DNA from: a virus
DNA: 51,036 nucleotides
Strand: one strand, 5' to 3'
Virus record (IMG/VR): IMGVR_UViG_3300029775_000002
Location: 1-51,036 of that record
Part shown: positions 1 through 51,036 of the stretch, piece after piece
How the letters are laid out: each line of letters opens with the position of its first letter
Position numbering within the stretch: the first letter of the stretch is position 1
Program-made: the position numbers and the translations under genes
Notes under the pieces: generated by a model
Seen by the model: the letters and a program-made list of their open reading frames with translations, nothing else
What the model was told of the DNA's origin: nothing
Databases searched by the model: none

Positions 1-165
1 CATATACATGTAATGAAGAAATTGAATGTTCATTTTGTGGAAAATTTAGGGAGTTTGAGGCTCAAAATGCCTGAAACCTGCGGCACTTGTCGGTCATATA
101 TTCCAGATATAGATTACGTATGTGGCATATTATAATATTTGCGATTTAGACAGGTGGCGACCTCA

Positions 166-1083
166 ATGCTGTTAGACTCTCCCGAAATATTCAAAATTGA
201 GAATAGATTCTCTTCTCTTTTTGAAAGAACCATCAAAAAAGGGCTCCTTAATATTCCAGGCCCAAAAATCAAGACCTCCGTAAAAAGCGCTTTTCGTTCG
301 GCTGTCTTTAGGGTCCAGCTTGACAAGTTAATTGATGATATCTATCTTTATTCGATTTCCGAAACTGATAAACTCATCTCAAAAGCTCTAAGTGCAAGCC
401 TTCAGAGAAGCCCCACAAGACATTATCTTAGTGCGGCAGATACAAACACTCAAGATACTCCTTTAATCTTGACTGAAGAGGCTGTAAAACAGTCGGCAGA
501 TTTAGCTCTGGAAGTTTCCGAGTCGATTATTGAAATGCTCAAGGATGAAGCGATATATCAGGAACATCCAAGCAAGCTGGCTGGCAGGATTTTAGATAAG
601 TGGAATGGTGAAAAATACAGGGCTGTACGGTTTGCACGAACCATCACGGCTGATATTGCGACTAATACGAGTTTTCATAGGTTCCAGCAGCAGGGCATTC
701 AAGAAATGCAGATATACGCCACAATTGACAAAAGAACGAGTCCCTACTGCCGTATGATGCATGGGACGGTTTTTAAGACGGATTCACCGGAAGCGAGTAA
801 GTATAGAACTCCATTTCATAGTAACTGCCGTACTGCAATTTTGCCCGTCACTGCTTTTTCTAATATTGATGATTCGATGAGGTATGAGAATCGAGACTTT
901 TCTAAGTTGTATGGGCAGAATTTTAAGGTACTTGATGAAGGGCTTGACAGTGATTCTGTGAAAAAGATTTTTAAGGACATTGATAAGTTTAAAGAGAAGT
1001 ATTCAATTCCTAAATTTATTTTTGATGAGGATATCGAAAAAAGGTTAATGAAGTTGGGGGTTGGAGTAGAGGTAAGGGAATGA
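166..1083 (+). CDS. Minor head morphogenesis protein (SPP1 gp7 / Mu gpF family)
   Basis: RFARTITADI...ATIDKRTSPYCRMMHG...PFHSNCRT motif; ATG at 166 follows a CAGGTGG RBS (ORF track starts at TTG 139). Confidence 0.85.
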   Translation: MLLDSPEIFKIENRFSSLFERTIKKGLLNIPGPKIKTSVKSAFRSAVFRVQLDKLIDDIYLYSISETDKLISKALSASLQRSPTRHYLSAADTNTQDTPLILTEEAVKQSADLALEVSESIIEMLKDEAIYQEHPSKLAGRILDKWNGEKYRAVRFARTITADIATNTSFHRFQQQGIQEMQIYATIDKRTSPYCRMMHGTVFKTDSPEASKYRTPFHSNCRTAILPVTAFSNIDDSMRYENRDFSKLYGQNFKVLDEGLDSDSVKKIFKDIDKFKEKYSIPKFIFDEDIEKRLMKLGVGVEVRE

Positions 1084-1096
1084 AAAAAGGGAAATT

Positions 1097-1423
1097 TTAG
1101 ATTTCCATTCTCACATCATATCTGAATTCAATCCGCGCATCCGTTGTAATTAATACATCTTCTCCATCAGGTATCAATACGATTGTGTATCCAAAAATAG
1201 TGTTTGGGATCAGCCCATCTGTAAGCCCAACTAATCTGCTATTATATTGGTTTTCAATCAAATATGCACATAATGAAGAATACGCTGTACGATTTAGTAC
1301 AACGAATTTAGGTTCAAAATTATTCGCATGTACTTCTTGCAATTTGTTATAGATCAATTCTACTATTTTATCATTCATTATTATCCCTCGTCTACGCTTT
1401 TTTAATTTCATAATATTTATCAA
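1097..1423 (-). CDS. Hypothetical protein
   Basis: 108-aa ORF in a coupled minus-strand run; real start probably MNDKIV. Confidence 0.55.
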   Translation of the reverse strand: MINIMKLKKRRRGIIMNDKIVELIYNKLQEVHANNFEPKFVVLNRTAYSSLCAYLIENQYNSRLVGLTDGLIPNTIFGYTIVLIPDGEDVLITTDARIEFRYDVRMEI

Positions 1424-1580
1424 TTTTATCTTTTTCCTCTTCTGTTATCTCTTCTAAAAACAATAAATACTCGTCAAGTCCAGCCATCATTATATATATA
1501 TCAGATTTGTCCTCTGCTTCGAGGACTTTTTTACTTAAGTTAGAATGTGGATTAACCGAAGTTGATATGAAGTATCTCAT
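1392..1580 (-). CDS. Hypothetical protein
   Basis: 62-aa ORF with a GGAGAGTGA RBS. Confidence 0.5.
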   Translation of the reverse strand: MRYFISTSVNPHSNLSKKVLEAEDKSDIYIMMAGLDEYLLFLEEITEEEKDKIDKYYEIKKA

Positions 1581-1794
1581 TTTTCACTCTCCTTCTCTTC
1601 AATAAGTTTTAATCTGGCAAATCCTACATCTTGTGTAAAATTCGAAGGAAATATCATATTTCCGTACTCATCTTCTGTAACAATTCCTTTATATTTATCA
1701 TTTACATATAATTCATATTTGTTCATTTATTTCCTCTCCTTTTAATATCCCCCATTCCATAAGCCTCTTCTTTATGTCTCGCATTTCGTAATCA

Positions 1795-1846
1795 CTGACA
1801 TACTCCACACGCTAAAGCATGTAGGCTTTCTGCCTTCGTACCGTAA
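1795..1846 (-). mobile_element. Orphan IS200/IS605-type end hairpin (right-end-like)
   Basis: CTGACATACTCCACACGCTAAAGCATGTAGGCTTTC shares the GCTAAAG hairpin core with the ends of the TnpB element at 24866-26110. Confidence 0.55.
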
Positions 1847-1955
1847 ATCCCCAACACCGTTTAGCTCGCATCAAGCGATTACCTCTTCAATCTTCTTGCC
1901 AATTCCTGCTGACTTCACATGCTTGCATTTTTCAACAACAATACTTAGTACATTT

Positions 1956-2333
1956 TCAGGATCGAATGTCAGGAACAAGCCCACTAATTTTAGGAGTTAC
2001 ATTCATCTTTAATTCACATCTAAAAGTGATTTTTTTAATAAGTTCCTTTATCTCAGTGCTCACTTCTATCGGATCAACTGTCAAGCTATCAATATTTTTT
2101 TGTAATAAAAAGAAAGCACACCCAATAGCCCCATCTACTACTTTCCTATCTTTCGGGTCCATATCTTTCCAAATAGCTTGCCAGTTTTGGATTTCGTTTA
2201 GTTGTTTCTGAATCTTGTCAACAATCCCCTGGGCATTATTCATTTCAGAAGTTTCTGGACACAATTTAATAAGGGATTGCAAACCGCCGTTAATTACAGC
2301 TAAATCATGCTCGTCAAAGTCAATTAGTACCAT
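1956..2333 (-). CDS. Hypothetical protein
   Basis: 125-aa ORF with a GGAGG RBS. Confidence 0.55.
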   Translation of the reverse strand: MVLIDFDEHDLAVINGGLQSLIKLCPETSEMNNAQGIVDKIQKQLNEIQNWQAIWKDMDPKDRKVVDGAIGCAFFLLQKNIDSLTVDPIEVSTEIKELIKKITFRCELKMNVTPKISGLVPDIRS

Positions 2334-2635
2334 TATTTTTCCTCCATCTTTTCAATATCATTACCTTCGTCATCAACAGCACATCGCACTTTCGTCAGTT
2401 ACCGGCGCATCGAATTCACACCCACAACTACAAGCCCACAAAGCCATATTGTTTCACCTCATTATATTCAAAATGTTGTACGATTTGCTAACGATACAGC
2501 GCAAACATCACAATCAAAATCAATGAATAGGTCATCTCTGAATCGCTTATCTCCATCTGGGTATATCGAAACGCTCTGTCTGTAGTCAAAGGAGTCTCCA
2601 TTTGAAATTAAGTTTTCTCGTATTTGTAGAGTCAT

Positions 2636-2779
2636 TTATTCCACTTCCTTATTTTCTAATTCATCCATAAGCCTGTTCAATAGTTTATCCCACGTTTCAT
2701 TCTTATTTCCAATAGTTCCAAGTCTTTCTCTAGTAACTTTCTTTATTGGTATAGTGGTATCCTCTTCTTTGCGTACCAT
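2636..2779 (-). CDS. Small ribbon-helix-helix-like DNA-binding protein (47 aa, not in ORF track)
   Basis: Manual translation MVRKEEDTTIPIKKVTRERLGTIGNKNETWDKLLNRLMDE fits the archaeal TTI..TRERL..G...ETWD.L.RL pattern. Confidence 0.6.
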   Translation of the reverse strand: MVRKEEDTTIPIKKVTRERLGTIGNKNETWDKLLNRLMDELENKEVE

Positions 2780-3186
2780 ACTAAGTACATAGGGTCTTAT
2801 AACATATAAAGATTTGCTGTACTATTCAGTACCAAATTATAATATACACTACAGTACAACTATATACACTAATGAAATGGTTAACGAAACCATCCAAACA
2901 AGTCTAAAACGCTATCGAAATAATCGATATCTGTTGCCGCATAGAAGATGATATTTAATTTTGCTATACGTTTCTCAATGTTTATTTACAAAAAAGTTTA
3001 CGGTTATCGGTAATAACTTCTATATTCCTATATGTTATAGAATAATCGAGCAAACAAACACATAGGGGAGAAATGAAAAAGTTAAAAAATTAGGAAAAAC
3101 TAAAAATTAGAAATTAATTTTATTCAGGTTAACGTATGTTAAAAACGCAGTCGGTTAAACGATGTATATAGTTATACATTATTGAT

Positions 3187-3762
3187 TTAGCCCCATTGTT
3201 CAGCCATTGCTCTTGCGAATCCTTCAAACGTTTTTGATCTGATCTCTGCTCTATCTTCACTAGGGGGAAGATTATACCATTCAGGAAGGCTTTTTCCGCT
3301 TTTCGTGATGTGTCTTTTACCTTTGCTTACAATATTCGTAGGCTGGAGAAGTGGGAGATTTTTAAGCCAAAGACAAGTTGTTTTTGTATGAGGATCTCCA
3401 AACATGTACGGCTGGACTATCTGGTCAGGTTTCCTTATATGAGTAGAAATTATAGAAACTGGGTTTTCTATTGCTATTTTTGGAATGTCGGCACTCATCA
3501 ACAATCTTACAAAATCTAAAGCTTCTTTTTGTTCTTTCTGTTTTTTATAAAACCATCTAGCACCTGAAACCGCGAGATGTGTACAGTCTGGATGGAACAC
3601 AGCTAAATCCCAACCATCGTTTATAATGTCCATCACGTCTCCCTGGTAATGTGGTCCAGGTCGTGTAGATGGTTTTAAATCACAACTTATTGCATCGTGC
3701 CCTTTCTCAAAAAATGCATCTCTAACAGTTCCAGAACACTCACAACCGACTAAGACTTTCAT
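3187..3762 (-). CDS. Phage-type DNA cytosine-C5 methyltransferase-like protein
   Basis: N-terminal MKVLVGCECSGTVRDAF SAM-binding segment, HPDCT catalytic Cys region, IENPV motif VI, QPYMFG and K.TCLWL motifs. Confidence 0.7.
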   Translation of the reverse strand: MKVLVGCECSGTVRDAFFEKGHDAISCDLKPSTRPGPHYQGDVMDIINDGWDLAVFHPDCTHLAVSGARWFYKKQKEQKEALDFVRLLMSADIPKIAIENPVSIISTHIRKPDQIVQPYMFGDPHTKTTCLWLKNLPLLQPTNIVSKGKRHITKSGKSLPEWYNLPPSEDRAEIRSKTFEGFARAMAEQWG

Positions 3763-3766
3763 TTTC

Positions 3767-4351
3767 TCACTTCCTCAATATTCCCCATTCCGTCAACCTC
3801 TTCTCAATATCTCGCATTTCATAATCAGTGAAACTTAAACTCTGATAATGCCTTAAAGATGTTACCGGATCATGTCCTTGTCTTCCGTATATTTCTATCT
3901 CAGGTATCCCACATTTCAACATCCAGCTCTCAATCGTTTTCCTCGGTGTTTTCGGACCAATCTTAGGCGCTATACCAGCTTTTTCAGACCATCTCTTTAG
4001 GTTCTTATTCCAGCTATCTCTATGAGGCGGTCTAGGAGCCTCTAAGAAAGCCTTGAAAAGATATGGAAATGTAGAGGGCAGTTTGTCTATAGTCCTCTTA
4101 ACAAGTTTCTGCTTAACCTTCTTCTGAGCATCCGGAGGTAAGATAATCTGGTTTCTTTCTTTATGATACCATTCTGGATGATCGTACAACCTTTGCAGCT
4201 CAATGTATCGAAGTCCTGTAATTACATTGAGCTCGAAGGCCGGTCTATACGTTTTGCCTTGTTTTTTTTCAGGGATGAATTGAAGAAATTTATCGTATTC
4301 TTCGACGGTTAGGACTTTTGTACCGTCGCCGGTTACTAGGCCGTTATCCAT
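3767..4351 (-). CDS. Short tyrosine recombinase/integrase (catalytic domain only)
   Basis: TGLRYIE (Arg), KTPRKT (KxxR in place of HxxR), QGH followed 9 residues later by Tyr (GHDPVTSLRHY). Confidence 0.8.
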   Translation of the reverse strand: MDNGLVTGDGTKVLTVEEYDKFLQFIPEKKQGKTYRPAFELNVITGLRYIELQRLYDHPEWYHKERNQIILPPDAQKKVKQKLVKRTIDKLPSTFPYLFKAFLEAPRPPHRDSWNKNLKRWSEKAGIAPKIGPKTPRKTIESWMLKCGIPEIEIYGRQGHDPVTSLRHYQSLSFTDYEMRDIEKRLTEWGILRK

Positions 4352-4361
4352 GTATCACACC

Positions 4362-5309
4362 TCATAAAAACGAATTCTCTCCGTAGAACGCTTTGTTATC
4401 ACGGTTTGCTTCTATGATTTTGCTCCACCATTCATCTTTTATTTTTTCGTTAACATCGCCCCCCCACCATTCATACGAACACGCTTCATCCATTATTATG
4501 CAAAACATTTCATCTGGAATACCTTCAGGTTTATTTACCCAAGAATATTGTTTTAGTTTTTCTTCGATACGTTTCTCATGGCAGTCTTCCCTCTCCATTA
4601 CTCTATCCCAATATTCGTTGAATTCTTCTGTAGTAAAATAATCATCATCGGTACTTTTAGTTTGTATTATAGGAGTCTCACCGTGTTCAAACCTTGCCGA
4701 CATCGCTGCTTTTAAAGCGATGTTCACATGGTTGTTTTGTTGACCTTCGAAAGCATCGACCCACATACCATCTGGCAAATTAAGCGAAACAAGTCGTTTC
4801 ATTTCAGTTCCGGCAGATTCCGCGCCCCACCCCGCGTCTACCCAATTTATATCAAAACTATGTGTAAACTTTAATCCAGAATTAAAAAACGCAACGCTTG
4901 ATATATGCACTCCTTTACTATGTTGGATACATGGGAACTCTATAATAATATCCTTATCACTTGGAATCCAAATATTAGATAAAATTAAAATTCCTCTTTC
5001 AGTTTGCCAACTATCTGCAATATCAGGCAATTGCCCTCCATAATCTACGGCATTTGCCAACATTGCCCAATAATCCACCGTTACATTTTCTAAATCACCC
5101 TTTACTTCTACCCATGTTTTTGTTTCTGGAAGGTAAAAATCTGGAAGGTAATACCACGTTTTACAGCTACCACGGTCTTTGATTTCATACCCTTCTTTTT
5201 CATACTCATACTTAATCCCTAGAGTATCAAAGAATACAGCCCATCTAGCTTCCAACCTGCTCCGAAATCTATACCCGTTATATACCGTTTCAATTGGCTT
5301 AATTTCCAT
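4362..5309 (-). CDS. PD-(D/E)XK nuclease-domain protein
   Basis: FRSRLEARWAVFFD..YEYE..YLPDFYLP...VEVKG, a common phage nuclease signature. Confidence 0.75.
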   Translation of the reverse strand: MEIKPIETVYNGYRFRSRLEARWAVFFDTLGIKYEYEKEGYEIKDRGSCKTWYYLPDFYLPETKTWVEVKGDLENVTVDYWAMLANAVDYGGQLPDIADSWQTERGILILSNIWIPSDKDIIIEFPCIQHSKGVHISSVAFFNSGLKFTHSFDINWVDAGWGAESAGTEMKRLVSLNLPDGMWVDAFEGQQNNHVNIALKAAMSARFEHGETPIIQTKSTDDDYFTTEEFNEYWDRVMEREDCHEKRIEEKLKQYSWVNKPEGIPDEMFCIIMDEACSYEWWGGDVNEKIKDEWWSKIIEANRDNKAFYGENSFL

Positions 5310-5450
5310 AAGTAAACCTCTTCATTTAGTAAACAACGACATAATATAAAAAGGTAGTTATTTTTAATTATAAAAATATTGATATTAATCTATAAGAAAA
5401 TTTACTTATATACTCAAAAAAGTTAATAATTGAAATAACGACATTTTATC

Positions 5451-5840
5451 TTAAAAGGTAGTTGTTAAAGGGGTAGGCATCCCATCTTTCTCATACTCAT
5501 AAACCGGAATCCCCATTTCTTCAGCTATAAACCTCTCAAGCTTCGCACCTTCGGACAGTTCCCAATCAGGGATCATAAGAAGTGCATCACCGGCTTTAAC
5601 TGACATCCGGCGAATAAATGATATATCGCCATCCATCCAGATTTCCCATTTTTCATTACAATGCTGAAACCCGGATGTATTTTTATGAGGACATAACGCA
5701 GCCCATCCGAAAACCCAAGCTTCAAGGGCTATCTTAGAGGCTTTTAATATATTTTCATTAATTCCGTGTATAGGATCTGAATGAGAAAACGGACCAGATA
5801 TATATAAAATCGGGCGAGTACCAAATTCTTTATTATCCAT
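5451..5840 (-). CDS. Nucleoside 2-deoxyribosyltransferase-like protein (DUF4406/DUF1937-type)
   Basis: YISGPF...CPH...D(ALL)...W..SEGAKLE...A..MGIPV pattern. Confidence 0.65.
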   Translation of the reverse strand: MDNKEFGTRPILYISGPFSHSDPIHGINENILKASKIALEAWVFGWAALCPHKNTSGFQHCNEKWEIWMDGDISFIRRMSVKAGDALLMIPDWELSEGAKLERFIAEEMGIPVYEYEKDGMPTPLTTTF

Positions 5841-5841
5841 T

Positions 5842-6282
5842 TTAAAACACCTTCCTTAACTTTCTCTCAATCCAATCAGGCACAATAGCCCGATACCCAG
5901 AATATACCTTATCAGTAATTATATGAGTCCATAACATAAGTACAGCTCCTATTATACTCTCAATCGAAACATGATACCCGTAAACAGTCAACGGAACCCA
6001 TAAAAAACTTATCAAAATGAAAGGCCCCCATGCATAATCATGAAGTATCTCCCGGTGTCCAGCTTTTGAAAAAGGTTCCCAAATTCTCCCGAAAGGGCCC
6101 CATAGCTTTCTAACAATACTTTCCTGAGAGTCCAGGTCGCTTGTTATAAGGAATGTATAGGGCATCATTCCAATCCAGAAGTTTTGTAATCCTTGAAAAT
6201 TTAAATAGCCTGTCAAGAAGCCCCAGATTGAAGAAGAGAGAGCGACGAAGAGACAGGCGTAAACGTGGGTACTGTATTTCAT
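5842..6282 (-). CDS. Putative metal-binding membrane protein (DUF2227-like)
   Basis: TH, SDLD, W.PF...GHR...H and H...D motifs set among hydrophobic segments. Confidence 0.6.
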   Translation of the reverse strand: MKYSTHVYACLFVALSSSIWGFLTGYLNFQGLQNFWIGMMPYTFLITSDLDSQESIVRKLWGPFGRIWEPFSKAGHREILHDYAWGPFILISFLWVPLTVYGYHVSIESIIGAVLMLWTHIITDKVYSGYRAIVPDWIERKLRKVF

Positions 6283-6719
6283 TAAGCTATAACCTCATCA
6301 ATCTTATTCTGAATATGAGCCCCCTTTATCTTTGGATACCTTCCAACTAAAAGCCCCAATACGTTCTCAGGATCGGCATTTACGGCGACATAATGATAAT
6401 TCCATTTGTTATCTGTATACCTAACGTATACGAGGTTATCAGCTTTGGAATCCTGAATTATATCCTCGATCTCGCATTCGCATCTGAAATGTTTAATATC
6501 TGATCTTGAGCTTAACAGAGTTCTTACAGCCGACTGCTCATCGAATGCTCTAATCATTATATAATGATCCTGCCATTCTTGAGTATTATAATTGATAACG
6601 TAATGGCTTTCTTCTGGTTCTTGTACGGTTTCATGCGCTGCATTAGTGCCAAGCACTTTGTTTATTATGTCAATAAGTTTCATCTCACGGCAACCCCCTG
6701 AAAGCTCCCAGTACTCCAC
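6282..6719 (-). CDS. Hypothetical protein
   Basis: 145-aa ORF coupled to its neighbours; real start probably MKLIDII. Confidence 0.55.
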   Translation of the reverse strand: MEYWELSGGCREMKLIDIINKVLGTNAAHETVQEPEESHYVINYNTQEWQDHYIMIRAFDEQSAVRTLLSSRSDIKHFRCECEIEDIIQDSKADNLVYVRYTDNKWNYHYVAVNADPENVLGLLVGRYPKIKGAHIQNKIDEVIA

Positions 6720-6783
6720 ATGATAGCAGCCTGTCTTTCTTCCTGTTCTCTACACTTCAAGTACTCTTCAAGTTCTTCATAGG

Positions 6784-7086
6784 TCATATTCTCCCAACCC
6801 CTACTGACCAACAGCCCCACCATATAAGAGCAAACGCTGAATAACAGAACATGTCGAATTTGTTCATTACTCTGTCACTCCACAGATCCCATTTCCATGT
6901 AGGATGTTCGGTTTGTGATAATTCAGTAATATAAGAGAGGTAGTTATCGGATGCATCTATGCCATCAATAAAAGAACGGAGCTCTTTTTCAGGAGGCAGG
7001 TCTTTGTTTTCAGTCTGTGCTGTTACAGCTGAAACTGCAACAATCATTATTAAAAATGCTATACATATCTGTTTTAACGCTTTCAT
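6784..7086 (-). CDS. Secreted or membrane-anchored hypothetical protein
   Basis: N-terminal signal peptide and C-terminal hydrophobic helix. Confidence 0.55.
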   Translation of the reverse strand: MKALKQICIAFLIMIVAVSAVTAQTENKDLPPEKELRSFIDGIDASDNYLSYITELSQTEHPTWKWDLWSDRVMNKFDMFCYSAFALIWWGCWSVGVGRI

Positions 7087-7115
7087 GGATTAATTTACAC
7101 CTCAAATTGTTAATG

Positions 7116-7316
7116 TTAACCATCTGGGTATTTTTGCTCCCTGATACACAGCTCCCCAGTATCTTTTTTTAGTTTGTATATCAGGTCCTTCCCTTCGAAA
7201 AATCCTCTTATTTTTGAATAATCTTCTGTGCCAAAATAGAGCATACCTAGCTGACGTTTTTGATTATATACACGCATACTTGTAGTTCCGGTAATTTCAG
7301 TTTCAGTTTCTTTCAT
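7116..7316 (-). CDS. Small AbrB/SpoVT-like regulator (tentative)
   Basis: 66 aa with a beta-rich pattern; divergent from the VirB-like operon. Confidence 0.4.
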   Translation of the reverse strand: MKETETEITGTTSMRVYNQKRQLGMLYFGTEDYSKIRGFFEGKDLIYKLKKDTGELCIREQKYPDG

Positions 7317-7358
7317 GTGATTACCTATTGTCTAGGATATAGCATCTATTTGTTATAT

Positions 7359-7406
7359 TAAATAACCTTCATTGTAGATAAATTTATCTACAATGAAGGT
7401 TATTTA
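7359..7406. repeat. Perfect 48-bp spacerless palindrome
   Basis: TAAATAACCTTCATTGTAGATAAA|TTTATCTACAATGAAGGTTATTTA, checked base by base. Confidence 0.97.
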
Positions 7407-7454
7407 GTTACTACACATAAAAAAAATTAAATGTAATTTATGAGAGGTTTAATT

Positions 7455-7853
7455 ATGAAAATTGCAGCAAAAATTCTACTGGTGCTACTCATGGCATCTA
7501 TTATTTTACCTGGATTTGCATCAGCAGCTGAGCCAGGTGCGATTCCGGAAATAGGCAATATCACTGGACCATCTACTACCACAGATGTTACTGGCGGGCT
7601 TGGGATATTTTCAAAACTTGGACAATTCTTAATGGATTATTCAATCCACATAGCGGTATTCGTAATGGTGCTAGCTATAGTGATATTGTCAGCAAGGGGT
7701 TCGTGGGCTCGCAGTAATCAGCGCTCAGAAGAAGCGTCTGAGAGTAGGTCAAATACGAAAGGGCTAATCATAGACGGTGTAATGACAATGGCAGCCTTGA
7801 TGTTCGTATTTTTTATTTTGGCACCGTTTGTCAAGAGTTTCATTCCGGCGTGA
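7455..7853 (+). CDS. VirB2/TrbC-like pilin or membrane subunit
   Basis: Signal peptide (…ILPGFASA|AE) plus two hydrophobic helices; first gene of the operon ending in VirB4. Confidence 0.55.
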   Translation: MKIAAKILLVLLMASIILPGFASAAEPGAIPEIGNITGPSTTTDVTGGLGIFSKLGQFLMDYSIHIAVFVMVLAIVILSARGSWARSNQRSEEASESRSNTKGLIIDGVMTMAALMFVFFILAPFVKSFIPA

Positions 7854-7865
7854 TGAGGTAAGAAC

Positions 7866-8069
7866 ATGAACGAATTTCAAAGAGAAGACATGATAAAAAG
7901 CGTTTCAGGCACCGTAGAAAGAAACTACTGTGCGATAAAACGTGAAGAATTGTTTGAAAAGTATAAAAACACCGATCAAGAAACGATGAAAAGTGTTATA
8001 GAGACTATGAAAAGACGAGGAATCTTGAGATACGACCAAAAAAACGACAAATACCGACTGGTGCTATAA
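7866..8069 (+). CDS. Small winged-helix protein
   Basis: VIETMKRRGILRYDQKNDKYRLV wing pattern. Confidence 0.5.
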   Translation: MNEFQREDMIKSVSGTVERNYCAIKREELFEKYKNTDQETMKSVIETMKRRGILRYDQKNDKYRLVL

Positions 8070-9500
8070 ATGAATAAATGGTTTGTCCTGCTTGGATTAT
8101 TTTTTATTGGTTCAATTGATGTTGTTAGCGCAGGACAGACAATTTATTTAGATCCTACTGATGAAGATGGGATCAATAAGGCACTAGAAGCCGCTAAAAA
8201 TGAGCCTGGAACTACTACAATAATACTAAATCCAGGCACATATGAAATTAAAGGCTCTCTAATTATCTATTCTAATACTGTTTTGAAAGGCGACCACGCT
8301 AAAATCTTAGTTTCCTCAAAATCAAAACAGTGGTTTATCCCTCCAAATGGGATAATCACAACTAAAGGACCCGTCGAAAACGTCACAATTGAAAATCTTA
8401 TAATAGACGGCAACTGTCACATGCTCCCGGCGAAATATGCAGATACACCGGGACATAAACACGACTGCGAGAAGCTCATTATCATAAAGGGGTACAGTAA
8501 CAAAAATTCAAAAAATATAGTTATCCGTAACTGTATATTTGCAAATGCCTTTTCTGATGCTGTTTATGTCGCACATTCAAAAGACGTAATCGTAGAAAAT
8601 AATCAAATTTCAAACTGCCAGCACTCTTCTATTTATTTTTCATGTGTTGTTAGTGGTCTTATTAAGAAAAACGATATCGCGGGGATAACAAGCGATAACG
8701 TTCGAGTTGAAAATTCTAAAAATGTAAAGGTACTGTATAATAATCTGTATGGATATTTCGGGAAAAAATCAAATGGAGCTTACCAGGGTGGGCACAATTT
8801 AGTACAAGTAGGGGACCAGGGCTTTTCTCATGGGTATGGTTCACCTAAGTCGATACATACTGAAAATATCGAAATCGCTTATAATACATTTTCAGGAAAA
8901 CATCTGAACACTATTTGGATAGACGCAGCCGGGAAAACTCCCACTACAAACCTCTGGATACATGATAATGAGTATGTCGATATGCCGGAAATTGAAAGGG
9001 ACGGATACAGCGCAGAAAACCCGCCTTCAATCGAAGAAACCGAGGAGATATTCACAACCTTGAAAGATCTCCTTAAAAGAGATTACACTTTCCAATATTT
9101 AGATACTGAGCAGGATTTAGAGGCATCAGCAGAAGCCGTTTATCACAATTACTCAACTGCTCCGTATAGCTTACTCACGGTTGAAGGAGAGGACGATATA
9201 GAGGTTATCAAGATTTCCTACGATGGGAACTCAGCCAGGCACTTTATAGAACGTGATATGTGGGTGGGTGATTTCCAGAGAGTGGGGGATGGTTGGTATA
9301 TTCCAGGCGAATTCGATGCGAATGAGTTAAAAATAACAGTTTACTCAAAAAACGGATATAAAACGTTATCAGAAGATGAAATAGAAATCAGGAACGCGAA
9401 AATCGGGTTAGCTGCAATTAGTGTTGATCTGTTCAATTATATTGCAACGCTGGCGATTTCTGGAATATCAATAACAAGAAGCATCAGGAGAATTTTATAA
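8070..9500 (+). CDS. Secreted, C-terminally membrane-anchored right-handed beta-helix protein (disaggregatase/pectate-lyase-like)
   Basis: Signal peptide, INKALEAA..TIILNPGTY, repeated N..I.NN beta-helix rungs, terminal hydrophobic helix followed by RRIL. Confidence 0.75.
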   Translation: MNKWFVLLGLFFIGSIDVVSAGQTIYLDPTDEDGINKALEAAKNEPGTTTIILNPGTYEIKGSLIIYSNTVLKGDHAKILVSSKSKQWFIPPNGIITTKGPVENVTIENLIIDGNCHMLPAKYADTPGHKHDCEKLIIIKGYSNKNSKNIVIRNCIFANAFSDAVYVAHSKDVIVENNQISNCQHSSIYFSCVVSGLIKKNDIAGITSDNVRVENSKNVKVLYNNLYGYFGKKSNGAYQGGHNLVQVGDQGFSHGYGSPKSIHTENIEIAYNTFSGKHLNTIWIDAAGKTPTTNLWIHDNEYVDMPEIERDGYSAENPPSIEETEEIFTTLKDLLKRDYTFQYLDTEQDLEASAEAVYHNYSTAPYSLLTVEGEDDIEVIKISYDGNSARHFIERDMWVGDFQRVGDGWYIPGEFDANELKITVYSKNGYKTLSEDEIEIRNAKIGLAAISVDLFNYIATLAISGISITRSIRRIL

Positions 9501-10615
9501 TGAGGCTGAAATGCGTATTAGTTCTATTGATACTGCTTATATCCATGACCGGGGCGGCTCTTGCTGCAGAGGAAAAACTGAAGGTCAGGAACTCGGACGG
9601 TGAAGAAGTAACAAGGGACACGACCCCTAAAAAATCAATGACTTTAGAGGATGCCGTTTCCCTTAATGCTGACATGGAGGACGCTGGAGTTCTGAGTAAT
9701 GACAATGAAGACGAAGAAACCGAGGAAGACGAGGCTCCTGAGAAATCATATAATAAAGAAATAGTTGAAGATGAAGATTATATAAGAAACGAAGTTGCGG
9801 CCGGAAACGAGCAATTTTTAACCGGGTTATTCACAGGGATTTACACAGAGTTCCAAAATTCTAGCGTAAAGGATGAAAACGGCAATGTGGCAGGTATGAT
9901 TTATACAGTCGTCACTTTTGTCCCGAACCCTTACGAGAATAATACAATAGTGGACTTATACGGCGGGTATGTCAATCTCTGTATATTCCTTACAGTTATG
10001 TTCGTTTTAGGGGAATCCGTTAATCGTAGTGCTGCCAGGATGAAAATAACTTCAGGTTCTAAGTATAGTCTCCCTCCTAGAAGGCTTATAGGCGGGCTTG
10101 CTATGTGCATGTTTGCGGTAATGGGAAACGTGTTTTACATGCTCATATTAGAGATAATCGAAGCTCTAAACGGCTTCATTACAATGCCCGTAGTTCCTGC
10201 AATGACTCCAGACCCAGAGCATTTCTTTACGTTTTTGATGATGGGACTCTGCGACCTGCTTGTAATGATATTTTTTATAGTTCGGTACTTCCTGATTTAC
10301 ACTTTCGCCGTGATTTGCGGGGTTGTTTTTGTCCTGTTAGTTTTCAAAACATCAAGGGACTTCTCACAAAATGTTATCGAGAAAATGATAAGGATTCTAG
10401 CCCTTCAGCCAGCTTCTTTGTTTGTCACATCAGTATGCATTTTAGCAATAGATTCGTTACCAATGCCCCTTCAGCGTTTCGGTTATGTAGGGGTTACGGT
10501 TGTAATATTCTTAACTTGTTACTATTTCATGTTCGGAAATTTCACGCTGCTTAAAACGGGTATCAGTACCGCAGTCTCAAAAGGATTAGTTAAAACCGGA
10601 GTTCGATACAAATGA
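9500..10615 (+). CDS. VirB6/TrbL-like polytopic membrane protein
   Basis: Signal peptide, acidic stretch, then about 6 TM helices; position in the VirB4 operon. Confidence 0.55.
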   Translation: MRLKCVLVLLILLISMTGAALAAEEKLKVRNSDGEEVTRDTTPKKSMTLEDAVSLNADMEDAGVLSNDNEDEETEEDEAPEKSYNKEIVEDEDYIRNEVAAGNEQFLTGLFTGIYTEFQNSSVKDENGNVAGMIYTVVTFVPNPYENNTIVDLYGGYVNLCIFLTVMFVLGESVNRSAARMKITSGSKYSLPPRRLIGGLAMCMFAVMGNVFYMLILEIIEALNGFITMPVVPAMTPDPEHFFTFLMMGLCDLLVMIFFIVRYFLIYTFAVICGVVFVLLVFKTSRDFSQNVIEKMIRILALQPASLFVTSVCILAIDSLPMPLQRFGYVGVTVVIFLTCYYFMFGNFTLLKTGISTAVSKGLVKTGVRYK

Positions 10616-11607
10616 CCAACGAAACACCATATTCACAAGCAAGACCACCAAAAACAATCACAAGAATAAAATCAGACAGGTTCTTAGACCTTACCAACCT
10701 CCATACATGGATACTGTTCGCAGCAACAGCCGCATGTATGTATCTCTTCAGGGAGATGTCAAACAGTATAATAGTTGTACTAACAGCAACCAGAAATATG
10801 ACACCAGAAGAACTGATAACAGATGCTTACATGAACATTCTTATGTATGCTTCAATGCTCGTTTTAGTCGTGTTTTTCTGGTTGAAATATTTTAGAAACG
10901 ATGATCTCGTGGAATACCAGAAAGACCGGACAGTGTTTTTCATCCAGGGTCTACGCGGGAAGCATGTAATCAATACAATGGCTGAATCAATGGAGAACCT
11001 GTTAAAACTCGTTTCTATCGTGGGAATCCATGACAGCACAGACGGGATAAAGGAAACTAAAGCCCCAAAAGGTGTTATAATTGAATTTGGTCCTCATATC
11101 TCATTTATCCAGAGATTGAAAATCTTCTTCAGGCTCGAAAAGAAGAAGCTGAATGAATATGGGGTACTGATTGAAACATTCCCGCCCAGGCTCTCAGATG
11201 AATTCCGAGAGTTTCACGAGATGGTACTCCAAAAGGTTGTAAACGGGCTTCCGGTTAACACGTTATTTGAAAATATATCCTGCTCTGTGATGGAGCCCAA
11301 AAAGCAGGTTTTAGAGTATCTGCTCTCACTAATGAACACCTCAAAGGGGGATGCAAGCGACAAACATCTTGCAGACATGTATCTCAAGATTTCTACTGAT
11401 AACGAACTTGTAATAAAATGGCGGTATTATTCCTTCATTTCATTGGGAGAGCGTAAAAATATAGCTGCTGCAAGGGTCCAGTATGGGGCAATAATCCCAG
11501 GGCTCATATCAAGTATGAAAGGTGCTTCTCTGTGCCCTGTAGTGCTTAGAGATCAACAGTCGGTAATTGAAGCTTATAAAATTATGTTAGGGGAGGTAGA
11601 CGCATGA
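10612..11607 (+). CDS. VirB3/PrgI-like protein (two TM helices plus soluble domain)
   Basis: Two N-terminal hydrophobic helices; overlaps the VirB4 start (ATGA). Confidence 0.45.
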   Translation: MTNETPYSQARPPKTITRIKSDRFLDLTNLHTWILFAATAACMYLFREMSNSIIVVLTATRNMTPEELITDAYMNILMYASMLVLVVFFWLKYFRNDDLVEYQKDRTVFFIQGLRGKHVINTMAESMENLLKLVSIVGIHDSTDGIKETKAPKGVIIEFGPHISFIQRLKIFFRLEKKKLNEYGVLIETFPPRLSDEFREFHEMVLQKVVNGLPVNTLFENISCSVMEPKKQVLEYLLSLMNTSKGDASDKHLADMYLKISTDNELVIKWRYYSFISLGERKNIAAARVQYGAIIPGLISSMKGASLCPVVLRDQQSVIEAYKIMLGEVDA

Positions 11608-14165
11608 TAGTTCAAAAAGTCAAGAATCTTAAAACGAATGTAAAGAAGAGATGGAACGATGCTGGACACTACGCAGATAATCAAGCATGGTCTAGGTCAT
11701 ATGCAAGAAAGATTCTTCCAAGCAGGATTGAGGTATTTGATACTAATCTCGTATTTAATCAGAGAATGGTAGTCCGAACTATTGTATGTGGTTTACCAAC
11801 TGATACAGGTTCAGAAGGATACCCACGAGACTTCAGCAGCAAAACTATTGAGCAGATACAGAACCTAGCGTTTGATGGGGTTAGGGTCTTAATTTCTACG
11901 GGTCTCATTCAGTTGCCAGGGGTTCACACAAAAGAGACGTTAGAGCAGGCACATTTTGATGCAGGAGTTAGGCGAAGCCAAAACAATCACGAAGGGACTG
12001 AGAAAGATGAGCTCGAACTTACTATGAAAAGTCAGGATATCATACAAAACTATTCTGAAATATATTACAAGTCTCAAAAGGCTTTTCATGCTTCTTTTGT
12101 TGTCGTCCTGCGTGGGCCTGCTGATCTAGTGTTCGAGGCTGAAAGTAAATTAATAAACATTATCAGAGGGGAAAATATAGAGGTTACTATTCCTAGCAGG
12201 CTTCAGCTTGAGATGCTACAGACGGCTTTACCTGGACCAGACACTCACCCTAGATCATGGGTTGAAGTTCGTTCAGACGGGGCGGCGGTCTTATCATCTG
12301 CAACAAACCTGAACAGCCGGACAGATGATACAGGCATGTATTTCGGGAAGGACATGTTAACCAATAATGAAATTATGTTCGATCTGGATAGACTTGCAGC
12401 CAAAACACTGGCTATGTGTGGAGCTACAGGGTCCGGTAAAACATATGCTTATCTGCTGCTTCTCATGCGGTTGAAGACTCTCAGGGATGCCCGGATAATA
12501 TACACGACTCCAAAGGCCGATGAAGGCACTAATTATAGGTCTGTAGCGGCTGCATTTGGGGACAATGGCTGTATAGCTGACATTGGTATTAATGGATCTG
12601 AATATTTCAATCCTCTTGATATTCTGATTGACCTTGAGAGCATGGGACTGAACAAGGAAGAACTGAAGGGAGCCAGGAAACATATATTTGAAAATTTATA
12701 CGACCTGAAGAAAGGGACCTTAATAAACGCTCATAGAATCTGGTTAGGCTCAGAATTCACGTCAAATATGGCTAGTTATCTCGATGAGTCCCTTGATTAT
12801 GTTTACGAGCAAGCAGGAATCTATAGGGATGAACCGGACAGCTTTTCAAATCCAATGCCTGTATATCCTACACTCCGTTTTAAATGGGAGCTGGATAAGG
12901 AAAACAAGAACTTAGGGACTAAACAGAAGACCGCAGAGGCACTTTATAATAAGACTTATCAGTTCTCTTCAACTGGATTATTTAATAGATACTGCAACCA
13001 GACAAAAGGGCTGGACCTTAACAAAGACTTCATTATAATAGATATGGCAAACGTCCCAGACGAGATTAAAACGTTTATGTCAGTCATTGTAAACGGGGCT
13101 ATAGCTTCCAGGTTCAGCACTCACAACGAAAGAGAGACCTATCTAGCGATTGATGAAGGCGGGGTCTACCTTCGGGATAAGCTATTAAGAGAACAGATGC
13201 TACAGAGGCTCACGCAGGGTAGGAGTCATAAGTTTTACCAGTGGATTGCAACACATCAGCCGTCAGACTTCTCTAAAAATGGAGTCGGTGAGGACTTCAG
13301 GACGAATACCTACATAAATATCCTGATGGGAAACAACATTAAAAAATCCCTCAATGATGTAAAAGACTATTTTGAGTTAACAGAAAACGAATGCTCTATA
13401 TTGTCAAACTGTACTGTAGGACAGGGTCTATTACTATTCGGAGATTCCGAAGATGAAAGAGTTCCCATCTTCTTTGAGTCTACAAAATGGGAGCATGAAA
13501 CGATCAAAGGAATAGGATATGAAGACAAAAAACCAGTTGCTGATAGTGGTTTAACGTTTAAGAGGGAATTCAAGCATTTAATAGCAGATCATAAAATCAT
13601 CTTTTCAGACTGGTTTGATGGCGACTCTTCCGTATTATTACAACAGGGCTACGAAAAACACCAAGTTTCCAGAGTTAACAAACCAGGAACGGTTGGTGCT
13701 TTTTTACCAAAGGGTTCTGTCAGGAATGGACGGATAATATTACCGCATTTGGGAGACATGAAACTCATTCATTTCTCTGATGTGATCCAGTTAGACCCGT
13801 TAATGCAGTCTGAAAACTTCGAGGAAATAACGATAAACCACAATCAGGATGTGGATATTAAGGGCCGGAAAAATGGAAAATGGCTTGGCTTGGAAGTCGA
13901 AATAAAAGGCTCTCACACTACAGAGGAATTGATAGCAAAGAAGGCAGCTGCACTCGGAAAAGGAATGGAAGTTCGTTTCATTTGCAGTTCCGCGGATTAT
14001 CCCTTCATTTCAGGGACCGTAGGTGAGGATTATACGCTTAAAAGAGGGTCGGACGTTGCTGATTTCTTAAAGAATTTCGCGGCTGAAGAAGAAAACGGCG
14101 AAGAAGAAACAGATATTCAGGTTCCTGCTGAATCTGGACTGATTACTGATGAATTGGAGGCTTAA
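11604..14165 (+). CDS. virB4: VirB4-like secretion/conjugation ATPase with a C-terminal PD-(D/E)XK-like domain
   Basis: Walker A GATGSGKT, FNPLD, IIIDM, Walker B LAIDEGG, ATHQPSDF and GQGLL motifs; 853 aa. Confidence 0.8.
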   Translation: MIVQKVKNLKTNVKKRWNDAGHYADNQAWSRSYARKILPSRIEVFDTNLVFNQRMVVRTIVCGLPTDTGSEGYPRDFSSKTIEQIQNLAFDGVRVLISTGLIQLPGVHTKETLEQAHFDAGVRRSQNNHEGTEKDELELTMKSQDIIQNYSEIYYKSQKAFHASFVVVLRGPADLVFEAESKLINIIRGENIEVTIPSRLQLEMLQTALPGPDTHPRSWVEVRSDGAAVLSSATNLNSRTDDTGMYFGKDMLTNNEIMFDLDRLAAKTLAMCGATGSGKTYAYLLLLMRLKTLRDARIIYTTPKADEGTNYRSVAAAFGDNGCIADIGINGSEYFNPLDILIDLESMGLNKEELKGARKHIFENLYDLKKGTLINAHRIWLGSEFTSNMASYLDESLDYVYEQAGIYRDEPDSFSNPMPVYPTLRFKWELDKENKNLGTKQKTAEALYNKTYQFSSTGLFNRYCNQTKGLDLNKDFIIIDMANVPDEIKTFMSVIVNGAIASRFSTHNERETYLAIDEGGVYLRDKLLREQMLQRLTQGRSHKFYQWIATHQPSDFSKNGVGEDFRTNTYINILMGNNIKKSLNDVKDYFELTENECSILSNCTVGQGLLLFGDSEDERVPIFFESTKWEHETIKGIGYEDKKPVADSGLTFKREFKHLIADHKIIFSDWFDGDSSVLLQQGYEKHQVSRVNKPGTVGAFLPKGSVRNGRIILPHLGDMKLIHFSDVIQLDPLMQSENFEEITINHNQDVDIKGRKNGKWLGLEVEIKGSHTTEELIAKKAAALGKGMEVRFICSSADYPFISGTVGEDYTLKRGSDVADFLKNFAAEEENGEEETDIQVPAESGLITDELEA

Positions 14166-14265
14166 TATACCTCCTTTTCAAAAGGCACTATACAGATAGC
14201 TGTATAGATTGGCGGGCGGGATGCCTGGCAAAAAATAATTTAATCCTTTTTTAGGTGATCTAATA

Positions 14266-14508
<243 letters not shown>

Positions 14509-14564
14509 GATAGAATATAGTATAGTAGTAGTGTGTACACACAGATACACACAATCCCTTTAAT

Positions 14565-14996
14565 ATGGAGGTCTTATCCTTGTCTTCTCTCACTTCCACA
14601 AACGTAAAATTAGAATCCGAAAAGCTCGAACTTATAAAAATGAAAGGCGTCAATGTCTCGGCTTTATGCAGGGATGCGATAGACTCTTATCTTAAATTAA
14701 ATAGCACAGATAAAGCCGTTATAAAGAGCCAGATCGCAGACTTACAACAGCAAAGGAATTCTATTGACCTACAAATAAAACTCCTCCTGAAGCAGTTAGA
14801 AACATGTGAGAACGAAGACGTATTAAGCACTCATCGAAACGCAATGTATGATAAATGGAAAACTAACATGGCGTTTATGGTCAATAAAAAGACTATTGAT
14901 TGGGGTACTATTTCAGATGTCTTCAAGTTCTCAACAAGGGCAGAATGTGAGGCATACATTATAAATAGGTTGAAAGAAGATGGATTAATTAATTAA
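14565..14996 (+). CDS. RHH plus coiled-coil DNA-binding protein
   Basis: TNVKLESEKLELIKMKGVNVSALCRDAIDSYL RHH pattern, heptads, KFST motif shared with 17738-18244. Confidence 0.6.
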   Translation: MEVLSLSSLTSTNVKLESEKLELIKMKGVNVSALCRDAIDSYLKLNSTDKAVIKSQIADLQQQRNSIDLQIKLLLKQLETCENEDVLSTHRNAMYDKWKTNMAFMVNKKTIDWGTISDVFKFSTRAECEAYIINRLKEDGLIN

Positions 14997-15174
14997 CACT
15001 TCCAGAGGGGTATCTATTGACAGGCGACAAATCCGAGGTGGAGAACCAGCTCGTAGAAATAGAAAAGGAAATAGAGTGTTTAGATGCTCAAAGGCGTTTA
15101 CTCCTTTCCATTCTTGAAACTATTAATAACGAAGTCCCGACAGGGGCTTAACTACTCTTTTATTTAAATCGTTA

Positions 15175-15399
15175 TTGGTTGACGATGTGTACACGTACAC
15201 ACATTTAATTAAGGATGTTCTCTTGTTTCGTTGTTTTCAACGGTCTCTCTCTCAAAACAAAAAGGATCTTGCAAGATTAACTAAGAGAGTTGCTGAACTA
15301 GAAACCACTAATGAGACCTTAGTTCGCTTCCTTCGCGGGAAGTTCAGGAAGGATTCACACAAGCTAACAAAGCTCTTAAATATGAAGAAATATCAATAA
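15175..15399 (+). CDS. Hypothetical coiled-coil protein
   Basis: 74-aa ORF with heptads LARLTKRVAELETTNETL. Confidence 0.35.
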   Translation: MVDDVYTYTHLIKDVLLFRCFQRSLSQNKKDLARLTKRVAELETTNETLVRFLRGKFRKDSHKLTKLLNMKKYQ

Positions 15400-15744
15400 A
15401 CCACAACGCGAAGGAGGATTTAAGAGGCAAGAAAAACGGTAAATGGCTGGCAATTGAATATGAGAAAAAGGGCAGTCATACGAAAGACGAACTAATCAAA
15501 AAGAAGCTTGCTGCACTCGAAAAGGGATACGAGGTTAGGTTCATTTGCAGTAGCTCGGATTATCCCACTATTTCGGATGCCGTGGGTGAGGAATACACCC
15601 TTTCGAGAGGGTCAGCCGTTACCGATTTCCTAAAGAATTTCAGGAATCAAAACATAGAAAAAGCTGAAATGCTGGATCCTGGAACTTCTCAGGAACTTAC
15701 CGAAGGAATGGAGGCTTAATATGCCTCCTTTTCAAACGGCACTA
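15381..15744 (+). pseudogene. 5'-truncated diverged copy of the virB4 3' end and its downstream sequence
   Basis: Open frame YEEISINHNAKEDLRGKKNGKWLAIEYEKKGSHTKDEL…MEA* matches VirB4 FEEITINHNQDVDIKGRKNGKWLGLEVEIKGSHTTEEL…LEA*; both are followed by ATAT(A/G)CCTCCTTTTCAAA.GGCACTA; no start codon. Confidence 0.85.
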
Positions 15745-15756
15745 AGGAAGAAAAAG

Positions 15757-16065
15757 TTATTTTTTCGAATAGTAAAGTGCTACACATTCCCGCTCATACG
15801 TGAATACTTTTCCGCATCTCTGACATTCAAAATCTGTCTCATAATCTTCTAGGTCAACATCTCCGCATCCCTGTTCTTCTCCACAGTGAGGACATACTAA
15901 CCGAGATGTACCTGAGCAATAGATCTCTTTTTCTTCAGTCATGTGCTTTAACCCTCCTTCCCAAACTTCGTTCAGGTCGCCAACATAGACACCAGGTCCA
16001 TATTTTTCTTCTGCTAATTTTTGAGCTTCTATCCTATCAATCTTCATATTTTCACCTTCAATCAA
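15757..16065 (-). CDS. Zinc-ribbon protein
   Basis: CPHCG and CQRCGK motifs. Confidence 0.6.
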   Translation of the reverse strand: MIEGENMKIDRIEAQKLAEEKYGPGVYVGDLNEVWEGGLKHMTEEKEIYCSGTSRLVCPHCGEEQGCGDVDLEDYETDFECQRCGKVFTYERECVALYYSKK

Positions 16066-16210
16066 TTGAGCAACAACAAAAATGTTTTGAAAAAGAATTA
16101 TGCGGGAATTCTTGAGAGATATTCGCTCTCATACTCCCTTCTGATATCTTCAACCGTTCTCAGGACTGCAGCTTACATGCTGTGTTGTTTAGTTTGCAAT
16201 ACTGCATATT

Positions 16211-16438
16211 TTATTCCTCACATTCCTTGATCTTCTCTTTCAATTCCCTGTTTTCATATTCAAGCGCAGGCACTCTTTCCGCCTGCAACATAGCATATAA
16301 CATTCCATCCTCTAGTGTTTTTACTCGATGCCCATTTATTGTGCGTCCATCGAGTTTTAATTTACTTACGAAAATTTTAAACTTCTCGCGAGTTGTCGGA
16401 TGGACATCCGCGAATTTTACTTTTTTCTGGTCCTGCAT
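16211..16438 (-). CDS. Hypothetical protein
   Basis: 75-aa ORF in a coupled minus-strand run. Confidence 0.5.
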   Translation of the reverse strand: MQDQKKVKFADVHPTTREKFKIFVSKLKLDGRTINGHRVKTLEDGMLYAMLQAERVPALEYENRELKEKIKECEE

Positions 16439-16612
16439 TTTTCAGACCTCTTACATCAAAATTATGTTCTTTATAATAATCAGTTCGATTATTATTGCAA
16501 TTATTGCAATCAATCCATATCTACTCATCCAGAAATCTGGATCATGAAATGCTGCAATAAAATGTTTAATTATGTTCTTTTTCATTTCTTTTCTCCTATT
16601 TTCCGTGCCATT

Positions 16613-16798
16613 TTAGAAAGCTTTTTCTGCATCTTCAAGAAGCAGATTATCTCTTTTTTCAATTAGTTTTCTCTGTTTTTCCTGAAGAGTGTAAAACTCC
16701 TCATCTGAGTAGTCATACCCGTTTTCATATCTATGCGCGAAATCAAGTTCTACAGCATTTGCCTCGATTTCTCTATTTAGTTCTTTTATTGATGTCAT
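16613..16798 (-). CDS. Hypothetical coiled-coil protein
   Basis: 61-aa ORF with a GGAGG RBS. Confidence 0.5.
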   Translation of the reverse strand: MTSIKELNREIEANAVELDFAHRYENGYDYSDEEFYTLQEKQRKLIEKRDNLLLEDAEKAF

Positions 16799-16800
16799 TT

Positions 16801-17229
16801 TCAGACCTCCACAAATCCGCAGTGCCTGAATACTGCGGTCTTTTTGACCGAACCATCGGGCTGGGTCTGGTCAATACTTTCCCTTTTTGAGAAAGCGTAC
16901 ATTGGCAGGATATCAACTTCTTCAGAATGTAGAACCCGTTCTATTTTCCCCATGAAATATGGTGCACCACCTATCATGGCAAATCCTCGATAGTTTTCTT
17001 CGGAGTCATATTCATCTGGGAAATATTTTACAGCGATTTTCGCTATTTTTTCAGCCCTTTGGTACATGTGCCATGATTCAGTTTCGGCAATTTCATCAAA
17101 TGTAAGGAGTTTCTGTATCCTCTTCTTGTCTTCAGCAGAAGGTTCGAACACTCCGGCTTCGATCTGTTCATGGGTTGCTACATGTTGGGTTAGGTTCAAA
17201 ATTTTTCCATATATCATTTTCTTTTTCAC
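16801..17229 (-). CDS. Conserved phage hypothetical protein
   Basis: NLTQH.AT.EQ…MIGGAPYFM…YAFSKRES…DGSV.K pattern recalled from phage hypothetical proteins. Confidence 0.6.
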   Translation of the reverse strand: MKKKMIYGKILNLTQHVATHEQIEAGVFEPSAEDKKRIQKLLTFDEIAETESWHMYQRAEKIAKIAVKYFPDEYDSEENYRGFAMIGGAPYFMGKIERVLHSEEVDILPMYAFSKRESIDQTQPDGSVKKTAVFRHCGFVEV

Positions 17230-17477
17230 CTTTTCTTATTTTCTCGCGGGGCCTTTCGCCCTCGTACAATACTACTATACGCACTATTCATATAAGTACT
17301 TTTCGTATAATCCGTATAAATGTAAGAATTGTATTAAAATGACGCCCGATTTCATCTAAAAAGAATACAAAAAAGAAATATTAACCCCATTTTTCCACTA
17401 ACTCAGCCAAAGAAATAGACTGAGCTGACGTAACTTCGAATTTCGTATAATACATATATCCCATTTCCTAAGGAACT

Positions 17478-17748
17478 AATTATGTATATATCAAATTCAA
17501 TTCGTATATACAATAATCACATCTGGAAATAATAAAGAATATCGATATCAGTCGAATTTGTTATATACTCAATTCAATTATGTATATATCTAATTCACGT
17601 CTATTACTATACTACTATACTATACTTTACAGAATTTAATATATTATATATATAATATACGAAATTCATTTTTACATCATCTTTTAGTTTTTTTCGTTCA
17701 TGTATTGTGTATATATCAAATTCAATTATGTATATACTCAATTCAATC
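17478..17748. repeat. Iteron-like ~21-bp direct repeats around an AT-rich core (candidate origin or centromere)
   Basis: About 5-6 copies of TATGTATATA(TC/CT)(A/C)AATTCAAT, partly in tandem pairs, flanking ACTATACT repeats and AATTTAATATATTATATATATAATA. Confidence 0.75.
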
Positions 17749-18244
17749 GTAGGTAACTCTTTACTTTCTTTTCAGGTACTCCTTCGTTGATCCAAACATT
17801 CATGACGTATTCCTTTGCTTCATCGAATGTTGAAAACTTCCAGGCTTCCATGAGATGTTCCATCCAGAGTCTATTATATGTACTCTTGGACTGCATTGAC
17901 TTTATACACCCTATTATGTACACTCTTCTTTTATCCTCAAACTCTTCTCGTTCTCTTTCTTCCTGAGCTAGAAGTTCTTCATTTTCTTCGAGTTCTATGA
18001 GCTGCATTTCTCGTTGATGTAGGATAATCTCATACTCTTTTATTTTATTTTTAGTCTCTTCGATGTCCTTTTTTAATTGCTCTATAGGTGAACTTTTACT
18101 TTTCCTGAAAGCCGCTATGCTTTCTCGCAAAAACTCGGATAATTCCTTATCATACCCTTTCATAAATTCCAAGTCTGCGCTTTCAATAGAAACACAGGTA
18201 GTTACTCGGTTTTTTAGTTTCGGTTTACGTCCTCTAGGAGCCAT
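17738..18244 (-). CDS. RHH plus coiled-coil DNA-binding protein (paralog of 14565-14996)
   Basis: VTTCVSIESADLEFMKGYDKELSEFLRESI RHH pattern, coiled coil, WKFSTFDEAKEY. Confidence 0.6.
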   Translation of the reverse strand: MAPRGRKPKLKNRVTTCVSIESADLEFMKGYDKELSEFLRESIAAFRKSKSSPIEQLKKDIEETKNKIKEYEIILHQREMQLIELEENEELLAQEEREREEFEDKRRVYIIGCIKSMQSKSTYNRLWMEHLMEAWKFSTFDEAKEYVMNVWINEGVPEKKVKSYLRLN

Positions 18245-18381
18245 AGTTTCACCTACCGAGAACGATAAATATATATGCAAAAAAAGCCATATTGTTAATT
18301 GCCAATGTATCTAGGCTTTTCAAGATATATAGCATCGGGAGTGCCGCAAACATTCCCGGAGCTTATCGTTCTCTCCTATTT

Positions 18382-18588
18382 TTAGACTGTTTTATTGAAG
18401 CGAAATTTCTCAGGATACATCTTGTTCAGGATCTCATCAATGATGTCCTTAACATGATATCTCGTTCCAGTTGATTCCGTTTTTTCCTTAGCGAGTTCCT
18501 TTAGCAGCGCGTTGGCTTCATAGGATACATTCGCTTTTGTGTAGCCTGGATCGTAAGTAATGTGCAATACCTCCATAATATCAAACAT
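18382..18588 (-). CDS. Small RHH-like regulator
   Basis: KANVSYEANALLKELAKE…VKDIIDEIL pattern; a 22-bp palindrome lies immediately upstream. Confidence 0.5.
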   Translation of the reverse strand: MFDIMEVLHITYDPGYTKANVSYEANALLKELAKEKTESTGTRYHVKDIIDEILNKMYPEKFRFNKTV

Positions 18589-18593
18589 TTAAT

Positions 18594-18615
18594 TAAGTAC
18601 TAGTACTAGTACTTA
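18594..18615. promoter_or_regulatory. 22-bp palindrome (TAGTAC repeats), putative operator
   Basis: TAAGTACTAGTACTAGTACTTA between a TATA-like tract and the start of 18382-18588. Confidence 0.55.
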
Positions 18616-18676
18616 CTAGTATATATAACTATCACAGTTTTATAAAAATATAAATGTTATATATAACTCTAAAGAA

Positions 18677-18716
18677 TTGACATTCTCCCCTCCCCAAAGG
18701 AAGGGGATTCTTCTTT
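18677..18716 (-). mobile_element. IS200/IS605 right-end hairpin downstream of tnpA
   Basis: The minus strand reads GAATCCCCTTCCTTTGGGGAGGGGAGAATGTCAA and ends in TCAA. Confidence 0.65.
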
Positions 18717-19166
18717 TTAACCTTGTTCCGGCATTTTTGTATCTTGGCTCTCGACATAGGCTATAAGGACATCAAGAGAAACTTGTCCTGTTGTAGCCAA
18801 GAAGTATGAAGGAGTCCAAAAGCTGTCGCCCCATAAGTATTCTTTTGTCTTAGGGAATTCGTTTCTTAGGACTCTCGCGGAAGCTCCTTTGATACTATTG
18901 ATTACTTTTGTTAGTCTCGTATTAGGGGTAGCCTTGAAAAGAATATGATGGTGATCCTCTCCAGGCTCTTGAGCCACTATTTCTATAGCCATCTCAGCAT
19001 TTTTTTCTCTTTGCCACTTCTCAGCCATTTCATAGATGATTTGTTTCAATCTCTCTCGTATGACTTCGTTGTATAGAGCTTTTCTCCTGTACTTCACGAC
19101 AAGAATTAAGTGATAGTGAAGGGTGTACACTGAGTGTGCGCCCTTATCGAGTTTGTAGGTTGACAT
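18717..19166 (-). CDS. tnpA: IS200-family Y1 (HUH) transposase TnpA
   Basis: HSVYTLHYHLILVVKYRRK, EDHHH HUH region, IKGASAR, WTPSYF, catalytic YVESQ; ATG at 19166. Confidence 0.95.
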   Translation of the reverse strand: MSTYKLDKGAHSVYTLHYHLILVVKYRRKALYNEVIRERLKQIIYEMAEKWQREKNAEMAIEIVAQEPGEDHHHILFKATPNTRLTKVINSIKGASARVLRNEFPKTKEYLWGDSFWTPSYFLATTGQVSLDVLIAYVESQDTKMPEQG

Positions 19167-19168
19167 TT

Positions 19169-19642
19169 TCAAACCTCTTCCACGTAAGTAATTTCGTCTT
19201 TCCATGTTGAAATGTCTGGCGCGTCACCGAAAACTATAATCTTAGGAGTTCCGGATGATCTAGTCTGGCTGTTCAGCCACTCAACGACTACAAACCAATC
19301 GGTTTTTTCGGATAATATACGCTCTGTATAGTCCCATACTCTCCACGATGTTCCACGGTTTTCCAATCTTTTTGTAGTAAGCTTAACGGGGGACATAATT
19401 GTTTTTCGGATTCCATACGTGCCTCCAGTCTGTCCACGTTGGACACATACATCAACATCGATATATCCACATTCTGGAAGTGGGTGACGTTCAACGATTT
19501 TCCCATTCAAGTGAGGTATTGGGTATTGCTTTCTGACTACTGGAACGCGAGTTCTACATAGCTGGCAATAGTAGTCACCACTGTCACGCGGGACATTGTA
19601 AATAGGACACTTGCAGACACTGCATGACGTTTCTGTGATCAT
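19169..19642 (-). CDS. Zn-ribbon-containing hypothetical protein coupled to tnpA
   Basis: CSVCKC and CQLC motifs; stop codon 2 nt before the tnpA ATG. Confidence 0.6.
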   Translation of the reverse strand: MITETSCSVCKCPIYNVPRDSGDYYCQLCRTRVPVVRKQYPIPHLNGKIVERHPLPECGYIDVDVCVQRGQTGGTYGIRKTIMSPVKLTTKRLENRGTSWRVWDYTERILSEKTDWFVVVEWLNSQTRSSGTPKIIVFGDAPDISTWKDEITYVEEV

Positions 19643-19657
19643 TTTAATTTCCTCCTC

Positions 19658-20197
19658 TTACTGTTTTTCTTTTTCTTGAGTCAGGTATTCCATGAAAAGT
19701 TTCTGATATTTTGCAACATCTTCAAAGCGAAGACTCCGAATCTGCTTGTTTCGAAGAACTGACTGAAGGAAGATTACTTTTGATTTGAATTCAGGCATTC
19801 CCTGAGCATTCATCATTATTTCGACTTCTTCGAGTGTTTCAGGCATTCTGTTAGGTGTCTTTTCGGTGATTGTGAATTCTTTAACTTTCTCCTCTTTAAC
19901 ATCTTCAAAGATTTCAGGTTCTTCTTCTACTTCATCGGCTCCTGTTTGTTTCAGAATTTCGGCTATGAGTTGTTCTTTTCTGTTTGGTCCTATTCCCTGA
20001 CTTCCCCAGGCATCTTCTACTACATCATACCAGAGTTTTCCAGCCATTAGTTCTCTTGCAATTTTACCTTCTTCACCAGATTTTACTTTTTTTGGGTTTA
20101 TCCCGAGGACTGCACACAGATCATTGACATACATTCTGTGTTTTCCATCTTTGCACCAGGTCTTTGTTACTGTTCCGAGTTTTGTGAGGTTTATCAT
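19658..20197 (-). CDS. Hypothetical protein
   Basis: 179-aa ORF with a GGAGA RBS. Confidence 0.6.
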   Translation of the reverse strand: MINLTKLGTVTKTWCKDGKHRMYVNDLCAVLGINPKKVKSGEEGKIARELMAGKLWYDVVEDAWGSQGIGPNRKEQLIAEILKQTGADEVEEEPEIFEDVKEEKVKEFTITEKTPNRMPETLEEVEIMMNAQGMPEFKSKVIFLQSVLRNKQIRSLRFEDVAKYQKLFMEYLTQEKEKQ

Positions 20198-20366
20198 TTT
20201 GGTTATCTCCTTATTTTGTTGTTTAGACTTCGTTTTCCCTTTTGGTTGCGTAATAAGTAATACAACCTAATAGTATATATAATTTACGTTAGGTTATGTT
20301 AATTTTGTGATAACCAAACTAAAAAGAGTGATTAGAAAAGCGATAGACTACTACGGTGCGAGGCTC

Positions 20367-20412
20367 CGCTTTCATCCCCGCCCTGAAGAGACGGGGTCTT
20401 CTCGCTGCGCCT
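20367..20412 (-). mobile_element. IS200/IS605 left-end-like hairpin
   Basis: CGCTTTCATCCCCGCCCTGAAGAGACGGGGTCTTCTCGC, typical of IS605-family ends. Confidence 0.6.
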
Positions 20413-20529
20413 CCGCGCTCCCCAAGATACAAATTAAAGAATCGGGAGGCGGCAGTCAATGTCTGAAGAAATTAGAGTTTTGGCAGAGGCACAGGAGAAG
20501 GCAGAGAACGAAGAGCAGGAGGAATAAAC

Positions 20530-20706
20530 ATGAAATCATACAACGTAACGATCAAAGCAGTCTATAGATGGGATATTCTGGTCCCTGCGAACACTGAAGC
20601 AGAAGCTATACAGAAAGCAAAGGAAAAATACAACTCAGATAATGATGGGTGGCTAGGCGTAGCAGATGCCACAACACACGAAAAAACTGAGTTTGAAATC
20701 CTGTAA
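20530..20706 (+). CDS. Small hypothetical protein (58 aa, not in ORF track)
   Basis: MKSYNVTIKAVYRWDILVPANTEAEAIQKAKE… with a GGAGG RBS. Confidence 0.55.
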   Translation: MKSYNVTIKAVYRWDILVPANTEAEAIQKAKEKYNSDNDGWLGVADATTHEKTEFEIL

Positions 20707-20809
20707 TTCATTTTTCTTTTCTTATCTCTTTTTTAATTCTACATTTTTTTATTTTCTACAATATTCTTATAGATAAATATATATCAGTTCACAGCGTTAA
20801 CATTTACAA

Positions 20810-21814
20810 ATGACTCTTTTTATCGAGGGACTCGCTTTCCCTCTCAATCAAAAAAATGCTAACGGGTGGGGCATACCCGCATCAGAAGCAGATAACGCTA
20901 TCAACTCCTTAAAAGCCTCTGTTATCCGAATATGCCCGCGTGATGCTCCACACGATTGCGATTTTTCCGAAGATCCCCGCGCAGAAGTTGGGCGCATTGT
21001 TGCCGCTTGGCGTGAAGGTGATGTAATCAAGGCGAAAGGGCAGATTACAGATTCCGTAGCCGCTCAGAAAATCGCAGATGGGACATGGGAAAAAAACTGG
21101 TCTACTTACGTTCAGGCTTCCAACATTGATTCTGAAGGATGGGCGACCGGCATCGAAGCGCGGTCCATGACGCTTGTGAGGAATCCCGCGTGGAGTCAAG
21201 CGGCTTGGGAGATTGCAGCTTCCGAAGGCGAAAAGCCTCTCCTGAGAACTAGTTCTAAATTCACGATTATAACAGCCTCACAAAATACACAAGGTGGTCA
21301 TATGACAGCCGAACTTGAAACCAAAATAAAAGAACTCGAAAGTAAGCTTTCTGCGAGTGAAACTGAACTCAAACAGAAAGCTGAGAGTGTTATCACTCTG
21401 GAAACCCAGGTTGCAGAGTTGGCAGCCTCTAAAGCAACTCTTGAAAAAGAGATCGAAGGGAAAACGACTCTTATAGCCTCTCTCGAACAGGAAAAAGCGT
21501 CCTCTTTCACGAAGGAAGCCGCTCAGTCGCTTGTTGCATCTGCTATTGAAAACTACAAAGCAGAAGTCAAAGCCGAACAGGAGAAGCAGGAAGCATTCAG
21601 AATGTTTGCATCTGCGAGAGAAGCCCTTGGACTCAAAACGAAAGCAGAAGAGTTCACTACTCTTTCAGCTTCGGATATGAGGAAGATTGCTGAAGATCTT
21701 GGAAGTGTGAAACTGTCAGCAAGTGGGCAGCCTCCGAGGTATCCAGCGAGCAATCAAGACGTAAATGTCGGTATGACCGGCGCATACAATCCTAAAACCG
21801 GAGCGTGGGAATAA
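20810..21814 (+). CDS. Prohead protease-scaffold fusion
   Basis: N-terminal protease-like domain (His in HDCD, Ser candidates, LVRNPA), C-terminal coiled coil; directly upstream of the capsid genes. Confidence 0.7.
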   Translation: MTLFIEGLAFPLNQKNANGWGIPASEADNAINSLKASVIRICPRDAPHDCDFSEDPRAEVGRIVAAWREGDVIKAKGQITDSVAAQKIADGTWEKNWSTYVQASNIDSEGWATGIEARSMTLVRNPAWSQAAWEIAASEGEKPLLRTSSKFTIITASQNTQGGHMTAELETKIKELESKLSASETELKQKAESVITLETQVAELAASKATLEKEIEGKTTLIASLEQEKASSFTKEAAQSLVASAIENYKAEVKAEQEKQEAFRMFASAREALGLKTKAEEFTTLSASDMRKIAEDLGSVKLSASGQPPRYPASNQDVNVGMTGAYNPKTGAWE

Positions 21815-22347
21815 TGGCTAATCTCGGACTCAGGAAACCGACTAACAAAATAGTCGTAGCAGGAGAACCACTCGTACAGGAACTCAATGTCGAGACTGCA
21901 ACCAATGTTTACCCGGGCAGACTTGTAAAAAAAGGTACTAATGATAATGATATCGTTGTTTGTGGTGCGGGCGAAAATTGTATCGGATGGGCTGGATACG
22001 AACAGATAACAAACGCTGGATACATGCCGACAGATGTCGACACGATCTATGCTCAGTATGCTCAGGCTCCTGTCCTGTATGGCGGCGGTTTTGTTGTCGT
22101 TGCGAAACTCGCAGATAATCAGACAATCGCAAAGGGAGACAGGCTTGTGGCAGCCGCAAACGGCGAAGTCTCAGAAGCCCTCGCTGCTGCATGTACCACC
22201 GGTTCCGCGACTGCAAGTGCGGTAGTATCCACAACACCAACGATTACAGGTTCAGTAGGTATAGGCGGTATTGTTGTAGGAATTGCAATGGAAACGGTAA
22301 CCACTAGCGGAGCAACTGCTGACCTGATGGTTCTGAGCCTGATCTAA
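21814..22347 (+). CDS. Capsid decoration/cement protein
   Basis: Between protease and MCP; PGRLVKKG…G..GIA pattern. Confidence 0.6.
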   Translation: MANLGLRKPTNKIVVAGEPLVQELNVETATNVYPGRLVKKGTNDNDIVVCGAGENCIGWAGYEQITNAGYMPTDVDTIYAQYAQAPVLYGGGFVVVAKLADNQTIAKGDRLVAAANGEVSEALAAACTTGSATASAVVSTTPTITGSVGIGGIVVGIAMETVTTSGATADLMVLSLI

Positions 22348-22363
22348 TTGGGAGGCGAAAAAC

Positions 22364-23239
22364 ATGGTTAATGCACTATCAACTTTTTCTAAAAAGATTG
22401 AATCTCAGCTTGTTGACCCTCTGAGGCAAGTTAACATCGGGCGTAAGCTCGTTTACGTGACTCCCGCGCAGGGATTCGGTATTTCCTCAGTCGAATGGGG
22501 CAAAATTACCGAAATGTCCGAAGGGTATGTGTCCTATGGTTTCACTTCTGGAAACGAGGACATGATTGACGTCGCCCTGACAAACAACAAAATCCCTGTG
22601 TACTGGAAAGATTACAAAGTTCCTCGCAGAATGTACGAGAGCTGGAAAGTCGGTGGTGTAGATATCGACAATGCCGCCGCGCTTTCTGCAGGCTATCAGA
22701 CTGTTACCGCCGAGGATATGGCAATCATCCAGGGCGTGAAAAACGACGGTACAAACTACGATATCCTAGGGCTGTATCAGGGCGCTGGATCAGACTATTC
22801 CACGTCAAGCGACTTCGGCACATGGGGCAACGCAATAAAAGCACTTGCCGGAGCAAAAACGACTATGGCAGGCTACGGAGTTCCCGCATACAACATGCCC
22901 CTAAACATGGTTCTCGGCTTCACGAATTACGGAGAGCTTGAGAGTAGCGTTCACAGCACTTCTGGACAGCTTGAAAAACCGATAGTCGAGAGTATGCTGA
23001 ACGGCGGTGCAATCTATGCCGTACCTGATACAGTCCTCCCAGATTCGGACGGACTCGTTCTACCGACTCCATCGGTAGGGAAAGCATATTTCGATTTCTA
23101 TCTAACTCAGAATTATACCGTTGAGCATGGCATCGATTCAGAGCATCCTGATACTGGCGACCTGACAGGTAGGGTTTACAGCGCGGGAATTCTCAGGATC
23201 AAGCAGGATAAGGCAATCTGCAAGATATCCGTTATCTGA
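22364..23239 (+). CDS. Major capsid protein (HK97 fold, encapsulin/linocin-like)
   Basis: LRQVNIGRKL, AAALSAG…EDMAIIQG and GLYQ pattern; position in the head module. Confidence 0.8.
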   Translation: MVNALSTFSKKIESQLVDPLRQVNIGRKLVYVTPAQGFGISSVEWGKITEMSEGYVSYGFTSGNEDMIDVALTNNKIPVYWKDYKVPRRMYESWKVGGVDIDNAAALSAGYQTVTAEDMAIIQGVKNDGTNYDILGLYQGAGSDYSTSSDFGTWGNAIKALAGAKTTMAGYGVPAYNMPLNMVLGFTNYGELESSVHSTSGQLEKPIVESMLNGGAIYAVPDTVLPDSDGLVLPTPSVGKAYFDFYLTQNYTVEHGIDSEHPDTGDLTGRVYSAGILRIKQDKAICKISVI

Positions 23240-23248
23240 GGTCTTTGA

Positions 23249-23635
23249 ATGGTCTTGTGTTCTGTTGTTGAAGTTCGCGCCAGGGTCTACAGCTCAACCC
23301 TCACGGATTCAGATATCCTTGATATTATCACCGAGGTATCTGCCGAAGTCCTGGCACTAGCCGAGGTAACAGCTTCTAGCAACCCTCTGCTAATTCTCGC
23401 CGGAAAAAACGCGGCATGGGCTGCCACTCTTCGGAAAATGAAAACTACCGGAGAGATGGCGGCAAGCATCCAGCAGGGAAACAGCCAGCAACAGAACACA
23501 ATAGACGCAGATATCAAAGCATATGATGAAAAAGCGGCTGAGCTGATTCAGAAATATAAGGACTCCGTGAAAGTCCTCAATGTTTCAATACCATTCGGGC
23601 GCGTCGGATTCGGGACGGTGAACAATACCTTATGA
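23249..23635 (+). CDS. Head-tail connector (gp6-like)
   Basis: CSVVEVRA start, helical ~130 aa, follows MCP. Confidence 0.6.
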   Translation: MVLCSVVEVRARVYSSTLTDSDILDIITEVSAEVLALAEVTASSNPLLILAGKNAAWAATLRKMKTTGEMAASIQQGNSQQQNTIDADIKAYDEKAAELIQKYKDSVKVLNVSIPFGRVGFGTVNNTL

Positions 23636-24228
23636 ACTCTCTTAACTTCGGAATGTTGCATACCTGCCAGGTAATCAGCACATCCCAGGATCAGAAACTC
23701 AATTTCACCTCTGGGACTGCTGTTTTTACTGTCGGGTCCGTCCTGACAGGTGCAACCTCCGAAGCTAGAGGTACGATAAAAAGTATTACGCTGTCCTCCG
23801 GCTCCTGGTCATCTGGAAATGCAGCCGGGTATCTAATCTTATCTAATGTTTCAGGAACCTTCGAAAGTGAATCAATTAGTGACACTGGCACAGGCAGAGC
23901 TACGGCCTCCGGTCCTGCGATCCCCCACACAAACGGAGTAGGAACCCCACAAACTACAACGGCCAGCACGGAATACGCTTGCAAATTCGCAAACACAAGA
24001 CAAACTGGCGGCTCACTTCCCTATTATGAGTCTGGAAAATACGTGGCATCCGAGACTATTGTATTTCTCCCGGCTGACGCTGTAGTCATGGAAGGTGACC
24101 ACATAACAAGCACAGAATCCGGATATAATCATACTTATGAAGTTACCAACGTTTCAATGTATGAAAATTTTTTCAGTGGTAGTATAGATCATATCGAGGC
24201 AAGCCTGAAGGCGGTAGAGAAGCGGTAA
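23632..24228 (+). CDS. Head closure/neck protein with a beta-rich insertion
   Basis: Position; LHTCQVI…VFLPADAVVMEGDHI…YEVTNV…HIEASL pattern. Confidence 0.55.
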   Translation: MNSLNFGMLHTCQVISTSQDQKLNFTSGTAVFTVGSVLTGATSEARGTIKSITLSSGSWSSGNAAGYLILSNVSGTFESESISDTGTGRATASGPAIPHTNGVGTPQTTTASTEYACKFANTRQTGGSLPYYESGKYVASETIVFLPADAVVMEGDHITSTESGYNHTYEVTNVSMYENFFSGSIDHIEASLKAVEKR

Positions 24229-24229
24229 C

Positions 24230-24487
24230 ATGGCCCCTACACACCCCCCTACACTGGTATACCGAGGGGAATGTGAGAAAAATAGAGACTGTCTAAAAAA
24301 TGACCTGAAAGAACTGATAACCCAGGAGCGGGACGACAGGAAAGAAGGGGAGATTGAGCTGGAAAAAGGGATAGAACGAGTTGAAACACAAATCCAGGCG
24401 ATGAACTCGAAACTTTCAGGACTCCTGGCAACTCTCTTAATAGCGGTAATTATAGCGGTTCTTGAGCTGCTTTTCGGGAAAATCTGA
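24230..24487 (+). CDS. Coiled-coil protein with C-terminal TM helix (holin/XhlA-like, tentative)
   Basis: IERVETQIQAMNSKL followed by LLATLLIAVIIAVLELLF. Confidence 0.45.
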   Translation: MAPTHPPTLVYRGECEKNRDCLKNDLKELITQERDDRKEGEIELEKGIERVETQIQAMNSKLSGLLATLLIAVIIAVLELLFGKI

Positions 24488-24893
24488 TATGTCCGACATG
24501 TTCACGGTGAAAATTGAGGGAGTTAAAGAACTCCAATCGAAATTTAAGGCACTTGATAAAGAACTTCAGATTATCTTATCACAGGCAGTAAGCGCAGGCG
24601 CAGCAGTAGTTGAAAGGGATGCGAAAATAAGGTGTCCTGTTGATACCGGGACTCTCAGGCGGTCACTCAGAGAAATGAAACAGAATAAAACGCCTGGGAG
24701 AATCGAAAGTCAAGTTGGTACTGACATTGAATACGCGCCGCATGTCGAATTTGGAACTAGATATCAGAGAGCACAACCGTATTTAAGACCTGCACTCGAT
24801 GAAAACACAAACGAGATACAGGCAGCATTTGAAACGCGACTTAACCAGCTTATCGGACGGTACAAGTCAATTACCCCTAAGCTAAAGACTTAG
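24462..24893 (+). CDS. HK97 gp10-like tail completion protein; C-terminus altered by IS insertion
   Basis: CPVDTGTLRRS, VGTDIEYAPHVEFGTRYQRAQPYLRPA; the last residues come from the IS right end. Confidence 0.85.
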   Translation: MSCFSGKSDMSDMFTVKIEGVKELQSKFKALDKELQIILSQAVSAGAAVVERDAKIRCPVDTGTLRRSLREMKQNKTPGRIESQVGTDIEYAPHVEFGTRYQRAQPYLRPALDENTNEIQAAFETRLNQLIGRYKSITPKLKT

Positions 24894-26110
24894 GGGCTTG
24901 TAACTAATCGTTAGACGGTTGTTACGTTTGGTTGATTGACAGACAACCTACTCAAGCAAGATATACCCGCCTGAGCAATATTTCTAGAAGCATTAAGATC
25001 AGCATGTATTTCAAAACCGCAAGCTTTACAATGGTAAGAATTACCGTTCCTATTACTCTTCCTAATGTCTCCACATTTAGAGCATTTCTGAGAAGAAAAT
25101 CTAGGGTCAATATAAATAACAGACTTACCGAGAGCTTCAGCTTTGTACTCAATAAACTGAGCAAGTTGATAAAAAGCCCAATTATTAAGCTTTCTAGTAA
25201 AGTCCTTTCCTTTTCTGGATTGAACTCTTATACTTGTCAGGTCTTCAAGTGCAAAGATATCATAAGGCATGTTAACTATGGTTTTCGAAATGCAGTGATT
25301 TGTATCAGTCACGAAACCGTTCTCTTTTCTGCTGATCTTCCTAAGAAGTCTTTTAGCGGACTTAGTGCCTTTGGACTGCAACTTTTGCCTAAGAAAAGCA
25401 TACTTAGCTCTAACATTTTTGATTTGTTTTCCATTAAAGAAAACGTTGTTAGAGCATACTGCAATATTTACGATACCTCTATCAATTCCGAGAACTTTAT
25501 CACCAGAAGGTTTAGGAGACTCTGTTCTAAATATAACATGCAAAAAGAAAGCATCTTTTCTGACATCATATTTCAGAGTAGAACTTCTAACTTCCCAATT
25601 GATGTAATCTCTATAATATTCAGGAACATTGAAAGTTGCTTTAATTCTTCCGTTAATGGTTGCAAGACTAACTTTTCCATATCTCAGGTAATACGTGATC
25701 ACTCGTTGGTTATACCTAATGGAAGAGTAAGTTTTTGCTTTTGGAAGATGTTTAAGCTTGACTCCTTTAAGAGCTTCACAAGCAACGTCTCTAGCTCCCT
25801 GAACAAGAGAAGAAGGAAGTTTTGGGTATTTTTCTCGGATTTGTTTATAGGTAGCATGATGGATAGATACTTTACTATAGGTTTTATTTTCAAATCCATA
25901 CTCGGCGACTTCGTTAAACACAGTGTTAAAAATAGTAATGGTTTGTTTGAGGGTTTCTTTATCTTCCTCAGAAACACTGAGTTTAAGTTTTATCGTTCTA
26001 TCCACATTCATATATTACTCTTAATACATTATATAGTTAACGGAGGTGAAAAGGCGGGAAGCTTACGGCATTCCTCCACGAAGCTAAAGACTTCGCGGTT
26101 TCCTGCCTTA
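24866..26110 (-). mobile_element. IS1341-type (TnpB-only) IS200/605 element
   Basis: Left-end hairpin GGAAACCGCGAAGTCTTTAGCTTCGTGGAGG and right end CAAGCCCCTAAGTCTTTAGCTTAGGGGTAATTGAC bracket tnpB. Confidence 0.85.
24911..26011 (-). CDS. tnpB: TnpB RNA-guided nuclease, RuvC triad intact
   Basis: LGIDRG, ALEDL, CSKCG/CKACG zinc finger, HADLNASRNI. Confidence 0.95.
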   Translation of the reverse strand: MNVDRTIKLKLSVSEEDKETLKQTITIFNTVFNEVAEYGFENKTYSKVSIHHATYKQIREKYPKLPSSLVQGARDVACEALKGVKLKHLPKAKTYSSIRYNQRVITYYLRYGKVSLATINGRIKATFNVPEYYRDYINWEVRSSTLKYDVRKDAFFLHVIFRTESPKPSGDKVLGIDRGIVNIAVCSNNVFFNGKQIKNVRAKYAFLRQKLQSKGTKSAKRLLRKISRKENGFVTDTNHCISKTIVNMPYDIFALEDLTSIRVQSRKGKDFTRKLNNWAFYQLAQFIEYKAEALGKSVIYIDPRFSSQKCSKCGDIRKSNRNGNSYHCKACGFEIHADLNASRNIAQAGISCLSRLSVNQPNVTTV

Positions 26111-26115
26111 TTTTT

Positions 26116-26484
26116 ATGATAGAGGAAGCATTAAGAACTATCCTGCTTGCAGATCCAACCCTATACGCTCTTGTAGGTACTCGAATATACCCTGTTCAGC
26201 TTCCCCTAGATTGTACTCTCCCGGCTCTTTCATATTTCCAGGTTTCCGAACCATATAACCGAATAACAGGTACACCTCGCTTTCAGATTGATATTTTTTC
26301 TAATGACTATTCACAAGTGAAACAAATTAAAGCAGCCGTTGAAAATGCTTTAAATGGGTATTCCGGCACTATAAACGGTCATAACATAGAGATAATCGTT
26401 CCACTATCTTCTTTCGATTCTTACGACTCCGAAACGGGAGTTTATCATATCCCCTATGACTTTAAGATAATTTACAGAAGGTGA
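26116..26484 (+). CDS. Tail terminator (DUF3168-like)
   Basis: IEEALRTILLAD…VGTRIYP…RFQIDIFS pattern. Confidence 0.8.
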   Translation: MIEEALRTILLADPTLYALVGTRIYPVQLPLDCTLPALSYFQVSEPYNRITGTPRFQIDIFSNDYSQVKQIKAAVENALNGYSGTINGHNIEIIVPLSSFDSYDSETGVYHIPYDFKIIYRR

Positions 26485-26488
26485 ACAC

Positions 26489-27295
26489 TTGACAACATAC
26501 CAGACAAGCACACAACATTCTGAGACTATCCGCTTCGGTTCGGCAAAAATCGAAGTCGGAGAATCTGAAGCGTCCCTAGTAAACCTGGGACTCGCAACCG
26601 GCATAAAATTTACCGAGGAATACACACCCGTAACCCTGAAACCCGACAATGCCCCTGAAATCATAGTCGGTGTAAAGGACCACAGCGCAACCGTTGAATT
26701 CGAGATGTGGGAAGTCAACCTCACAAATCTCAACCTGATCCGAGGCGGGATTGATACCCTCGGCAGCGTTGAAGGTTCGGCAACTCCTGTAAGCGCAGAA
26801 ACCCATACACTGACTGATACTAATTTTGTCAGGCTCGCCCACAAGAACGGAGACGGCTCAGAGGTTGCTTCTATTGAAGTCACCGACTCATCGGACAATG
26901 CTGCAACAAGAAACACTGACTACGTGGTTGCAGTCGATGAAGAGGGCTATACCTGCATTGCTAGGGTTGCAACTTCAACCGTAATTGCAGACGGCGACAG
27001 CGTGAAAGTCAACTATACCTATACTCCAAATGCTGCAACAACTCTCTCAAGCGGCGGGAAAAATACGGTATCTGCCAGAGTGGTCAGGCTCACGAACACC
27101 AATGCAGCTGGCAAGAAGTTCGAGATCACCGTTTACGCCGCGAAAAACCAGGGTGGCATCGAACTTGCACTCCCAGCAGATGACGGAGACGAGCCACTGA
27201 AGCCCACGATTACCTTGAAAGGTATATGTGATACTACAAGGACGGCAGGCGACCAGCTGTTCAAGATTGTGGATGAGCAAGGTGTAAGCGCATAA
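26489..27295 (+). CDS. Major tail tube protein
   Basis: IRFGSAKIEVG…LGLATGIKF; between terminator and chaperones; TTG start. Confidence 0.8.
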   Translation: MTTYQTSTQHSETIRFGSAKIEVGESEASLVNLGLATGIKFTEEYTPVTLKPDNAPEIIVGVKDHSATVEFEMWEVNLTNLNLIRGGIDTLGSVEGSATPVSAETHTLTDTNFVRLAHKNGDGSEVASIEVTDSSDNAATRNTDYVVAVDEEGYTCIARVATSTVIADGDSVKVNYTYTPNAATTLSSGGKNTVSARVVRLTNTNAAGKKFEITVYAAKNQGGIELALPADDGDEPLKPTITLKGICDTTRTAGDQLFKIVDEQGVSA

Positions 27296-27322
27296 TTTCC
27301 CAGGAAATAAAGGTGAAAGAAA

Positions 27323-27715
27323 ATGTCCGAAAATGGTCTGCTAAAAGATTTCGATATCCTTGCTCCTGCGAAAAGAATTGCCCGGATCGGAGGGGAGGAA
27401 ATTGATGTCACAATCGTTCCTGCGAGAGCTGCCCTGAAGTTCATCAGTTTCTCAAAAAAATACAGCGTTCAATCCCTGGAATCTATGGGACAGGACAGCT
27501 TTGACCCTGGTATGATTGATGATATCCTCGAAGTTGTTGAGCTTGTATGCAAGCGGTCAAGCACGAAAATTACAAGCGACTGGCTCCTCGACAATGTAGA
27601 TATCAAAGTCCTCATTGAGTTCGTAATGTTTGTCTTTGCCGGCATGAAAAACGTAAGTTCTGGCGAATCCTCCACCGGAGAAGAAGGAAAAAACTTGGAA
27701 TCTGGGACATCATAA
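27323..27715 (+). CDS. Tail assembly chaperone (gpG-like)
   Basis: Between tail tube and TMP; ends just after a slippery heptamer. Confidence 0.75.
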   Translation: MSENGLLKDFDILAPAKRIARIGGEEIDVTIVPARAALKFISFSKKYSVQSLESMGQDSFDPGMIDDILEVVELVCKRSSTKITSDWLLDNVDIKVLIEFVMFVFAGMKNVSSGESSTGEEGKNLESGTS

Positions 27716-27960
27716 CCCAGCTTGGAATAATTTACTCCTGGGCGACTCCGGAGAAGCTTCTCGATGAAATGAGCTTGGAACAAATTATCTTGTTCTATCG
27801 ATACGGATGGGAAGCCAGGGAAACAGAAGCGCAGATGTATTGGGGCGTACTCGGGAAAGCTCTTTCAGGCGAAGAACCTCAGAAGAAAAGTATAGCAGAT
27901 TTCAAAAAACTGTATCCGGACGCGATATTAGAAAACGGAGCTTGGAAAGTTTCAAGGTGA
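27688..27960 (+). CDS. -1 frameshift extension of the tail chaperone (gpGT-like)
   Basis: A AAA AAC at 27688-27694; the -1 frame is open from there through ORF 27769-27960. Confidence 0.8.
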   Translation, partial: KKLGIWDIITQLGIIYSWATPEKLLDEMSLEQIILFYRYGWEARETEAQMYWGVLGKALSGEEPQKKSIADFKKLYPDAILENGAWKVSR

Positions 27961-27964
27961 TGAA

Positions 27965-30900
27965 ATGGCGGTCGGTGAGCTTGTTGTTAGTATCATAGGG
28001 GATATGAAAGAACTTTCCAAGACGTTTTCGCAAGTTCAAAAGGAAATTGGCGAAGTTGGAAAAACATTCACATCTCTAGGCTCTTCTCTCAGCTCCACTG
28101 GGTCCGCAATGACCACCGGGATAACCGCCCCAATAGTCGCGACGGGCCTAGCTATCGGAGGAGTCACAAAAGAGGCTATGGGCTTTCAAAAAGAAATGAC
28201 CCAGGTTTTTACCCTGATGCCTAACGTTTCCCGGTCTACAATGAACTCCATGGAAAACGATATTAAGAGTTTTTCAAAGGAGATGGGAGTAACTACTACA
28301 CGCGTCATTCCTGCTCTTTATGATGCCATAGGCTCCGGAGTTCCTGAAGATAACGTTTTTAATTTTTTAGAGGTCGCTCATAAAGGCGCGGTAGCTAACG
28401 TTACAGACATAGGCGTAGCTGTTGACGGGCTTACATCTATTCTAAACGCATATGGCTACGAAAATATAACGGCGGCTGAGGCTTCCGACATCCTTTTTAC
28501 AGGGATTAATGTTGGGAAAATGTCTTATGAGGAGTTAGGCCAGTCGCTTAGTAGTGTTGTCCCCACAGCCGCATCAATTGGAGTAAAATTTGGTGACATT
28601 ACGGCAGCCCTTGCAGCAATGACCGCACAGGGCACGCCCACTTCTGAAGCAACAACACAGCTAAATAGACTTTTATCAGAACTGTCTAAAAATGGAACGG
28701 TAGTATCCGATTCATTTAAAGAACTGACTGGGAAGTCGTTTTATAAATTTATTCAGGAAGGTGGAACTCTTCAAGATGCCATCAAAATACTAGATGAAGG
28801 ATTTGTTAGTCTAGACCCGAACATAAAAAAGATTCAAGAACAAATGTACCAGCTCGCAGATCCAACCTCAAATCTTGGAATGGAATTCGAGGGTGTTGCT
28901 GGAAAATCGTTTAAGGAATTCAGAAAAGAGGGGGGTACAGTTGAGCAAGCTCTTGAAATGCTGGGGGTAACATCTGAAAGTTCAATAGAAAGAGTATCTG
29001 AATTATTCGGAAGTATAGAAGCGGGCAATGCCATTTTATCGCTAACAGGTCAAGGCGCTACAATTTTTAATGATGCACTTATAGAAATGGAAAACAGTGC
29101 AGGGGCTACTGATCGCGCTTATGCAATGATGTCAGAAACTGCATCTGGAAGCATTGATAGAATTATTGCTCGGCTCCAGGTCGCAGCCGTTGAGATGGGT
29201 GAAAAATTCATACCCATAGTCGAAGATACCATAGTCCCTCTTATTACTGATGCATTTATTCCGGCTTTGGAAGTCGCAGTCGATGTTATAGGGGTAGTCG
29301 CAGACGCTTTTAATAAGCTTCCTCAGCCTGTTAAAGTTGTTATCCTGGCAGTTACCGCTTTTATAGCAGCTCTCGGGCCTGTCCTGGTCGCGGTCGGTGC
29401 CGTGGTAGAGTCTATCGGTGTATTAGCGGTAGCATTTGGTTCGGGTGGAGCCCTGGCTGGAGCTATTAGTTTTATTTCTGCTACTATATTACCTGCTCTA
29501 AGTACAGCGTTTGGAATTATAGCATATACCGTAATCCCAATCGTGATCGAAGCTATAGCTCTTCTAGCTACCCCATTCGGTCTAGTTGCAGCCGCACTTG
29601 TTGCGTTTGGTTTAGCTTGGAAATATAACTGGTTTGACATTCAGGGTAAGTTCCAGGCTGCAAAAACCTCCATAGAAACAGCTGTAAGAAACTTTTCGAA
29701 TACGCTGCAGCAGCTATGGCATGGGCTGATAATGGCAGCCGGAAACCTGAAAACGAACCTCTCAACGATTTGGGATACAATCAAAACGGTTTTCTCGACT
29801 GTCGGAAATGTGATTATTTCAGCGGTTCAGAGTATGTATGCTGGACTCCAGAGCAGGTATAATTCCTTGATAGCTGCAGGGCAGAGCCTACTTGCTTCCT
29901 GGCGCACTCACTGGACGAATTTCCAGACAGCCATCAGCACAGCTGCAGGGACGATATCAAACTATCTCAGTACACTGTACTCAAACATTCAGGCCCGGTT
30001 TGCAAGCATCAAAACATCCGCGGCTTCTATCCTAGCCGCATGGAAAACTCATTGGAACAACTTCATGGCCGCAACCTCAGCAGCTGCTTCAGCTCTGTCA
30101 AGTGCCCTTTCTTCCATGCTCTCTTACGTTCAGAGCCGGTTCAACCAGATCAAAAGCGCAGCCTCTTCTATTCTCTCAGCCTGGAAAACTCACTGGAACA
30201 ATTTCAAGAGCGCAACGAGTTCAGCCGCGAGTTCAATTAACAGCGCGTTAGGCTCAATGCTGTCTTATGTTCAGAGCAGATTCAACTCCATAAAATCTGC
30301 AGCTGCTTCAATCCTCGGCGCATGGAAAACGCACTGGAATAACTTTGTATCTGCTACAAAAACCGCCGCGAGTAACATAAGCAGCACATTAAGCTCCATG
30401 CTCTCTAACATGCAGAGCAGGTTCAACTCTATAAAATCAGCCGTGTTAAGCTTACTGAACGACTGGAAAGCTCGCTGGAACACCATTATAAGCTCCACGA
30501 AGACAGCAGGCTCTCAGGTAGTAAACGCAGTAAAAGGTATAGCCTCGGATGTAAAAGCCCTGGTATCAAGTTTCTCAGCTGCAGGACGGGCTATAATGGA
30601 CGCTCTGTATGATTCTATATCGTCTGGATTCAGTAAAGCAATTAAAAAGGCCAAGGACTCCCTGAAGGAACTGAAATCTTACCTGCCTTCTTCTCCTGCT
30701 GAAAAAGGTCCTTTCCATGTTCTACCTAACTGGGATGCCGCTTTTTCAGATCCTATCGAGGCTTCAATCAAAAAAGTCAGGTCCATGTCTGGAGATCTGA
30801 GAAGCGCACTATCAGGACTCAGAAGCCCTATAGATTCTTCTCTATCAGCTGGATTCAGCAGGATCTCGAATATTACAAACTCTTCTACCACGTACGGAGG

Positions 30901-31018
30901 GGACACCATAAGCATTGGTCCCAATACCATAAGCAATGGTATTGACCTGCAGGCAATAATCGCAGAGATCGAGAGGCAGACAGCTAACAAACGCAGGGCA
31001 AGGGGGCTTTACAAATGA
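27965..31018 (+). CDS. Tape measure protein (TP901-type)
   Basis: 1017 aa, Ala/Ser/Gly-rich, AVGELVVSI start, Trp-periodic repeats. Confidence 0.92.
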   Translation: MAVGELVVSIIGDMKELSKTFSQVQKEIGEVGKTFTSLGSSLSSTGSAMTTGITAPIVATGLAIGGVTKEAMGFQKEMTQVFTLMPNVSRSTMNSMENDIKSFSKEMGVTTTRVIPALYDAIGSGVPEDNVFNFLEVAHKGAVANVTDIGVAVDGLTSILNAYGYENITAAEASDILFTGINVGKMSYEELGQSLSSVVPTAASIGVKFGDITAALAAMTAQGTPTSEATTQLNRLLSELSKNGTVVSDSFKELTGKSFYKFIQEGGTLQDAIKILDEGFVSLDPNIKKIQEQMYQLADPTSNLGMEFEGVAGKSFKEFRKEGGTVEQALEMLGVTSESSIERVSELFGSIEAGNAILSLTGQGATIFNDALIEMENSAGATDRAYAMMSETASGSIDRIIARLQVAAVEMGEKFIPIVEDTIVPLITDAFIPALEVAVDVIGVVADAFNKLPQPVKVVILAVTAFIAALGPVLVAVGAVVESIGVLAVAFGSGGALAGAISFISATILPALSTAFGIIAYTVIPIVIEAIALLATPFGLVAAALVAFGLAWKYNWFDIQGKFQAAKTSIETAVRNFSNTLQQLWHGLIMAAGNLKTNLSTIWDTIKTVFSTVGNVIISAVQSMYAGLQSRYNSLIAAGQSLLASWRTHWTNFQTAISTAAGTISNYLSTLYSNIQARFASIKTSAASILAAWKTHWNNFMAATSAAASALSSALSSMLSYVQSRFNQIKSAASSILSAWKTHWNNFKSATSSAASSINSALGSMLSYVQSRFNSIKSAAASILGAWKTHWNNFVSATKTAASNISSTLSSMLSNMQSRFNSIKSAVLSLLNDWKARWNTIISSTKTAGSQVVNAVKGIASDVKALVSSFSAAGRAIMDALYDSISSGFSKAIKKAKDSLKELKSYLPSSPAEKGPFHVLPNWDAAFSDPIEASIKKVRSMSGDLRSALSGLRSPIDSSLSAGFSRISNITNSSTTYGGDTISIGPNTISNGIDLQAIIAEIERQTANKRRARGLYK
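29900..30604 (+). repeat. Five 141-bp (47-aa) tandem repeats in the TMP
   Basis: W(K/R)(T/A)(H/R)W codons start at 29900, 30041, 30182, 30323 and 30464. Confidence 0.9.
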
Positions 31019-31362
31019 GCTTTTTATCAGTGACTTTCGCAGGGCTTCCGGTAACTGCTTATCAAGACACTGAAAAAAATTTCACGGTAACAGCGAAGGA
31101 AGTGCAGCTTTATAACGGCGATTTTTTCGCTGCTATAAGCAACAAAAAACGAGATTTCCCCCGCTCTTTCGACTGCTATACAGAGGATTATACCGAGATC
31201 TCCAATCTAGCGGACGCTATCGGCACATTCGGCACTCTGGTTATAGAAGGTGAAAGTTTTCCAGACTGTTATATTTCGGGGATTGGTGGAATCAAGGAAG
31301 TTGTCCGGGGATCCGGAAAATTCGTATACAATATAAAATTTTCAAAGGTCGATCAACATTGA
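31015..31362 (+). CDS. Distal-tail-like protein (tentative)
   Basis: Immediately after the TMP; beta-rich. Confidence 0.5.
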   Translation: MSFLSVTFAGLPVTAYQDTEKNFTVTAKEVQLYNGDFFAAISNKKRDFPRSFDCYTEDYTEISNLADAIGTFGTLVIEGESFPDCYISGIGGIKEVVRGSGKFVYNIKFSKVDQH

Positions 31363-31487
31363 CAGCAACAGAAACAGCGTCCCTTACGGTCATTGATATC
31401 AAATCTAGGGACCGCGAGGGCAACATAACCGAGCATATCAGGATACATTCAGATGGAAAAGAGGAGGTCTTAGTATCGCGACGCTAA
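31359..31487 (+). CDS. Small hypothetical protein (42 aa)
   Basis: TTG start overlaps the previous stop; MTATETASLTVIDIKSRDREG…. Confidence 0.35.
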   Translation: MTATETASLTVIDIKSRDREGNITEHIRIHSDGKEEVLVSRR

Positions 31488-31861
31488 CCGATAAGGCACT
31501 TGAAGGAACTGCCAGGATGATTATAGGGGGCTCTCCCCCAAATCCCTTTACCTACATGGCAACAGGCACAGGAGCGGGGGCAGAGAGTACAGCAAGTACC
31601 GCACTTGAGAACGAAAATACACAGTACGGAGCACAGAGGGCGCAGGCGACCGTATCTTATGTCAGTCTTGGGATTTCACAGTGGTCTATATTGTATGCGT
31701 TTACAGGCCCTGTGACTATTCGAGAACTGGGGATATTCAACGCTTCCGTAGGCGGTGACATGTTCTTAAGGCATGTGCTCTCGGAAAATAAAAACTACTC
31801 CGATGGCGAGAGCGTGGAAATTACCATCACAAATACGAATACAAGGGTACTGGTGCTGTAA
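31475..31861 (+). CDS. Tail-tip structural protein; possible non-canonical ATC start
   Basis: FTYMATGTG…TALENE…IRELGIFNA pattern; GAGGAGGT 6 nt before an in-frame ATC at 31475 (first ATG at 31517). Confidence 0.6.
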   Translation: MATLTDKALEGTARMIIGGSPPNPFTYMATGTGAGAESTASTALENENTQYGAQRAQATVSYVSLGISQWSILYAFTGPVTIRELGIFNASVGGDMFLRHVLSENKNYSDGESVEITITNTNTRVLVL

Positions 31862-31863
31862 TC

Positions 31864-32460
31864 ATGGTTACGCTCAATATTATCCCTGCACATGATCCTC
31901 CATATTCAGTTGATGATAATGGAGCAGTTCATATTATCCTTAAGGATATCGCGAACTCATATTTGGATGGTAGCAACCCGAAGAAGGATTTTATAATCCC
32001 AATGTCAAAGGATCAAAAAAATGACATGAGTAGGGCGGTTGTACTCGCAACCGAAGAAGCGATTGATTATTTCAGGAAAGAAGCTGAGAAAATCGAGTAC
32101 AGGGACTCTGTTCTAACCAAAATGAAAGATGTCAAAATTCCGTCCATTATTTTTGAGGGAGATCCTGACAACTATGAAAAAATTGAAAAAAAGGGGAGCA
32201 AATGGGATGAAATAATTATATCGGATTCTATATGGATTAAACCTGTTAGTCCGAATATTTATGAAGTTACCGCGTCGGTGGTTGGCAAAAACAGGGTGCG
32301 GGCAGAGGCTAAACCTGTAACGGTCAGGTGGAATAAGAATTCAGGGACAGCGAGTTGTCAGGACGATTTGATTTTAGCATTTCGCGAAAAGGAAGATTTG
32401 ACGAAAAATCTGATAATCGATAATCTAAAAGCAGGAATTGGAACCGTATTACCAGAATAA
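31864..32460 (+). CDS. Hypothetical protein in the tail module
   Basis: 198-aa ORF, co-oriented with the tail genes. Confidence 0.55.
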   Translation: MVTLNIIPAHDPPYSVDDNGAVHIILKDIANSYLDGSNPKKDFIIPMSKDQKNDMSRAVVLATEEAIDYFRKEAEKIEYRDSVLTKMKDVKIPSIIFEGDPDNYEKIEKKGSKWDEIIISDSIWIKPVSPNIYEVTASVVGKNRVRAEAKPVTVRWNKNSGTASCQDDLILAFREKEDLTKNLIIDNLKAGIGTVLPE

Positions 32461-32473
32461 TGGAGTGTAAAAC

Positions 32474-32857
32474 ATGGCACTATCAAAAGAATCTACAATA
32501 ATCTTGAATGGAGCAGCTATTGCCGCGAACAGTGCAAGTCCTGAAAGCACAGGAGTAGATCTATCGCAGGCGGTTGATTTTGGTATAGGGTATAAAATGA
32601 CATTTGCAGGAACCGCAACCAATGGGGCAAGAATTGTTTTATATGCTGATCCTGCAGGTGGTTCAATTTCTTTCACAATAGGGGCATATGATAATCCCTG
32701 TGATGCTGAAGATATCCGTGTAAACGCTGGAAAAACTGTGCAGGGTTTTGCACAGATGCAGAGAGCACCTAAATTCGTAAGAGCCAAAGTTGTAAACCTT
32801 GATTCAAGCCAAAGCCTAACGAACTGTTCGCTCTGGGCAATTGTGCAGAAACCTTAA
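32474..32857 (+). CDS. Virion structural protein (beta-rich)
   Basis: GGAGTG RBS; jelly-roll-like composition. Confidence 0.5.
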   Translation: MALSKESTIILNGAAIAANSASPESTGVDLSQAVDFGIGYKMTFAGTATNGARIVLYADPAGGSISFTIGAYDNPCDAEDIRVNAGKTVQGFAQMQRAPKFVRAKVVNLDSSQSLTNCSLWAIVQKP

Positions 32858-32872
32858 TGATAGGGTGGAAAT

Positions 32873-35800
32873 GTGCAGCCTTTCCTCGCTTGGAAGTATA
32901 AGCTAGAAGTCCATGTCACAGGATTTTCGACGACTAAGGATTTCCTGGCTAACATTACCCTTCTCTATCGTCCAGGTATGCGGGCAGACTTCCGGGATAT
33001 AAGAGCCTCTACCAAAACAGGGGCGAAAATCCCTCTGTTTATCGAGTCTGTAACGGAGTTCAACCAAGCTTTTATCTGGTTTAAACTTCCTAAAAATTGC
33101 GATTTCTTTTATATATACTACGGAAACGGCGGGGCAACTTCCGAAAGCGACGGTAAGAAGGTTTTCACATTCTTTGACCATTTTGAGAAATTGGATTCCA
33201 CTGTCTGGCGTTTAATAGCCGGCTTAGCGACTGTTTCAAAGTCGATACTCACGCTTCAAAACACGTCACAGAGTAGCGTTTTAGAAAGCTACTCGACATT
33301 TTCCCCTAACACAGTGGTGGAAATCAGGGCACAGTACAACGCAGGCAACCGCACAATCTTTGGATACCGGAGTTACAGCTCACAAAAAGCAGCAGCCTGG
33401 CAGAGCTCGGCAGCAGGAGACGCGAATAATCAGAGGTTCGCTCACAACGGATCGAATGGGAATTGGGATTCAGACGGAGTTAACAGGGCTGGCAGCGCCT
33501 ATTATGTCTATGGGGTTGCTCATATCGCTGCAGGCCCGCTTTACTACGTCAATTATACCTATCGCGGGACCATTGCAGATTACATCCCCGGAAACGTCTC
33601 CCTGCCTGTTCAGTTCTATTGCTACTCAAATACAGGACCATTCAGGGTCGATTGGGTTAGGGTACGGGACTACGACGAAACCCTACCAACCTTGACAATA
33701 GGGCGGAAGTTCACAACCCAGCCTAAAGGATTTCCCTGGGATAATGCAATTACAGAGGCAAATACCAGGATGGGAATGTATCCATCCGTAAATATAAAGT
33801 CATTTTTAAAAAATATTAATACTAAATTAGGGATGAAAGCGAGCGTCATGTTCAGACGGCCGCTTTTCTATAGCCCCCAGCTCAGAAGTCCTTATCCTCG
33901 CTGGAAATACAAAGGAGAAATAGAACTTGGAGACCAGGAGAGCCCTGCACGGGTAAGGCTCCATATTCAACCAGGCATGGCTCTCGACGGGCGAGATCTG
34001 AGATTCACGGACAGAGCAGGGAACGACCTTAATTTTAATATTTTTGATATCGGGTCTGACTATCTCGACTGCTGGGTCGAGATCCCTGCTGGAACTCGTA
34101 TAATAGATTTTTATTACGGTAACGGGGTTGCTGAATCGAAAAGCAACTCTGGAATTGTGGGCGTCCCTGATACAGAAACGATCGTAACCGTAACCCCCCA
34201 TATAGGCGGAGGGGGCGACGTCTGGCAGTTTCCAGGCTGGAAATATTGGCAGGAAATAAACCTCTCGGCTACATCCTCAGCGACAGGAGGCGAGCAGGTC
34301 CTTATATTTATCCCCTACCGCCCAGGCATGACAGACGACGGGCGAGACCTTAGATTTTTTGATAAGGAAGGGAATAAGCTTTCGTACTTCTTAGAAACCA
34401 TTACATCCTCGACATTTTCGGTATGGGTAAAACTTCCTGCTCTCCATGATAAAATAATAATGTTTTTCGGCAACGGTCTTGCTACCTCTGAAAGTTCTGC
34501 ATCGGATGTTTTCGACCTTTTTGACGATTTCGAAGGTTCGACCATCGGGTCTGAGTGGACCGTTGCCGGCGGGTCTGCATCTGTAAGCAACTCGACTCTG
34601 GTATTAGGGGGTGCACAAAACAGTTTAATCCGGGGATCCTCTACTTTCGGACCAGGGCATCTGGTAGAAATGAGGATGTCCCACCCGAACCAAAACCAGA
34701 CCATTTGCGGGTTCTGGTCGGCAACTAATCAGCGGGCCTGCTGGTTAGGGGCTTTCGGGACAAACTACAACGACCATGTGCATACTTATAATGGGTCTAA
34801 TTCGACATCAACAAACGATGGAGTAAACCGAAGCGGGACGTCCTTTTATAAGTATGGGATTACTTACGAGCTTGGAAGTATAGGGTTCTATGTAAATGAT
34901 AGCTTCCGGCGTACCGTGACGGCGACGACTCCAACCGGTAATATTCCTCTATCATTCTACAGCACTGCAAATGAAGGCAATCTTGTGGTCGATTGGGTTA
35001 GGGTCCGTAAAATTACCAGCATAACTGGGACTCTCGGGAAGCTAAGAAGGCAAACTGGGACGACATATTACGAGACCGTAACCGAAGAAATAATAGAAGT
35101 CGTTCCTGAGATCCGGATAACCCACCGGCCACAGTGGAATGCACCACAAATTTATTATGAATACATTAAGACACCCTCGTCTTTTATGGGGATGGTCCCA
35201 GGAGAGCCGACATTTAAGGAGCGTCGGGAGCTCGGGGATTATGCTATTGTATCCTGTGAAGTCAATCGATCCATTAATGACGCCTATATTCAACTCTCTA
35301 CAGAGTTCCAAAACCTTACTGTCCCTCCAGAAGGCAGCACGATAAAACATAATGCATATGACTCGCATGGCAACCCTCACTTATTATTCCATGGAAAAAT
35401 ATTAACTAATTCGCCGACTCACGGACATTATTCCCAAACCGTAAAAATGCACGCGGCGGATAACAGTATAAACCTAGTAACTCAGCCAGTCCCCTGGGTA
35501 TATCAGGTAATTGATACAGCAGTGGATACAGTCCCTAACTGGCTTGTAAGGATTTTAGAGCCTGAAAAGTCGGGGGTGTATCCTAAAACGCTTATAGATA
35601 CTAACAAAGAGCCTAAACAGTTTGTTTTCGATCCTAAAACCAAAAAACTAGAGGCAATAAAGGAGCTTGCAAAATACGCAGGATGCCTGTATCAGACCAG
35701 GCTAATAACCAGGGAAATAGACGGGACCCCTATAATACGACCTGAATTTTATTTCGTCCCACCTGAAAGGATTGACGAGCCAGTTAACGGTTTTGATCTA

Positions 35801-36580
35801 CCCACTCCCCTAATCTTAGATGCCGATGCCTGCAAGATTTCCAGTGATCCCCAGGTCACAAACGAAAGCGAGGAAAAATATAACTCTGTCCTAGTTTATG
35901 GAGTCCTTAGCGAGAACGGGGAAAGTGTAGTCGCTCAAGCATTTTCTTATGAGGTCTATACAGGAGAACAAAAACCTAAAGTATATATTATTGAAGATAA
36001 CGCGATCACGGAAAAAGGCAGCACAGCCGAGCGTGAAGCCATAAAATGGCTCTTGTATTTCCTTTCTAAGCGGGTAAAGGTTACTATGTCTTTTGTGGAC
36101 CGGTTCGACCTGGAGCTGTATCAGAGAATCCGTTTTGGACCGGGATTTTCAAACAAGCTGCAAGAGCTTACCAGCTCCACCCAGGTTCAGCAAGTCACAG
36201 CCTGCGATCCTAGAGACATCGAGAACTCTACTCACCTTATAGATGTCTCGGGGGTCCCCCGCCCGGCATGGCTGCGGATTTCCGACATAAAATATCATAG
36301 TGAGCATAAACTAGAAACGGTAGCTGTCACTGCAATCACCGATAATATATATTCTGTAGTTGACCCAATAGTCCCTGAGCCGTATAACGAGTACCTGAGC
36401 CCAGGATACTATAAACCGGTAATAGATGACCTTGTGGATACAACCCAGTCGATAGTAGAGGATAAGTTAGAAAAACAATTAACCCCTGAGAGCTGCACGG
36501 TCCTGAGCATAAACGAGGAAAATAAAACCGCAGTAGTGCAAACCGCGAGTGGTAAAATTGTAACGGTGTCTCTCGCATGA
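32873..36580 (+). CDS. Tail-tip adhesin: three DUF2341 domains plus lectin-like modules fused to a C-terminal hub-like domain
   Basis: Three WKY…M..D.RD.R…W.K.P…Y(Y/F)GNG units, two followed by FD.FE…VDWVRVR; C-terminal half resembles baseplate hub proteins. Confidence 0.7.
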   Translation: MQPFLAWKYKLEVHVTGFSTTKDFLANITLLYRPGMRADFRDIRASTKTGAKIPLFIESVTEFNQAFIWFKLPKNCDFFYIYYGNGGATSESDGKKVFTFFDHFEKLDSTVWRLIAGLATVSKSILTLQNTSQSSVLESYSTFSPNTVVEIRAQYNAGNRTIFGYRSYSSQKAAAWQSSAAGDANNQRFAHNGSNGNWDSDGVNRAGSAYYVYGVAHIAAGPLYYVNYTYRGTIADYIPGNVSLPVQFYCYSNTGPFRVDWVRVRDYDETLPTLTIGRKFTTQPKGFPWDNAITEANTRMGMYPSVNIKSFLKNINTKLGMKASVMFRRPLFYSPQLRSPYPRWKYKGEIELGDQESPARVRLHIQPGMALDGRDLRFTDRAGNDLNFNIFDIGSDYLDCWVEIPAGTRIIDFYYGNGVAESKSNSGIVGVPDTETIVTVTPHIGGGGDVWQFPGWKYWQEINLSATSSATGGEQVLIFIPYRPGMTDDGRDLRFFDKEGNKLSYFLETITSSTFSVWVKLPALHDKIIMFFGNGLATSESSASDVFDLFDDFEGSTIGSEWTVAGGSASVSNSTLVLGGAQNSLIRGSSTFGPGHLVEMRMSHPNQNQTICGFWSATNQRACWLGAFGTNYNDHVHTYNGSNSTSTNDGVNRSGTSFYKYGITYELGSIGFYVNDSFRRTVTATTPTGNIPLSFYSTANEGNLVVDWVRVRKITSITGTLGKLRRQTGTTYYETVTEEIIEVVPEIRITHRPQWNAPQIYYEYIKTPSSFMGMVPGEPTFKERRELGDYAIVSCEVNRSINDAYIQLSTEFQNLTVPPEGSTIKHNAYDSHGNPHLLFHGKILTNSPTHGHYSQTVKMHAADNSINLVTQPVPWVYQVIDTAVDTVPNWLVRILEPEKSGVYPKTLIDTNKEPKQFVFDPKTKKLEAIKELAKYAGCLYQTRLITREIDGTPIIRPEFYFVPPERIDEPVNGFDLPTPLILDADACKISSDPQVTNESEEKYNSVLVYGVLSENGESVVAQAFSYEVYTGEQKPKVYIIEDNAITEKGSTAEREAIKWLLYFLSKRVKVTMSFVDRFDLELYQRIRFGPGFSNKLQELTSSTQVQQVTACDPRDIENSTHLIDVSGVPRPAWLRISDIKYHSEHKLETVAVTAITDNIYSVVDPIVPEPYNEYLSPGYYKPVIDDLVDTTQSIVEDKLEKQLTPESCTVLSINEENKTAVVQTASGKIVTVSLA

Positions 36581-38076
36581 CTACTGTATATGTTTCGAGC
36601 CTGGGAACTGATGAATACACAGTGGACGGTACAGCCGACGACATCCAGATAAACCAGGCTCTCTTATACGCTCATAATAACGGGACAGATGCCAGCCCGG
36701 TAACGGTTTATCTTCGAGGCCCTTTTACTTATGAGCTTACTTCCTGGTTGCTGGTTGGGAATAATACTATTTTTACAGGAGACAAGACCGCAAAGCTCAG
36801 GCTAAAAAATAATGCAGGCTGGCAAAATATATATACTGCTCAGGACCCTGGCACAGAACCTCTTTTGAAACAGAGAGTCAACCCTATCAGAAATGTCGAG
36901 GTCCACAACTTCGAAATCGATGCAAATAAAGATAATCAAGCCGGTTATGTGCATGGAAAACTAAATTACATTATAATGTTTTTTACAAATGCAACAAATA
37001 TTTCAATGCATGATATGTATATTCATGATGGGCAAAGCGACGGTATGCGGATGGCAAACAGCAATACTCTTTACTTTTTTAATAACAGAGTTGAGCGTAT
37101 GGGTCACGACGGCTGTTTCTTTCTCAGGTCTCAGAACTTCTTGATTTTTGGGAATGTAACTAAAATAAGAACCAACAGTGCACATAGAGTTTATAATACT
37201 GGGAATGGAAAGATTTTTAACAATTATATGGAGCCTTACGCCCTAAATTCGTTAGCGGGGAACCCTGGTATACAAATCGAGCACGGGGATGAGGCTTATG
37301 ATATGTCAGGTATTGAAGTATACGAAAATGAAATTGTGGACGCTTGGGGGGAAGGGATGTGGTTTATCGAGTATGGGACAGGCTCAAACCAATCAGATAA
37401 GGGGTTATATGTTCACGATAATATTATCAGGGGCTGCGGGCGGATCACTACCATAAATTATAATGGCGGGATTTCGATAGGGGGCTGGAATGGGGCAGTA
37501 TTTGAGAGAAATATAATCGAAGACTGTTATAATACAGGATTTCAAGTATATACGGCTGCAGGGGCTCCAACTACCATTTATTTGAGAGATAATATAATAA
37601 ATGGGACTCTAATTACAAATAATAGTACAAAACAGGTCTGGACAGGTTATGGGGTAGTATGTCCATCTGGTTATAATACAACAGTTCAGGCTACAGGGAA
37701 TGGGCTTGACGGGAATGCAATCGGTGATTACTACGGAAATGTTACATATATCGATGCAATCCGCGCGGCTTGCAGGATGGGACTGTTTGCGGCTGCGCCC
37801 TCATTCACAGAGCATAAAGAACAGGAAGAATCAGAAGAGGTAAAACCAGGGGATTGGGGGCTTGTTCTGCCCTCAGATGGTGGAAAATACAAATATATAT
37901 TCTATCCGTTCAAAGTTCCAAGTGTTGGCGAACGGTGTTTAATTTACCCTGCGCATTCTAGAAAATATTATTTATTAAAACTTGCACAGGATACTAAACC
38001 TGGTGAGCGGATCATAGCAGTGCATGATAAAAAAGGAAATTCGTGGGGCATATCTGCATCAACTACCCCACGATAA
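36577..38076 (+). CDS. Tailspike-like right-handed beta-helix protein, disaggregatase-related
   Basis: TVYV…DGTADDIQINQAL…TVYLRGPFTY, DMYIHDGQSDG.R, GHDG.F, RTNS and PGIQIE motifs, as recalled for Methanosarcina disaggregatase-like proteins. Confidence 0.75.
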   Translation: MTTVYVSSLGTDEYTVDGTADDIQINQALLYAHNNGTDASPVTVYLRGPFTYELTSWLLVGNNTIFTGDKTAKLRLKNNAGWQNIYTAQDPGTEPLLKQRVNPIRNVEVHNFEIDANKDNQAGYVHGKLNYIIMFFTNATNISMHDMYIHDGQSDGMRMANSNTLYFFNNRVERMGHDGCFFLRSQNFLIFGNVTKIRTNSAHRVYNTGNGKIFNNYMEPYALNSLAGNPGIQIEHGDEAYDMSGIEVYENEIVDAWGEGMWFIEYGTGSNQSDKGLYVHDNIIRGCGRITTINYNGGISIGGWNGAVFERNIIEDCYNTGFQVYTAAGAPTTIYLRDNIINGTLITNNSTKQVWTGYGVVCPSGYNTTVQATGNGLDGNAIGDYYGNVTYIDAIRAACRMGLFAAAPSFTEHKEQEESEEVKPGDWGLVLPSDGGKYKYIFYPFKVPSVGERCLIYPAHSRKYYLLKLAQDTKPGERIIAVHDKKGNSWGISASTTPR

Positions 38077-38141
38077 CCTATTCTAAGTTACTCTCTCTCA
38101 TTCTCTCGGATTTCCCCATATATCCCTTGCGTCCTCGCTCA

Positions 38142-38300
38142 TCATCGCTCAGCTTCAACCCCCTTGAGGAACTCAGTAGCTACAGCGCATTTATCGCCAT
38201 CGTTCCATATGACGAATGTTTCAAGATCGTTGCTCATCTGTACGCGCCCGATTGTAGGGAGATTTCCGAATTTTACCGTTTGACCGATTTTAAAACTCAT
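38142..38300 (-). CDS. Small SH3-like hypothetical protein (52 aa, not in ORF track)
   Basis: MSFKIGQTVKFGNLPTIGRVQMSNDLETFVIWNDG…, downstream of the repeated promoter. Confidence 0.55.
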   Translation of the reverse strand: MSFKIGQTVKFGNLPTIGRVQMSNDLETFVIWNDGDKCAVATEFLKGVEAER

Positions 38301-38351
38301 CTTTTTTGGCTCCGTGATTTTTTATTTTATGTCTGGGCACTTTTGTCTTAG

Positions 38352-38397
38352 TGCAATACTCTATATATCCCCAATGGTATTTATAGTTTTTGGGGAT
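38352..38397 (-). promoter_or_regulatory. 46-bp repeated promoter/operator unit, copy 1
   Basis: 44/46 identical to 39195-39240; TATA-like tract flanked by ATCCCCAA/TTGGGGAT inverted repeat. Confidence 0.75.
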
Positions 38398-38762
38398 TAA
38401 TGTAAAATAATCTCGATAAAATCGGTGGGTTCAATCCCCTTAAAAAATTGAGTCCCCACAGCTAAACGTTTTTTATCGAGAGAACTTTGAGAAATGTCTT
38501 CATATTCATAAGTTATTCTTTTAGGTTTTTTGTGTTTGTTTCTCCTGATATCATTTTCATCAAATTCCACAGAGTCAGCGCAAATAAGAGTATGTTCTTT
38601 TTTCATTACAAGAATATCAATTTTTAGAGAAGTGTTATCTTTTATTCCGTTTATTGCCGCACCTGCTTTTAGTCGCCCCTCTTTCATCTCTGATGGGGCT
38701 ATATCAGACATTGATAATACTGTACGTGTTTGAATGTTGGAAAAAATGAGTTTAGAGGTCAT
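38397..38762 (-). CDS. Hypothetical protein
   Basis: 121-aa ORF between the two 46-bp repeats. Confidence 0.6.
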   Translation of the reverse strand: MTSKLIFSNIQTRTVLSMSDIAPSEMKEGRLKAGAAINGIKDNTSLKIDILVMKKEHTLICADSVEFDENDIRRNKHKKPKRITYEYEDISQSSLDKKRLAVGTQFFKGIEPTDFIEIILH

Positions 38763-39163
38763 TACTCGACCTCGTAATATCCGCTTAGTTTTGCGAGTTC
38801 TTCAGTTCTGAAAACCTGTCCTGTTGCTGGCACGTATTCGGGGATTCCTTTTTGTTTTTCGGTGTAGATCAGGAAGACCTCTTCATCAAGGGCACTTTCC
38901 AGCAGGAAACTTTCTCCATATTCCTCTGGGTCGTCGTCTTCCCCGAAGTTTACTTTTACGTAGGTGTTGCCTTCATAAGTGATTTTATCGTCAATCCAGA
39001 CACCGAAGTTTGAATCTTCCATTGGTTTTACAGCTTCGATGAATGGCGTTTCTCTTTCTTTCCCGTCTGAAATTTCATAATATGAAAAGTCGGCATCGTT
39101 CACATAGTCAAACATTGAGTTGTACAGGTTTACATTTCTTCCATTTATTGTGATCATAATCAT
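38762..39163 (-). CDS. Acidic hypothetical protein
   Basis: 133-aa ORF with a GGAGA RBS. Confidence 0.6.
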   Translation of the reverse strand: MIMITINGRNVNLYNSMFDYVNDADFSYYEISDGKERETPFIEAVKPMEDSNFGVWIDDKITYEGNTYVKVNFGEDDDPEEYGESFLLESALDEEVFLIYTEKQKGIPEYVPATGQVFRTEELAKLSGYYEVE

Positions 39164-39194
39164 TTTCTCCTATAACTTCGGGCTAATGCCCTAC

Positions 39195-39240
39195 TGCAAT
39201 ACTCTATATATCCCCAATGTTATTTATACTTTTTGGGGAT
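39195..39240 (-). promoter_or_regulatory. 46-bp repeated promoter/operator unit, copy 2
   Basis: Minus strand ATCCCCAAAAAGTATAAATAACATTGGGGATATATAGAGTATTGCA. Confidence 0.75.
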
Positions 39241-39355
39241 CAGATGCAAAACATGCCCAACTTCAACATATAAACAAAATTATTTAAATATGTAAAATAT
39301 TATATAGTCCATGTGCTAAATGTCACATACTTAAAAAATCAAGGAGCCATCCCAA

Positions 39356-39760
39356 ATGCAAATAAAAGTAATATCAGGAAGGGACGAGATCCCTCTATTA
39401 TTACCCAATGAAAAAATTGTCCATATCGGGTTCAGACCGTCAAATAAAGATATTTTCGGGATCGTTGAAGCCTGCCCAAAGATTGAAGCCATTCAAGTTC
39501 CGCCGTCGTATTTTGTCAGTATTTCCAAATCAATCCAGATATTTTTGAGAATGCAGAAAATCCAACTTTTAGAGGGGGATGTAGGAGGGCACAGGAAAGA
39601 TCTGCATCCGTACTATGTGGTACCTGAGTACATCATTGAAAAAATCAAAGAACTTAAAGAAGACGGAACAAAACCGGACGATATTGTGAAATATGTTTCG
39701 CGGCTGCATAGAATGAGTGAACCCCTGGCGGCTTATGTTGTGCAGTCCGTCAAAATCTAA
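39356..39760 (+). CDS. DUF1699-family protein (Methanosarcinaceae-type)
   Basis: PNEKIVHIGFRPSNKDIF.IVEACPKIEAIQ…SKSIQIFL.MQKIQLLEGDV.GHRKD. Confidence 0.9.
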   Translation: MQIKVISGRDEIPLLLPNEKIVHIGFRPSNKDIFGIVEACPKIEAIQVPPSYFVSISKSIQIFLRMQKIQLLEGDVGGHRKDLHPYYVVPEYIIEKIKELKEDGTKPDDIVKYVSRLHRMSEPLAAYVVQSVKI

Positions 39761-39841
39761 ATTCCTTTACTCTTTTAATTCTTTTTTTTTTAATTCTTTT
39801 ACTGATATATTAATTATAGTATGTGCTAGATATAATATTAT

Positions 39842-41299
39842 ATGTCAGTTCTAACTTTTACCCCCGGTACTCTTCAACAGTCCAGTTTCTCAAAAGTCGG
39901 CTACGGTCAAAAATACGAATCTATATACTTCACAAAAGGGAATTATACTGTGAAAAACCCAATTCGGTTGAATAGCGGGACGTTGATCACCGGGGATGTC
40001 GGGACAGTCCTCAATTTAATCGCGAAAGCTCCGACTTCTATTTTTGGAATAAGAACCCCGATTTTTGGGCAGGTCGAGAAATATATTGAAGACATTTTTA
40101 TAGAAAACATAAAATTCAATGGTCATGCAGATAAACAGCTCGTTAAACACGGAAAAGGATATCATAATTTTATAGAGTTTTCCCACGCGAAGAATGTTAG
40201 AATTCAGAATGTAATAATCGAAAGCACACAGGGCGACGGGGCGCGGTTTGAAGATTCTGAGGGTATAGAATATCTTCAGAATACTGTTCTCGGATGCGGG
40301 CACGATGGGCTTTATGTGGATCGCTGCAAGAATGTTCTGGGGCAGGGAAATGTAACTTATTTGCGCTCGAATAGTGCCCTACGGTGTAAAGGTTCGGTTG
40401 ATGTCATTTTCCGAGAGAATACTGTGCTAAGAACTGATGATTTTTCCCCGGCATATTCACCGGGAATACAGGTTCAAAATACGGAAGTTTCCGAGACTTC
40501 TCATAATATCGAAATCTGCAATAATTTCATAAGCGGAACTTTTGGGCCGGGGATCTGGTGTGCCGGATTTGTGAATAAGGATATTCAAGCAGCTTCCGGC
40601 CTGAATATCCATAACAACTTGATAACAGATTGTGGAAACATGCCTTATGAAAATAAAATAAGTGGCGTGGGCGGCGTTGTTGTTGATGGGTGGAACGGAG
40701 AAATTAAAAATAATACAATAGATAAATGTAAGGGTTACGGGGTTCTTATTGGGTCATATCTCGGAAGTTCTTCCGGGGCGGGCTATGAGCTTGAAGTATC
40801 AAGAAATATTATCACAGGAACGAAAATAAGCGCGTATCCGGGGCTCTACTCAGGCGGTGCGATAGTCAATCTAACCCCTTCAAAATGTACGGTTAGCGGG
40901 GCTGAGAACTGCCTCTGGAGAAATCTGACGGACTATTACAATATTGATGTATTTACCCGGATGGACGCTGATCCTCTCTATGTTTCATCTGAAGATTATT
41001 ATTTACAGAGCAAAGCGGGGCATTATACAGAAAAAGGTTATGTGCTGGACTATGAAAACTCCCCTTGTATATTCCCTGAGTATGAGCTAGGGGCGTACTG
41101 TGGCACTTCACATGCGTCAATATACTGTTACCCCCCTAAACCTTCTGTAGTCATTCCTAGAGCCTCTGAGAGCGATTTAAAAGCATTTGTTCAGGCTCTT
41201 AGAGATGGAGGATATCTTGAGGAAGGGGATGAAATTAGATTAATCATAATCGTTGTGAACTACCACCGAGCTAAAGCTGTGGGGCTTCCTTCCTTCTGA
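39842..41299 (+). CDS. Soluble right-handed beta-helix protein, disaggregatase-related; no signal peptide
   Basis: GKGYHNFIEF, GDG.RF, GHDGLY, RSNSALR, PGIQV and GPGIW motifs, C-terminal DPLY…Y.LQSKAG…SPCI; the 3' end is replaced by an IS end. Confidence 0.75.
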   Translation: MSVLTFTPGTLQQSSFSKVGYGQKYESIYFTKGNYTVKNPIRLNSGTLITGDVGTVLNLIAKAPTSIFGIRTPIFGQVEKYIEDIFIENIKFNGHADKQLVKHGKGYHNFIEFSHAKNVRIQNVIIESTQGDGARFEDSEGIEYLQNTVLGCGHDGLYVDRCKNVLGQGNVTYLRSNSALRCKGSVDVIFRENTVLRTDDFSPAYSPGIQVQNTEVSETSHNIEICNNFISGTFGPGIWCAGFVNKDIQAASGLNIHNNLITDCGNMPYENKISGVGGVVVDGWNGEIKNNTIDKCKGYGVLIGSYLGSSSGAGYELEVSRNIITGTKISAYPGLYSGGAIVNLTPSKCTVSGAENCLWRNLTDYYNIDVFTRMDADPLYVSSEDYYLQSKAGHYTEKGYVLDYENSPCIFPEYELGAYCGTSHASIYCYPPKPSVVIPRASESDLKAFVQALRDGGYLEEGDEIRLIIIVVNYHRAKAVGLPSF

Positions 41300-41330
41300 C
41301 CGTGAGAAGAGGGCGACTTAAACAACTCTT
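41255..41330 (-). mobile_element. Orphan TnpB-type right end (omega-RNA scaffold-like)
   Basis: Minus strand AAGCCCCACAGCTTTAGCTCGGTGGTAGTTCAC, nearly identical to 46151-46182. Confidence 0.7.
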
Positions 41331-41544
41331 AGGCGGGTTTTTTGTTGTTCCCCTCTTTTCTCTTTTTTTCCTCGTTCATCCGTACATCGTAGCAGCCGAA
41401 AAAATAAGCAAGCGCGGTAGACGTTAGTTCTGATGCGCTTGAGAATTTCCCATCGTTTACGAGAGTGTCTATTCGATCTTTCAGATACGGGCTAATCGTT
41501 GCGCTCAGTTTCTCTTTTTTCGGTTCAATTTTTGAGTCCTCCAT
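41329..41544 (-). CDS. RHH repressor-like protein
   Basis: KLSATISPYLKDRIDTLVNDGKFSSASELTSTAL. Confidence 0.75.
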   Translation of the reverse strand: MEDSKIEPKKEKLSATISPYLKDRIDTLVNDGKFSSASELTSTALAYFFGCYDVRMNEEKKRKEGNNKKPA

Positions 41545-41578
41545 ACATATTAATTTAACTTTTTGTATATAAATGATT

Positions 41579-41596
41579 ATGTGCTAATTAGCACAT
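41579..41596. promoter_or_regulatory. Perfect 18-bp operator palindrome ATGTGCTAATTAGCACAT
   Basis: Between divergent RHH genes; related sites at 41632, 39311 and 39821. Confidence 0.75.
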
Positions 41597-41665
41597 TTAG
41601 GAATACTTATATATGATAAACGTCTACTATTATGTGCTAATAATCACAGTTTCAAAAGGTGAATT

Positions 41666-41827
41666 ATGACAAGATTTACAGTTGATTTATCAGACTCAGA
41701 CAGCAAATTCCTGAAGTGGCTAGTAACAGAAGGCAAAATAAAGAATTACAGTGATGTGGTAAGGCCAGCCGTTTCTAAATATATAGCTGAGTTAAAAACT
41801 TTAGAAGGATTCAATCCAGATAAATAA
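41666..41827 (+). CDS. RHH Cro-like protein (53 aa, not in ORF track)
   Basis: MTRFTVDLSDSDSKFLKWLVTEGKIKNYSDVVRPAVSKYI with an AGGTGA RBS. Confidence 0.75.
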   Translation: MTRFTVDLSDSDSKFLKWLVTEGKIKNYSDVVRPAVSKYIAELKTLEGFNPDK

Positions 41828-42025
41828 CCCCCGGTTATCCTCCTCCGGGGGCATCATGCCGTGATGCAGGTTAAACTCCTGTATATGGCCAAACGGAAAT
41901 TAAAGAAAAAGTGTATCGACTATAAACTCCCTTTGGAAATCGAGGGTAACAATGATCCTAGAGTTATTTCAAACTAAGGGAAAACAATAGTACGAACCAA
42001 CCGCCCGGAGCAATCCGGGTCAAGT

Positions 42026-42098
42026 ACTCCCGTAGTGTAGTGGTCAATCATTTCAGCCTTTGGAGCTGAAGACCCCGGTTCGAATCCGGGCGGGAGTT
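42026..42098 (+). tRNA. tRNA-Gln(TTG)
   Basis: Acceptor stem ACTCCCG/CGGGAGT, anticodon stem TCAGC/GCTGA with loop CTTTGGA, T-loop TTCGAAT; archaeal A1-U72; no encoded CCA. Confidence 0.92.
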
Positions 42099-42142
42099 TC
42101 ATCCGAGTGGAAGAGGAACGGATGTAAAAAGGATATTCCTCA

Positions 42143-42299
42143 AGGGCGGCACGCCTGACGGTGAGGGCATCCCGAATGGTCGGGACTTCAACGTGTACGA
42201 GCGAGATAATGGAAAACAGAAACGTATGCAGGTCGACAGCGCAAACGGAAACAAAAACCGCGAAGTGTTGAATCTCAGGTTCAATTCCTGACCGCCCTA
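42143..42299 (+). ncRNA. tRNA-like structured RNA with a ~100-nt insertion
   Basis: Acceptor stem AGGGCGG/CCGCCCT+A, T-arm TCAGG-TTCAATT-CCTGA, D-like arm, TCCCG/CGGGA hairpin; TTCAAC/GTTGAA helix closes the insert. Confidence 0.6.
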
Positions 42300-42325
42300 T
42301 TGCCGGGGCTTCCTGGCGTGAAATT

Positions 42326-42646
42326 TTGGAGTATGAAAACGTGGGAAAAAAAGTAATACTCGATCTCAGAAACGATATCCCTCAAGACGTGGGATATGTA
42401 ATTCCTGGGAAATTTGCAAAACGGTATTACAGTGTTGAAGATATCCCGGTCCTGTTGGATGTAATCGCGAGTCGAATGAATGTACTGAGAACAGAACCGA
42501 GAGAACTGTTTGATATTATAATTTTTGGGAATGTCCAGGCTAGTGTTTTCGGCAGGATTGTAATTAATCTTAGCCGGTGGGATGATGTTGAATCCCTTGT
42601 GTATATTCGTCCTGGGGATGAGCCTGTAAGGATTTTCCCTGAGTAA
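42326..42646 (+). CDS. Hypothetical protein
   Basis: 106-aa ORF following the RNA cluster. Confidence 0.55.
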   Translation: MEYENVGKKVILDLRNDIPQDVGYVIPGKFAKRYYSVEDIPVLLDVIASRMNVLRTEPRELFDIIIFGNVQASVFGRIVINLSRWDDVESLVYIRPGDEPVRIFPE

Positions 42647-42667
42647 AAAAATAAGGAGCCAACTAAG

Positions 42668-42829
42668 ATGAGTGATTTTGATACGACTATGGTGAGGGAT
42701 CTTGCCCTCGCTGATGAGAAGAGAAATACGAGAGTGCAAAAATACTGTTCTTTTTGTGGGCAGCCGTTCCTAGGAGACCAGAACGACCCCGAAACACGCT
42801 GTAAAGATTGCAGGTGGGGTAACTTATGA
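42668..42829 (+). CDS. Zinc-finger protein (53 aa, not in ORF track)
   Basis: CSFCG and CKDC motifs; stop overlaps the Bet ATG. Confidence 0.6.
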   Translation: MSDFDTTMVRDLALADEKRNTRVQKYCSFCGQPFLGDQNDPETRCKDCRWGNL

Positions 42830-43893
42830 GCGTTTTCGAGAAAACAATCAAAGACCTGCAAGGACTTTACCCGGATCTTATTCTCGATGCTTCCGGTAAA
42901 TCTGCCAAGAAACCCGTAACCACGAAACTCGATTTGGTAATATACGAAGATAAACAGCCTCCAGAATGGGAAGCTGTAGACAAAGAAACTGAAGAGGTTA
43001 CTCTTGTTAAAGATGTTGCCGGGGCCCCTAAACTAATTATCCTTGAGTTTGTAAGCGTTTTTAACGAGTTTAAGGGGGAAGCTGTTAAGAACGCAACGAT
43101 TGAGCCTGTTAAAGCTCCTGAAGAGCCTGAGAATAAGGCTGAAGAAGTTATACAAGAGCCTCCAAGTGACGCTGATAGGCGGGCAATGCTTGATGAGATA
43201 ATGGACGGGAAAGTAGAGCCTGTTAAACATGTGCCAAATAAAGCACTCGCGGCGAGAGAAAGGGCGATTTCCAAAGCTCCTGCTACAATACCTCTGGATA
43301 TAAGAAACATGCAGATTCAGGAGCTTACCTTTGAGGACATAAAAAACTATGTATGCCCTGATGCTACGGACTCCGAAGCATTTATGTTCTTGAAGTTGTG
43401 CCAGGCTCGCAATCTTAACCCGTTTATTGGTGAAGCTTACCTGATAAAATACGGGAATGATAAGGCTCAGATGGTCGTAGGAAAGGAAACGTTTACCAGG
43501 CGGGCAGAAGTAAACCCTCATATAAGAGGCTGGAAAGCTGGAATTATTATAAGAGTAAAAGCTGAAAAGGATAAGTCAGCGGGACCAATCGAGAGAAGAG
43601 AGGGGGCTTTTATCCTGCCAGAAGAAGAGCTTCTGGGTGGATGGGCTAAGATTTTCAGGGATGATATAGAAGAACCTCACCTGTATGAAGTAACGCTTCA
43701 AGAGTACCTGGGAAGAAAGAGGGACGGGCAGATAACAAAGATGTGGAGAGAAAAGCCCTGTACGATGATAAGGAAAGATGCTCTTGTGGGCGGGCTCCGA
43801 GAAGCTGCTCCTTCTGAGTTTTCTGGGATGTATGACCAGGCTGAAATTGAAGGGGGAATAATCGAGGCTAATTTTGAGGAAGTGGAAGCATGA
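42826..43893 (+). CDS. bet: Bet/RecT-family single-strand annealing protein with an N-terminal extension
   Basis: CPDATDSEAFMFLKLCQARNLNPF.GEAYLIKYG…LLGGWAKIFR…W…P.TMIRK.AL…LREA. Confidence 0.85.
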   Translation: MSVFEKTIKDLQGLYPDLILDASGKSAKKPVTTKLDLVIYEDKQPPEWEAVDKETEEVTLVKDVAGAPKLIILEFVSVFNEFKGEAVKNATIEPVKAPEEPENKAEEVIQEPPSDADRRAMLDEIMDGKVEPVKHVPNKALAARERAISKAPATIPLDIRNMQIQELTFEDIKNYVCPDATDSEAFMFLKLCQARNLNPFIGEAYLIKYGNDKAQMVVGKETFTRRAEVNPHIRGWKAGIIIRVKAEKDKSAGPIERREGAFILPEEELLGGWAKIFRDDIEEPHLYEVTLQEYLGRKRDGQITKMWREKPCTMIRKDALVGGLREAAPSEFSGMYDQAEIEGGIIEANFEEVEA

Positions 43894-44168
43894 GGAAATC
43901 ACGCTTCGCAGAATCCCTCTTAAAAGCTCGCTCTAAGGGGGAAATAACCTCCCCTTCTGTCATTTCCCTTTACGGTGTCCACCGGGTAACAATCGAGCCC
44001 GGATGCGAAATGAAAGAGATGTTTGGGAAGACCCAGGCGACCCTTGAAGAGATTAACGAGACTCTCAAGAAACTTGCCGGGAAAGACGAGCAAACCGTTC
44101 AGATCGTCAAGGAAGTTCTCTTACAAGCCCTTGAAGCGCCTGAAAGTGCGAAAGAGATAGAAGAATAG
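43890..44168 (+). CDS. Hypothetical protein
   Basis: 92-aa ORF coupled to bet. Confidence 0.55.
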   Translation: MRKSRFAESLLKARSKGEITSPSVISLYGVHRVTIEPGCEMKEMFGKTQATLEEINETLKKLAGKDEQTVQIVKEVLLQALEAPESAKEIEE

Positions 44169-44412
44169 GAAGTGACAAAGACTATTTTTCACATGCATAA
44201 TATAAATAAGTTTTCTTTTCTAACATTTTATTTTTAACAGTTCGTAACATATATTAGAATATATATTCAGTATGAAGAGTCTGGTTTTTCTATTGGAAAG
44301 CGTTGGATTATTTGGAAACAGTGATTTTTATATTTATAGGGTTACAGTGTGAAATATATTTGGGGATTTTTATTTAATTTTTTGGATAAGTGGAAAACCT
44401 TATATACATAAG

Positions 44413-44435
44413 TTACGTATTACGTAGTACGTAAT
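44413..44435. promoter_or_regulatory. Tandem TTACGTA repeats, putative operator
   Basis: TTACGTA TTACGTA GTACGTA just upstream of a small RHH-like gene. Confidence 0.5.
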
Positions 44436-44461
44436 AATTACAAAGAGTAAATGGAGATATT

Positions 44462-44641
44462 ATGGCTGCAAAAGGTATCAAGGAAATATACCTCAAAGAA
44501 GAAGATTACGAAGTAATAAGAGACTTCGCAAACCGAACAAAACCAGCAGGCTGTAAACCGAAAAGGAACAGTGAGCTAGTTAAAGAAGCGTTTAAAATTG
44601 CGTTTGGGGTTGAATTTCCGAGTGATGCTGTAAGAGCATAA
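44462..44641 (+). CDS. Small RHH-like protein (59 aa, not in ORF track)
   Basis: IKEIYLKEEDYEVIRDFA…NSELVKEAFKI with a GGAGA RBS. Confidence 0.55.
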   Translation: MAAKGIKEIYLKEEDYEVIRDFANRTKPAGCKPKRNSELVKEAFKIAFGVEFPSDAVRA

Positions 44642-44744
44642 CAATAAATAAAAGAATACTCATAAAAGAAGGTTAGAATATGGAAATAACAGGAGCCAAC
44701 ATAGTTACTACTATTTTTCAAAGAAATGAAGGGAGGGTTTAATT

Positions 44745-45023
44745 ATGCCCTACTTAGACCCATGCCCTGAAGATAACCCCAGTAATTTTAGGATTATCAA
44801 GCCGGGTTATTTTGAGGAATATCTTAAAGATAAGCCTCTAACCGATTGTGAAAAACAATTTATTGAATGTATAAAAGACCCTGTAATTTTATCTTTGTTG
44901 AATCTATTTCTCCTTGAGAAAGTTGTTCCATTACGCACATTTAGAGAACAAGTATATGCTATTGAAAATCTTAGTGTAGAGATGGAAAAATGGATACGTG
45001 AGAGGGGATTCGATGACCTCTAA
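44745..45023 (+). CDS. Hypothetical protein
   Basis: 92-aa ORF with a GGAGG RBS. Confidence 0.55.
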   Translation: MPYLDPCPEDNPSNFRIIKPGYFEEYLKDKPLTDCEKQFIECIKDPVILSLLNLFLLEKVVPLRTFREQVYAIENLSVEMEKWIRERGFDDL

Positions 45024-45681
45024 AACGGGGATTTTACTTATGGGGTCATCAAAAGAAAGGCAGTTTTTAGACTTGTGGAATGATCCCGAACTAAAGCCGG
45101 TAGTCGAAAATCAAATAGGTAAATACTTGCTTTCAGATACCGGGAGAAGCATAATATCAGACGTTTTTTACTCGATGCTTGGAGATACGAGATTACTCAA
45201 GCGGGTTGGGCTTCTCGAAGCGTTTACCGGGCTTGACGTTGATTCTCATTGTGTCGGTTCTGATTGGGAATGGGAAGAAATGAGCACAATTGAAAGGGAG
45301 ATGTACCCGGAGAATAAAAAAATCGTAGTACAGCCTCTTAACGCTCAACTTTCTCTTATTGCTGATAGAATTAATGATGCTTCTTTGCCTGTCCTTCGTG
45401 AAACCGTTTTTTCTGGAAACGAAACAGAGGTAAGGGCAAGACTCCTCAAAGATCATCTTCCTGATGTTGGCATGAGAAACGGGAAGCGGTTCTTAACATC
45501 CCAGGAAGTTCAAAAATACCTCTTGTATGAGATTGACGAGGCACACAGGACAACCGAGAAGGCAGCTAGGAAAGTCGCAAATGATGTAATGAAAAAGGCT
45601 TTTGGGAGGTTTCCTGAGAGCCTGATACTTACTAAAAATAAGAAAAGACTTAATGTGATTGAATTTATAGAGAAACGCTAA
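45013..45681 (+). CDS. Hypothetical protein, possible replication initiator (winged-helix-like C-terminus)
   Basis: Directly followed by GGTTACGC repeat clusters; function inferred only from context. Confidence 0.4.
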   Translation: MTSKTGILLMGSSKERQFLDLWNDPELKPVVENQIGKYLLSDTGRSIISDVFYSMLGDTRLLKRVGLLEAFTGLDVDSHCVGSDWEWEEMSTIEREMYPENKKIVVQPLNAQLSLIADRINDASLPVLRETVFSGNETEVRARLLKDHLPDVGMRNGKRFLTSQEVQKYLLYEIDEAHRTTEKAARKVANDVMKKAFGRFPESLILTKNKKRLNVIEFIEKR

Positions 45682-45690
45682 CAGGATCAC

Positions 45691-45996
45691 CGTAACCGCG
45701 TGGTTACGCTTAGCGTAACTGGCGTAACCAGTTACTCACGCTAATCAACTCATCTAACCAAGAAAACATGAGAAAAATAAGGGTTTTGAAAGATATGTGA
45801 TAAAAGATAATAATACTCTAAAAATAAAGAAGAAAACTTGACGAAAAATGTCGTTTAACTTCTTTGAATATAATATATAGATGAATACGAATAGATTATA
45901 GAGTGTTACGATTTCATGTGATGGATTGGTAAGGGGAGTGTTTCTCGGTTACAGTTTTTCTTTGTAGCGTAACGGCGTGGTTACGCTGGTTACGCT
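45691..45996. repeat. Two clusters of GGTTACGC/GCGTAACC repeats around an AT-rich spacer (candidate origin)
   Basis: At least 7 core copies; GCGTGGTTACGCT is exact at 45698 and 45975. Confidence 0.75.
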
Positions 45997-46041
45997 AAAA
46001 TACTATCTAAAAATATCGAGATGATTATCATGCGTTTAATG

Positions 46042-46182
46042 AGTGGACATACGGAAAATGCTGATTTCAATGCGGCTAAAAATATAGCTTCTAGGGCTGT
46101 CGTCAATCAGCCTATTGTGTTCTGCTTAGGAAACTAAGACATAGAAACGCAAGCCCCACAGCTTTAGCGTGGGGTAGTTGAC
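46042..46182 (+). pseudogene. tnpB: 3' remnant of tnpB with an intact right end
   Basis: Translates to SGHTENADFNAAKNIASRAVVNQPIV; ends AAGCCCCACAGCTTTAGCGTGGGGTAGTTGAC. Confidence 0.85.
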
Positions 46183-46311
46183 TTCCCAACAGGCCCATCT
46201 CATACTTCTCCTTGTATGGCGTCGTATTGGAGGTCAATACCAATCCGACCAGGGGAAAAACAAGATGAAAATGAGTATTGAACATTCCTTTGAATACACG
46301 AGGTGTTAACA

Positions 46312-46566
46312 ATGTCAAAATCACCAACATTAGCTTTAATCTTGTCCATAGTCCCAGGCTTAGGCCACGTCTACGCTATGGGTACAGCAGGAATCCCAAG
46401 AGCACTTGTGTTCTTGGGTAGTATAGGTATCTCAATCTGGTTCTGCCTTATCCTCATAGGGTTCATCATGGTTCCTATCCTGTGGATCTGGTGTGCTGTT
46501 GATGCAATGGGTATGGCAGCTAGAGCAAACCAGGGACTAAATAAAAATACTACTTTTGGAGTGTGA
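46312..46566 (+). CDS. TM2-domain-like small membrane protein
   Basis: KSPTLALILSIVPGLGHVY…W.W..VDA pattern. Confidence 0.7.
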   Translation: MSKSPTLALILSIVPGLGHVYAMGTAGIPRALVFLGSIGISIWFCLILIGFIMVPILWIWCAVDAMGMAARANQGLNKNTTFGV

Positions 46567-46631
46567 ATTATTTTTTTTCTAAAATTCAGTTAACACCGTT
46601 AACACTATTACATTTAAAATTAATATATCAA

Positions 46632-47114
46632 ATGGGAATTCCTATGACTACAATCAAGAAAAAAACGAAGAAAAAAAGGGTAAAACCTCCACGAAATCCC
46701 GAAGTTTTCAGATGGACTCCGCAACGCAAAAAAGCTGCATTATTATTATCAATCGGCACTAAAAATTATGAAGAAGTAGCTGCAGAGGTTCGGGTCCACA
46801 TCTCAACCCTCTGGGAATGGCGGAAAAATCCAATCTTCCTCAAGGAAGTCGACGGGCTCACCCTCGAAAACGAATTGGCAACCAGGGCAGGCCTTCTCCG
46901 GGAATGCATCAAAGGCCTTGACCTGAAACGAGACAAAATTGAAAATGACAAGAACACTCATCTCCATTACGTCCAGGCAATAGCTGACCTCCAGGGTCTG
47001 ACAAAACAAAAGGTCGAACTTGATGCTAATATGAACCACACCGGCGGAGGCGCAGTAACGATATACATTCCAGACAACGGGCGGGATAAAAAACAAGATG
47101 ACGAACAAGAATAG
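46632..47114 (+). CDS. terS: Terminase small subunit (HTH)
   Basis: KAALLLSIG…EEVAAEVRVHISTLWEWRKNP.F HTH, C-terminal …IYIPDNGR; overlaps the terL start. Confidence 0.7.
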   Translation: MGIPMTTIKKKTKKKRVKPPRNPEVFRWTPQRKKAALLLSIGTKNYEEVAAEVRVHISTLWEWRKNPIFLKEVDGLTLENELATRAGLLRECIKGLDLKRDKIENDKNTHLHYVQAIADLQGLTKQKVELDANMNHTGGGAVTIYIPDNGRDKKQDDEQE

Positions 47115-48522
47115 TCCTGATAAGGAGATCCGTCCTCAACCAGGACCCCAAGAATTTTTTCTTTCTTCTCCGGCTGACATTATCATATATGGCGGGAGTG
47201 CGGGCTCTGGAAAATCTTTTGTACTTCTTATCGAGCCTCTCAGACATATACACGTAAAAGGATTCACAGCTAATATTTTCAGAAGGACATATCCTCAGAT
47301 CATGAACGAAGGTGGCCTGTGGTCCACATCTCAGGAAATCTATCCTTACGTTGGAGGAAAGCCCAGGGAAGCAGATGTGCGCTGGAAATTCCCTTCCGGA
47401 AACTCTATCAAATTCGCTCACCTCGAGCATGAGAAATCAAAACTGGAATACCAAGGCTCTCAGATCTGCTATATTGGTTTTGACGAATTAACACATTTCA
47501 GCGAAGGCCAATTTTTCTATCTTCTCTCCAGGAACCGTTCAACCTGTGGGGTCAAACCTTACGTTAGAGCAACCTGCAACCCGGACCCGGATAGTTGGGT
47601 AGCTCAGTTTATTGCATGGTGGATAAATCAGGACACAGGCTATCCAATCCCTGAACGCTCCGGTGTAATCCGTTATTTTGTTCGCCATGGTGACGCTATC
47701 TATTGGGGTGATAGTACCACGGAACTATGGGAACAGGTACAAGACAGAATGACCATAGAAGACTTTCATCCCACTTCATTCACTTTCATTTCTGCAAGGC
47801 TTGAAGACAACCCAGCACTCACAAGCAAAGACCCAGGATATAGAGGTAGGCTTCTTTCTCTCCCTCTAGTGGACCGCGAAAGACTTCTAGGCGGCAACTG
47901 GAAAATAAGAGCAAGTGCCGGGAATATGTTTAAGTCGGAATGGTTCAAGTTTCTCGAAGCTAGGGAAATACCCTGTAATCCTCAAGACTTGAAGAAAGTC
48001 CGATGGTGGGATACAGCAGCCACAGAACCAAATAAAGATAATCCTAATCCCGATTGGACGATAGGCGTACTCATGGGTGAGCACAAAGGCGAGTATTTCA
48101 TTCTCGATGTTCAACGTTTTAGGAAGAGTCCGGCAGCCACAGAAGAGGCTATGAGAACAACGGCAGAAATGGACGGTAAAACTGTAGAAATCGGAATGGA
48201 GCAAGAGCCAGGGAGCGCAGGGAAGCGAGAGGCTGAACGTTTTAAGCGGTCCATATTCGCGGGATATTCTTTCCGGGCAGAACTTTCAACAGGGGATAAA
48301 GTTACAAGGGCTAAACCCTTCTCTTCTGCTTGTGAAAATGGATTAGTCCATTTAGTCAGAGGTTCTTGGAATTATGATTTTATTTCTACTCTTGTTAATT
48401 TCCCTGATGCTCAGTATCACGATGATGATGTAGACGCAGCGAGTGCAGCACATAGTTATCTATCTAGGAAGATAAACAGTAATTTTAGTCTTTCTGGATT
48501 GGTAAGGACAAAAAGGCGATAA
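47098..48522 (+). CDS. terL: Terminase large subunit
   Basis: YGGSAGSGKS Walker A, IGFDELTHF Walker B, ATCNP, WWDTAAT RNase-H domain, HDDDVDA. Confidence 0.95.
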   Translation: MTNKNSPDKEIRPQPGPQEFFLSSPADIIIYGGSAGSGKSFVLLIEPLRHIHVKGFTANIFRRTYPQIMNEGGLWSTSQEIYPYVGGKPREADVRWKFPSGNSIKFAHLEHEKSKLEYQGSQICYIGFDELTHFSEGQFFYLLSRNRSTCGVKPYVRATCNPDPDSWVAQFIAWWINQDTGYPIPERSGVIRYFVRHGDAIYWGDSTTELWEQVQDRMTIEDFHPTSFTFISARLEDNPALTSKDPGYRGRLLSLPLVDRERLLGGNWKIRASAGNMFKSEWFKFLEAREIPCNPQDLKKVRWWDTAATEPNKDNPNPDWTIGVLMGEHKGEYFILDVQRFRKSPAATEEAMRTTAEMDGKTVEIGMEQEPGSAGKREAERFKRSIFAGYSFRAELSTGDKVTRAKPFSSACENGLVHLVRGSWNYDFISTLVNFPDAQYHDDDVDAASAAHSYLSRKINSNFSLSGLVRTKRR

Positions 48523-48523
48523 C

Positions 48524-48883
48524 ATGGACGAATACAAAGATCTAAAATCAATAATCGACGAAGCAACTGGAGTACACAAAGACGCAACTAGAGACAGACC
48601 GTACGACGGACAACCACATACTTCCGAAGGGATACGAGGGAAAACCTTAGTCGAAGGTCTTACCATGCGAGATGTAGCTGACTGTATGGCCATTGGATTA
48701 CTCGAAGCATCCGGTATACCAGAATTACAGGACGCAGCAGAAAGAGGAATATGGACATACAACGACCTGTATAAGCTCGAAGATTTTGATCCTGTTGCAG
48801 CCATTCAATGTATGGGGTGCAACCTCGAAAAGATGATGGGGATTTATCCAAACGCTCCGAAATTGCACTTTGAAGATAAATAA
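48524..48883 (+). CDS. Hypothetical protein
   Basis: 119-aa ORF after terL. Confidence 0.6.
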   Translation: MDEYKDLKSIIDEATGVHKDATRDRPYDGQPHTSEGIRGKTLVEGLTMRDVADCMAIGLLEASGIPELQDAAERGIWTYNDLYKLEDFDPVAAIQCMGCNLEKMMGIYPNAPKLHFEDK

Positions 48884-48989
48884 TTCATTTTTTTCTTATT
48901 TTTTCCAATAAATACCACACATTTTTATACAAAAACCCCCATATTTCTATTGTTAACGGCGTGAACAACTAAAAGAAGGCGGTCATCTT

Positions 48990-49310
48990 ATGGACTTCAT
49001 AGCTCTCCAAGAATCTATCTATTTTATCTCAGGCATTCTCGCGGCTGTAGCAGGCGCATATGGCACGATGAAAACACAGGGTAAGGTAATCTATCCTATC
49101 CAAAAAATTGAATCAGGAAAAGCCCGGATAAAAGCTCTCATCGAACAACAGGATGCAGCCGGGCAGGTCATTGACATACTTGATAACATTTCTCCCGCAG
49201 AATTGAACGCAATTCTTGAGAAAGCGAAGGTTCTGTCTGATGATGGATTCAGCGCAGCCGAAGCGCAGGAATTAGGCGTTATGATTGTGACAGCAGTTAA
49301 GGAAAAGTGA
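48990..49310 (+). CDS. Hypothetical protein with N-terminal TM helix (holin-like, tentative)
   Basis: IYFISGILAAVAGAYG hydrophobic helix; precedes the portal gene. Confidence 0.45.
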   Translation: MDFIALQESIYFISGILAAVAGAYGTMKTQGKVIYPIQKIESGKARIKALIEQQDAAGQVIDILDNISPAELNAILEKAKVLSDDGFSAAEAQELGVMIVTAVKEK

Positions 49311-49314
49311 ATGC

Positions 49315-50553
49315 ATGCCTGAGTTGAACGCCGCGGCTCCTGTTAAGAAAAGCTCGTTTCGACTAGCAGCAGCAGCCGGCGTATTAGGAAAAAAAGAAAA
49401 CCCGACGAATTTCGGGGATTACACGAATTTTGATACTTCTAACAGATTTTTCAGATATCAGCAGCTCGTTAAGTCAACTCCCTATGCTTCTATCGGAATG
49501 AAAAAACTCAAGACTTCGCTAACGAAAGGGCTCGATTTCGATGGCAAGAGCAGGCGACAAGTTGACGAATTCCGCAAGTGGATGAAAAAAACTAATCTAG
49601 TCGGACAAGTTCAAAATATCGCAGGCTCACTTTTCCGAGATGGGACTTTTTGCGGGGTATTAAACGGCAATAATCCTGACACTCTCAAGCTTCAGCCTCT
49701 TTTAATGGCACATACTACGCTTCTTCCCGAAGGCATAGAGCATGGAAAAGCCTCTAAGGTACTTTTACAGCCTCCTATTAAGGAGTTCGTTGTTAATGAG
49801 GGAAGCACAGGGGACGTTCAGGAAGTCACGTATAAGGCTCAGGATGTAGTTTATGGGGCTTTGGATGAATGGGACTCAATCCAATTAGATATTAGAGAAC
49901 GTGAAACATGCGGGCTTTATGGTGAGAGCCTAATTGATCCTATTGAACTTTCTATAAGATATCTCCATGTCATAAATCAAGGATACGTGGAGTTCGTTAA
50001 AAAATACGGTATGGGGAGATACAGTTACTCTTTCCCTATTTTAGAAAAATTACTCGAATCCAATATTATAGATTTCAATGTTTTTCAAACAGAAATTAAT
50101 GACTGGATGGAAGATAACAAGAACCTTTCACAAAATGAAGATCTCGTCGGCATCGTAAAAGCGGAAGCCATCGATGCTAAAGGCTCTTTAGATATAATGG
50201 AATTCAAAAAAGCCTTAGAGACTGACATCCAGCTTGGTTTCTTACAAAGTGACTTATCAATGGGCGACTCGAAAGGGTCAACTTATGCAGCCGGTTACGT
50301 TTCTGAAAATAGCAGGATGGTCGCTCTCGAAAATCTACAGCTCAATCTTTCTAATATTGTTAACGATTTCATTAACAGACGGCTCGTTTTGCAAAATAAA
50401 TCTGAAGATTCAGTGGAAATAATCTTCGATGAATTAAGCCTCCCTCAGATGTCGGCAGCCGAGATAACTGAATGGTATGCGACGGGGATTATTACGAAGG
50501 AGCAGGCTTTAGAGTGGGGCGGGTTTCCAGTTTTAGAATCAGGCGGTGAGTAA
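49315..50553 (+). CDS. Portal protein
   Basis: 412 aa after terL; helical pattern with LYGES.IDPI clip-region motif. Confidence 0.8.
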   Translation: MPELNAAAPVKKSSFRLAAAAGVLGKKENPTNFGDYTNFDTSNRFFRYQQLVKSTPYASIGMKKLKTSLTKGLDFDGKSRRQVDEFRKWMKKTNLVGQVQNIAGSLFRDGTFCGVLNGNNPDTLKLQPLLMAHTTLLPEGIEHGKASKVLLQPPIKEFVVNEGSTGDVQEVTYKAQDVVYGALDEWDSIQLDIRERETCGLYGESLIDPIELSIRYLHVINQGYVEFVKKYGMGRYSYSFPILEKLLESNIIDFNVFQTEINDWMEDNKNLSQNEDLVGIVKAEAIDAKGSLDIMEFKKALETDIQLGFLQSDLSMGDSKGSTYAAGYVSENSRMVALENLQLNLSNIVNDFINRRLVLQNKSEDSVEIIFDELSLPQMSAAEITEWYATGIITKEQALEWGGFPVLESGGE

Positions 50554-50555
50554 AA

Positions 50556-50933
50556 TTGAATTCAATAGTTCCAGCAGCAAATTACACTTTCGACGCGAGT
50601 GAAAAAACAATCACTCTATCAAGTCCATACAATTTGATGACGGAAGAACAAATCGTCACAATTCGGAACATCACGAAAAACCAGCTTATTTATGATTCTG
50701 CCAATACCAACAGGGGGCAGATATCAATAACAAACGGTACAACATCAGTAAACATCAGGCATGGTTTCCACAAGACCCCATCATCGATCCAAATTACTCC
50801 AACAAGTTCATTGGGCACTGCCTCATCAATATGGGTCTCGTCCAAAGATACAGGTACAGGAAATTTATTTACTGTTTCTACCAATGTTGATCCTGGGCAG
50901 GATGTTACATTTGATTGGCAGGCTACATTGTGA
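50556..50933 (+). CDS. Small fibre- or decoration-like structural protein
   Basis: YTFDAS.KTITL N-terminus; C-terminal GQISI…V.I.HG…TP…F.WQA fibre-tip-like domain. Confidence 0.45.
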   Translation: MNSIVPAANYTFDASEKTITLSSPYNLMTEEQIVTIRNITKNQLIYDSANTNRGQISITNGTTSVNIRHGFHKTPSSIQITPTSSLGTASSIWVSSKDTGTGNLFTVSTNVDPGQDVTFDWQATL

Positions 50934-51036
50934 GGTTCTAAATGCAAAAAATAGACGTATTTCGCACAGCAGATAAAAAATCTTTCCAGCTTGCAGATGG
51001 TGGTATATTTGGGTTTCAAACAGATACAAACTACAC

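Follow-up and report, generated by a model that had tools for sequence, protein, structure and literature searches.

Small DNA-binding proteins of the AbrB/MazE/VapB type are autoregulated repressors that act on palindromic operators, and among them are MazE of Escherichia coli, the VapB proteins of Rickettsia and Caulobacter, seen in complex with DNA in structures 3zvk and 5l6l, and AbrB of Bacillus subtilis. Archaeal members of the AbrB type include C68 of pSSVx (3o27), C56 of pSSVi (7xi6) and Sso7c4 (2l66). Archaeal promoters with a BRE-TATA-BRE arrangement, described in Pyrococcus furiosus, fire in both directions from start sites 49-50 bp apart (PMC6640164), and in Methanolobus the BRE/TATA element lies 19-22 nt from the start site, with a median 5'UTR of 55 nt (PMC5378194). 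Compact operator-promoter regions between divergent transcription units are found in OR of lambda (cI/cro) and immI of P22 (Arc/Mnt), and long perfect palindromes without a spacer are known as the telRL sites of the temperate tailed viruses N15, PY54 and phiKO2 (TelN/TelK). Here we compare with these systems a 48-bp palindrome carried by a head-tail virus of archaea.

The window, that is the whole stretch of DNA that was analysed, is an entire virus record of IMG/VR, 51,036 bp long, for which CheckV gives a completeness of 76% and which has no end repeats. It carries the genes of a head-tail virus (T4-type large terminase, portal, Mu-F protein, HK97-like capsid protein and tape measure), and its tail proteins have disaggregatase-related and DUF2341 domains. 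The closest cellular homologue of the gene adjacent to the palindrome is found on the chromosome of Methanosarcina siciliae (protein P0016). Because of this homologue and of the disaggregatase and DUF2341 domains, the host is predicted to be Methanosarcina or a close relative. Proteiniphilum and Leptospirales were also considered as hosts and rejected, the sole matches being contigs of 5-7 kb in those metagenome-assembled genomes that are most likely binning noise. In an independently assembled relative, G001 (IMGVR_UViG_3300038313_000238), the portal gene continues into the Mu-F gene, and therefore the two ends of the window adjoin on a circular or permuted map. Measured over the joined ends of the window (50553-51036 plus 1-139), the portal and Mu-F genes are about 620 bp apart, versus 1616 bp in G001 (C1:5462-7078); about 1 kb may be absent at the ends of the window, which would account only partly for the completeness of 76%. 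Another difference of about 930 bp, present in G001 (C1:11887-12821) and absent from the window, falls inside or beside the 100-aa ORF at 6784-7086. The match to G001 breaks at window position 6867, with only 73 of the 100 residues of this ORF aligning, so that either G001 has gained sequence here or the window has lost it.

The palindrome lies in a gap of 139 bp between the ORF at 7116-7316(-) and the pilin-like gene at 7456-7853(+), which are placed head-to-head. An earlier note on this DNA had described an exact, loop-free 24+24 inverted repeat at 7359-7406, located between a divergent small regulator and a pilin-like gene of an archaeal virus, and both parts of that description were borne out. 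Comparison of the arms 7359-7382 (TAAATAACCTTCATTGTAGATAAA) and 7383-7406 showed 24 nt that are 100% complementary with a spacer of 0 nt, the centre being AAATTT. A scan of the whole window found 11 nt as the next-longest perfect arm. The expected count of 24+24 sites is 3.6e-10 per 51-kb window from base composition, or 1e-7 if the AT-rich local composition is used, and the longest arm seen in 200 first-order Markov simulations was 13. In single-stranded form the dyad gives a hairpin with a stem of 22 bp (-20 kcal/mol, z = -8.1). Over this region G001 is 99% identical, with just two differences in 381 bp, of which one is a T>C change in the left arm of its dyad, and an identical stretch of 90 bp occurs in three metagenome contigs (L036, L049 and L052). 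Given these copies, with their unique flanks, and the rarity figures, we conclude that the palindrome is real and non-random, and that the assembly artefact which the earlier note had kept in mind is ruled out.

One of these contigs, L052 (ENA UOOM01000226), comes from a fermentation metagenome, has a length of 70,147 bp and a coverage of about 417x, and carries the identical dyad with a regulator 100% identical, a pilin gene 99% identical and a beta-helix protein whose identity is down to 88%, as judged from 14.7 kb of its sequence; this contig may represent a more complete or a mosaic genome of the same virus. Another metagenome contig (L039:1-37) stops 15 nt to one side of the conserved core of the palindrome, within the outer arm, and this end is most simply a break of the de Bruijn graph at the palindrome, not evidence of a physical DNA end. 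Searching positions 6900-7900 against Rfam returned only generic look-alikes of miRNA-precursor hairpins, far under the gathering scores, and a known RNA family was not retained as a candidate. An IS200/IS605 end was likewise rejected, the Y1 transposase being 11 kb off and no IS end lying near the dyad.

The dyad heads a rightward operon (7456-14165(+)) of genes for a VirB2-like pilin, a 67-aa protein, a beta-helix protein, two membrane proteins and a VirB4-like ATPase. The ATPase matches NF045971 (6e-25), and the pilin-like protein has a signal peptide and two membrane helices. In the leftward direction lies a gene set (3187-7086(-)) for 100-aa and 145-aa proteins, DUF2227 and DUF4406 proteins, a nuclease-like protein of 315 aa, a 194-aa tyrosine recombinase and a DNA methyltransferase. 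The first leftward gene is the 66-aa ORF beside the dyad, whose product we call P0001. Because the same-strand spacing is tight, P0001 is probably co-transcribed with the set that follows it.

P0001, encoded at 7116-7316(-), is a candidate regulator that was recognised from its fold model and structural matches. It has no match in Pfam (even at E <= 1), PHROG or NCBIfam, no sequence match in the PDB with the profile A6, and no sequence profile ties it to the Pfam MazE_antitoxin/AbrB clan. Thirteen relatives of 41-656 aa, mostly of 63-71 aa, came out of a profile search against 1.8 billion representatives, and the family members from two homologue searches are designated P0006-P0026. An AF2 run with 11 close sequences gave a pLDDT of 57 and was superseded by a run on the alignment A6, which includes the 13 relatives from the profile search. 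The resulting model has a pLDDT of 90 and a beta-beta-alpha-beta-beta order, with strands at residues 13-18, 23-27, 45-50 and 55-60 and a helix at 30-40. Ten of the 12 VIA-align matches and most of the top Foldseek matches are VapB, SpoVT, AbrB, MazE, Sso7c4 or C56. The best structural match is VapB 5k8j (Z 4.5), and the matches also include VapB 3zvk in its promoter-DNA-bound form, AbrB-N, and C56 and C68 of the Sulfolobus virus-plasmids. Each score is weak (Foldseek E >= 0.5), as expected for one half of an interleaved dimer, and the lists are consistent. The model thus suggests that P0001 folds as a half-barrel, like the DNA-binding domains of AbrB, MazE and VapB.

Each of the four distant P0001 relatives that were looked up is arranged head-to-head with a neighbouring gene, and the three whose DNA was available (P0018, P0019 and P0024) have upstream dyads of their own, which are different and shorter. 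Distant genes of the family adjoin a gene for Orc1/Cdc6 (L054:3578-4831 and L055) or for a 371-aa integrase (L058:1061-2176). With such neighbours, this small regulator family seems to be a general fitting of mobile elements of the Methanosarcinales type.

Relatives of the locus were gathered through the ATPase, through homologues of P0001 and through a scan for the central 22-mer in IMG/VR and in a metagenome collection. After orienting and deduplication, 12 distinct sites were aligned (alignment A4). The central 22 bp (7372-7393), formed by TTGTAGATAAA and TTTATCTACAA on either side of the centre, are identical in all 12. A P0001 homologue is visible beside this core in 11 of them, and the contig of the twelfth (L042) starts 77 nt left of the core, leaving the operon side alone visible. 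Across the core-bearing sites the regulators are 83-100% identical, the beta-helix protein of the operon is down to 39% and the remaining intergenic DNA has diverged. The outer arms are variable. Some lineages have long symmetric arms of another sequence, namely perfect arms of 26+26 in L034 and L051, 23+23 in L041, and 28+28 with one mismatch in L042, and L027 and L030 have little symmetry past the core (11+11). Near-perfect dyads of 46-52 bp are found in several lineages, and most relatives are symmetric over just 22-34 bp. The earlier note had called for conservation in related viruses, and such conservation holds for the 22-bp core but not for the full 48-bp symmetry.

When the dyad was scored as 30 pairs, 83% of the cells could pair, compared with about 43% when the partner column was slid. 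About five independent changes affect both arms and preserve the symmetry, all in the outer arms. Covariation was 0.133 versus 0.102 for column shuffles, a value reached by 9 of 500 shuffles (9-11 of 500), and the excess is a modest one. The metagenome collection gave 18 matches to the 22-mer, of which six without a regulator (L040, L044, L045, L047, L048 and L053) were set aside; two of these lie inside long ORFs and four belong to an unrelated small family, and all six are treated as chance or unrelated. In the latter family (L040, L045, L047 and L053), made up of low-GC metagenome contigs, the 22-mer is extended to a 12+12 palindrome, with no long ORF spanning it and no P0001 homologue. Within the window, the half-site TTGTAGATAAA with up to one mismatch has four further copies versus about two expected, which is not significant and gives no indication of a wider regulon; these extra copies look like ordinary promoter sequences of the TATA type.

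The same operon is preceded by other small ORFs in L004, L006, L015 and L016, and the core is absent in all four. In L006 the ORF encodes a different AbrB-like protein, P0005, which is accompanied by its own 22+22 dyad of unrelated sequence and with an asymmetric centre. The ORF of L015 encodes a P0005-like protein, and the palindrome there is 7+7; the ORF of L016 is zinc-ribbon-like, and a large dyad is absent. L004 (genome G002, IMGVR_UViG_3300009716_000011) has, at the place equivalent to that of the dyad, 5.6 tandem repeats of 28 bp (4780-5030). Each of these repeats contains the small palindrome TCGATAATCGA, and the array is flanked by two related dyads, TTTTTAGTG...CACTAAAAA and TTTAGTGTT...AACACTAAA, in a layout that looks like an iteron, parC or operator array. 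From just downstream of the dyad onward, the DNA of L038, L041 and L051 is about 71% identical to that of L006, and these three have a P0001-type regulator and the dyad where L006 has P0005 and its different 22+22 dyad. Finally, P0016 of M. siciliae, a 60% homologue of P0001, is encoded in another integrated element, whose genes include a primase-DUF5906 gene and one for an integrase of 396 aa. The P0016 gene is head-to-head with that of a 308-aa secreted protein, the related core TTGTAGATATATTTATATACA lies between the two, and no pilin operon is found beside them. The core follows the regulator gene rather than the transfer operon, and this pattern of linkage indicates a regulator-operator or promoter cassette, not a site serving the transfer machinery or the ends of a replicon.

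Read in either direction, the core consists of the BRE-like GATAAA followed by the TATA-like TTTATCTA. The methanogen TATA consensus is TTTATATA, from which TTTATCTA differs by one mismatch, and the A-rich hexamer GATAAA stands at the BRE position. One putative box (7383-7390(+), with GATAAA at 7377-7382) would face the pilin operon, its 3' end lying 66 nt from the ATG at 7456, and its mirror image (7375-7382(-), with GATAAA at 7388-7383) would face the regulator, its 3' end lying 59 nt from the ATG at 7316. The only other TATA-like box in the 139-bp gap is TTAATATA at the left edge of the dyad (7354-7361(-)), 38 nt from the ATG at 7316, which could be an alternative promoter of the regulator; TATA-like boxes are found at the same offset in L027 and L030. 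In the homologous element of M. siciliae both boxes are perfect copies of TTTATATA that face outward, with 24 nt between the end of either box and its start codon, an arrangement that would make two leaderless promoters. Elsewhere in the window, the 11-mer of the core recurs with one mismatch as TTTATATACAA, which ends 22 nt before the start of the gene at 41329-41544(-), and the distance from other TATA-like boxes to the starts that they face is 22-70 nt, a range into which the 59 and 66 nt of the core boxes fall. The spacings known from the BRE-TATA-BRE promoters and from Methanolobus would put the start sites a few nt outside each edge of the palindrome, and the hairpin would then be part of neither transcript.

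The gene at 41329-41544(-), for a 71-aa protein, is likely to have a leaderless promoter of its own, with a perfect TTTATATA box at 41566-41573(-) that ends 22 nt upstream. Two near-palindromes of 17 nt (TGTGCTAATTAGCACAT and ATGTGCTAATAATCACA) lie at 41580-41648 between divergent small genes, and this may be another operator region.

The reading that we favour, with a probability of about 0.72, is that the dyad at 7359-7406 is the shared promoter-operator of two divergent gene sets, under the control of the adjacent AbrB-like protein. Of the alternatives in the earlier note this is essentially the third, a large operator, and it is favoured by the position of the dyad between head-to-head genes, the conservation of the core, its linkage to the regulator, the predicted fold of P0001, the geometry of the TATA-like boxes and the dyads that distant family members have upstream. 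Two archaeal core promoters would stand back to back, fused into one symmetric element and overlaid by an operator for P0001. TBP and TFB of the host would load RNA polymerase rightward into the pilin/VirB4-like operon, from a predicted start site at about 7407-7413, and leftward into the regulator and the accessory set, from about 7352-7358. P0001 would most likely bind to the dyad in dimeric or tetrameric form, like AbrB, MazE and VapB, and its binding would shut off or tune both promoters, giving an autoregulated accessory block. Further contacts would probably be made in the symmetric outer arms, at positions 12-24 from the centre, which separate the TATA-like boxes from the predicted start sites. 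Alternatively, the outer TAAATAA/TTATTTA boxes could be the real TATA boxes and the core nothing more than an operator. The length of the dyad is unusual, but as a control element of an archaeal virus it belongs to a kind already known.

A perfect palindrome of 48-52 bp is far longer than a typical operator, which counts against a plain operator, and changes in both arms are a signature of base pairing or of copying from arm to arm, not of plain recognition by a protein. A protein reading both half-sites would explain the conservation but not the symmetric change, which would be explained by template switching between the arms or by selection of a cruciform. Template switching in quasi-palindromes can yield changes in both arms without any selection. 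Perhaps the dyad is purely a symmetric bidirectional promoter with no dedicated repressor, its long arms being kept or regenerated by such switching, and the 66-aa protein does something else. The core indeed has the size and sequence of BRE+TATA+BRE, its homologue in M. siciliae has perfect TATA boxes, the same 11-mer serves another gene, and bidirectional promoters sharing a TATA element are documented (PMC6640164). However, generic promoters of one host would not need to be identical at 22 of 22 positions in viruses that have diverged, a change of the small regulator is always accompanied by a change of the dyad although the host lineage and the downstream operon remain unchanged, and the AF2 model gives the neighbouring protein a DNA-binding fold, and we regard a promoter without a repressor as unlikely. 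The changes in both arms, with their modest excess over shuffles, could also indicate a cruciform or hairpin function. If the arms are selected for intrastrand pairing, the dyad would extrude as a cruciform, or form a hairpin in single-stranded DNA, and would be a cis site that starts DNA processing besides its promoter role, and the processing may be carried out by a relaxase-less transfer machine bearing a VirB4-nuclease or by a nuclease of the Holliday-junction type. The length and perfection of the arms and the stable single-stranded hairpin leave a small probability for such pairing, and a still smaller one for its version as a hairpin telomere; if pairing proved to be selected, this would be the first defined cis transfer or processing site of a conjugation-like system borne by an archaeal virus. 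Only a little more credible is a replication origin or centromere of a plasmid-like block, extruded as a cruciform or bound by an initiator or partition adaptor. The best hint for it comes from the 5.6 tandem repeats and flanking dyads of G002, with their iteron- or parC-like layout, and it would also fit the stable hairpin, the few changes in both arms, and the minimum of cumulative GC skew at about 6-8 kb, although this switch of skew is confounded because it coincides with the switch of gene orientation. Against it, no initiator or ParA/ParB gene adjoins the dyad, the window has no iterons or AT-rich unwinding tract beside it, and the replication genes differ between core-bearing elements, with a primase-DUF5906 gene in M. 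siciliae and none recognised in the window.

The two other proposals of the earlier note, a cruciform transfer origin and a telomere-resolution site, fared less well than its operator. An oriT-like or processing site used by the VirB4-like machinery, with the nuclease-like C-terminal domain of the ATPase perhaps doing the cutting, is suggested by the position of the dyad at the head of a T4SS-like operon for which no other candidate site is known, and long inverted repeats are common at oriT. These repeats are, however, normally imperfect with the nic site outside them, four relatives have the same operon without the dyad, and M. siciliae has a related core with no such operon beside it. Moreover, the relaxase families PF03432, PF08751 and PF01076 (Relaxase, TrwC and Mob_Pre) are absent from the window virus (G000), G002 and G004; archaeal systems may lack canonical relaxases, and this absence lowers the case for an oriT-like function without removing it. 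Since the dyad follows the regulator gene and not the transfer operon, we consider a transfer origin very improbable. The leading proposal of the earlier note, a telRL site of a linear-plasmid prophage resolved by the protein encoded at 3767-4351, is the least credible of all. According to it, the dyad would be a telRL-like site, or another target of the 194-aa tyrosine recombinase, and cleavage at the AAATTT centre would lead to hairpin ends or recombination. The dyad is indeed a long palindrome, perfect, spacerless and with a symmetric centre, and the recombinase gene is 3 kb off, adjoined by that of a nuclease resembling Holliday-junction resolvases. But a six-frame search of the window, G001, G002 and G004 found no match to the ResT/TelK domain PF16684 at E <= 1, and G004 is 100% complete; nor did any window ORF of at least 300 aa give a recombinase match in Pfam. 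The recombinase itself is an XerA-like catalytic stub, with only a weak match to the C-terminal part of XerA and no match in the PDB, and it does not co-occur with the dyad: an orthologue is present in G002, which has no dyad, and none was found on the L027 and L028 contigs, which have it. (A 194-aa ORF of L006 was also considered as an orthologue and proved unrelated by tblastn; the ORF of L004, that is G002, is the only one.) In the same way, the dyad can be read as 21+6+21, but it is not inherited together with a recombinase as a Xer/dif, lox or att core site would be. In at least 12 assemblies the site connects a unique left flank to a unique right flank with no fold-back, which as a result from contigs is compatible with a minority resolved form. 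The map of G001 is circular or permuted with a T4-type terminase, most relatives are symmetric over 22-34 bp only, and the centre of the L006 dyad is asymmetric.

With a bidirectional promoter-operator as the preferred reading, the unsupported claim of a hairpin-telomere prophage in an archaeal virus is replaced by a concrete control element, in which a single symmetric switch of 48 bp, served by a candidate repressor of 66 aa, would head both a conjugation-like operon and an accessory set. The dyad and the regulator provide handles for asking whether DNA is transferred from cell to cell by this operon. The cassette, compact and strongly conserved, could serve as a bidirectional repressible promoter part in Methanosarcina genetics. 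The series of variants, from arms of 46-52 bp to the core only, is also a natural experiment on the maintenance of long palindromes in archaeal DNA.

Compared with the systems described above, the dyad resembles the telRL sites of N15, PY54 and phiKO2 in being a long, perfect and spacerless palindrome in the circular map of a temperate tailed virus. It differs from them in that no protelomerase was found, no recombinase of the right kind is adjacent, 22 bp alone are conserved, and no evidence of hairpin ends was found. Like the BRE-TATA-BRE promoters of P. furiosus (PMC6640164), it has a symmetric, A/T-rich TATA-like element flanked left and right by BRE-like sequence, and outward start sites would be expected about 50 bp apart, which is approximately the span of the palindrome. 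Those promoters give mostly non-functional antisense RNA among head-to-tail genes, whereas here two real gene sets diverge, and the dyad is exactly symmetric over 48 bp and conserved as a cassette with the regulator.

As in the AbrB, MazE and VapB systems, the gene for a protein of about 50-70 aa with a predicted beta-beta-alpha-beta-beta order is carried by a mobile element or virus and adjoins a dyad within its promoter region, and the dyad changes with the protein. Unlike them, P0001 has no sequence-profile membership and no toxin partner, its gene is divergent from a large T4SS-like operon, and its dyad is perfect over 48 bp where operators are usually of 10-25 bp. Lambda and P22 use HTH or RHH repressors for a lysis-lysogeny switch, whereas the dyad would work with the archaeal basal machinery and an AbrB-like protein, as a candidate control of an accessory conjugation-like block. 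Like OR and immI, it would be a compact operator-promoter region between divergent transcription units, and like theirs, the repressor-operator pair appears to be swapped as a module between related viruses, in a mosaicism resembling heteroimmunity.

Follow-up and report, generated by a model that had tools for sequence, protein, structure and literature searches.

Gene order and genomic setting

The window, meaning the whole 51,036-nucleotide stretch analysed here (IMG/VR record IMGVR_UViG_3300029775_000002), carries an intact, tightly packed operon of six co-oriented genes on the plus strand (7440-14165) inside the genome of a tailed virus. The open reading frames ORF1 to ORF6 (7440-7853, 7866-8069, 8070-9500, 9500-10615, 10612-11607 and 11604-14165) are spaced by 12 and 0 nt at the first two junctions and overlap by 1, 4 and 4 nt at the remaining three, in agreement with the translationally coupled six-gene operon of the original prediction; of the boundaries then given (7455-14165) the 3' end is retained, and 7455 is the second in-frame ATG of ORF1, the frame of which opens at 7440. 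Purifying selection acts on each of the six genes (dN/dS 0.05-0.14). The virion genes predicted to share the replicon are present: TerL (47098-48522; Terminase_6N, 5e-41), portal (49315-50553), MuF (139-1083), an HK97-fold capsid protein (22364-23239; Linocin_M18, 1e-13) and tape measure (27965-31018). With a terminase large subunit, portal, HK97-fold capsid protein and tail genes on one replicon, the virus belongs to the Caudoviricetes, and it is probably a head-tail virus of the methane-producing archaeon Methanosarcina. The window is collinear with a near-identical relative (L054) in which the portal gene adjoins MuF, and thus the two ends of the window join.

The operon lies within an accessory block of approximately 19.7 kb (1084..20809) between the MuF and scaffold genes, with a G+C content of 0.36-0.41 compared to 0.45 in the head-tail module; in two related viruses (L058, L060) the scaffold gene follows MuF after 0.8-1.1 kb and the operon is absent. 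The block also contains accessory genes of an ordinary viral kind, for methyltransferase, integrase and endonuclease, of which the integrase is missing from five other carriers of the operon, and it has no flanking direct repeats beyond chance. Beyond the operon, another VirB4-type ATPase gene survives as a relic of its 3' end that lacks a start codon (15350..15720, plus strand). This relic is 73% identical in nucleotide sequence to the intact ATPase gene (nt 2218-2475 of the latter); its open frame continues the nuclease-like domain described below, the same motif of approximately 25 nt follows both stop codons, and it is a recombination scar. A relative with approximately 99% identical terminase, portal and MuF DNA has an ATPase that is just 85% identical, and in the ATPase tree viral, plasmid-like and other contexts are intermixed at shallow depth.

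A perfect 48-bp palindrome (24+24, no spacer; 7359..7406), located 34 nt upstream of ORF1, is a candidate operator and also a candidate oriT-like site. Its core, TTGTAGATAAATTTATCTACAA, is found again upstream of the pilin-like gene in L013 and L007, the L013 copy being a perfect 52-bp palindrome in which both arms have changed together. A divergently transcribed 66-aa ORF (7116..7316, minus strand) has no Pfam match, is AbrB/VapB-like by eye and may encode the repressor of the operon; small MazE/VapB-type genes occupy the same place in the relatives L009 and L003.

The VirB4-class ATPase and its C-terminal domain

The VirB4-family ATPase is the only ubiquitous protein of type IV secretion systems (T4SSs). 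By its sequence ORF6 (853 aa; 11604..14165, plus strand) is a soluble VirB4-class ATPase with a C-terminal extension. Its Walker A (G273..G278-K279-T280) and Walker B (D517-E518) residues are invariant among 16 homologues, and its NCBIfam matches are VirB4-like CD1110 (6e-25, 88 bits against a cut-off of 325 bits), VirB4_CagE (1e-8, likewise below its curated cut-off), CedB (1e-7) and HerA (2e-6). A profile of the ORF6 family compared to the PDB matches VirB4 4ag5 at 5e-28 (100 bits) over aa 238-621 (nt 12315-13466), the VirB4 C-terminal domain, against 6e-5 for HerA and 0.6 for FtsK, which bears out the VirB4-type ATPase first proposed. The assignment of ORF6 as a HerA/FtsK pumping ATPase, named at the outset as the outcome that would overturn that proposal, was rejected: such matches are confined to the approximately 60 residues that surround Walker A (E 6e-5 to 0.9).

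The conserved C-terminus of ORF6 (aa ~719-828; 13758..14087, plus strand) is predicted to be a nuclease-like domain of PD-(D/E)XK-type fold. It has no sequence match in Pfam or the PDB, and its model (pLDDT 83) gives middling fold scores: Foldseek returns mostly restriction-endonuclease-fold nucleases (NucS, Hjc, DdmD, EcoT38I), none of which reaches E 1e-3 (Hjc: prob 0.99, E 0.06), and VIA returns the Can2 nuclease domain (Z 8.7), VC1899 (8.5) and Hjc (8.3), with CheY-like folds close at approximately 7.3. Homologues down to 26-28% identity all retain H723, D751, E764, E766 and K779, although D751, E764-x-E766 and K779 deviate from the canonical D...(D/E)xK spacing.

Membrane and surface proteins of the operon

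Membrane topologies were assigned by a simple hydropathy scan, which reproduced those originally described. ORF4 (371 aa; 9500..10615, plus strand) has a signal peptide, a variable acidic ectodomain and five transmembrane segments, and its fold, as modelled, is that of a VirB6/TrbL-like channel protein. When the AlphaFold model (pLDDT 82) was compared by VIA-align to all 48,161 PDB representatives, TrwI/VirB6 of R388 (7o3v) ranked first with Z 10.3 over 210 of 261 residues, followed by the type IVB channel protein DotA (Z 8.0) and others at 7.3 or less; this whole-PDB scan supports the fold without reliance on Foldseek. Rescoring of Foldseek's own list places three R388 VirB6 entries at Z 11.3, 10.1 and 9.9, the next being 7.9. 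Helical fold matches become safe at Z of about 13, and the 10-11 of ORF4 falls below this. Across the R388 structures that match its membrane domain best (7o3v, 8rt9, 8rtd; Z 10.3-11.3, 210-218 of 261-272 residues), identity is 7-11% and rmsd 4.8-5.7 Å, and ORF4 differs from TrwI by its additional signal peptide, the variable ectodomain of approximately 120 residues and the lack of a VirB5 partner. Every language-model neighbour of ORF4 is a TrbL family (best 0.93); sequence searches gave no Pfam match, with one of 78 members at E 0.3. The VirB6 claim originally made for the polytopic protein is thus upheld by fold but not by sequence.

ORF5 (331 aa; 10612..11607, plus strand) has an N-terminal transmembrane hairpin (one to two segments by hydropathy) and a cytoplasmic domain of approximately 230 aa. 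It is translationally coupled to the ATPase gene and is always directly upstream of it, down to 22% identity, so that by gene position it is a candidate membrane anchor with a VirB3-like role. The earlier identification with VirB3 holds for the hairpin and the position but not for detectable homology: a Pfam domain is found in none of 110 homologues, neither the PDB nor the atlas gave a lead, and at 331 aa the protein is far larger than VirB3.

ORF1 (137 aa; 7440..7853, plus strand) has a signal peptide followed by a hairpin of two transmembrane segments with a basic connecting loop, and 25 columns of its alignment are invariant among eight homologues. It resembles a VirB2/TedC-like pilin only by topology and gene position; the homology to VirB2 that was also claimed is not detectable, as 0 of 105 homologues has a Pfam domain and none of eight members matches Pfam TrbC or T4SS_pilin. 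ORF2 (67 aa; 7866..8069, plus strand) is a small winged-helix-like protein with weak Pfam matches (MksE 6e-4, HTH_56 0.03) that is kept at the same operon position in nine related loci. ORF3 (476 aa; 8070..9500, plus strand) is a secreted right-handed beta-helix protein with a signal peptide and a C-terminal transmembrane anchor. It matches Pfam Beta_helix (6e-9), Pect-lyase_RHGA_epim (7e-7) and a PHROG tail spike (7e-15), and has 25-28% identity to disaggregatase-like proteins of the same virus; Disaggr_assoc is present in its orthologues in L009 and L044. ORF3 is a candidate depolymerase of surface polysaccharide (methanochondroitin) and a functional analogue of VirB1. The parts that diverge fastest between near-identical viruses are the exposed ones, namely ORF3 and the ORF4 ectodomain.

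Transfer functions not found

A six-frame search for the type IV coupling protein (T4CP) families PF02534 and PF12696, in which positive controls were detected, covered the window together with four related records, of which two are complete, and found nothing beyond a weak match to the VirB4-like ATPase; the window has no second large ATPase ORF, and no relaxase family is among the Pfam, PHROG or NCBIfam matches of the ORFs scanned. These results agree with the initial reading, in which neither VirD4 nor a relaxase was recognised. All conjugative T4SSs described in bacteria possess a T4CP (PMC12102498), and the operon, for which none was found, is not classed among them.

Recurrence in other viruses and in a plasmid-like element

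Further genomes that combine virion genes with a VirB4-class ATPase, which the original prediction had proposed seeking, were found. The same gene order occurs in three independent assemblies of 54-57 kb (JGI and ENA, three samples), in IMG/VR relatives and in divergent viruses with different capsid genes, and its position is kept where structural proteins are only about 50% identical; the order ORF4-ORF5-ATPase is retained down to 22-32% identity. A complete 48.4-kb genome with terminal repeats (G348) contains both TerL and the ATPase. A circular plasmid-like element of 21.1 kb (G344) encodes PolA and a D5-like primase-helicase beside an intact operon, the ATPase of which is sister to that of a virus (support 100/99). 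This element has no ORF of terminase or portal size, and therefore the operon is its sole candidate transfer function. Both of the chromosomal/non-viral copies examined are broken.

Comparison with known systems

No paper describing the module was found in the literature. The Ced system of Sulfolobales and Aeropyrum and the Ted system of Thermoproteales are likewise reduced archaeal T4SS derivatives, each with a single VirB4-like ATPase, a polytopic protein of VirB6 type and a small pilin of two helices, to which ORF1 corresponds by topology (PMC9905601, PMC11868833); TedC, like ORF1, has a signal peptide, which in TedC is cleaved. These systems have no T4CP, relaxase or outer-membrane complex, and none was recognised for the operon. 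However, Ced and Ted are encoded on chromosomes and take up DNA for repair, whereas the operon is carried by viruses of Methanosarcinales and a plasmid-like element, includes in addition a beta-helix surface enzyme and a small winged-helix protein, and encodes an ATPase that lacks transmembrane segments, is preceded by a separate two-segment membrane protein and is fused to a nuclease-like domain. The architecture is analogous; orthology, judged on the CedB model alone, falls short (31 bits versus 700).

The MPF-FATA T4SSs of monoderm bacteria and archaeal plasmids (PrgH/TrbL, PrgI, PrgK; PMC4027160, PMC12102498) include the CD1110-type VirB4 that is the best sequence match of ORF6 and the TrbL_3/TrbL_4 families that are the nearest language-model neighbours of ORF4. 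Their gene set is comparable, with a hydrolase for wall or matrix, a VirB6 protein, a small membrane anchor and VirB4. None of the scores comes near the family cut-off, however, and no T4CP, relaxase or VirB8-like protein was recognised for the operon, which has a pilin-like protein, unusual in monoderm systems, and a beta-helix polysaccharide enzyme in place of a peptidoglycan hydrolase. Phage-plasmids and phage-ICE tandems also join virion genes with plasmid- or conjugation-type functions in one element (PMC7969092, PMC13651849), but both are bacterial, the former being defined mainly by replication and partition genes and the latter consisting of two adjacent elements with a complete T4SS, T4CP and relaxase (PMC7969092, PMC13651849); in the present case the viruses are archaeal, and a minimal T4SS-type core is embedded among their head genes.

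Proposed function of the operon

The operon is derived from conjugation (type IV secretion) machinery and is intact and selectively maintained. It can be read, at about an even chance, as a reduced single-ATPase T4SS-type envelope machine, similar in build to Ced/Ted and to the MPF-FATA conjugation core, that is an exchangeable accessory module of a group of Methanosarcinales head-tail viruses, with DNA as its likeliest cargo. In such a machine, the product of the small divergent gene would act on the palindromic operator to release transcription; ORF1, with its signal peptide and two transmembrane segments, would undergo processing and then polymerise as a short pilus or conduit, for which the VirB6-like protein would be the platform; ORF5 would tether the soluble VirB4 hexamer to the same platform; membrane-anchored ORF3 would clear the methanochondroitin matrix locally, as VirB1 does in peptidoglycan; and the nuclease-like domain fused to the motor would make or process a DNA end in place of the missing relaxase and coupling protein. 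The likeliest cargo would be DNA, including the element's own genome, passing between contacting cells of an aggregate, whether by export or by import. Transfer of DNA by a single ATPase without a relaxase has precedent in Ced, Ted and archaeal ICEs (PMC9905601, PMC6563490, PMC11868833). Ced is an importer, possibly bidirectional (PMC11868833), and the fact that it imports rather than exports DNA counts against this reading as to direction and beneficiary.

Exchange or import in the manner of Ced and Ted, by which lysogens would take up the DNA of neighbours through a VirB2-like pilus as a substrate for recombination of provirus or host, with no export of the viral genome, is rather unlikely: the composition matches (VirB4-like, VirB6-like and pilin-like proteins, no T4CP or relaxase; PMC9905601), Ced itself imports DNA, possibly in both directions, and the virus encodes RecT (42826-43893), but the CedB match is weak, self-export fits better the operon that is the only mover in G344, and Ced and Ted are chromosomal, yet the chromosomal/non-viral copies examined here are broken. 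A somewhat smaller chance attaches to a selfish exchangeable cassette, the MuF-scaffold block being a nested mobile element for which the virus is a vehicle and which acts outside the viral life cycle. The absence of the block from related viruses, its lower G+C, the shallow mixing of contexts in the ATPase tree, the divergence of the ATPase beside nearly identical virion genes and the relic ATPase end all point this way, but the lack of flanking repeats, the ordinary viral genes within the block, the integrase missing in other carriers and the position kept among distant structural proteins do not; moreover, this alternative concerns ownership rather than mechanism and is compatible with an envelope machine that moves DNA.

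That the operon encodes a surface pilus or protein secretion device with no DNA cargo, serving adhesion or aggregate remodelling, effector delivery or superinfection exclusion, is improbable. Some T4SSs have been co-opted to export proteins and to kill (PMC3548315, PMC12102498), and a candidate surface depolymerase within an operon without T4CP or relaxase and the rapid divergence of exposed ORF3 and ORF4 regions would suit such a role, but a conserved nuclease-like domain on a cytoplasmic motor is difficult to account for if DNA is not handled, and no candidate effector gene is conserved beside the operon. Anti-virus defence built on a HerA-type ATPase-nuclease fusion, which ORF6 resembles in its domain composition and in matches to PADLOC mad8 (1e-12) and HerA (2e-7) and to NCBIfam HerA_antiphage (2e-6), is very improbable, as the VirB4 match is much stronger (88 bits; 100 with the profile), the HerA matches cover the Walker A region only, and known HerA defences have no VirB6-fold channel, pilin-like protein or secreted depolymerase. 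Misassembly of a virus with an integrative conjugative element, the other outcome that the original prediction named as fatal to it, is hardly credible: CheckV gives an estimate of 76% for this linear record and the block splits the head module, but the same order recurs in the JGI and ENA assemblies, the IMG/VR relatives and the terminal-repeat genome.

The envelope machine with DNA as likeliest cargo remains the preferred reading. Its extension to dual-mode viruses, which would spread both as virions and by direct transfer of genome or other DNA in aggregates through a single-ATPase conduit with a nuclease replacing relaxase and coupling protein, and in which small PolA/D5-type plasmids would rely on the same cassette alone for their transfer, is tentative and somewhat unlikely. 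Contact-dependent spread or protein export, as originally envisaged, is strengthened by G344, in which the operon is the only transfer module, and made less certain by the lack of a coupling protein. The operon suggests that the virus, besides forming virions, may also pass DNA directly between touching cells.

Virion genes and layout of the operon

The window is an IMG/VR virus record of 51,036 bases that is classed as linear, and CheckV puts its completeness at 76%. It encodes MuF (139-1083), a scaffold-like protein (20810-21814), an HK97-fold capsid protein (22364-23239), the tape measure (27965-31018), a 1235-aa DUF2341 protein (32873-36580), RecT (42826-43893), an HTH small-terminase-like protein (46563-47114), TerL (47098-48522) and the portal (49315-50553). 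Two beta-helix proteins are related to disaggregatase (36577-38076 and 39842-41299; Disaggr_assoc 2e-17 and 3e-30); one closes the tail operon and the other stands alone, and together with the membrane-anchored product of ORF3 (8070-9500) they make three paralogues in this one genome. A tRNA-Gln gene (anticodon TTG; 42026-42098, +) is located immediately upstream of the RecT region, and an IS200/IS605 TnpB gene (24911-26011, -; Cas12f-like TNB domain, 9e-24) lies among the head-tail genes, between those for the capsid and the tape measure. The window has no DNA match among deposited phage genomes, and deposited phage proteins gave a single weak match (22% identity) in an unannotated faecal phage fragment.

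In the same replicon as the TerL, portal, MuF, capsid and tape measure genes, six genes form an operon (ORF1 to ORF6; 7440-14165, +) that encodes proteins of 137, 67, 476, 371, 331 and 853 aa, with gaps of 12 and 0 nt at the first two junctions and overlaps of 1, 4 and 4 nt at the rest, which confirms the original prediction of such an operon beside virion genes. The predicted bounds of 7455-14165 agree at the 3' end; at the 5' end, ORF1 starts at 7440 and has its second in-frame ATG at 7455. According to a hydropathy scan and reading of the sequences, ORF1 has a signal peptide ending ASA|AE followed by a hairpin of two transmembrane segments with a basic loop between them; ORF2 is small and soluble; ORF3 has a signal peptide, a right-handed beta-helix and a C-terminal transmembrane anchor; ORF4 has a signal peptide, an acidic ectodomain and five transmembrane segments; ORF5 has an N-terminal transmembrane hairpin and a cytoplasmic domain of ~230 aa; and ORF6 is a soluble ATPase. 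All six genes are under purifying selection (dN/dS 0.05-0.14), including in an unsaturated comparison with a close relative (dS 0.17-0.39).

In the divergent promoter region, next to a 66-aa ORF that looks like AbrB/VapB, a perfect 48-bp palindrome precedes ORF1 by 34 nt. The core of the palindrome was found again in two divergent relatives, in one of which both arms are altered together and the symmetry is kept. The simplest reading is that the palindrome is a candidate operator, but it may be an origin-of-transfer-like site.

The VirB4-class ATPase and its C-terminal domain

The best NCBIfam match of ORF6 is the VirB4-like CD1110 model (6e-25, 88 bits), followed by VirB4_CagE (1e-8), CedB (1e-7), TraC (4e-7) and antiphage HerA (2e-6), every one of these scores being under the curated cut-off. 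A profile of 16 homologues matched the structure of a VirB4 C-terminal domain (4ag5) at 5e-28 over residues 238-621, versus 6e-5 for HerA and 0.6 for FtsK, and the Walker A (G273, G278, K279, T280) and Walker B (D517, E518) residues are invariant in the homologues. Judged from its sequence, ORF6 is a VirB4-class ATPase, and the prediction of a VirB4-type enzyme as opposed to one that groups with HerA/FtsK was borne out. A HerA/FtsK or packaging ATPase was rejected: the HerA and FtsK matches do not extend beyond the Walker A region, and a TerL is encoded separately by the virus.

The final ~225 residues of the ATPase are conserved in homologues of as little as 22-28% identity, with H723, D751, E764, E766 and K779 invariant. 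Sequence comparison of this C-terminal domain with the PDB gave nothing useful. Its structural model (pLDDT 83) had no Foldseek match at E 1e-3 or better, but the list returned is rich in nucleases of the restriction-endonuclease fold (NucS, Hjc with probability 0.99, DdmD, EcoT38I, Bax1 and Can2), and VIA-align placed the Can2 nuclease domain (Z 8.7), VC1899 (8.5) and Hjc (8.3) ahead of CheY-like folds (~7.3). The motif departs from the canonical one in that its lysine lies in the next helix. Judged from the model, the domain is a probable PD-(D/E)XK-type nuclease. Methanosarcinaceae genomes also contain the nuclease-like domain on its own, in short ORFs or fragments.

A second VirB4-type ATPase gene survives as a relic of its 3' end (~15350-15720, +), which covers the nuclease-like domain and has no start codon; it has 73% DNA identity to the end of the intact gene, and the same ~25-nt motif follows both stop codons. 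The relic resembles the scar that recombination would leave on replacing a cassette. The possibility that it is the allele of the near-identical relative IMGVR_UViG_3300038313_000238 was rejected, since the allele of that relative is a third one, with identities of 76% and 70%. The 1.2-kb segment between the ATPase gene and the relic contains an 80-aa zinc-ribbon-like ORF (14266-14508, +) that ends in ten threonines and a tyrosine (ACT repeats) and is not conserved in relatives.

Identities of the other operon proteins

ORF4 has no sequence match in Pfam or the PDB, and a Pfam search with 78 relatives gave nothing useful. Foldseek by itself found no significant match for an AlphaFold model built from 78 homologues (pLDDT 82). 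When the model was aligned without Foldseek to all 48,161 PDB representatives, TrwI/VirB6 of R388 ranked first (Z 10.3, 210 of 261 residues, rmsd 5.7) and the type IVB channel protein DotA second (Z 8.0), with all others at 7.3 or less; realignment of Foldseek's own list gave three R388 VirB6 entries (Z 11.3, 10.1 and 9.9), followed by a designed repeat protein (7.9). These Z values alone are not conclusive for a helical protein. The language-model neighbours of ORF4 are TrbL/VirB6 families throughout (best 0.93, with 211 of 256 features shared). Because two independent methods and the gene position agree, ORF4 is accepted as VirB6-like on the strength of its modelled fold, as had been predicted for the polytopic membrane protein. 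A search for TrbL_3 (PF19590) in 301 genomes of the host's class returned no match, but was uninformative since its controls were likewise silent.

For ORF1 and ORF5, only topology and position suggest a VirB2-like and a VirB3-like protein, respectively: these features fit the original prediction, but no Pfam domain was found in 105 homologues of ORF1 or 110 homologues of ORF5. A Pfam search with eight relatives of ORF1 gave nothing useful, and ORF5 yielded no lead either by sequence in the PDB or from its best atlas neighbour (0.78). An hhalign comparison of ORF1 with ORF4, aimed at the VirB2-VirB6 relation reported for the archaeal Ced system, aligned only the signal-peptide cleavage region (probability 1.6%). 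ORF3 has a pectate-lyase fold (Beta_helix 6e-9, PHROG tail spike 7e-15) and a distant relationship to the disaggregatase-like proteins of the same virus; at other loci, its orthologues bear Disaggr_assoc.

Recurrence and mobility of the cassette

In the protein collection, 93 proteins are related to the ATPase; 14 of 177 Methanosarcinaceae genomes contain a match, and several homologues are labelled Methanosarcina sp. An ATPase of 78% identity is encoded on three contigs (54-57 kb) that come from different samples at JGI and ENA and share the order MuF, integrase, operon, ParB-like gene, scaffold and capsid, and the IMG/VR relative L014 (ATPase 45% identical) has MuF, operon, scaffold and capsid ordered as in the window. 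ATPase relatives of 62-67% identity adjoin a different capsid gene set; one of 44% identity accompanies a capsid protein only 27% identical to that of the window; one of 34% identity is 7 kb from a terminase; and the 48.4-kb record G348, which has direct terminal repeats, combines a strong TerL match (9e-29) with the ATPase. The near-identical relative IMGVR_UViG_3300038313_000238 is collinear with the window over terminase, portal, MuF, methyltransferase, integrase and operon, which shows that the two ends of the window are neighbours in the real genome. Misassembly of a virus with an ICE, which the original prediction had named as grounds for its refutation, was rejected because the gene order recurs in independent assemblies and relatives and the ATPase is present in G348.

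The operon resides in an optional block of ~19.7 kb (1084-20809) that splits the head-gene module: in two related viruses (L058 and L060) with MuF ~60% identical, MuF and scaffold are separated by 0.8-1.1 kb and the operon is absent. The G+C content of the block is 0.36-0.41, versus 0.45 in the head-tail module. A leftward run of genes diverging from the operon (3187-7316, -) encodes a DNA methyltransferase (PHROG 1e-68), a short tyrosine integrase (194 aa), a Holliday-junction-resolvase-like endonuclease (315 aa), a nucleoside 2-deoxyribosyltransferase-like protein, a DUF2227 protein, a secreted 100-aa protein and the 66-aa AbrB-like ORF, and the block also encodes an IS200/IS605 Y1 TnpA (18717-19205, -; 5e-36). 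The only att-like direct repeats flanking the block were 13-14-nt matches, near chance. No tyrosine integrase was found in five other carriers of the operon; thus, that of the window is not part of the module.

In an unrooted tree of these ATPases, the copy at L006, in a non-viral context with IS21 and an AEP primase nearby, is sister to that of the window (97/97), a virus is the sister of the plasmid-like element G344 (100/99), and L009 pairs with L014 despite differing capsid proteins. Terminase, portal and MuF DNA is ~99% identical between the window and IMGVR_UViG_3300038313_000238, whereas in the operon (window 6867-14206 compared) identity is 95% for the first genes and 85% for the ATPase gene, falling to 76% at its 3' end. 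The sequences of these two records indicate a recombination mosaic centred on the operon, and the cassette appears from its distribution to move between elements. The two non-viral copies examined look as if they are decaying: ORF5 is frameshifted at L006, and at L044 (a 143-kb ENA contig, locus 4900-12600), where a chromosomal island flanked by pst/phoU and alkaline phosphatase genes holds the operon, the ATPase is in pieces and the beta-helix protein (728 aa) has a Disaggr_assoc domain.

G344 (IMGVR_UViG_2663763426_000001) is a circle of 21,095 b with a 99-bp terminal overlap and an intact six-gene operon. It encodes a family A DNA polymerase with a proofreading domain (L064:4459-6096, -; 6e-95) and a D5-type primase-helicase (L063:141-2204, -); it has no virion genes, and no further ORF long enough for a terminase or portal. 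The operon would be the only visible means of horizontal transfer in G344, a candidate conjugative plasmid of Methanosarcinales.

Predicted function of the module

By its VirB4 and VirB6-like proteins, the module belongs to the T4SS superfamily. A six-frame search of the window and four related records, two of them complete, found no coupling protein (PF02534, PF12696) apart from a weak match to the VirB4-like ATPase itself, and no relaxase family appeared in any scan; the original prediction had likewise recognised neither. Because there is no coupling protein, the module does not classify as a self-transmissible conjugative system. The parts most likely represent, by analogy, a reduced single-ATPase T4SS of the Ced/Ted kind, which consists of a VirB4-like ATPase, a VirB6-like channel and a VirB2-like pilin without coupling protein or relaxase (PMC9905601); relaxases are also absent from archaeal ICEs and Sulfolobus plasmids (PMC6563490). 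In such a machine, the pilin-like subunit would be polymerised on the VirB6-like platform, ORF5 would hold the soluble VirB4 at the membrane, the tethered beta-helix enzyme (ORF3) would open the methanochondroitin matrix, and the fused nuclease-like domain would prepare a DNA end. From the nuclease fusion and G344, we infer that the cargo may be DNA and that the element may transfer its own genome.

Among the rivals of this reduced transfer system, the strongest is DNA import like that of Ced, of which the module is not an orthologue (CedB model 31 bits versus a cut-off of 700). It is followed by a selfish cassette that merely rides in viruses, and then by a machine that secretes proteins or mediates adhesion. 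The weakest is a defence system, for which the only matches are mad8 (1e-12) and HerA (2e-7). The module differs from all described relatives in having head-tail viruses as carriers, a motor fused to a nuclease-like domain, a beta-helix protein of predicted matrix-degrading activity in the operon, and a large ORF5 in the place of VirB3. A literature search, which did not extend to the 2023 methanogen virus compendium, found no paper on VirB4 together with Caudoviricetes and methanogens or on such a module.

Implications

In the usual view, horizontal transfer takes place either in virions or by conjugation, and different elements carry the two routes. A conserved, selected machine of conjugation type in complete genomes of archaeal tailed viruses and in a plasmid-like element would blur this division. 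To our knowledge, the processing and recruitment of DNA without a relaxase or coupling protein in archaeal conjugation is still unexplained, and a VirB4 that carries a nuclease-like domain could be tested as a concrete candidate for both functions. Methanosarcina is genetically tractable, and through it the module offers an experimental handle on cell-to-cell transfer of DNA in archaea. Spread by contact within aggregates embedded in methanochondroitin, through which free virions may diffuse poorly, would alter models of virus-host dynamics for hosts that are major methane producers in digesters and sediments.

What the first reader, a model, noticed from the sequence alone, without database searches (positions are those of the whole stretch)
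13770..14165. VirB4 ends in a restriction-endonuclease-like domain that could replace a relaxase
Seen: after the ATPase domain comes H…EEITINHNQDVDIKGRKNGKWLGLEVEIKGSH, fitting a D…(E/D)xE PD-(D/E)XK fold. No HUH relaxase accompanies the operon. Inference: an ATPase-nuclease fusion may process DNA itself for export, a relaxase-independent route. The palindrome at 7359 is a candidate substrate, and the operon-embedded TnpA (an HUH enzyme) is an alternative nicking candidate.
Basis: inference. Interest (0 to 1): 0.7.

Follow-up and report, generated by a model that had tools for sequence, protein, structure and literature searches.

The report
VirB4 ATPase fused to a nuclease-fold domain
A DNA-transfer motor protein (VirB4) carried by Methanosarcina viruses and a small plasmid-like replicon ends in a conserved restriction-endonuclease-fold domain, which makes it a testable candidate for the missing DNA-cutting step in archaeal conjugation-like transfer.

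Summary
ORF 11604-14165 (+) encodes an 853-aa VirB4-type ATPase. The family profile matches the solved VirB4 ATPase domain 4AG5 at E 3e-39. About 210 further residues follow that canonical VirB4s lack.

The fusion is present in 86 of 88 relatives found through the ATPase alone. These come from Methanosarcina, Methanoperedens and ANME-2 elements, always within a syntenic pilin-like/membrane-protein module.

No relaxase or VirD4 family was detected in the flanks of six loci or in five whole viral records. One of these is a 21-kb circular replicon without recognisable capsid genes.

The relaxase-substitute reading is plausible but unproven. The 48-bp palindrome is not conserved with the module. 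The IS200 TnpA is a separate insertion, not part of the operon.

Another first-stage note reports the same fusion on other DNA.

I rate this a new variant of a known kind, of moderate to high interest.

The parts
11604..14165 (+). VirB4-like ATPase gene, 853 aa, with a C-terminal extension; last gene of the translationally coupled module
   Evidence: start codon overlaps the stop of the upstream gene (ATGA at 11604-11607)
12420..12443 (+). Walker A (GATGSGKT, residues 273-280)
   Evidence: G278 and K279 invariant in 39 full-length relatives
13152..13157 (+). Walker B acidic pair D517-E518
13551..13763 (+). N-terminal subdomain of the extension (about residues 650-720): two helices plus two beta-hairpins, fold unresolved (weak winged-helix resemblance)
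13764..14093 (+). PD-(D/E)xK-type nuclease-fold core (about residues 721-830), order alpha-beta-beta-beta-alpha-beta-alpha-beta-alpha
   Evidence: dN/dS about 0.10
13770..13772 (+). H723 at the start of helix alpha1 (76/77). The neighbouring D/E722 (72/77) is Ile in this allele, and an Asp appears one turn later at 726
13839..13856 (+). H746 (end of beta1) to D751 (start of beta2): the 'PD'-equivalent Asp, 77/77
13893..13901 (+). E764-x-E766 at the end of beta3: the '(D/E)xK'-equivalent, with Glu in the Lys position
   Evidence: the D751-to-E764 spacing of 13 is the same as PD...E-x-K in the Hjc sequences
13938..13940 (+). K779 in helix alpha2 (74/77), candidate relocated catalytic Lys
14043..14048 (+). 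R814-G815, near-invariant pair before the last helix
14094..14162 (+). Acidic, low-confidence C-terminal tail (11 D/E and no K/R in the last 30 residues), ending ...DELEA
7440..11607 (+). Upstream genes of the same module: pilin-like 137 aa, 67 aa, secreted beta-helix 476 aa, polytopic membrane protein 371 aa, 331-aa protein
   Evidence: syntenic in L003-L006, L008, L010-L012 and, by the order and size of called genes, in L015 and L016
15372..15713 (+). Truncated second copy of the nuclease core (lacks helix alpha1 and a start codon): 3' remnant of a different VirB4 allele
   Evidence: 84% identical to the C-terminus of P0107, 58% to the resident gene

Best explanation
The last ~210 residues of this VirB4-type ATPase are a dedicated two-part module: a small, possibly nucleic-acid-binding subdomain followed by a metal-dependent PD-(D/E)xK-type endonuclease core. 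The proposed active site is H723, H746, D751, E764-x-E766 and K779. Because it is attached to the C-terminal end of the ATPase domain, I infer that it sits at the cytoplasmic face of the VirB4 hexamer under the membrane channel formed by the co-encoded pilin-like, polytopic and bitopic membrane proteins. The proposed mechanism is as follows. The nuclease cuts or nicks the element's DNA (viral or plasmid replicon) next to the motor. This creates the end or strand that is fed into the conjugation-like/Ced-like conduit. One polypeptide thus supplies the DNA-processing step, and perhaps the substrate-docking step, that relaxase and VirD4 supply in bacterial systems. Shown here: VirB4 identity of the ATPase, the nuclease fold, family-wide conservation and purifying selection, constant fusion and synteny, and no detected relaxase or VirD4. 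Inferred: catalytic activity, DNA as the substrate, placement at the pore, direction of transport, and the relaxase-like role.
Confidence: 0.45

Rival explanations
1. The module is a DNA-import machine (Ced/Ted-like). The tethered nuclease processes incoming DNA on the cytoplasmic side, for example by degrading one strand or trimming ends, rather than preparing DNA for export.
For: Archaeal Ced/Ted systems are built from VirB2-, VirB6- and VirB4-like parts (own knowledge). NCBIfam CedB gives a weak P-loop match. The module lacks VirD4 and relaxase, as I recall is also the case for import systems. Nothing in the sequence indicates the direction of transport.
Against: The module sits on selfish replicons: tailed proviruses and a 21-kb circular element. 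For these, export of self is the simpler selective rationale. The CedB match covers only residues 242-306, far below the cut-off (31 vs 700 bits).
Confidence: 0.15
2. The fusion is a defence or superinfection-exclusion device. A membrane-associated ATPase-nuclease destroys DNA of competing viruses or plasmids as it enters, by analogy with HerA-nuclease defence complexes.
For: Proviruses often carry exclusion genes. FtsK/HerA-type ATPases paired with PD-(D/E)xK nucleases occur in defence systems (own knowledge). PADLOC gives ATPase-level hits: mad8 at 1.1e-12 and HerA models. One member gives a weak Cap4_nuclease hit.
Against: No PADLOC model matches the C-terminal domain or any membrane partner. 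The constant partners are pilin-like, polytopic and wall-degrading beta-helix proteins typical of a trans-envelope conduit. The ATPase is far closer to VirB4 than to HerA.
Confidence: 0.12
3. The domain keeps the nuclease fold but is not catalytic. It serves as a DNA- or protein-docking platform (a built-in substitute for the VirD4 receptor) or as an assembly or regulatory domain of the hexamer.
For: The canonical Lys of (D/E)xK is missing and the window allele lacks D722. Inactive PD-(D/E)xK domains used for binding are common (own knowledge). There is no profile match to active nuclease families.
Against: There is near-invariance of precisely the carboxylates at the canonical metal-binding positions, plus two His, a Lys and an Arg, across sequences down to ~25% identity. 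An acidic residue reappears one helical turn away in the allele that lost D722. E-x-E variants are known to be active, as in BamHI (own knowledge).
Confidence: 0.18
4. The motif is a chance resemblance in a non-domain tail, or an artefact of a read-through or mis-joined ORF.
For: None beyond the lack of Pfam or NCBIfam hits.
Against: The model is confident (pLDDT 90.8). There are 81 representative clusters with the same placement. The core is under purifying selection. The architecture is the same in more than 100 full-length proteins from independent samples.
Confidence: 0.02

Closest known systems
Canonical VirB4/TrbE/TraC ATPases (e.g. Thermoanaerobacter VirB4, PDB 4AG5; CD1110-family VirB4 of Gram-positive elements)
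   Same: FtsK/HerA-superfamily ATPase domain with Walker A/B. The family profile matches 4AG5 at 3.2e-39 over its whole length. The best NCBIfam hit is conju_CD1110. The gene is encoded last in an operon of small membrane proteins.
   Different: Scores are far below the curated cut-offs of the NCBIfam VirB4 models (87.6 vs 325 bits; 33.6 vs 643). Bacterial matches end at residues 615-631; this protein continues for ~210 residues with a nuclease-fold module. No VirD4 partner was found.
Archaeal Holliday-junction resolvase Hjc and other small PD-(D/E)xK nucleases (Can2/Card1 nuclease domain, Bax1, VRR-NUC, NucS)
   Different: There is no profile-level similarity (hhalign probability 0.9%). Glu replaces the motif Lys, and there are extra conserved His residues (H723, H746) and a helix Lys (K779). 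The domain is fused to a membrane-associated motor instead of being a free dimer.
MOBC relaxases (TraX of pAD1, MobC of CloDF13)
   Same: They are PD-(D/E)xK-superfamily enzymes that do the nicking step of conjugation, with no covalent DNA intermediate observed (PMC12857230). They show that this fold can play the relaxase role. A MobC-like relaxase plus a VirD4-like translocase also occurs in the tailed phages 0305phi8-36 and SPO1 (PMC3357382).
   Different: I assumed from memory that Pfam Replic_Relax (PF13814) represents this family. It does not match in the domain scans or in five whole related records. MOBC enzymes are separate HTH-nuclease proteins that work with a VirD4 coupling protein.
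Translocase-nuclease pairs: HerA-NurA, XPB-Bax1, HerA-DUF4297/Cap4-type defence complexes
   Same: A ring or translocating ATPase works with a nuclease positioned at the DNA entry. HerA is the second-best structural family for the ATPase. Bax1 and a weak Cap4_nuclease hit appear among the neighbours.
   Different: Those are separate soluble polypeptides acting in repair or defence. Here the two activities are one chain, embedded in a pilin/membrane-protein operon.
Archaeal Ced/Ted DNA-import systems and archaeal conjugative plasmids (pNOB8 type, pT33-3)
   Same: They are archaeal T4SS-like machines built around a VirB4-like ATPase, with no recognised relaxase (PMC12857230, PMC6563490).
   Different: No nuclease domain is reported on their VirB4/CedB in the sources read. 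The conjugative plasmids carry a VirD4-like protein, which is missing here. CedB similarity is limited to the P-loop region.

Membership tests
VirB4-type T4SS ATPase | ATPase domain homologous to solved VirB4 rather than to HerA, FtsK or VirD4 | tested here: met
   4AG5 at E 3.2e-39 (profile 243-626 against chain 7-390), next HerA at 5.7e-8, IcmO/DotL at 1.2e-5, FtsK at 1.6e-3
VirB4-type T4SS ATPase | Intact Walker A and Walker B | tested here: met
   G278, K279, D517 and E518 are invariant in 39 full-length relatives
VirB4-type T4SS ATPase | Score above the curated cut-off of the NCBIfam VirB4 models (TIGR00929, NF045971) | tested here: not met
   33.6 vs 643.1 bits and 87.6 vs 325 bits. This is a distant VirB4-like clade, not a member of those curated subfamilies. 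Pfam AAA_10 passes (29.1 vs 27.5 bits).
VirB4-type T4SS ATPase | Operon partners equivalent to VirB2, VirB3 and VirB6 | tested here: inconclusive
   The partners are a signal-peptide two-helix protein, a polytopic 371-aa protein and a 331-aa protein with N-terminal hydrophobic stretches, but no family model matches them.
PD-(D/E)xK nuclease superfamily | alpha-beta-beta-beta-alpha-beta core with a beta-meander | tested here: met
   H82-97, E101-105, E113-117, E120-126, H134-146, E150-155; pLDDT 96-98 across the core
PD-(D/E)xK nuclease superfamily | Structural similarity to solved members | tested here: met
PD-(D/E)xK nuclease superfamily | Conserved Asp at beta2 and an acidic residue in beta3 | tested here: met
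   D751 77/77, E764 74/77
PD-(D/E)xK nuclease superfamily | Lys two residues after the beta3 acidic residue | tested here: not met
   that position is E766 (75/77), and K768 is present in only 18/77. This is a variant E-x-E motif with a conserved helix Lys, K779 (74/77).
PD-(D/E)xK nuclease superfamily | Profile match to a curated family of the clan | tested here: inconclusive
   none for the window's copy; single members hit Cap4_nuclease (2e-3) and CoiA_nuc (0.1); nearest named clusters are DUF91, PDDEXK_11, AHJR-like and PDDEXK_3, at scores 0.83-0.87 (leads only).
PD-(D/E)xK nuclease superfamily | Metal-dependent phosphodiester cleavage | not testable with these tools
   needs biochemistry
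Hjc (PF01870) | Profile-profile similarity to Hjc | tested here: not met
   hhalign probability 0.9% against an alignment of 15 Hjc sequences
MOBC relaxase (Replic_Relax, PF13814; family-to-model link from memory) | Match to the family model | tested here: not met
   The model is not among the families reported for the domain, and there is no match in five whole records.
MOBC relaxase (Replic_Relax, PF13814; family-to-model link from memory) | Site-specific nicking at an oriT | not testable with these tools
   No conserved candidate site was found. The palindrome at 7359 is not conserved with the module.
HUH relaxase | Relaxase family model (PF03432) present near the module | tested here: not met
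   PF03432 has no match in five whole records. Pfam scans of the window's ORFs and of the flanks of six loci report no relaxase family. The only HUH enzyme is an IS200 TnpA. PF08751, PF03389 and PF01076 were not searched six-frame.

The most novel reading that the evidence does not exclude
This clade shows how an archaeal conjugation-like machine handles DNA without a relaxase or coupling protein. A PD-(D/E)xK endonuclease built into the VirB4 motor cuts the replicon at the channel entrance and hands it directly to the pump. Tailed Methanosarcinales viruses and capsid-less plasmids share this cassette, which would give those viruses a second, virion-independent route between cells.
Probability: 0.3. 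Interest if true: 0.85.

Novelty: new variant of a known kind. Interest (0 to 1): 0.6.

Why it matters
[quoted passage not shown] A nuclease-fold domain attached to the motor gives a concrete protein with named residues to mutate, in a lineage (Methanosarcina) that has genetic tools. The same cassette sits in tailed proviruses and in a 21-kb capsid-less replicon. This raises the possibility that archaeal viruses use contact-dependent DNA transfer inside Methanosarcina aggregates. The domain also defines a PD-(D/E)xK family that matches no Pfam, NCBIfam, PHROG or PADLOC model.

Tried and rejected
1. Sequence searches of the C-terminal 214 aa found nothing: Pfam, NCBIfam and PADLOC, and PDB sequences by phmmer and by profile. 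PHROGs was run on the full-length protein only and matched only its ATPase part.
2. hhalign against a home-made Hjc alignment gave probability 0.9%, so there is no Hjc membership.
5. The search for related loci with the broad alignments A1 and A2 failed because no stretch was conserved enough. A single-protein scan of genome contigs found nothing. The narrower alignment A3 worked.
6. There are no close relatives in isolate phage or plasmid collections.
7. I looked for close VirB4 relatives without the domain, to compare their gene neighbourhoods. None exist except truncated entries.
8. The profile search for named stand-alone relatives returned only unnamed fragments of the same family.
9. Literature searches for a described VirB4-nuclease fusion found none in the held library. 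Iyer et al. 2004 (PMC521647) is not held, so prior mention there cannot be excluded.
10. The palindrome as nuclease substrate and the IS200 TnpA as operon nickase were both rejected on conservation grounds.

Full report
**What is at the coordinates.** ORF 11604-14165 (+) is uninterrupted and encodes 853 residues. Its start overlaps the stop of the preceding gene. It is the last of six co-oriented, tightly packed genes at 7440-14165. Residues ~136-625 are a P-loop ATPase. Pfam AAA_10 and DUF87 pass their gathering scores. The best NCBIfam model is the CD1110-type VirB4, though far below its cut-off. A profile of 39 full-length relatives hits the solved VirB4 ATPase domain 4AG5 at E 3.2e-39 across the entire crystallised chain. 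HerA follows at 5.7e-8 and the coupling protein IcmO/DotL at 1.2e-5. The 'VirB4' label is therefore justified as VirB4-like, but not as a member of the curated bacterial subfamilies. 4AG5, the bacterial plasmid VirB4s and the single phage-collection hit all stop aligning at residues 614-631. The finding's interval 13770-14165 starts exactly at the codon of H723 and contains the quoted string.

**Is it a real domain?** A search of 1.84 billion representative proteins with the last 214 residues gave 81 clusters. Every full-length hit (790-1260 aa) carries the match at its C-terminal end, and most short hits are fragments. In the reverse test I collected relatives through the ATPase region only. 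Of 88 further proteins, 86 contain the C-terminal domain, and the two without it are sequences cut inside the ATPase. Three others stop just before the nuclease core. Source names include Methanosarcina, Candidatus Methanoperedens and Candidatus Methanomarinus. Genome hits are Methanosarcina MAGs or isolates plus two short, probably mis-binned contigs. In 39 full-length sequences (24-90% identical to the query) only 22 columns are invariant. Seven of them lie in the extension: H723, D751, E764, E766, K779, R814 and G815. They sit alongside Walker A G278/K279 and Walker B D517/E518. Counts over 77 distinct C-terminal sequences confirm this. Against the two closest loci, dN/dS is 0.03 for the ATPase, 0.15 for the first subdomain, 0.10 for the core and ~0.3-1 for the acidic tail.

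**Fold.** AlphaFold2 with a 39-sequence alignment gave pLDDT 90.8 and pTM 0.83. Residues 11-81 of the 214 form a small helix/hairpin subdomain. Residues 82-185 run alpha, beta, beta, beta, alpha, beta, alpha, beta, alpha. The first three strands are joined by 7- and 2-residue turns. That gives the meander of the PD-(D/E)xK core and is incompatible with the all-parallel CheY-type sheet that also appears among the mid-range matches.

- Foldseek found no match at E<=1e-3, but its list consists largely of YaeQ, NucS, Bax1, Cdn1, Can2, Hjc, XisH and type II enzymes.
- Viral predicted structures gave 'restriction endonuclease' and VRR-NUC proteins at probability 0.98-1.0.
- The nearest named protein-language-model clusters are DUF91, PDDEXK_11, AHJR-like, PDDEXK_3 and CoiA_nuc. 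Their scores of 0.83-0.87 are leads only.

**A detail of this allele.** Position 722 is Asp or Glu in 72 of 77 sequences but Ile here. The only two sequences of the 77 with Asp at 726, one helical turn later, are the window's own and its near-identical relative P0027. I read this as relocation of a carboxylate on the same face of helix alpha1. That argues for selection on an active site, but it could also mean that this copy is impaired.

**Context.** The six-gene module is syntenic in every related locus recovered. Its genes are a pilin-like 137-aa protein, a 67-aa protein, a secreted beta-helix protein, a polytopic 371-aa protein, a 331-aa protein and the VirB4-nuclease. Members with only ~28% identity in the domain show the same order of genes of similar size.

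- The window is an IMG/VR virus record. Terminase and portal lie at its right end, MuF at its left end, and capsid, tape-measure and disaggregatase-like fibre genes lie downstream of the module.
- A diverged relative, L008, has the same placement between MuF and the scaffold/capsid genes. L043 has the module directly upstream of a run of unannotated genes whose sizes resemble a head-tail block.
- The record behind L010 is 21,095 bp with a 99-bp terminal repeat, the signature of a circular assembly. It carries a family A DNA polymerase, a D5-like helicase and the module. It has no homologue of the window's virion genes.

The cassette is thus shared by tailed viruses and a capsid-less replicon. 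This fits an autonomous DNA-transfer function.

**Relaxase and coupling protein.** Pfam scans were run on the window's ORFs and on 57 flanking ORFs from six loci. Six-frame searches of five whole records, one rated 100% complete, used the Relaxase, Replic_Relax, T4SS-DNA_transf and TrwB_AAD_bind models. They found nothing except sub-threshold hits on the VirB4 P-loop itself. The only HUH enzyme is an IS200-type TnpA at 18717-19205 on the opposite strand, and it has no counterpart in most related loci. The perfect 48-bp palindrome at 7359-7406 is real. A related 52-bp one exists only in L012, which also shares the divergent 66-aa gene at 88% identity. Four other loci with the module have none. 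It therefore behaves like the operator of that small protein. A second nuclease candidate is present in the window: 4362-5309 (-) has a T7 endonuclease I / resolvase-like N-terminus.

**Mechanism.** My best reading (0.45) is an active endonuclease tethered to the cytoplasmic end of the VirB4 hexamer. It would cut or nick the replicon and pass it to the motor, combining the roles that relaxase and perhaps VirD4 play in bacteria. The precedents are the PD-(D/E)xK-type MOBC relaxases (PMC12857230), the HerA-NurA and XPB-Bax1 motor-nuclease pairs, and the DNA-translocation operon of phages 0305phi8-36 and SPO1 (PMC3357382). The rivals are:

- import-coupled processing (0.15);
- exclusion or defence (0.12); PADLOC matches only the ATPase;
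- a non-catalytic docking domain (0.18);
- chance resemblance (0.02).

Catalysis, substrate and direction of transport are all inferred.

**Novelty.** I found no description of a VirB4-nuclease fusion in the searchable library. The classic FtsK-HerA survey is not held. Another first-stage note reports the same pattern on other DNA, but it is unchecked. I rate this a new variant of a known kind.

Noticed in passing
window 15372-15713 (+): A second, truncated copy of the nuclease core, without helix alpha1 and without a start codon. It is 84% identical to the C-terminus of a different VirB4 allele (P0107) but only 58% to the resident gene. It looks like the 3' scar of a cassette replacement by recombination.
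   Followed up: partly
window 13767-13781 (residues 722-726): This allele has D722I together with S726D. Asp at 726 occurs only in the window's sublineage, exactly where the 94%-conserved acidic residue at 722 is lost. This may be relocation of an active-site carboxylate by one helical turn. Y765V also differs from close relatives.
   Followed up: partly
L044+L045 (record G066, 21,095 bp): The contig has a 99-bp direct terminal repeat. It carries a family A DNA polymerase, a D5-like primase-helicase and the complete VirB4-nuclease module, but no homologue of the window's capsid, portal, terminase or tail genes. It is a candidate conjugative plasmid of Methanosarcina that is filed as a virus.
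   Followed up: partly
P0007 (1219 aa) and P0068 (1259 aa; L015 10001-13780): Two family members are ~370-400 aa longer and carry Hom_end/LAGLIDADG hits. These are inteins inserted in the VirB4 ATPase.
   Followed up: no
window 7359-7406 and L012 5686-5737: The window has a perfect 48-bp spacerless palindrome, and L012 has a related 52-bp one. L012 is the only other locus sharing the divergent 66-aa gene (7116-7316, 88% identity). The palindrome is absent from four other loci with the module, so it is probably that protein's operator.
   Followed up: partly
window 4362-5309 (-) and 3187-3762 (-): The 315-aa protein has an N-terminal T7 endonuclease I / Holliday-junction-resolvase-like region (PHROG 9019, 3.9e-10; Pfam Phage_endo_I, 2.4e-3). 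Next to it is a DNA methyltransferase (PHROG 757, 5.9e-68). Between them lies a 194-aa ORF that has only the catalytic domain of a tyrosine recombinase.
   Followed up: no
window 14094-14162 and tails of relatives: The Methanosarcina subclade ends in an acidic tail of low model confidence and near-neutral dN/dS. Even so, it keeps a terminal ...E-A-L / ...L-E-A motif. Methanoperedens/ANME-type members lack the tail. It may be a docking peptide or a DNA-mimicking autoinhibitor.
   Followed up: no
window 46563-50553 and 139-1083; L008 266-1156: Small and large terminase and portal lie at the right end of the window and MuF at the left end, so the record is probably a permuted circular or concatemeric assembly. 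The ~20-kb lower-GC block (0.36-0.41 vs 0.44-0.49) holding the module splits MuF from the scaffold/capsid genes. It does the same in the diverged relative L008.
   Followed up: partly
L003 (Proteiniphilum MAG) and L006 (Leptospirales MAG): Short contigs carrying the module at 88% and 68% protein identity are binned into bacterial MAGs. This is almost certainly binning contamination, not bacterial carriage.
   Followed up: no
L040 2192-3028 (P0040, 278 aa): A complete ORF inside its contig has the nuclease core at residues 170-276 behind an unrelated N-terminus, with no ATPase gene in the 4.5-kb contig. The domain therefore also exists outside VirB4.
   Followed up: partly
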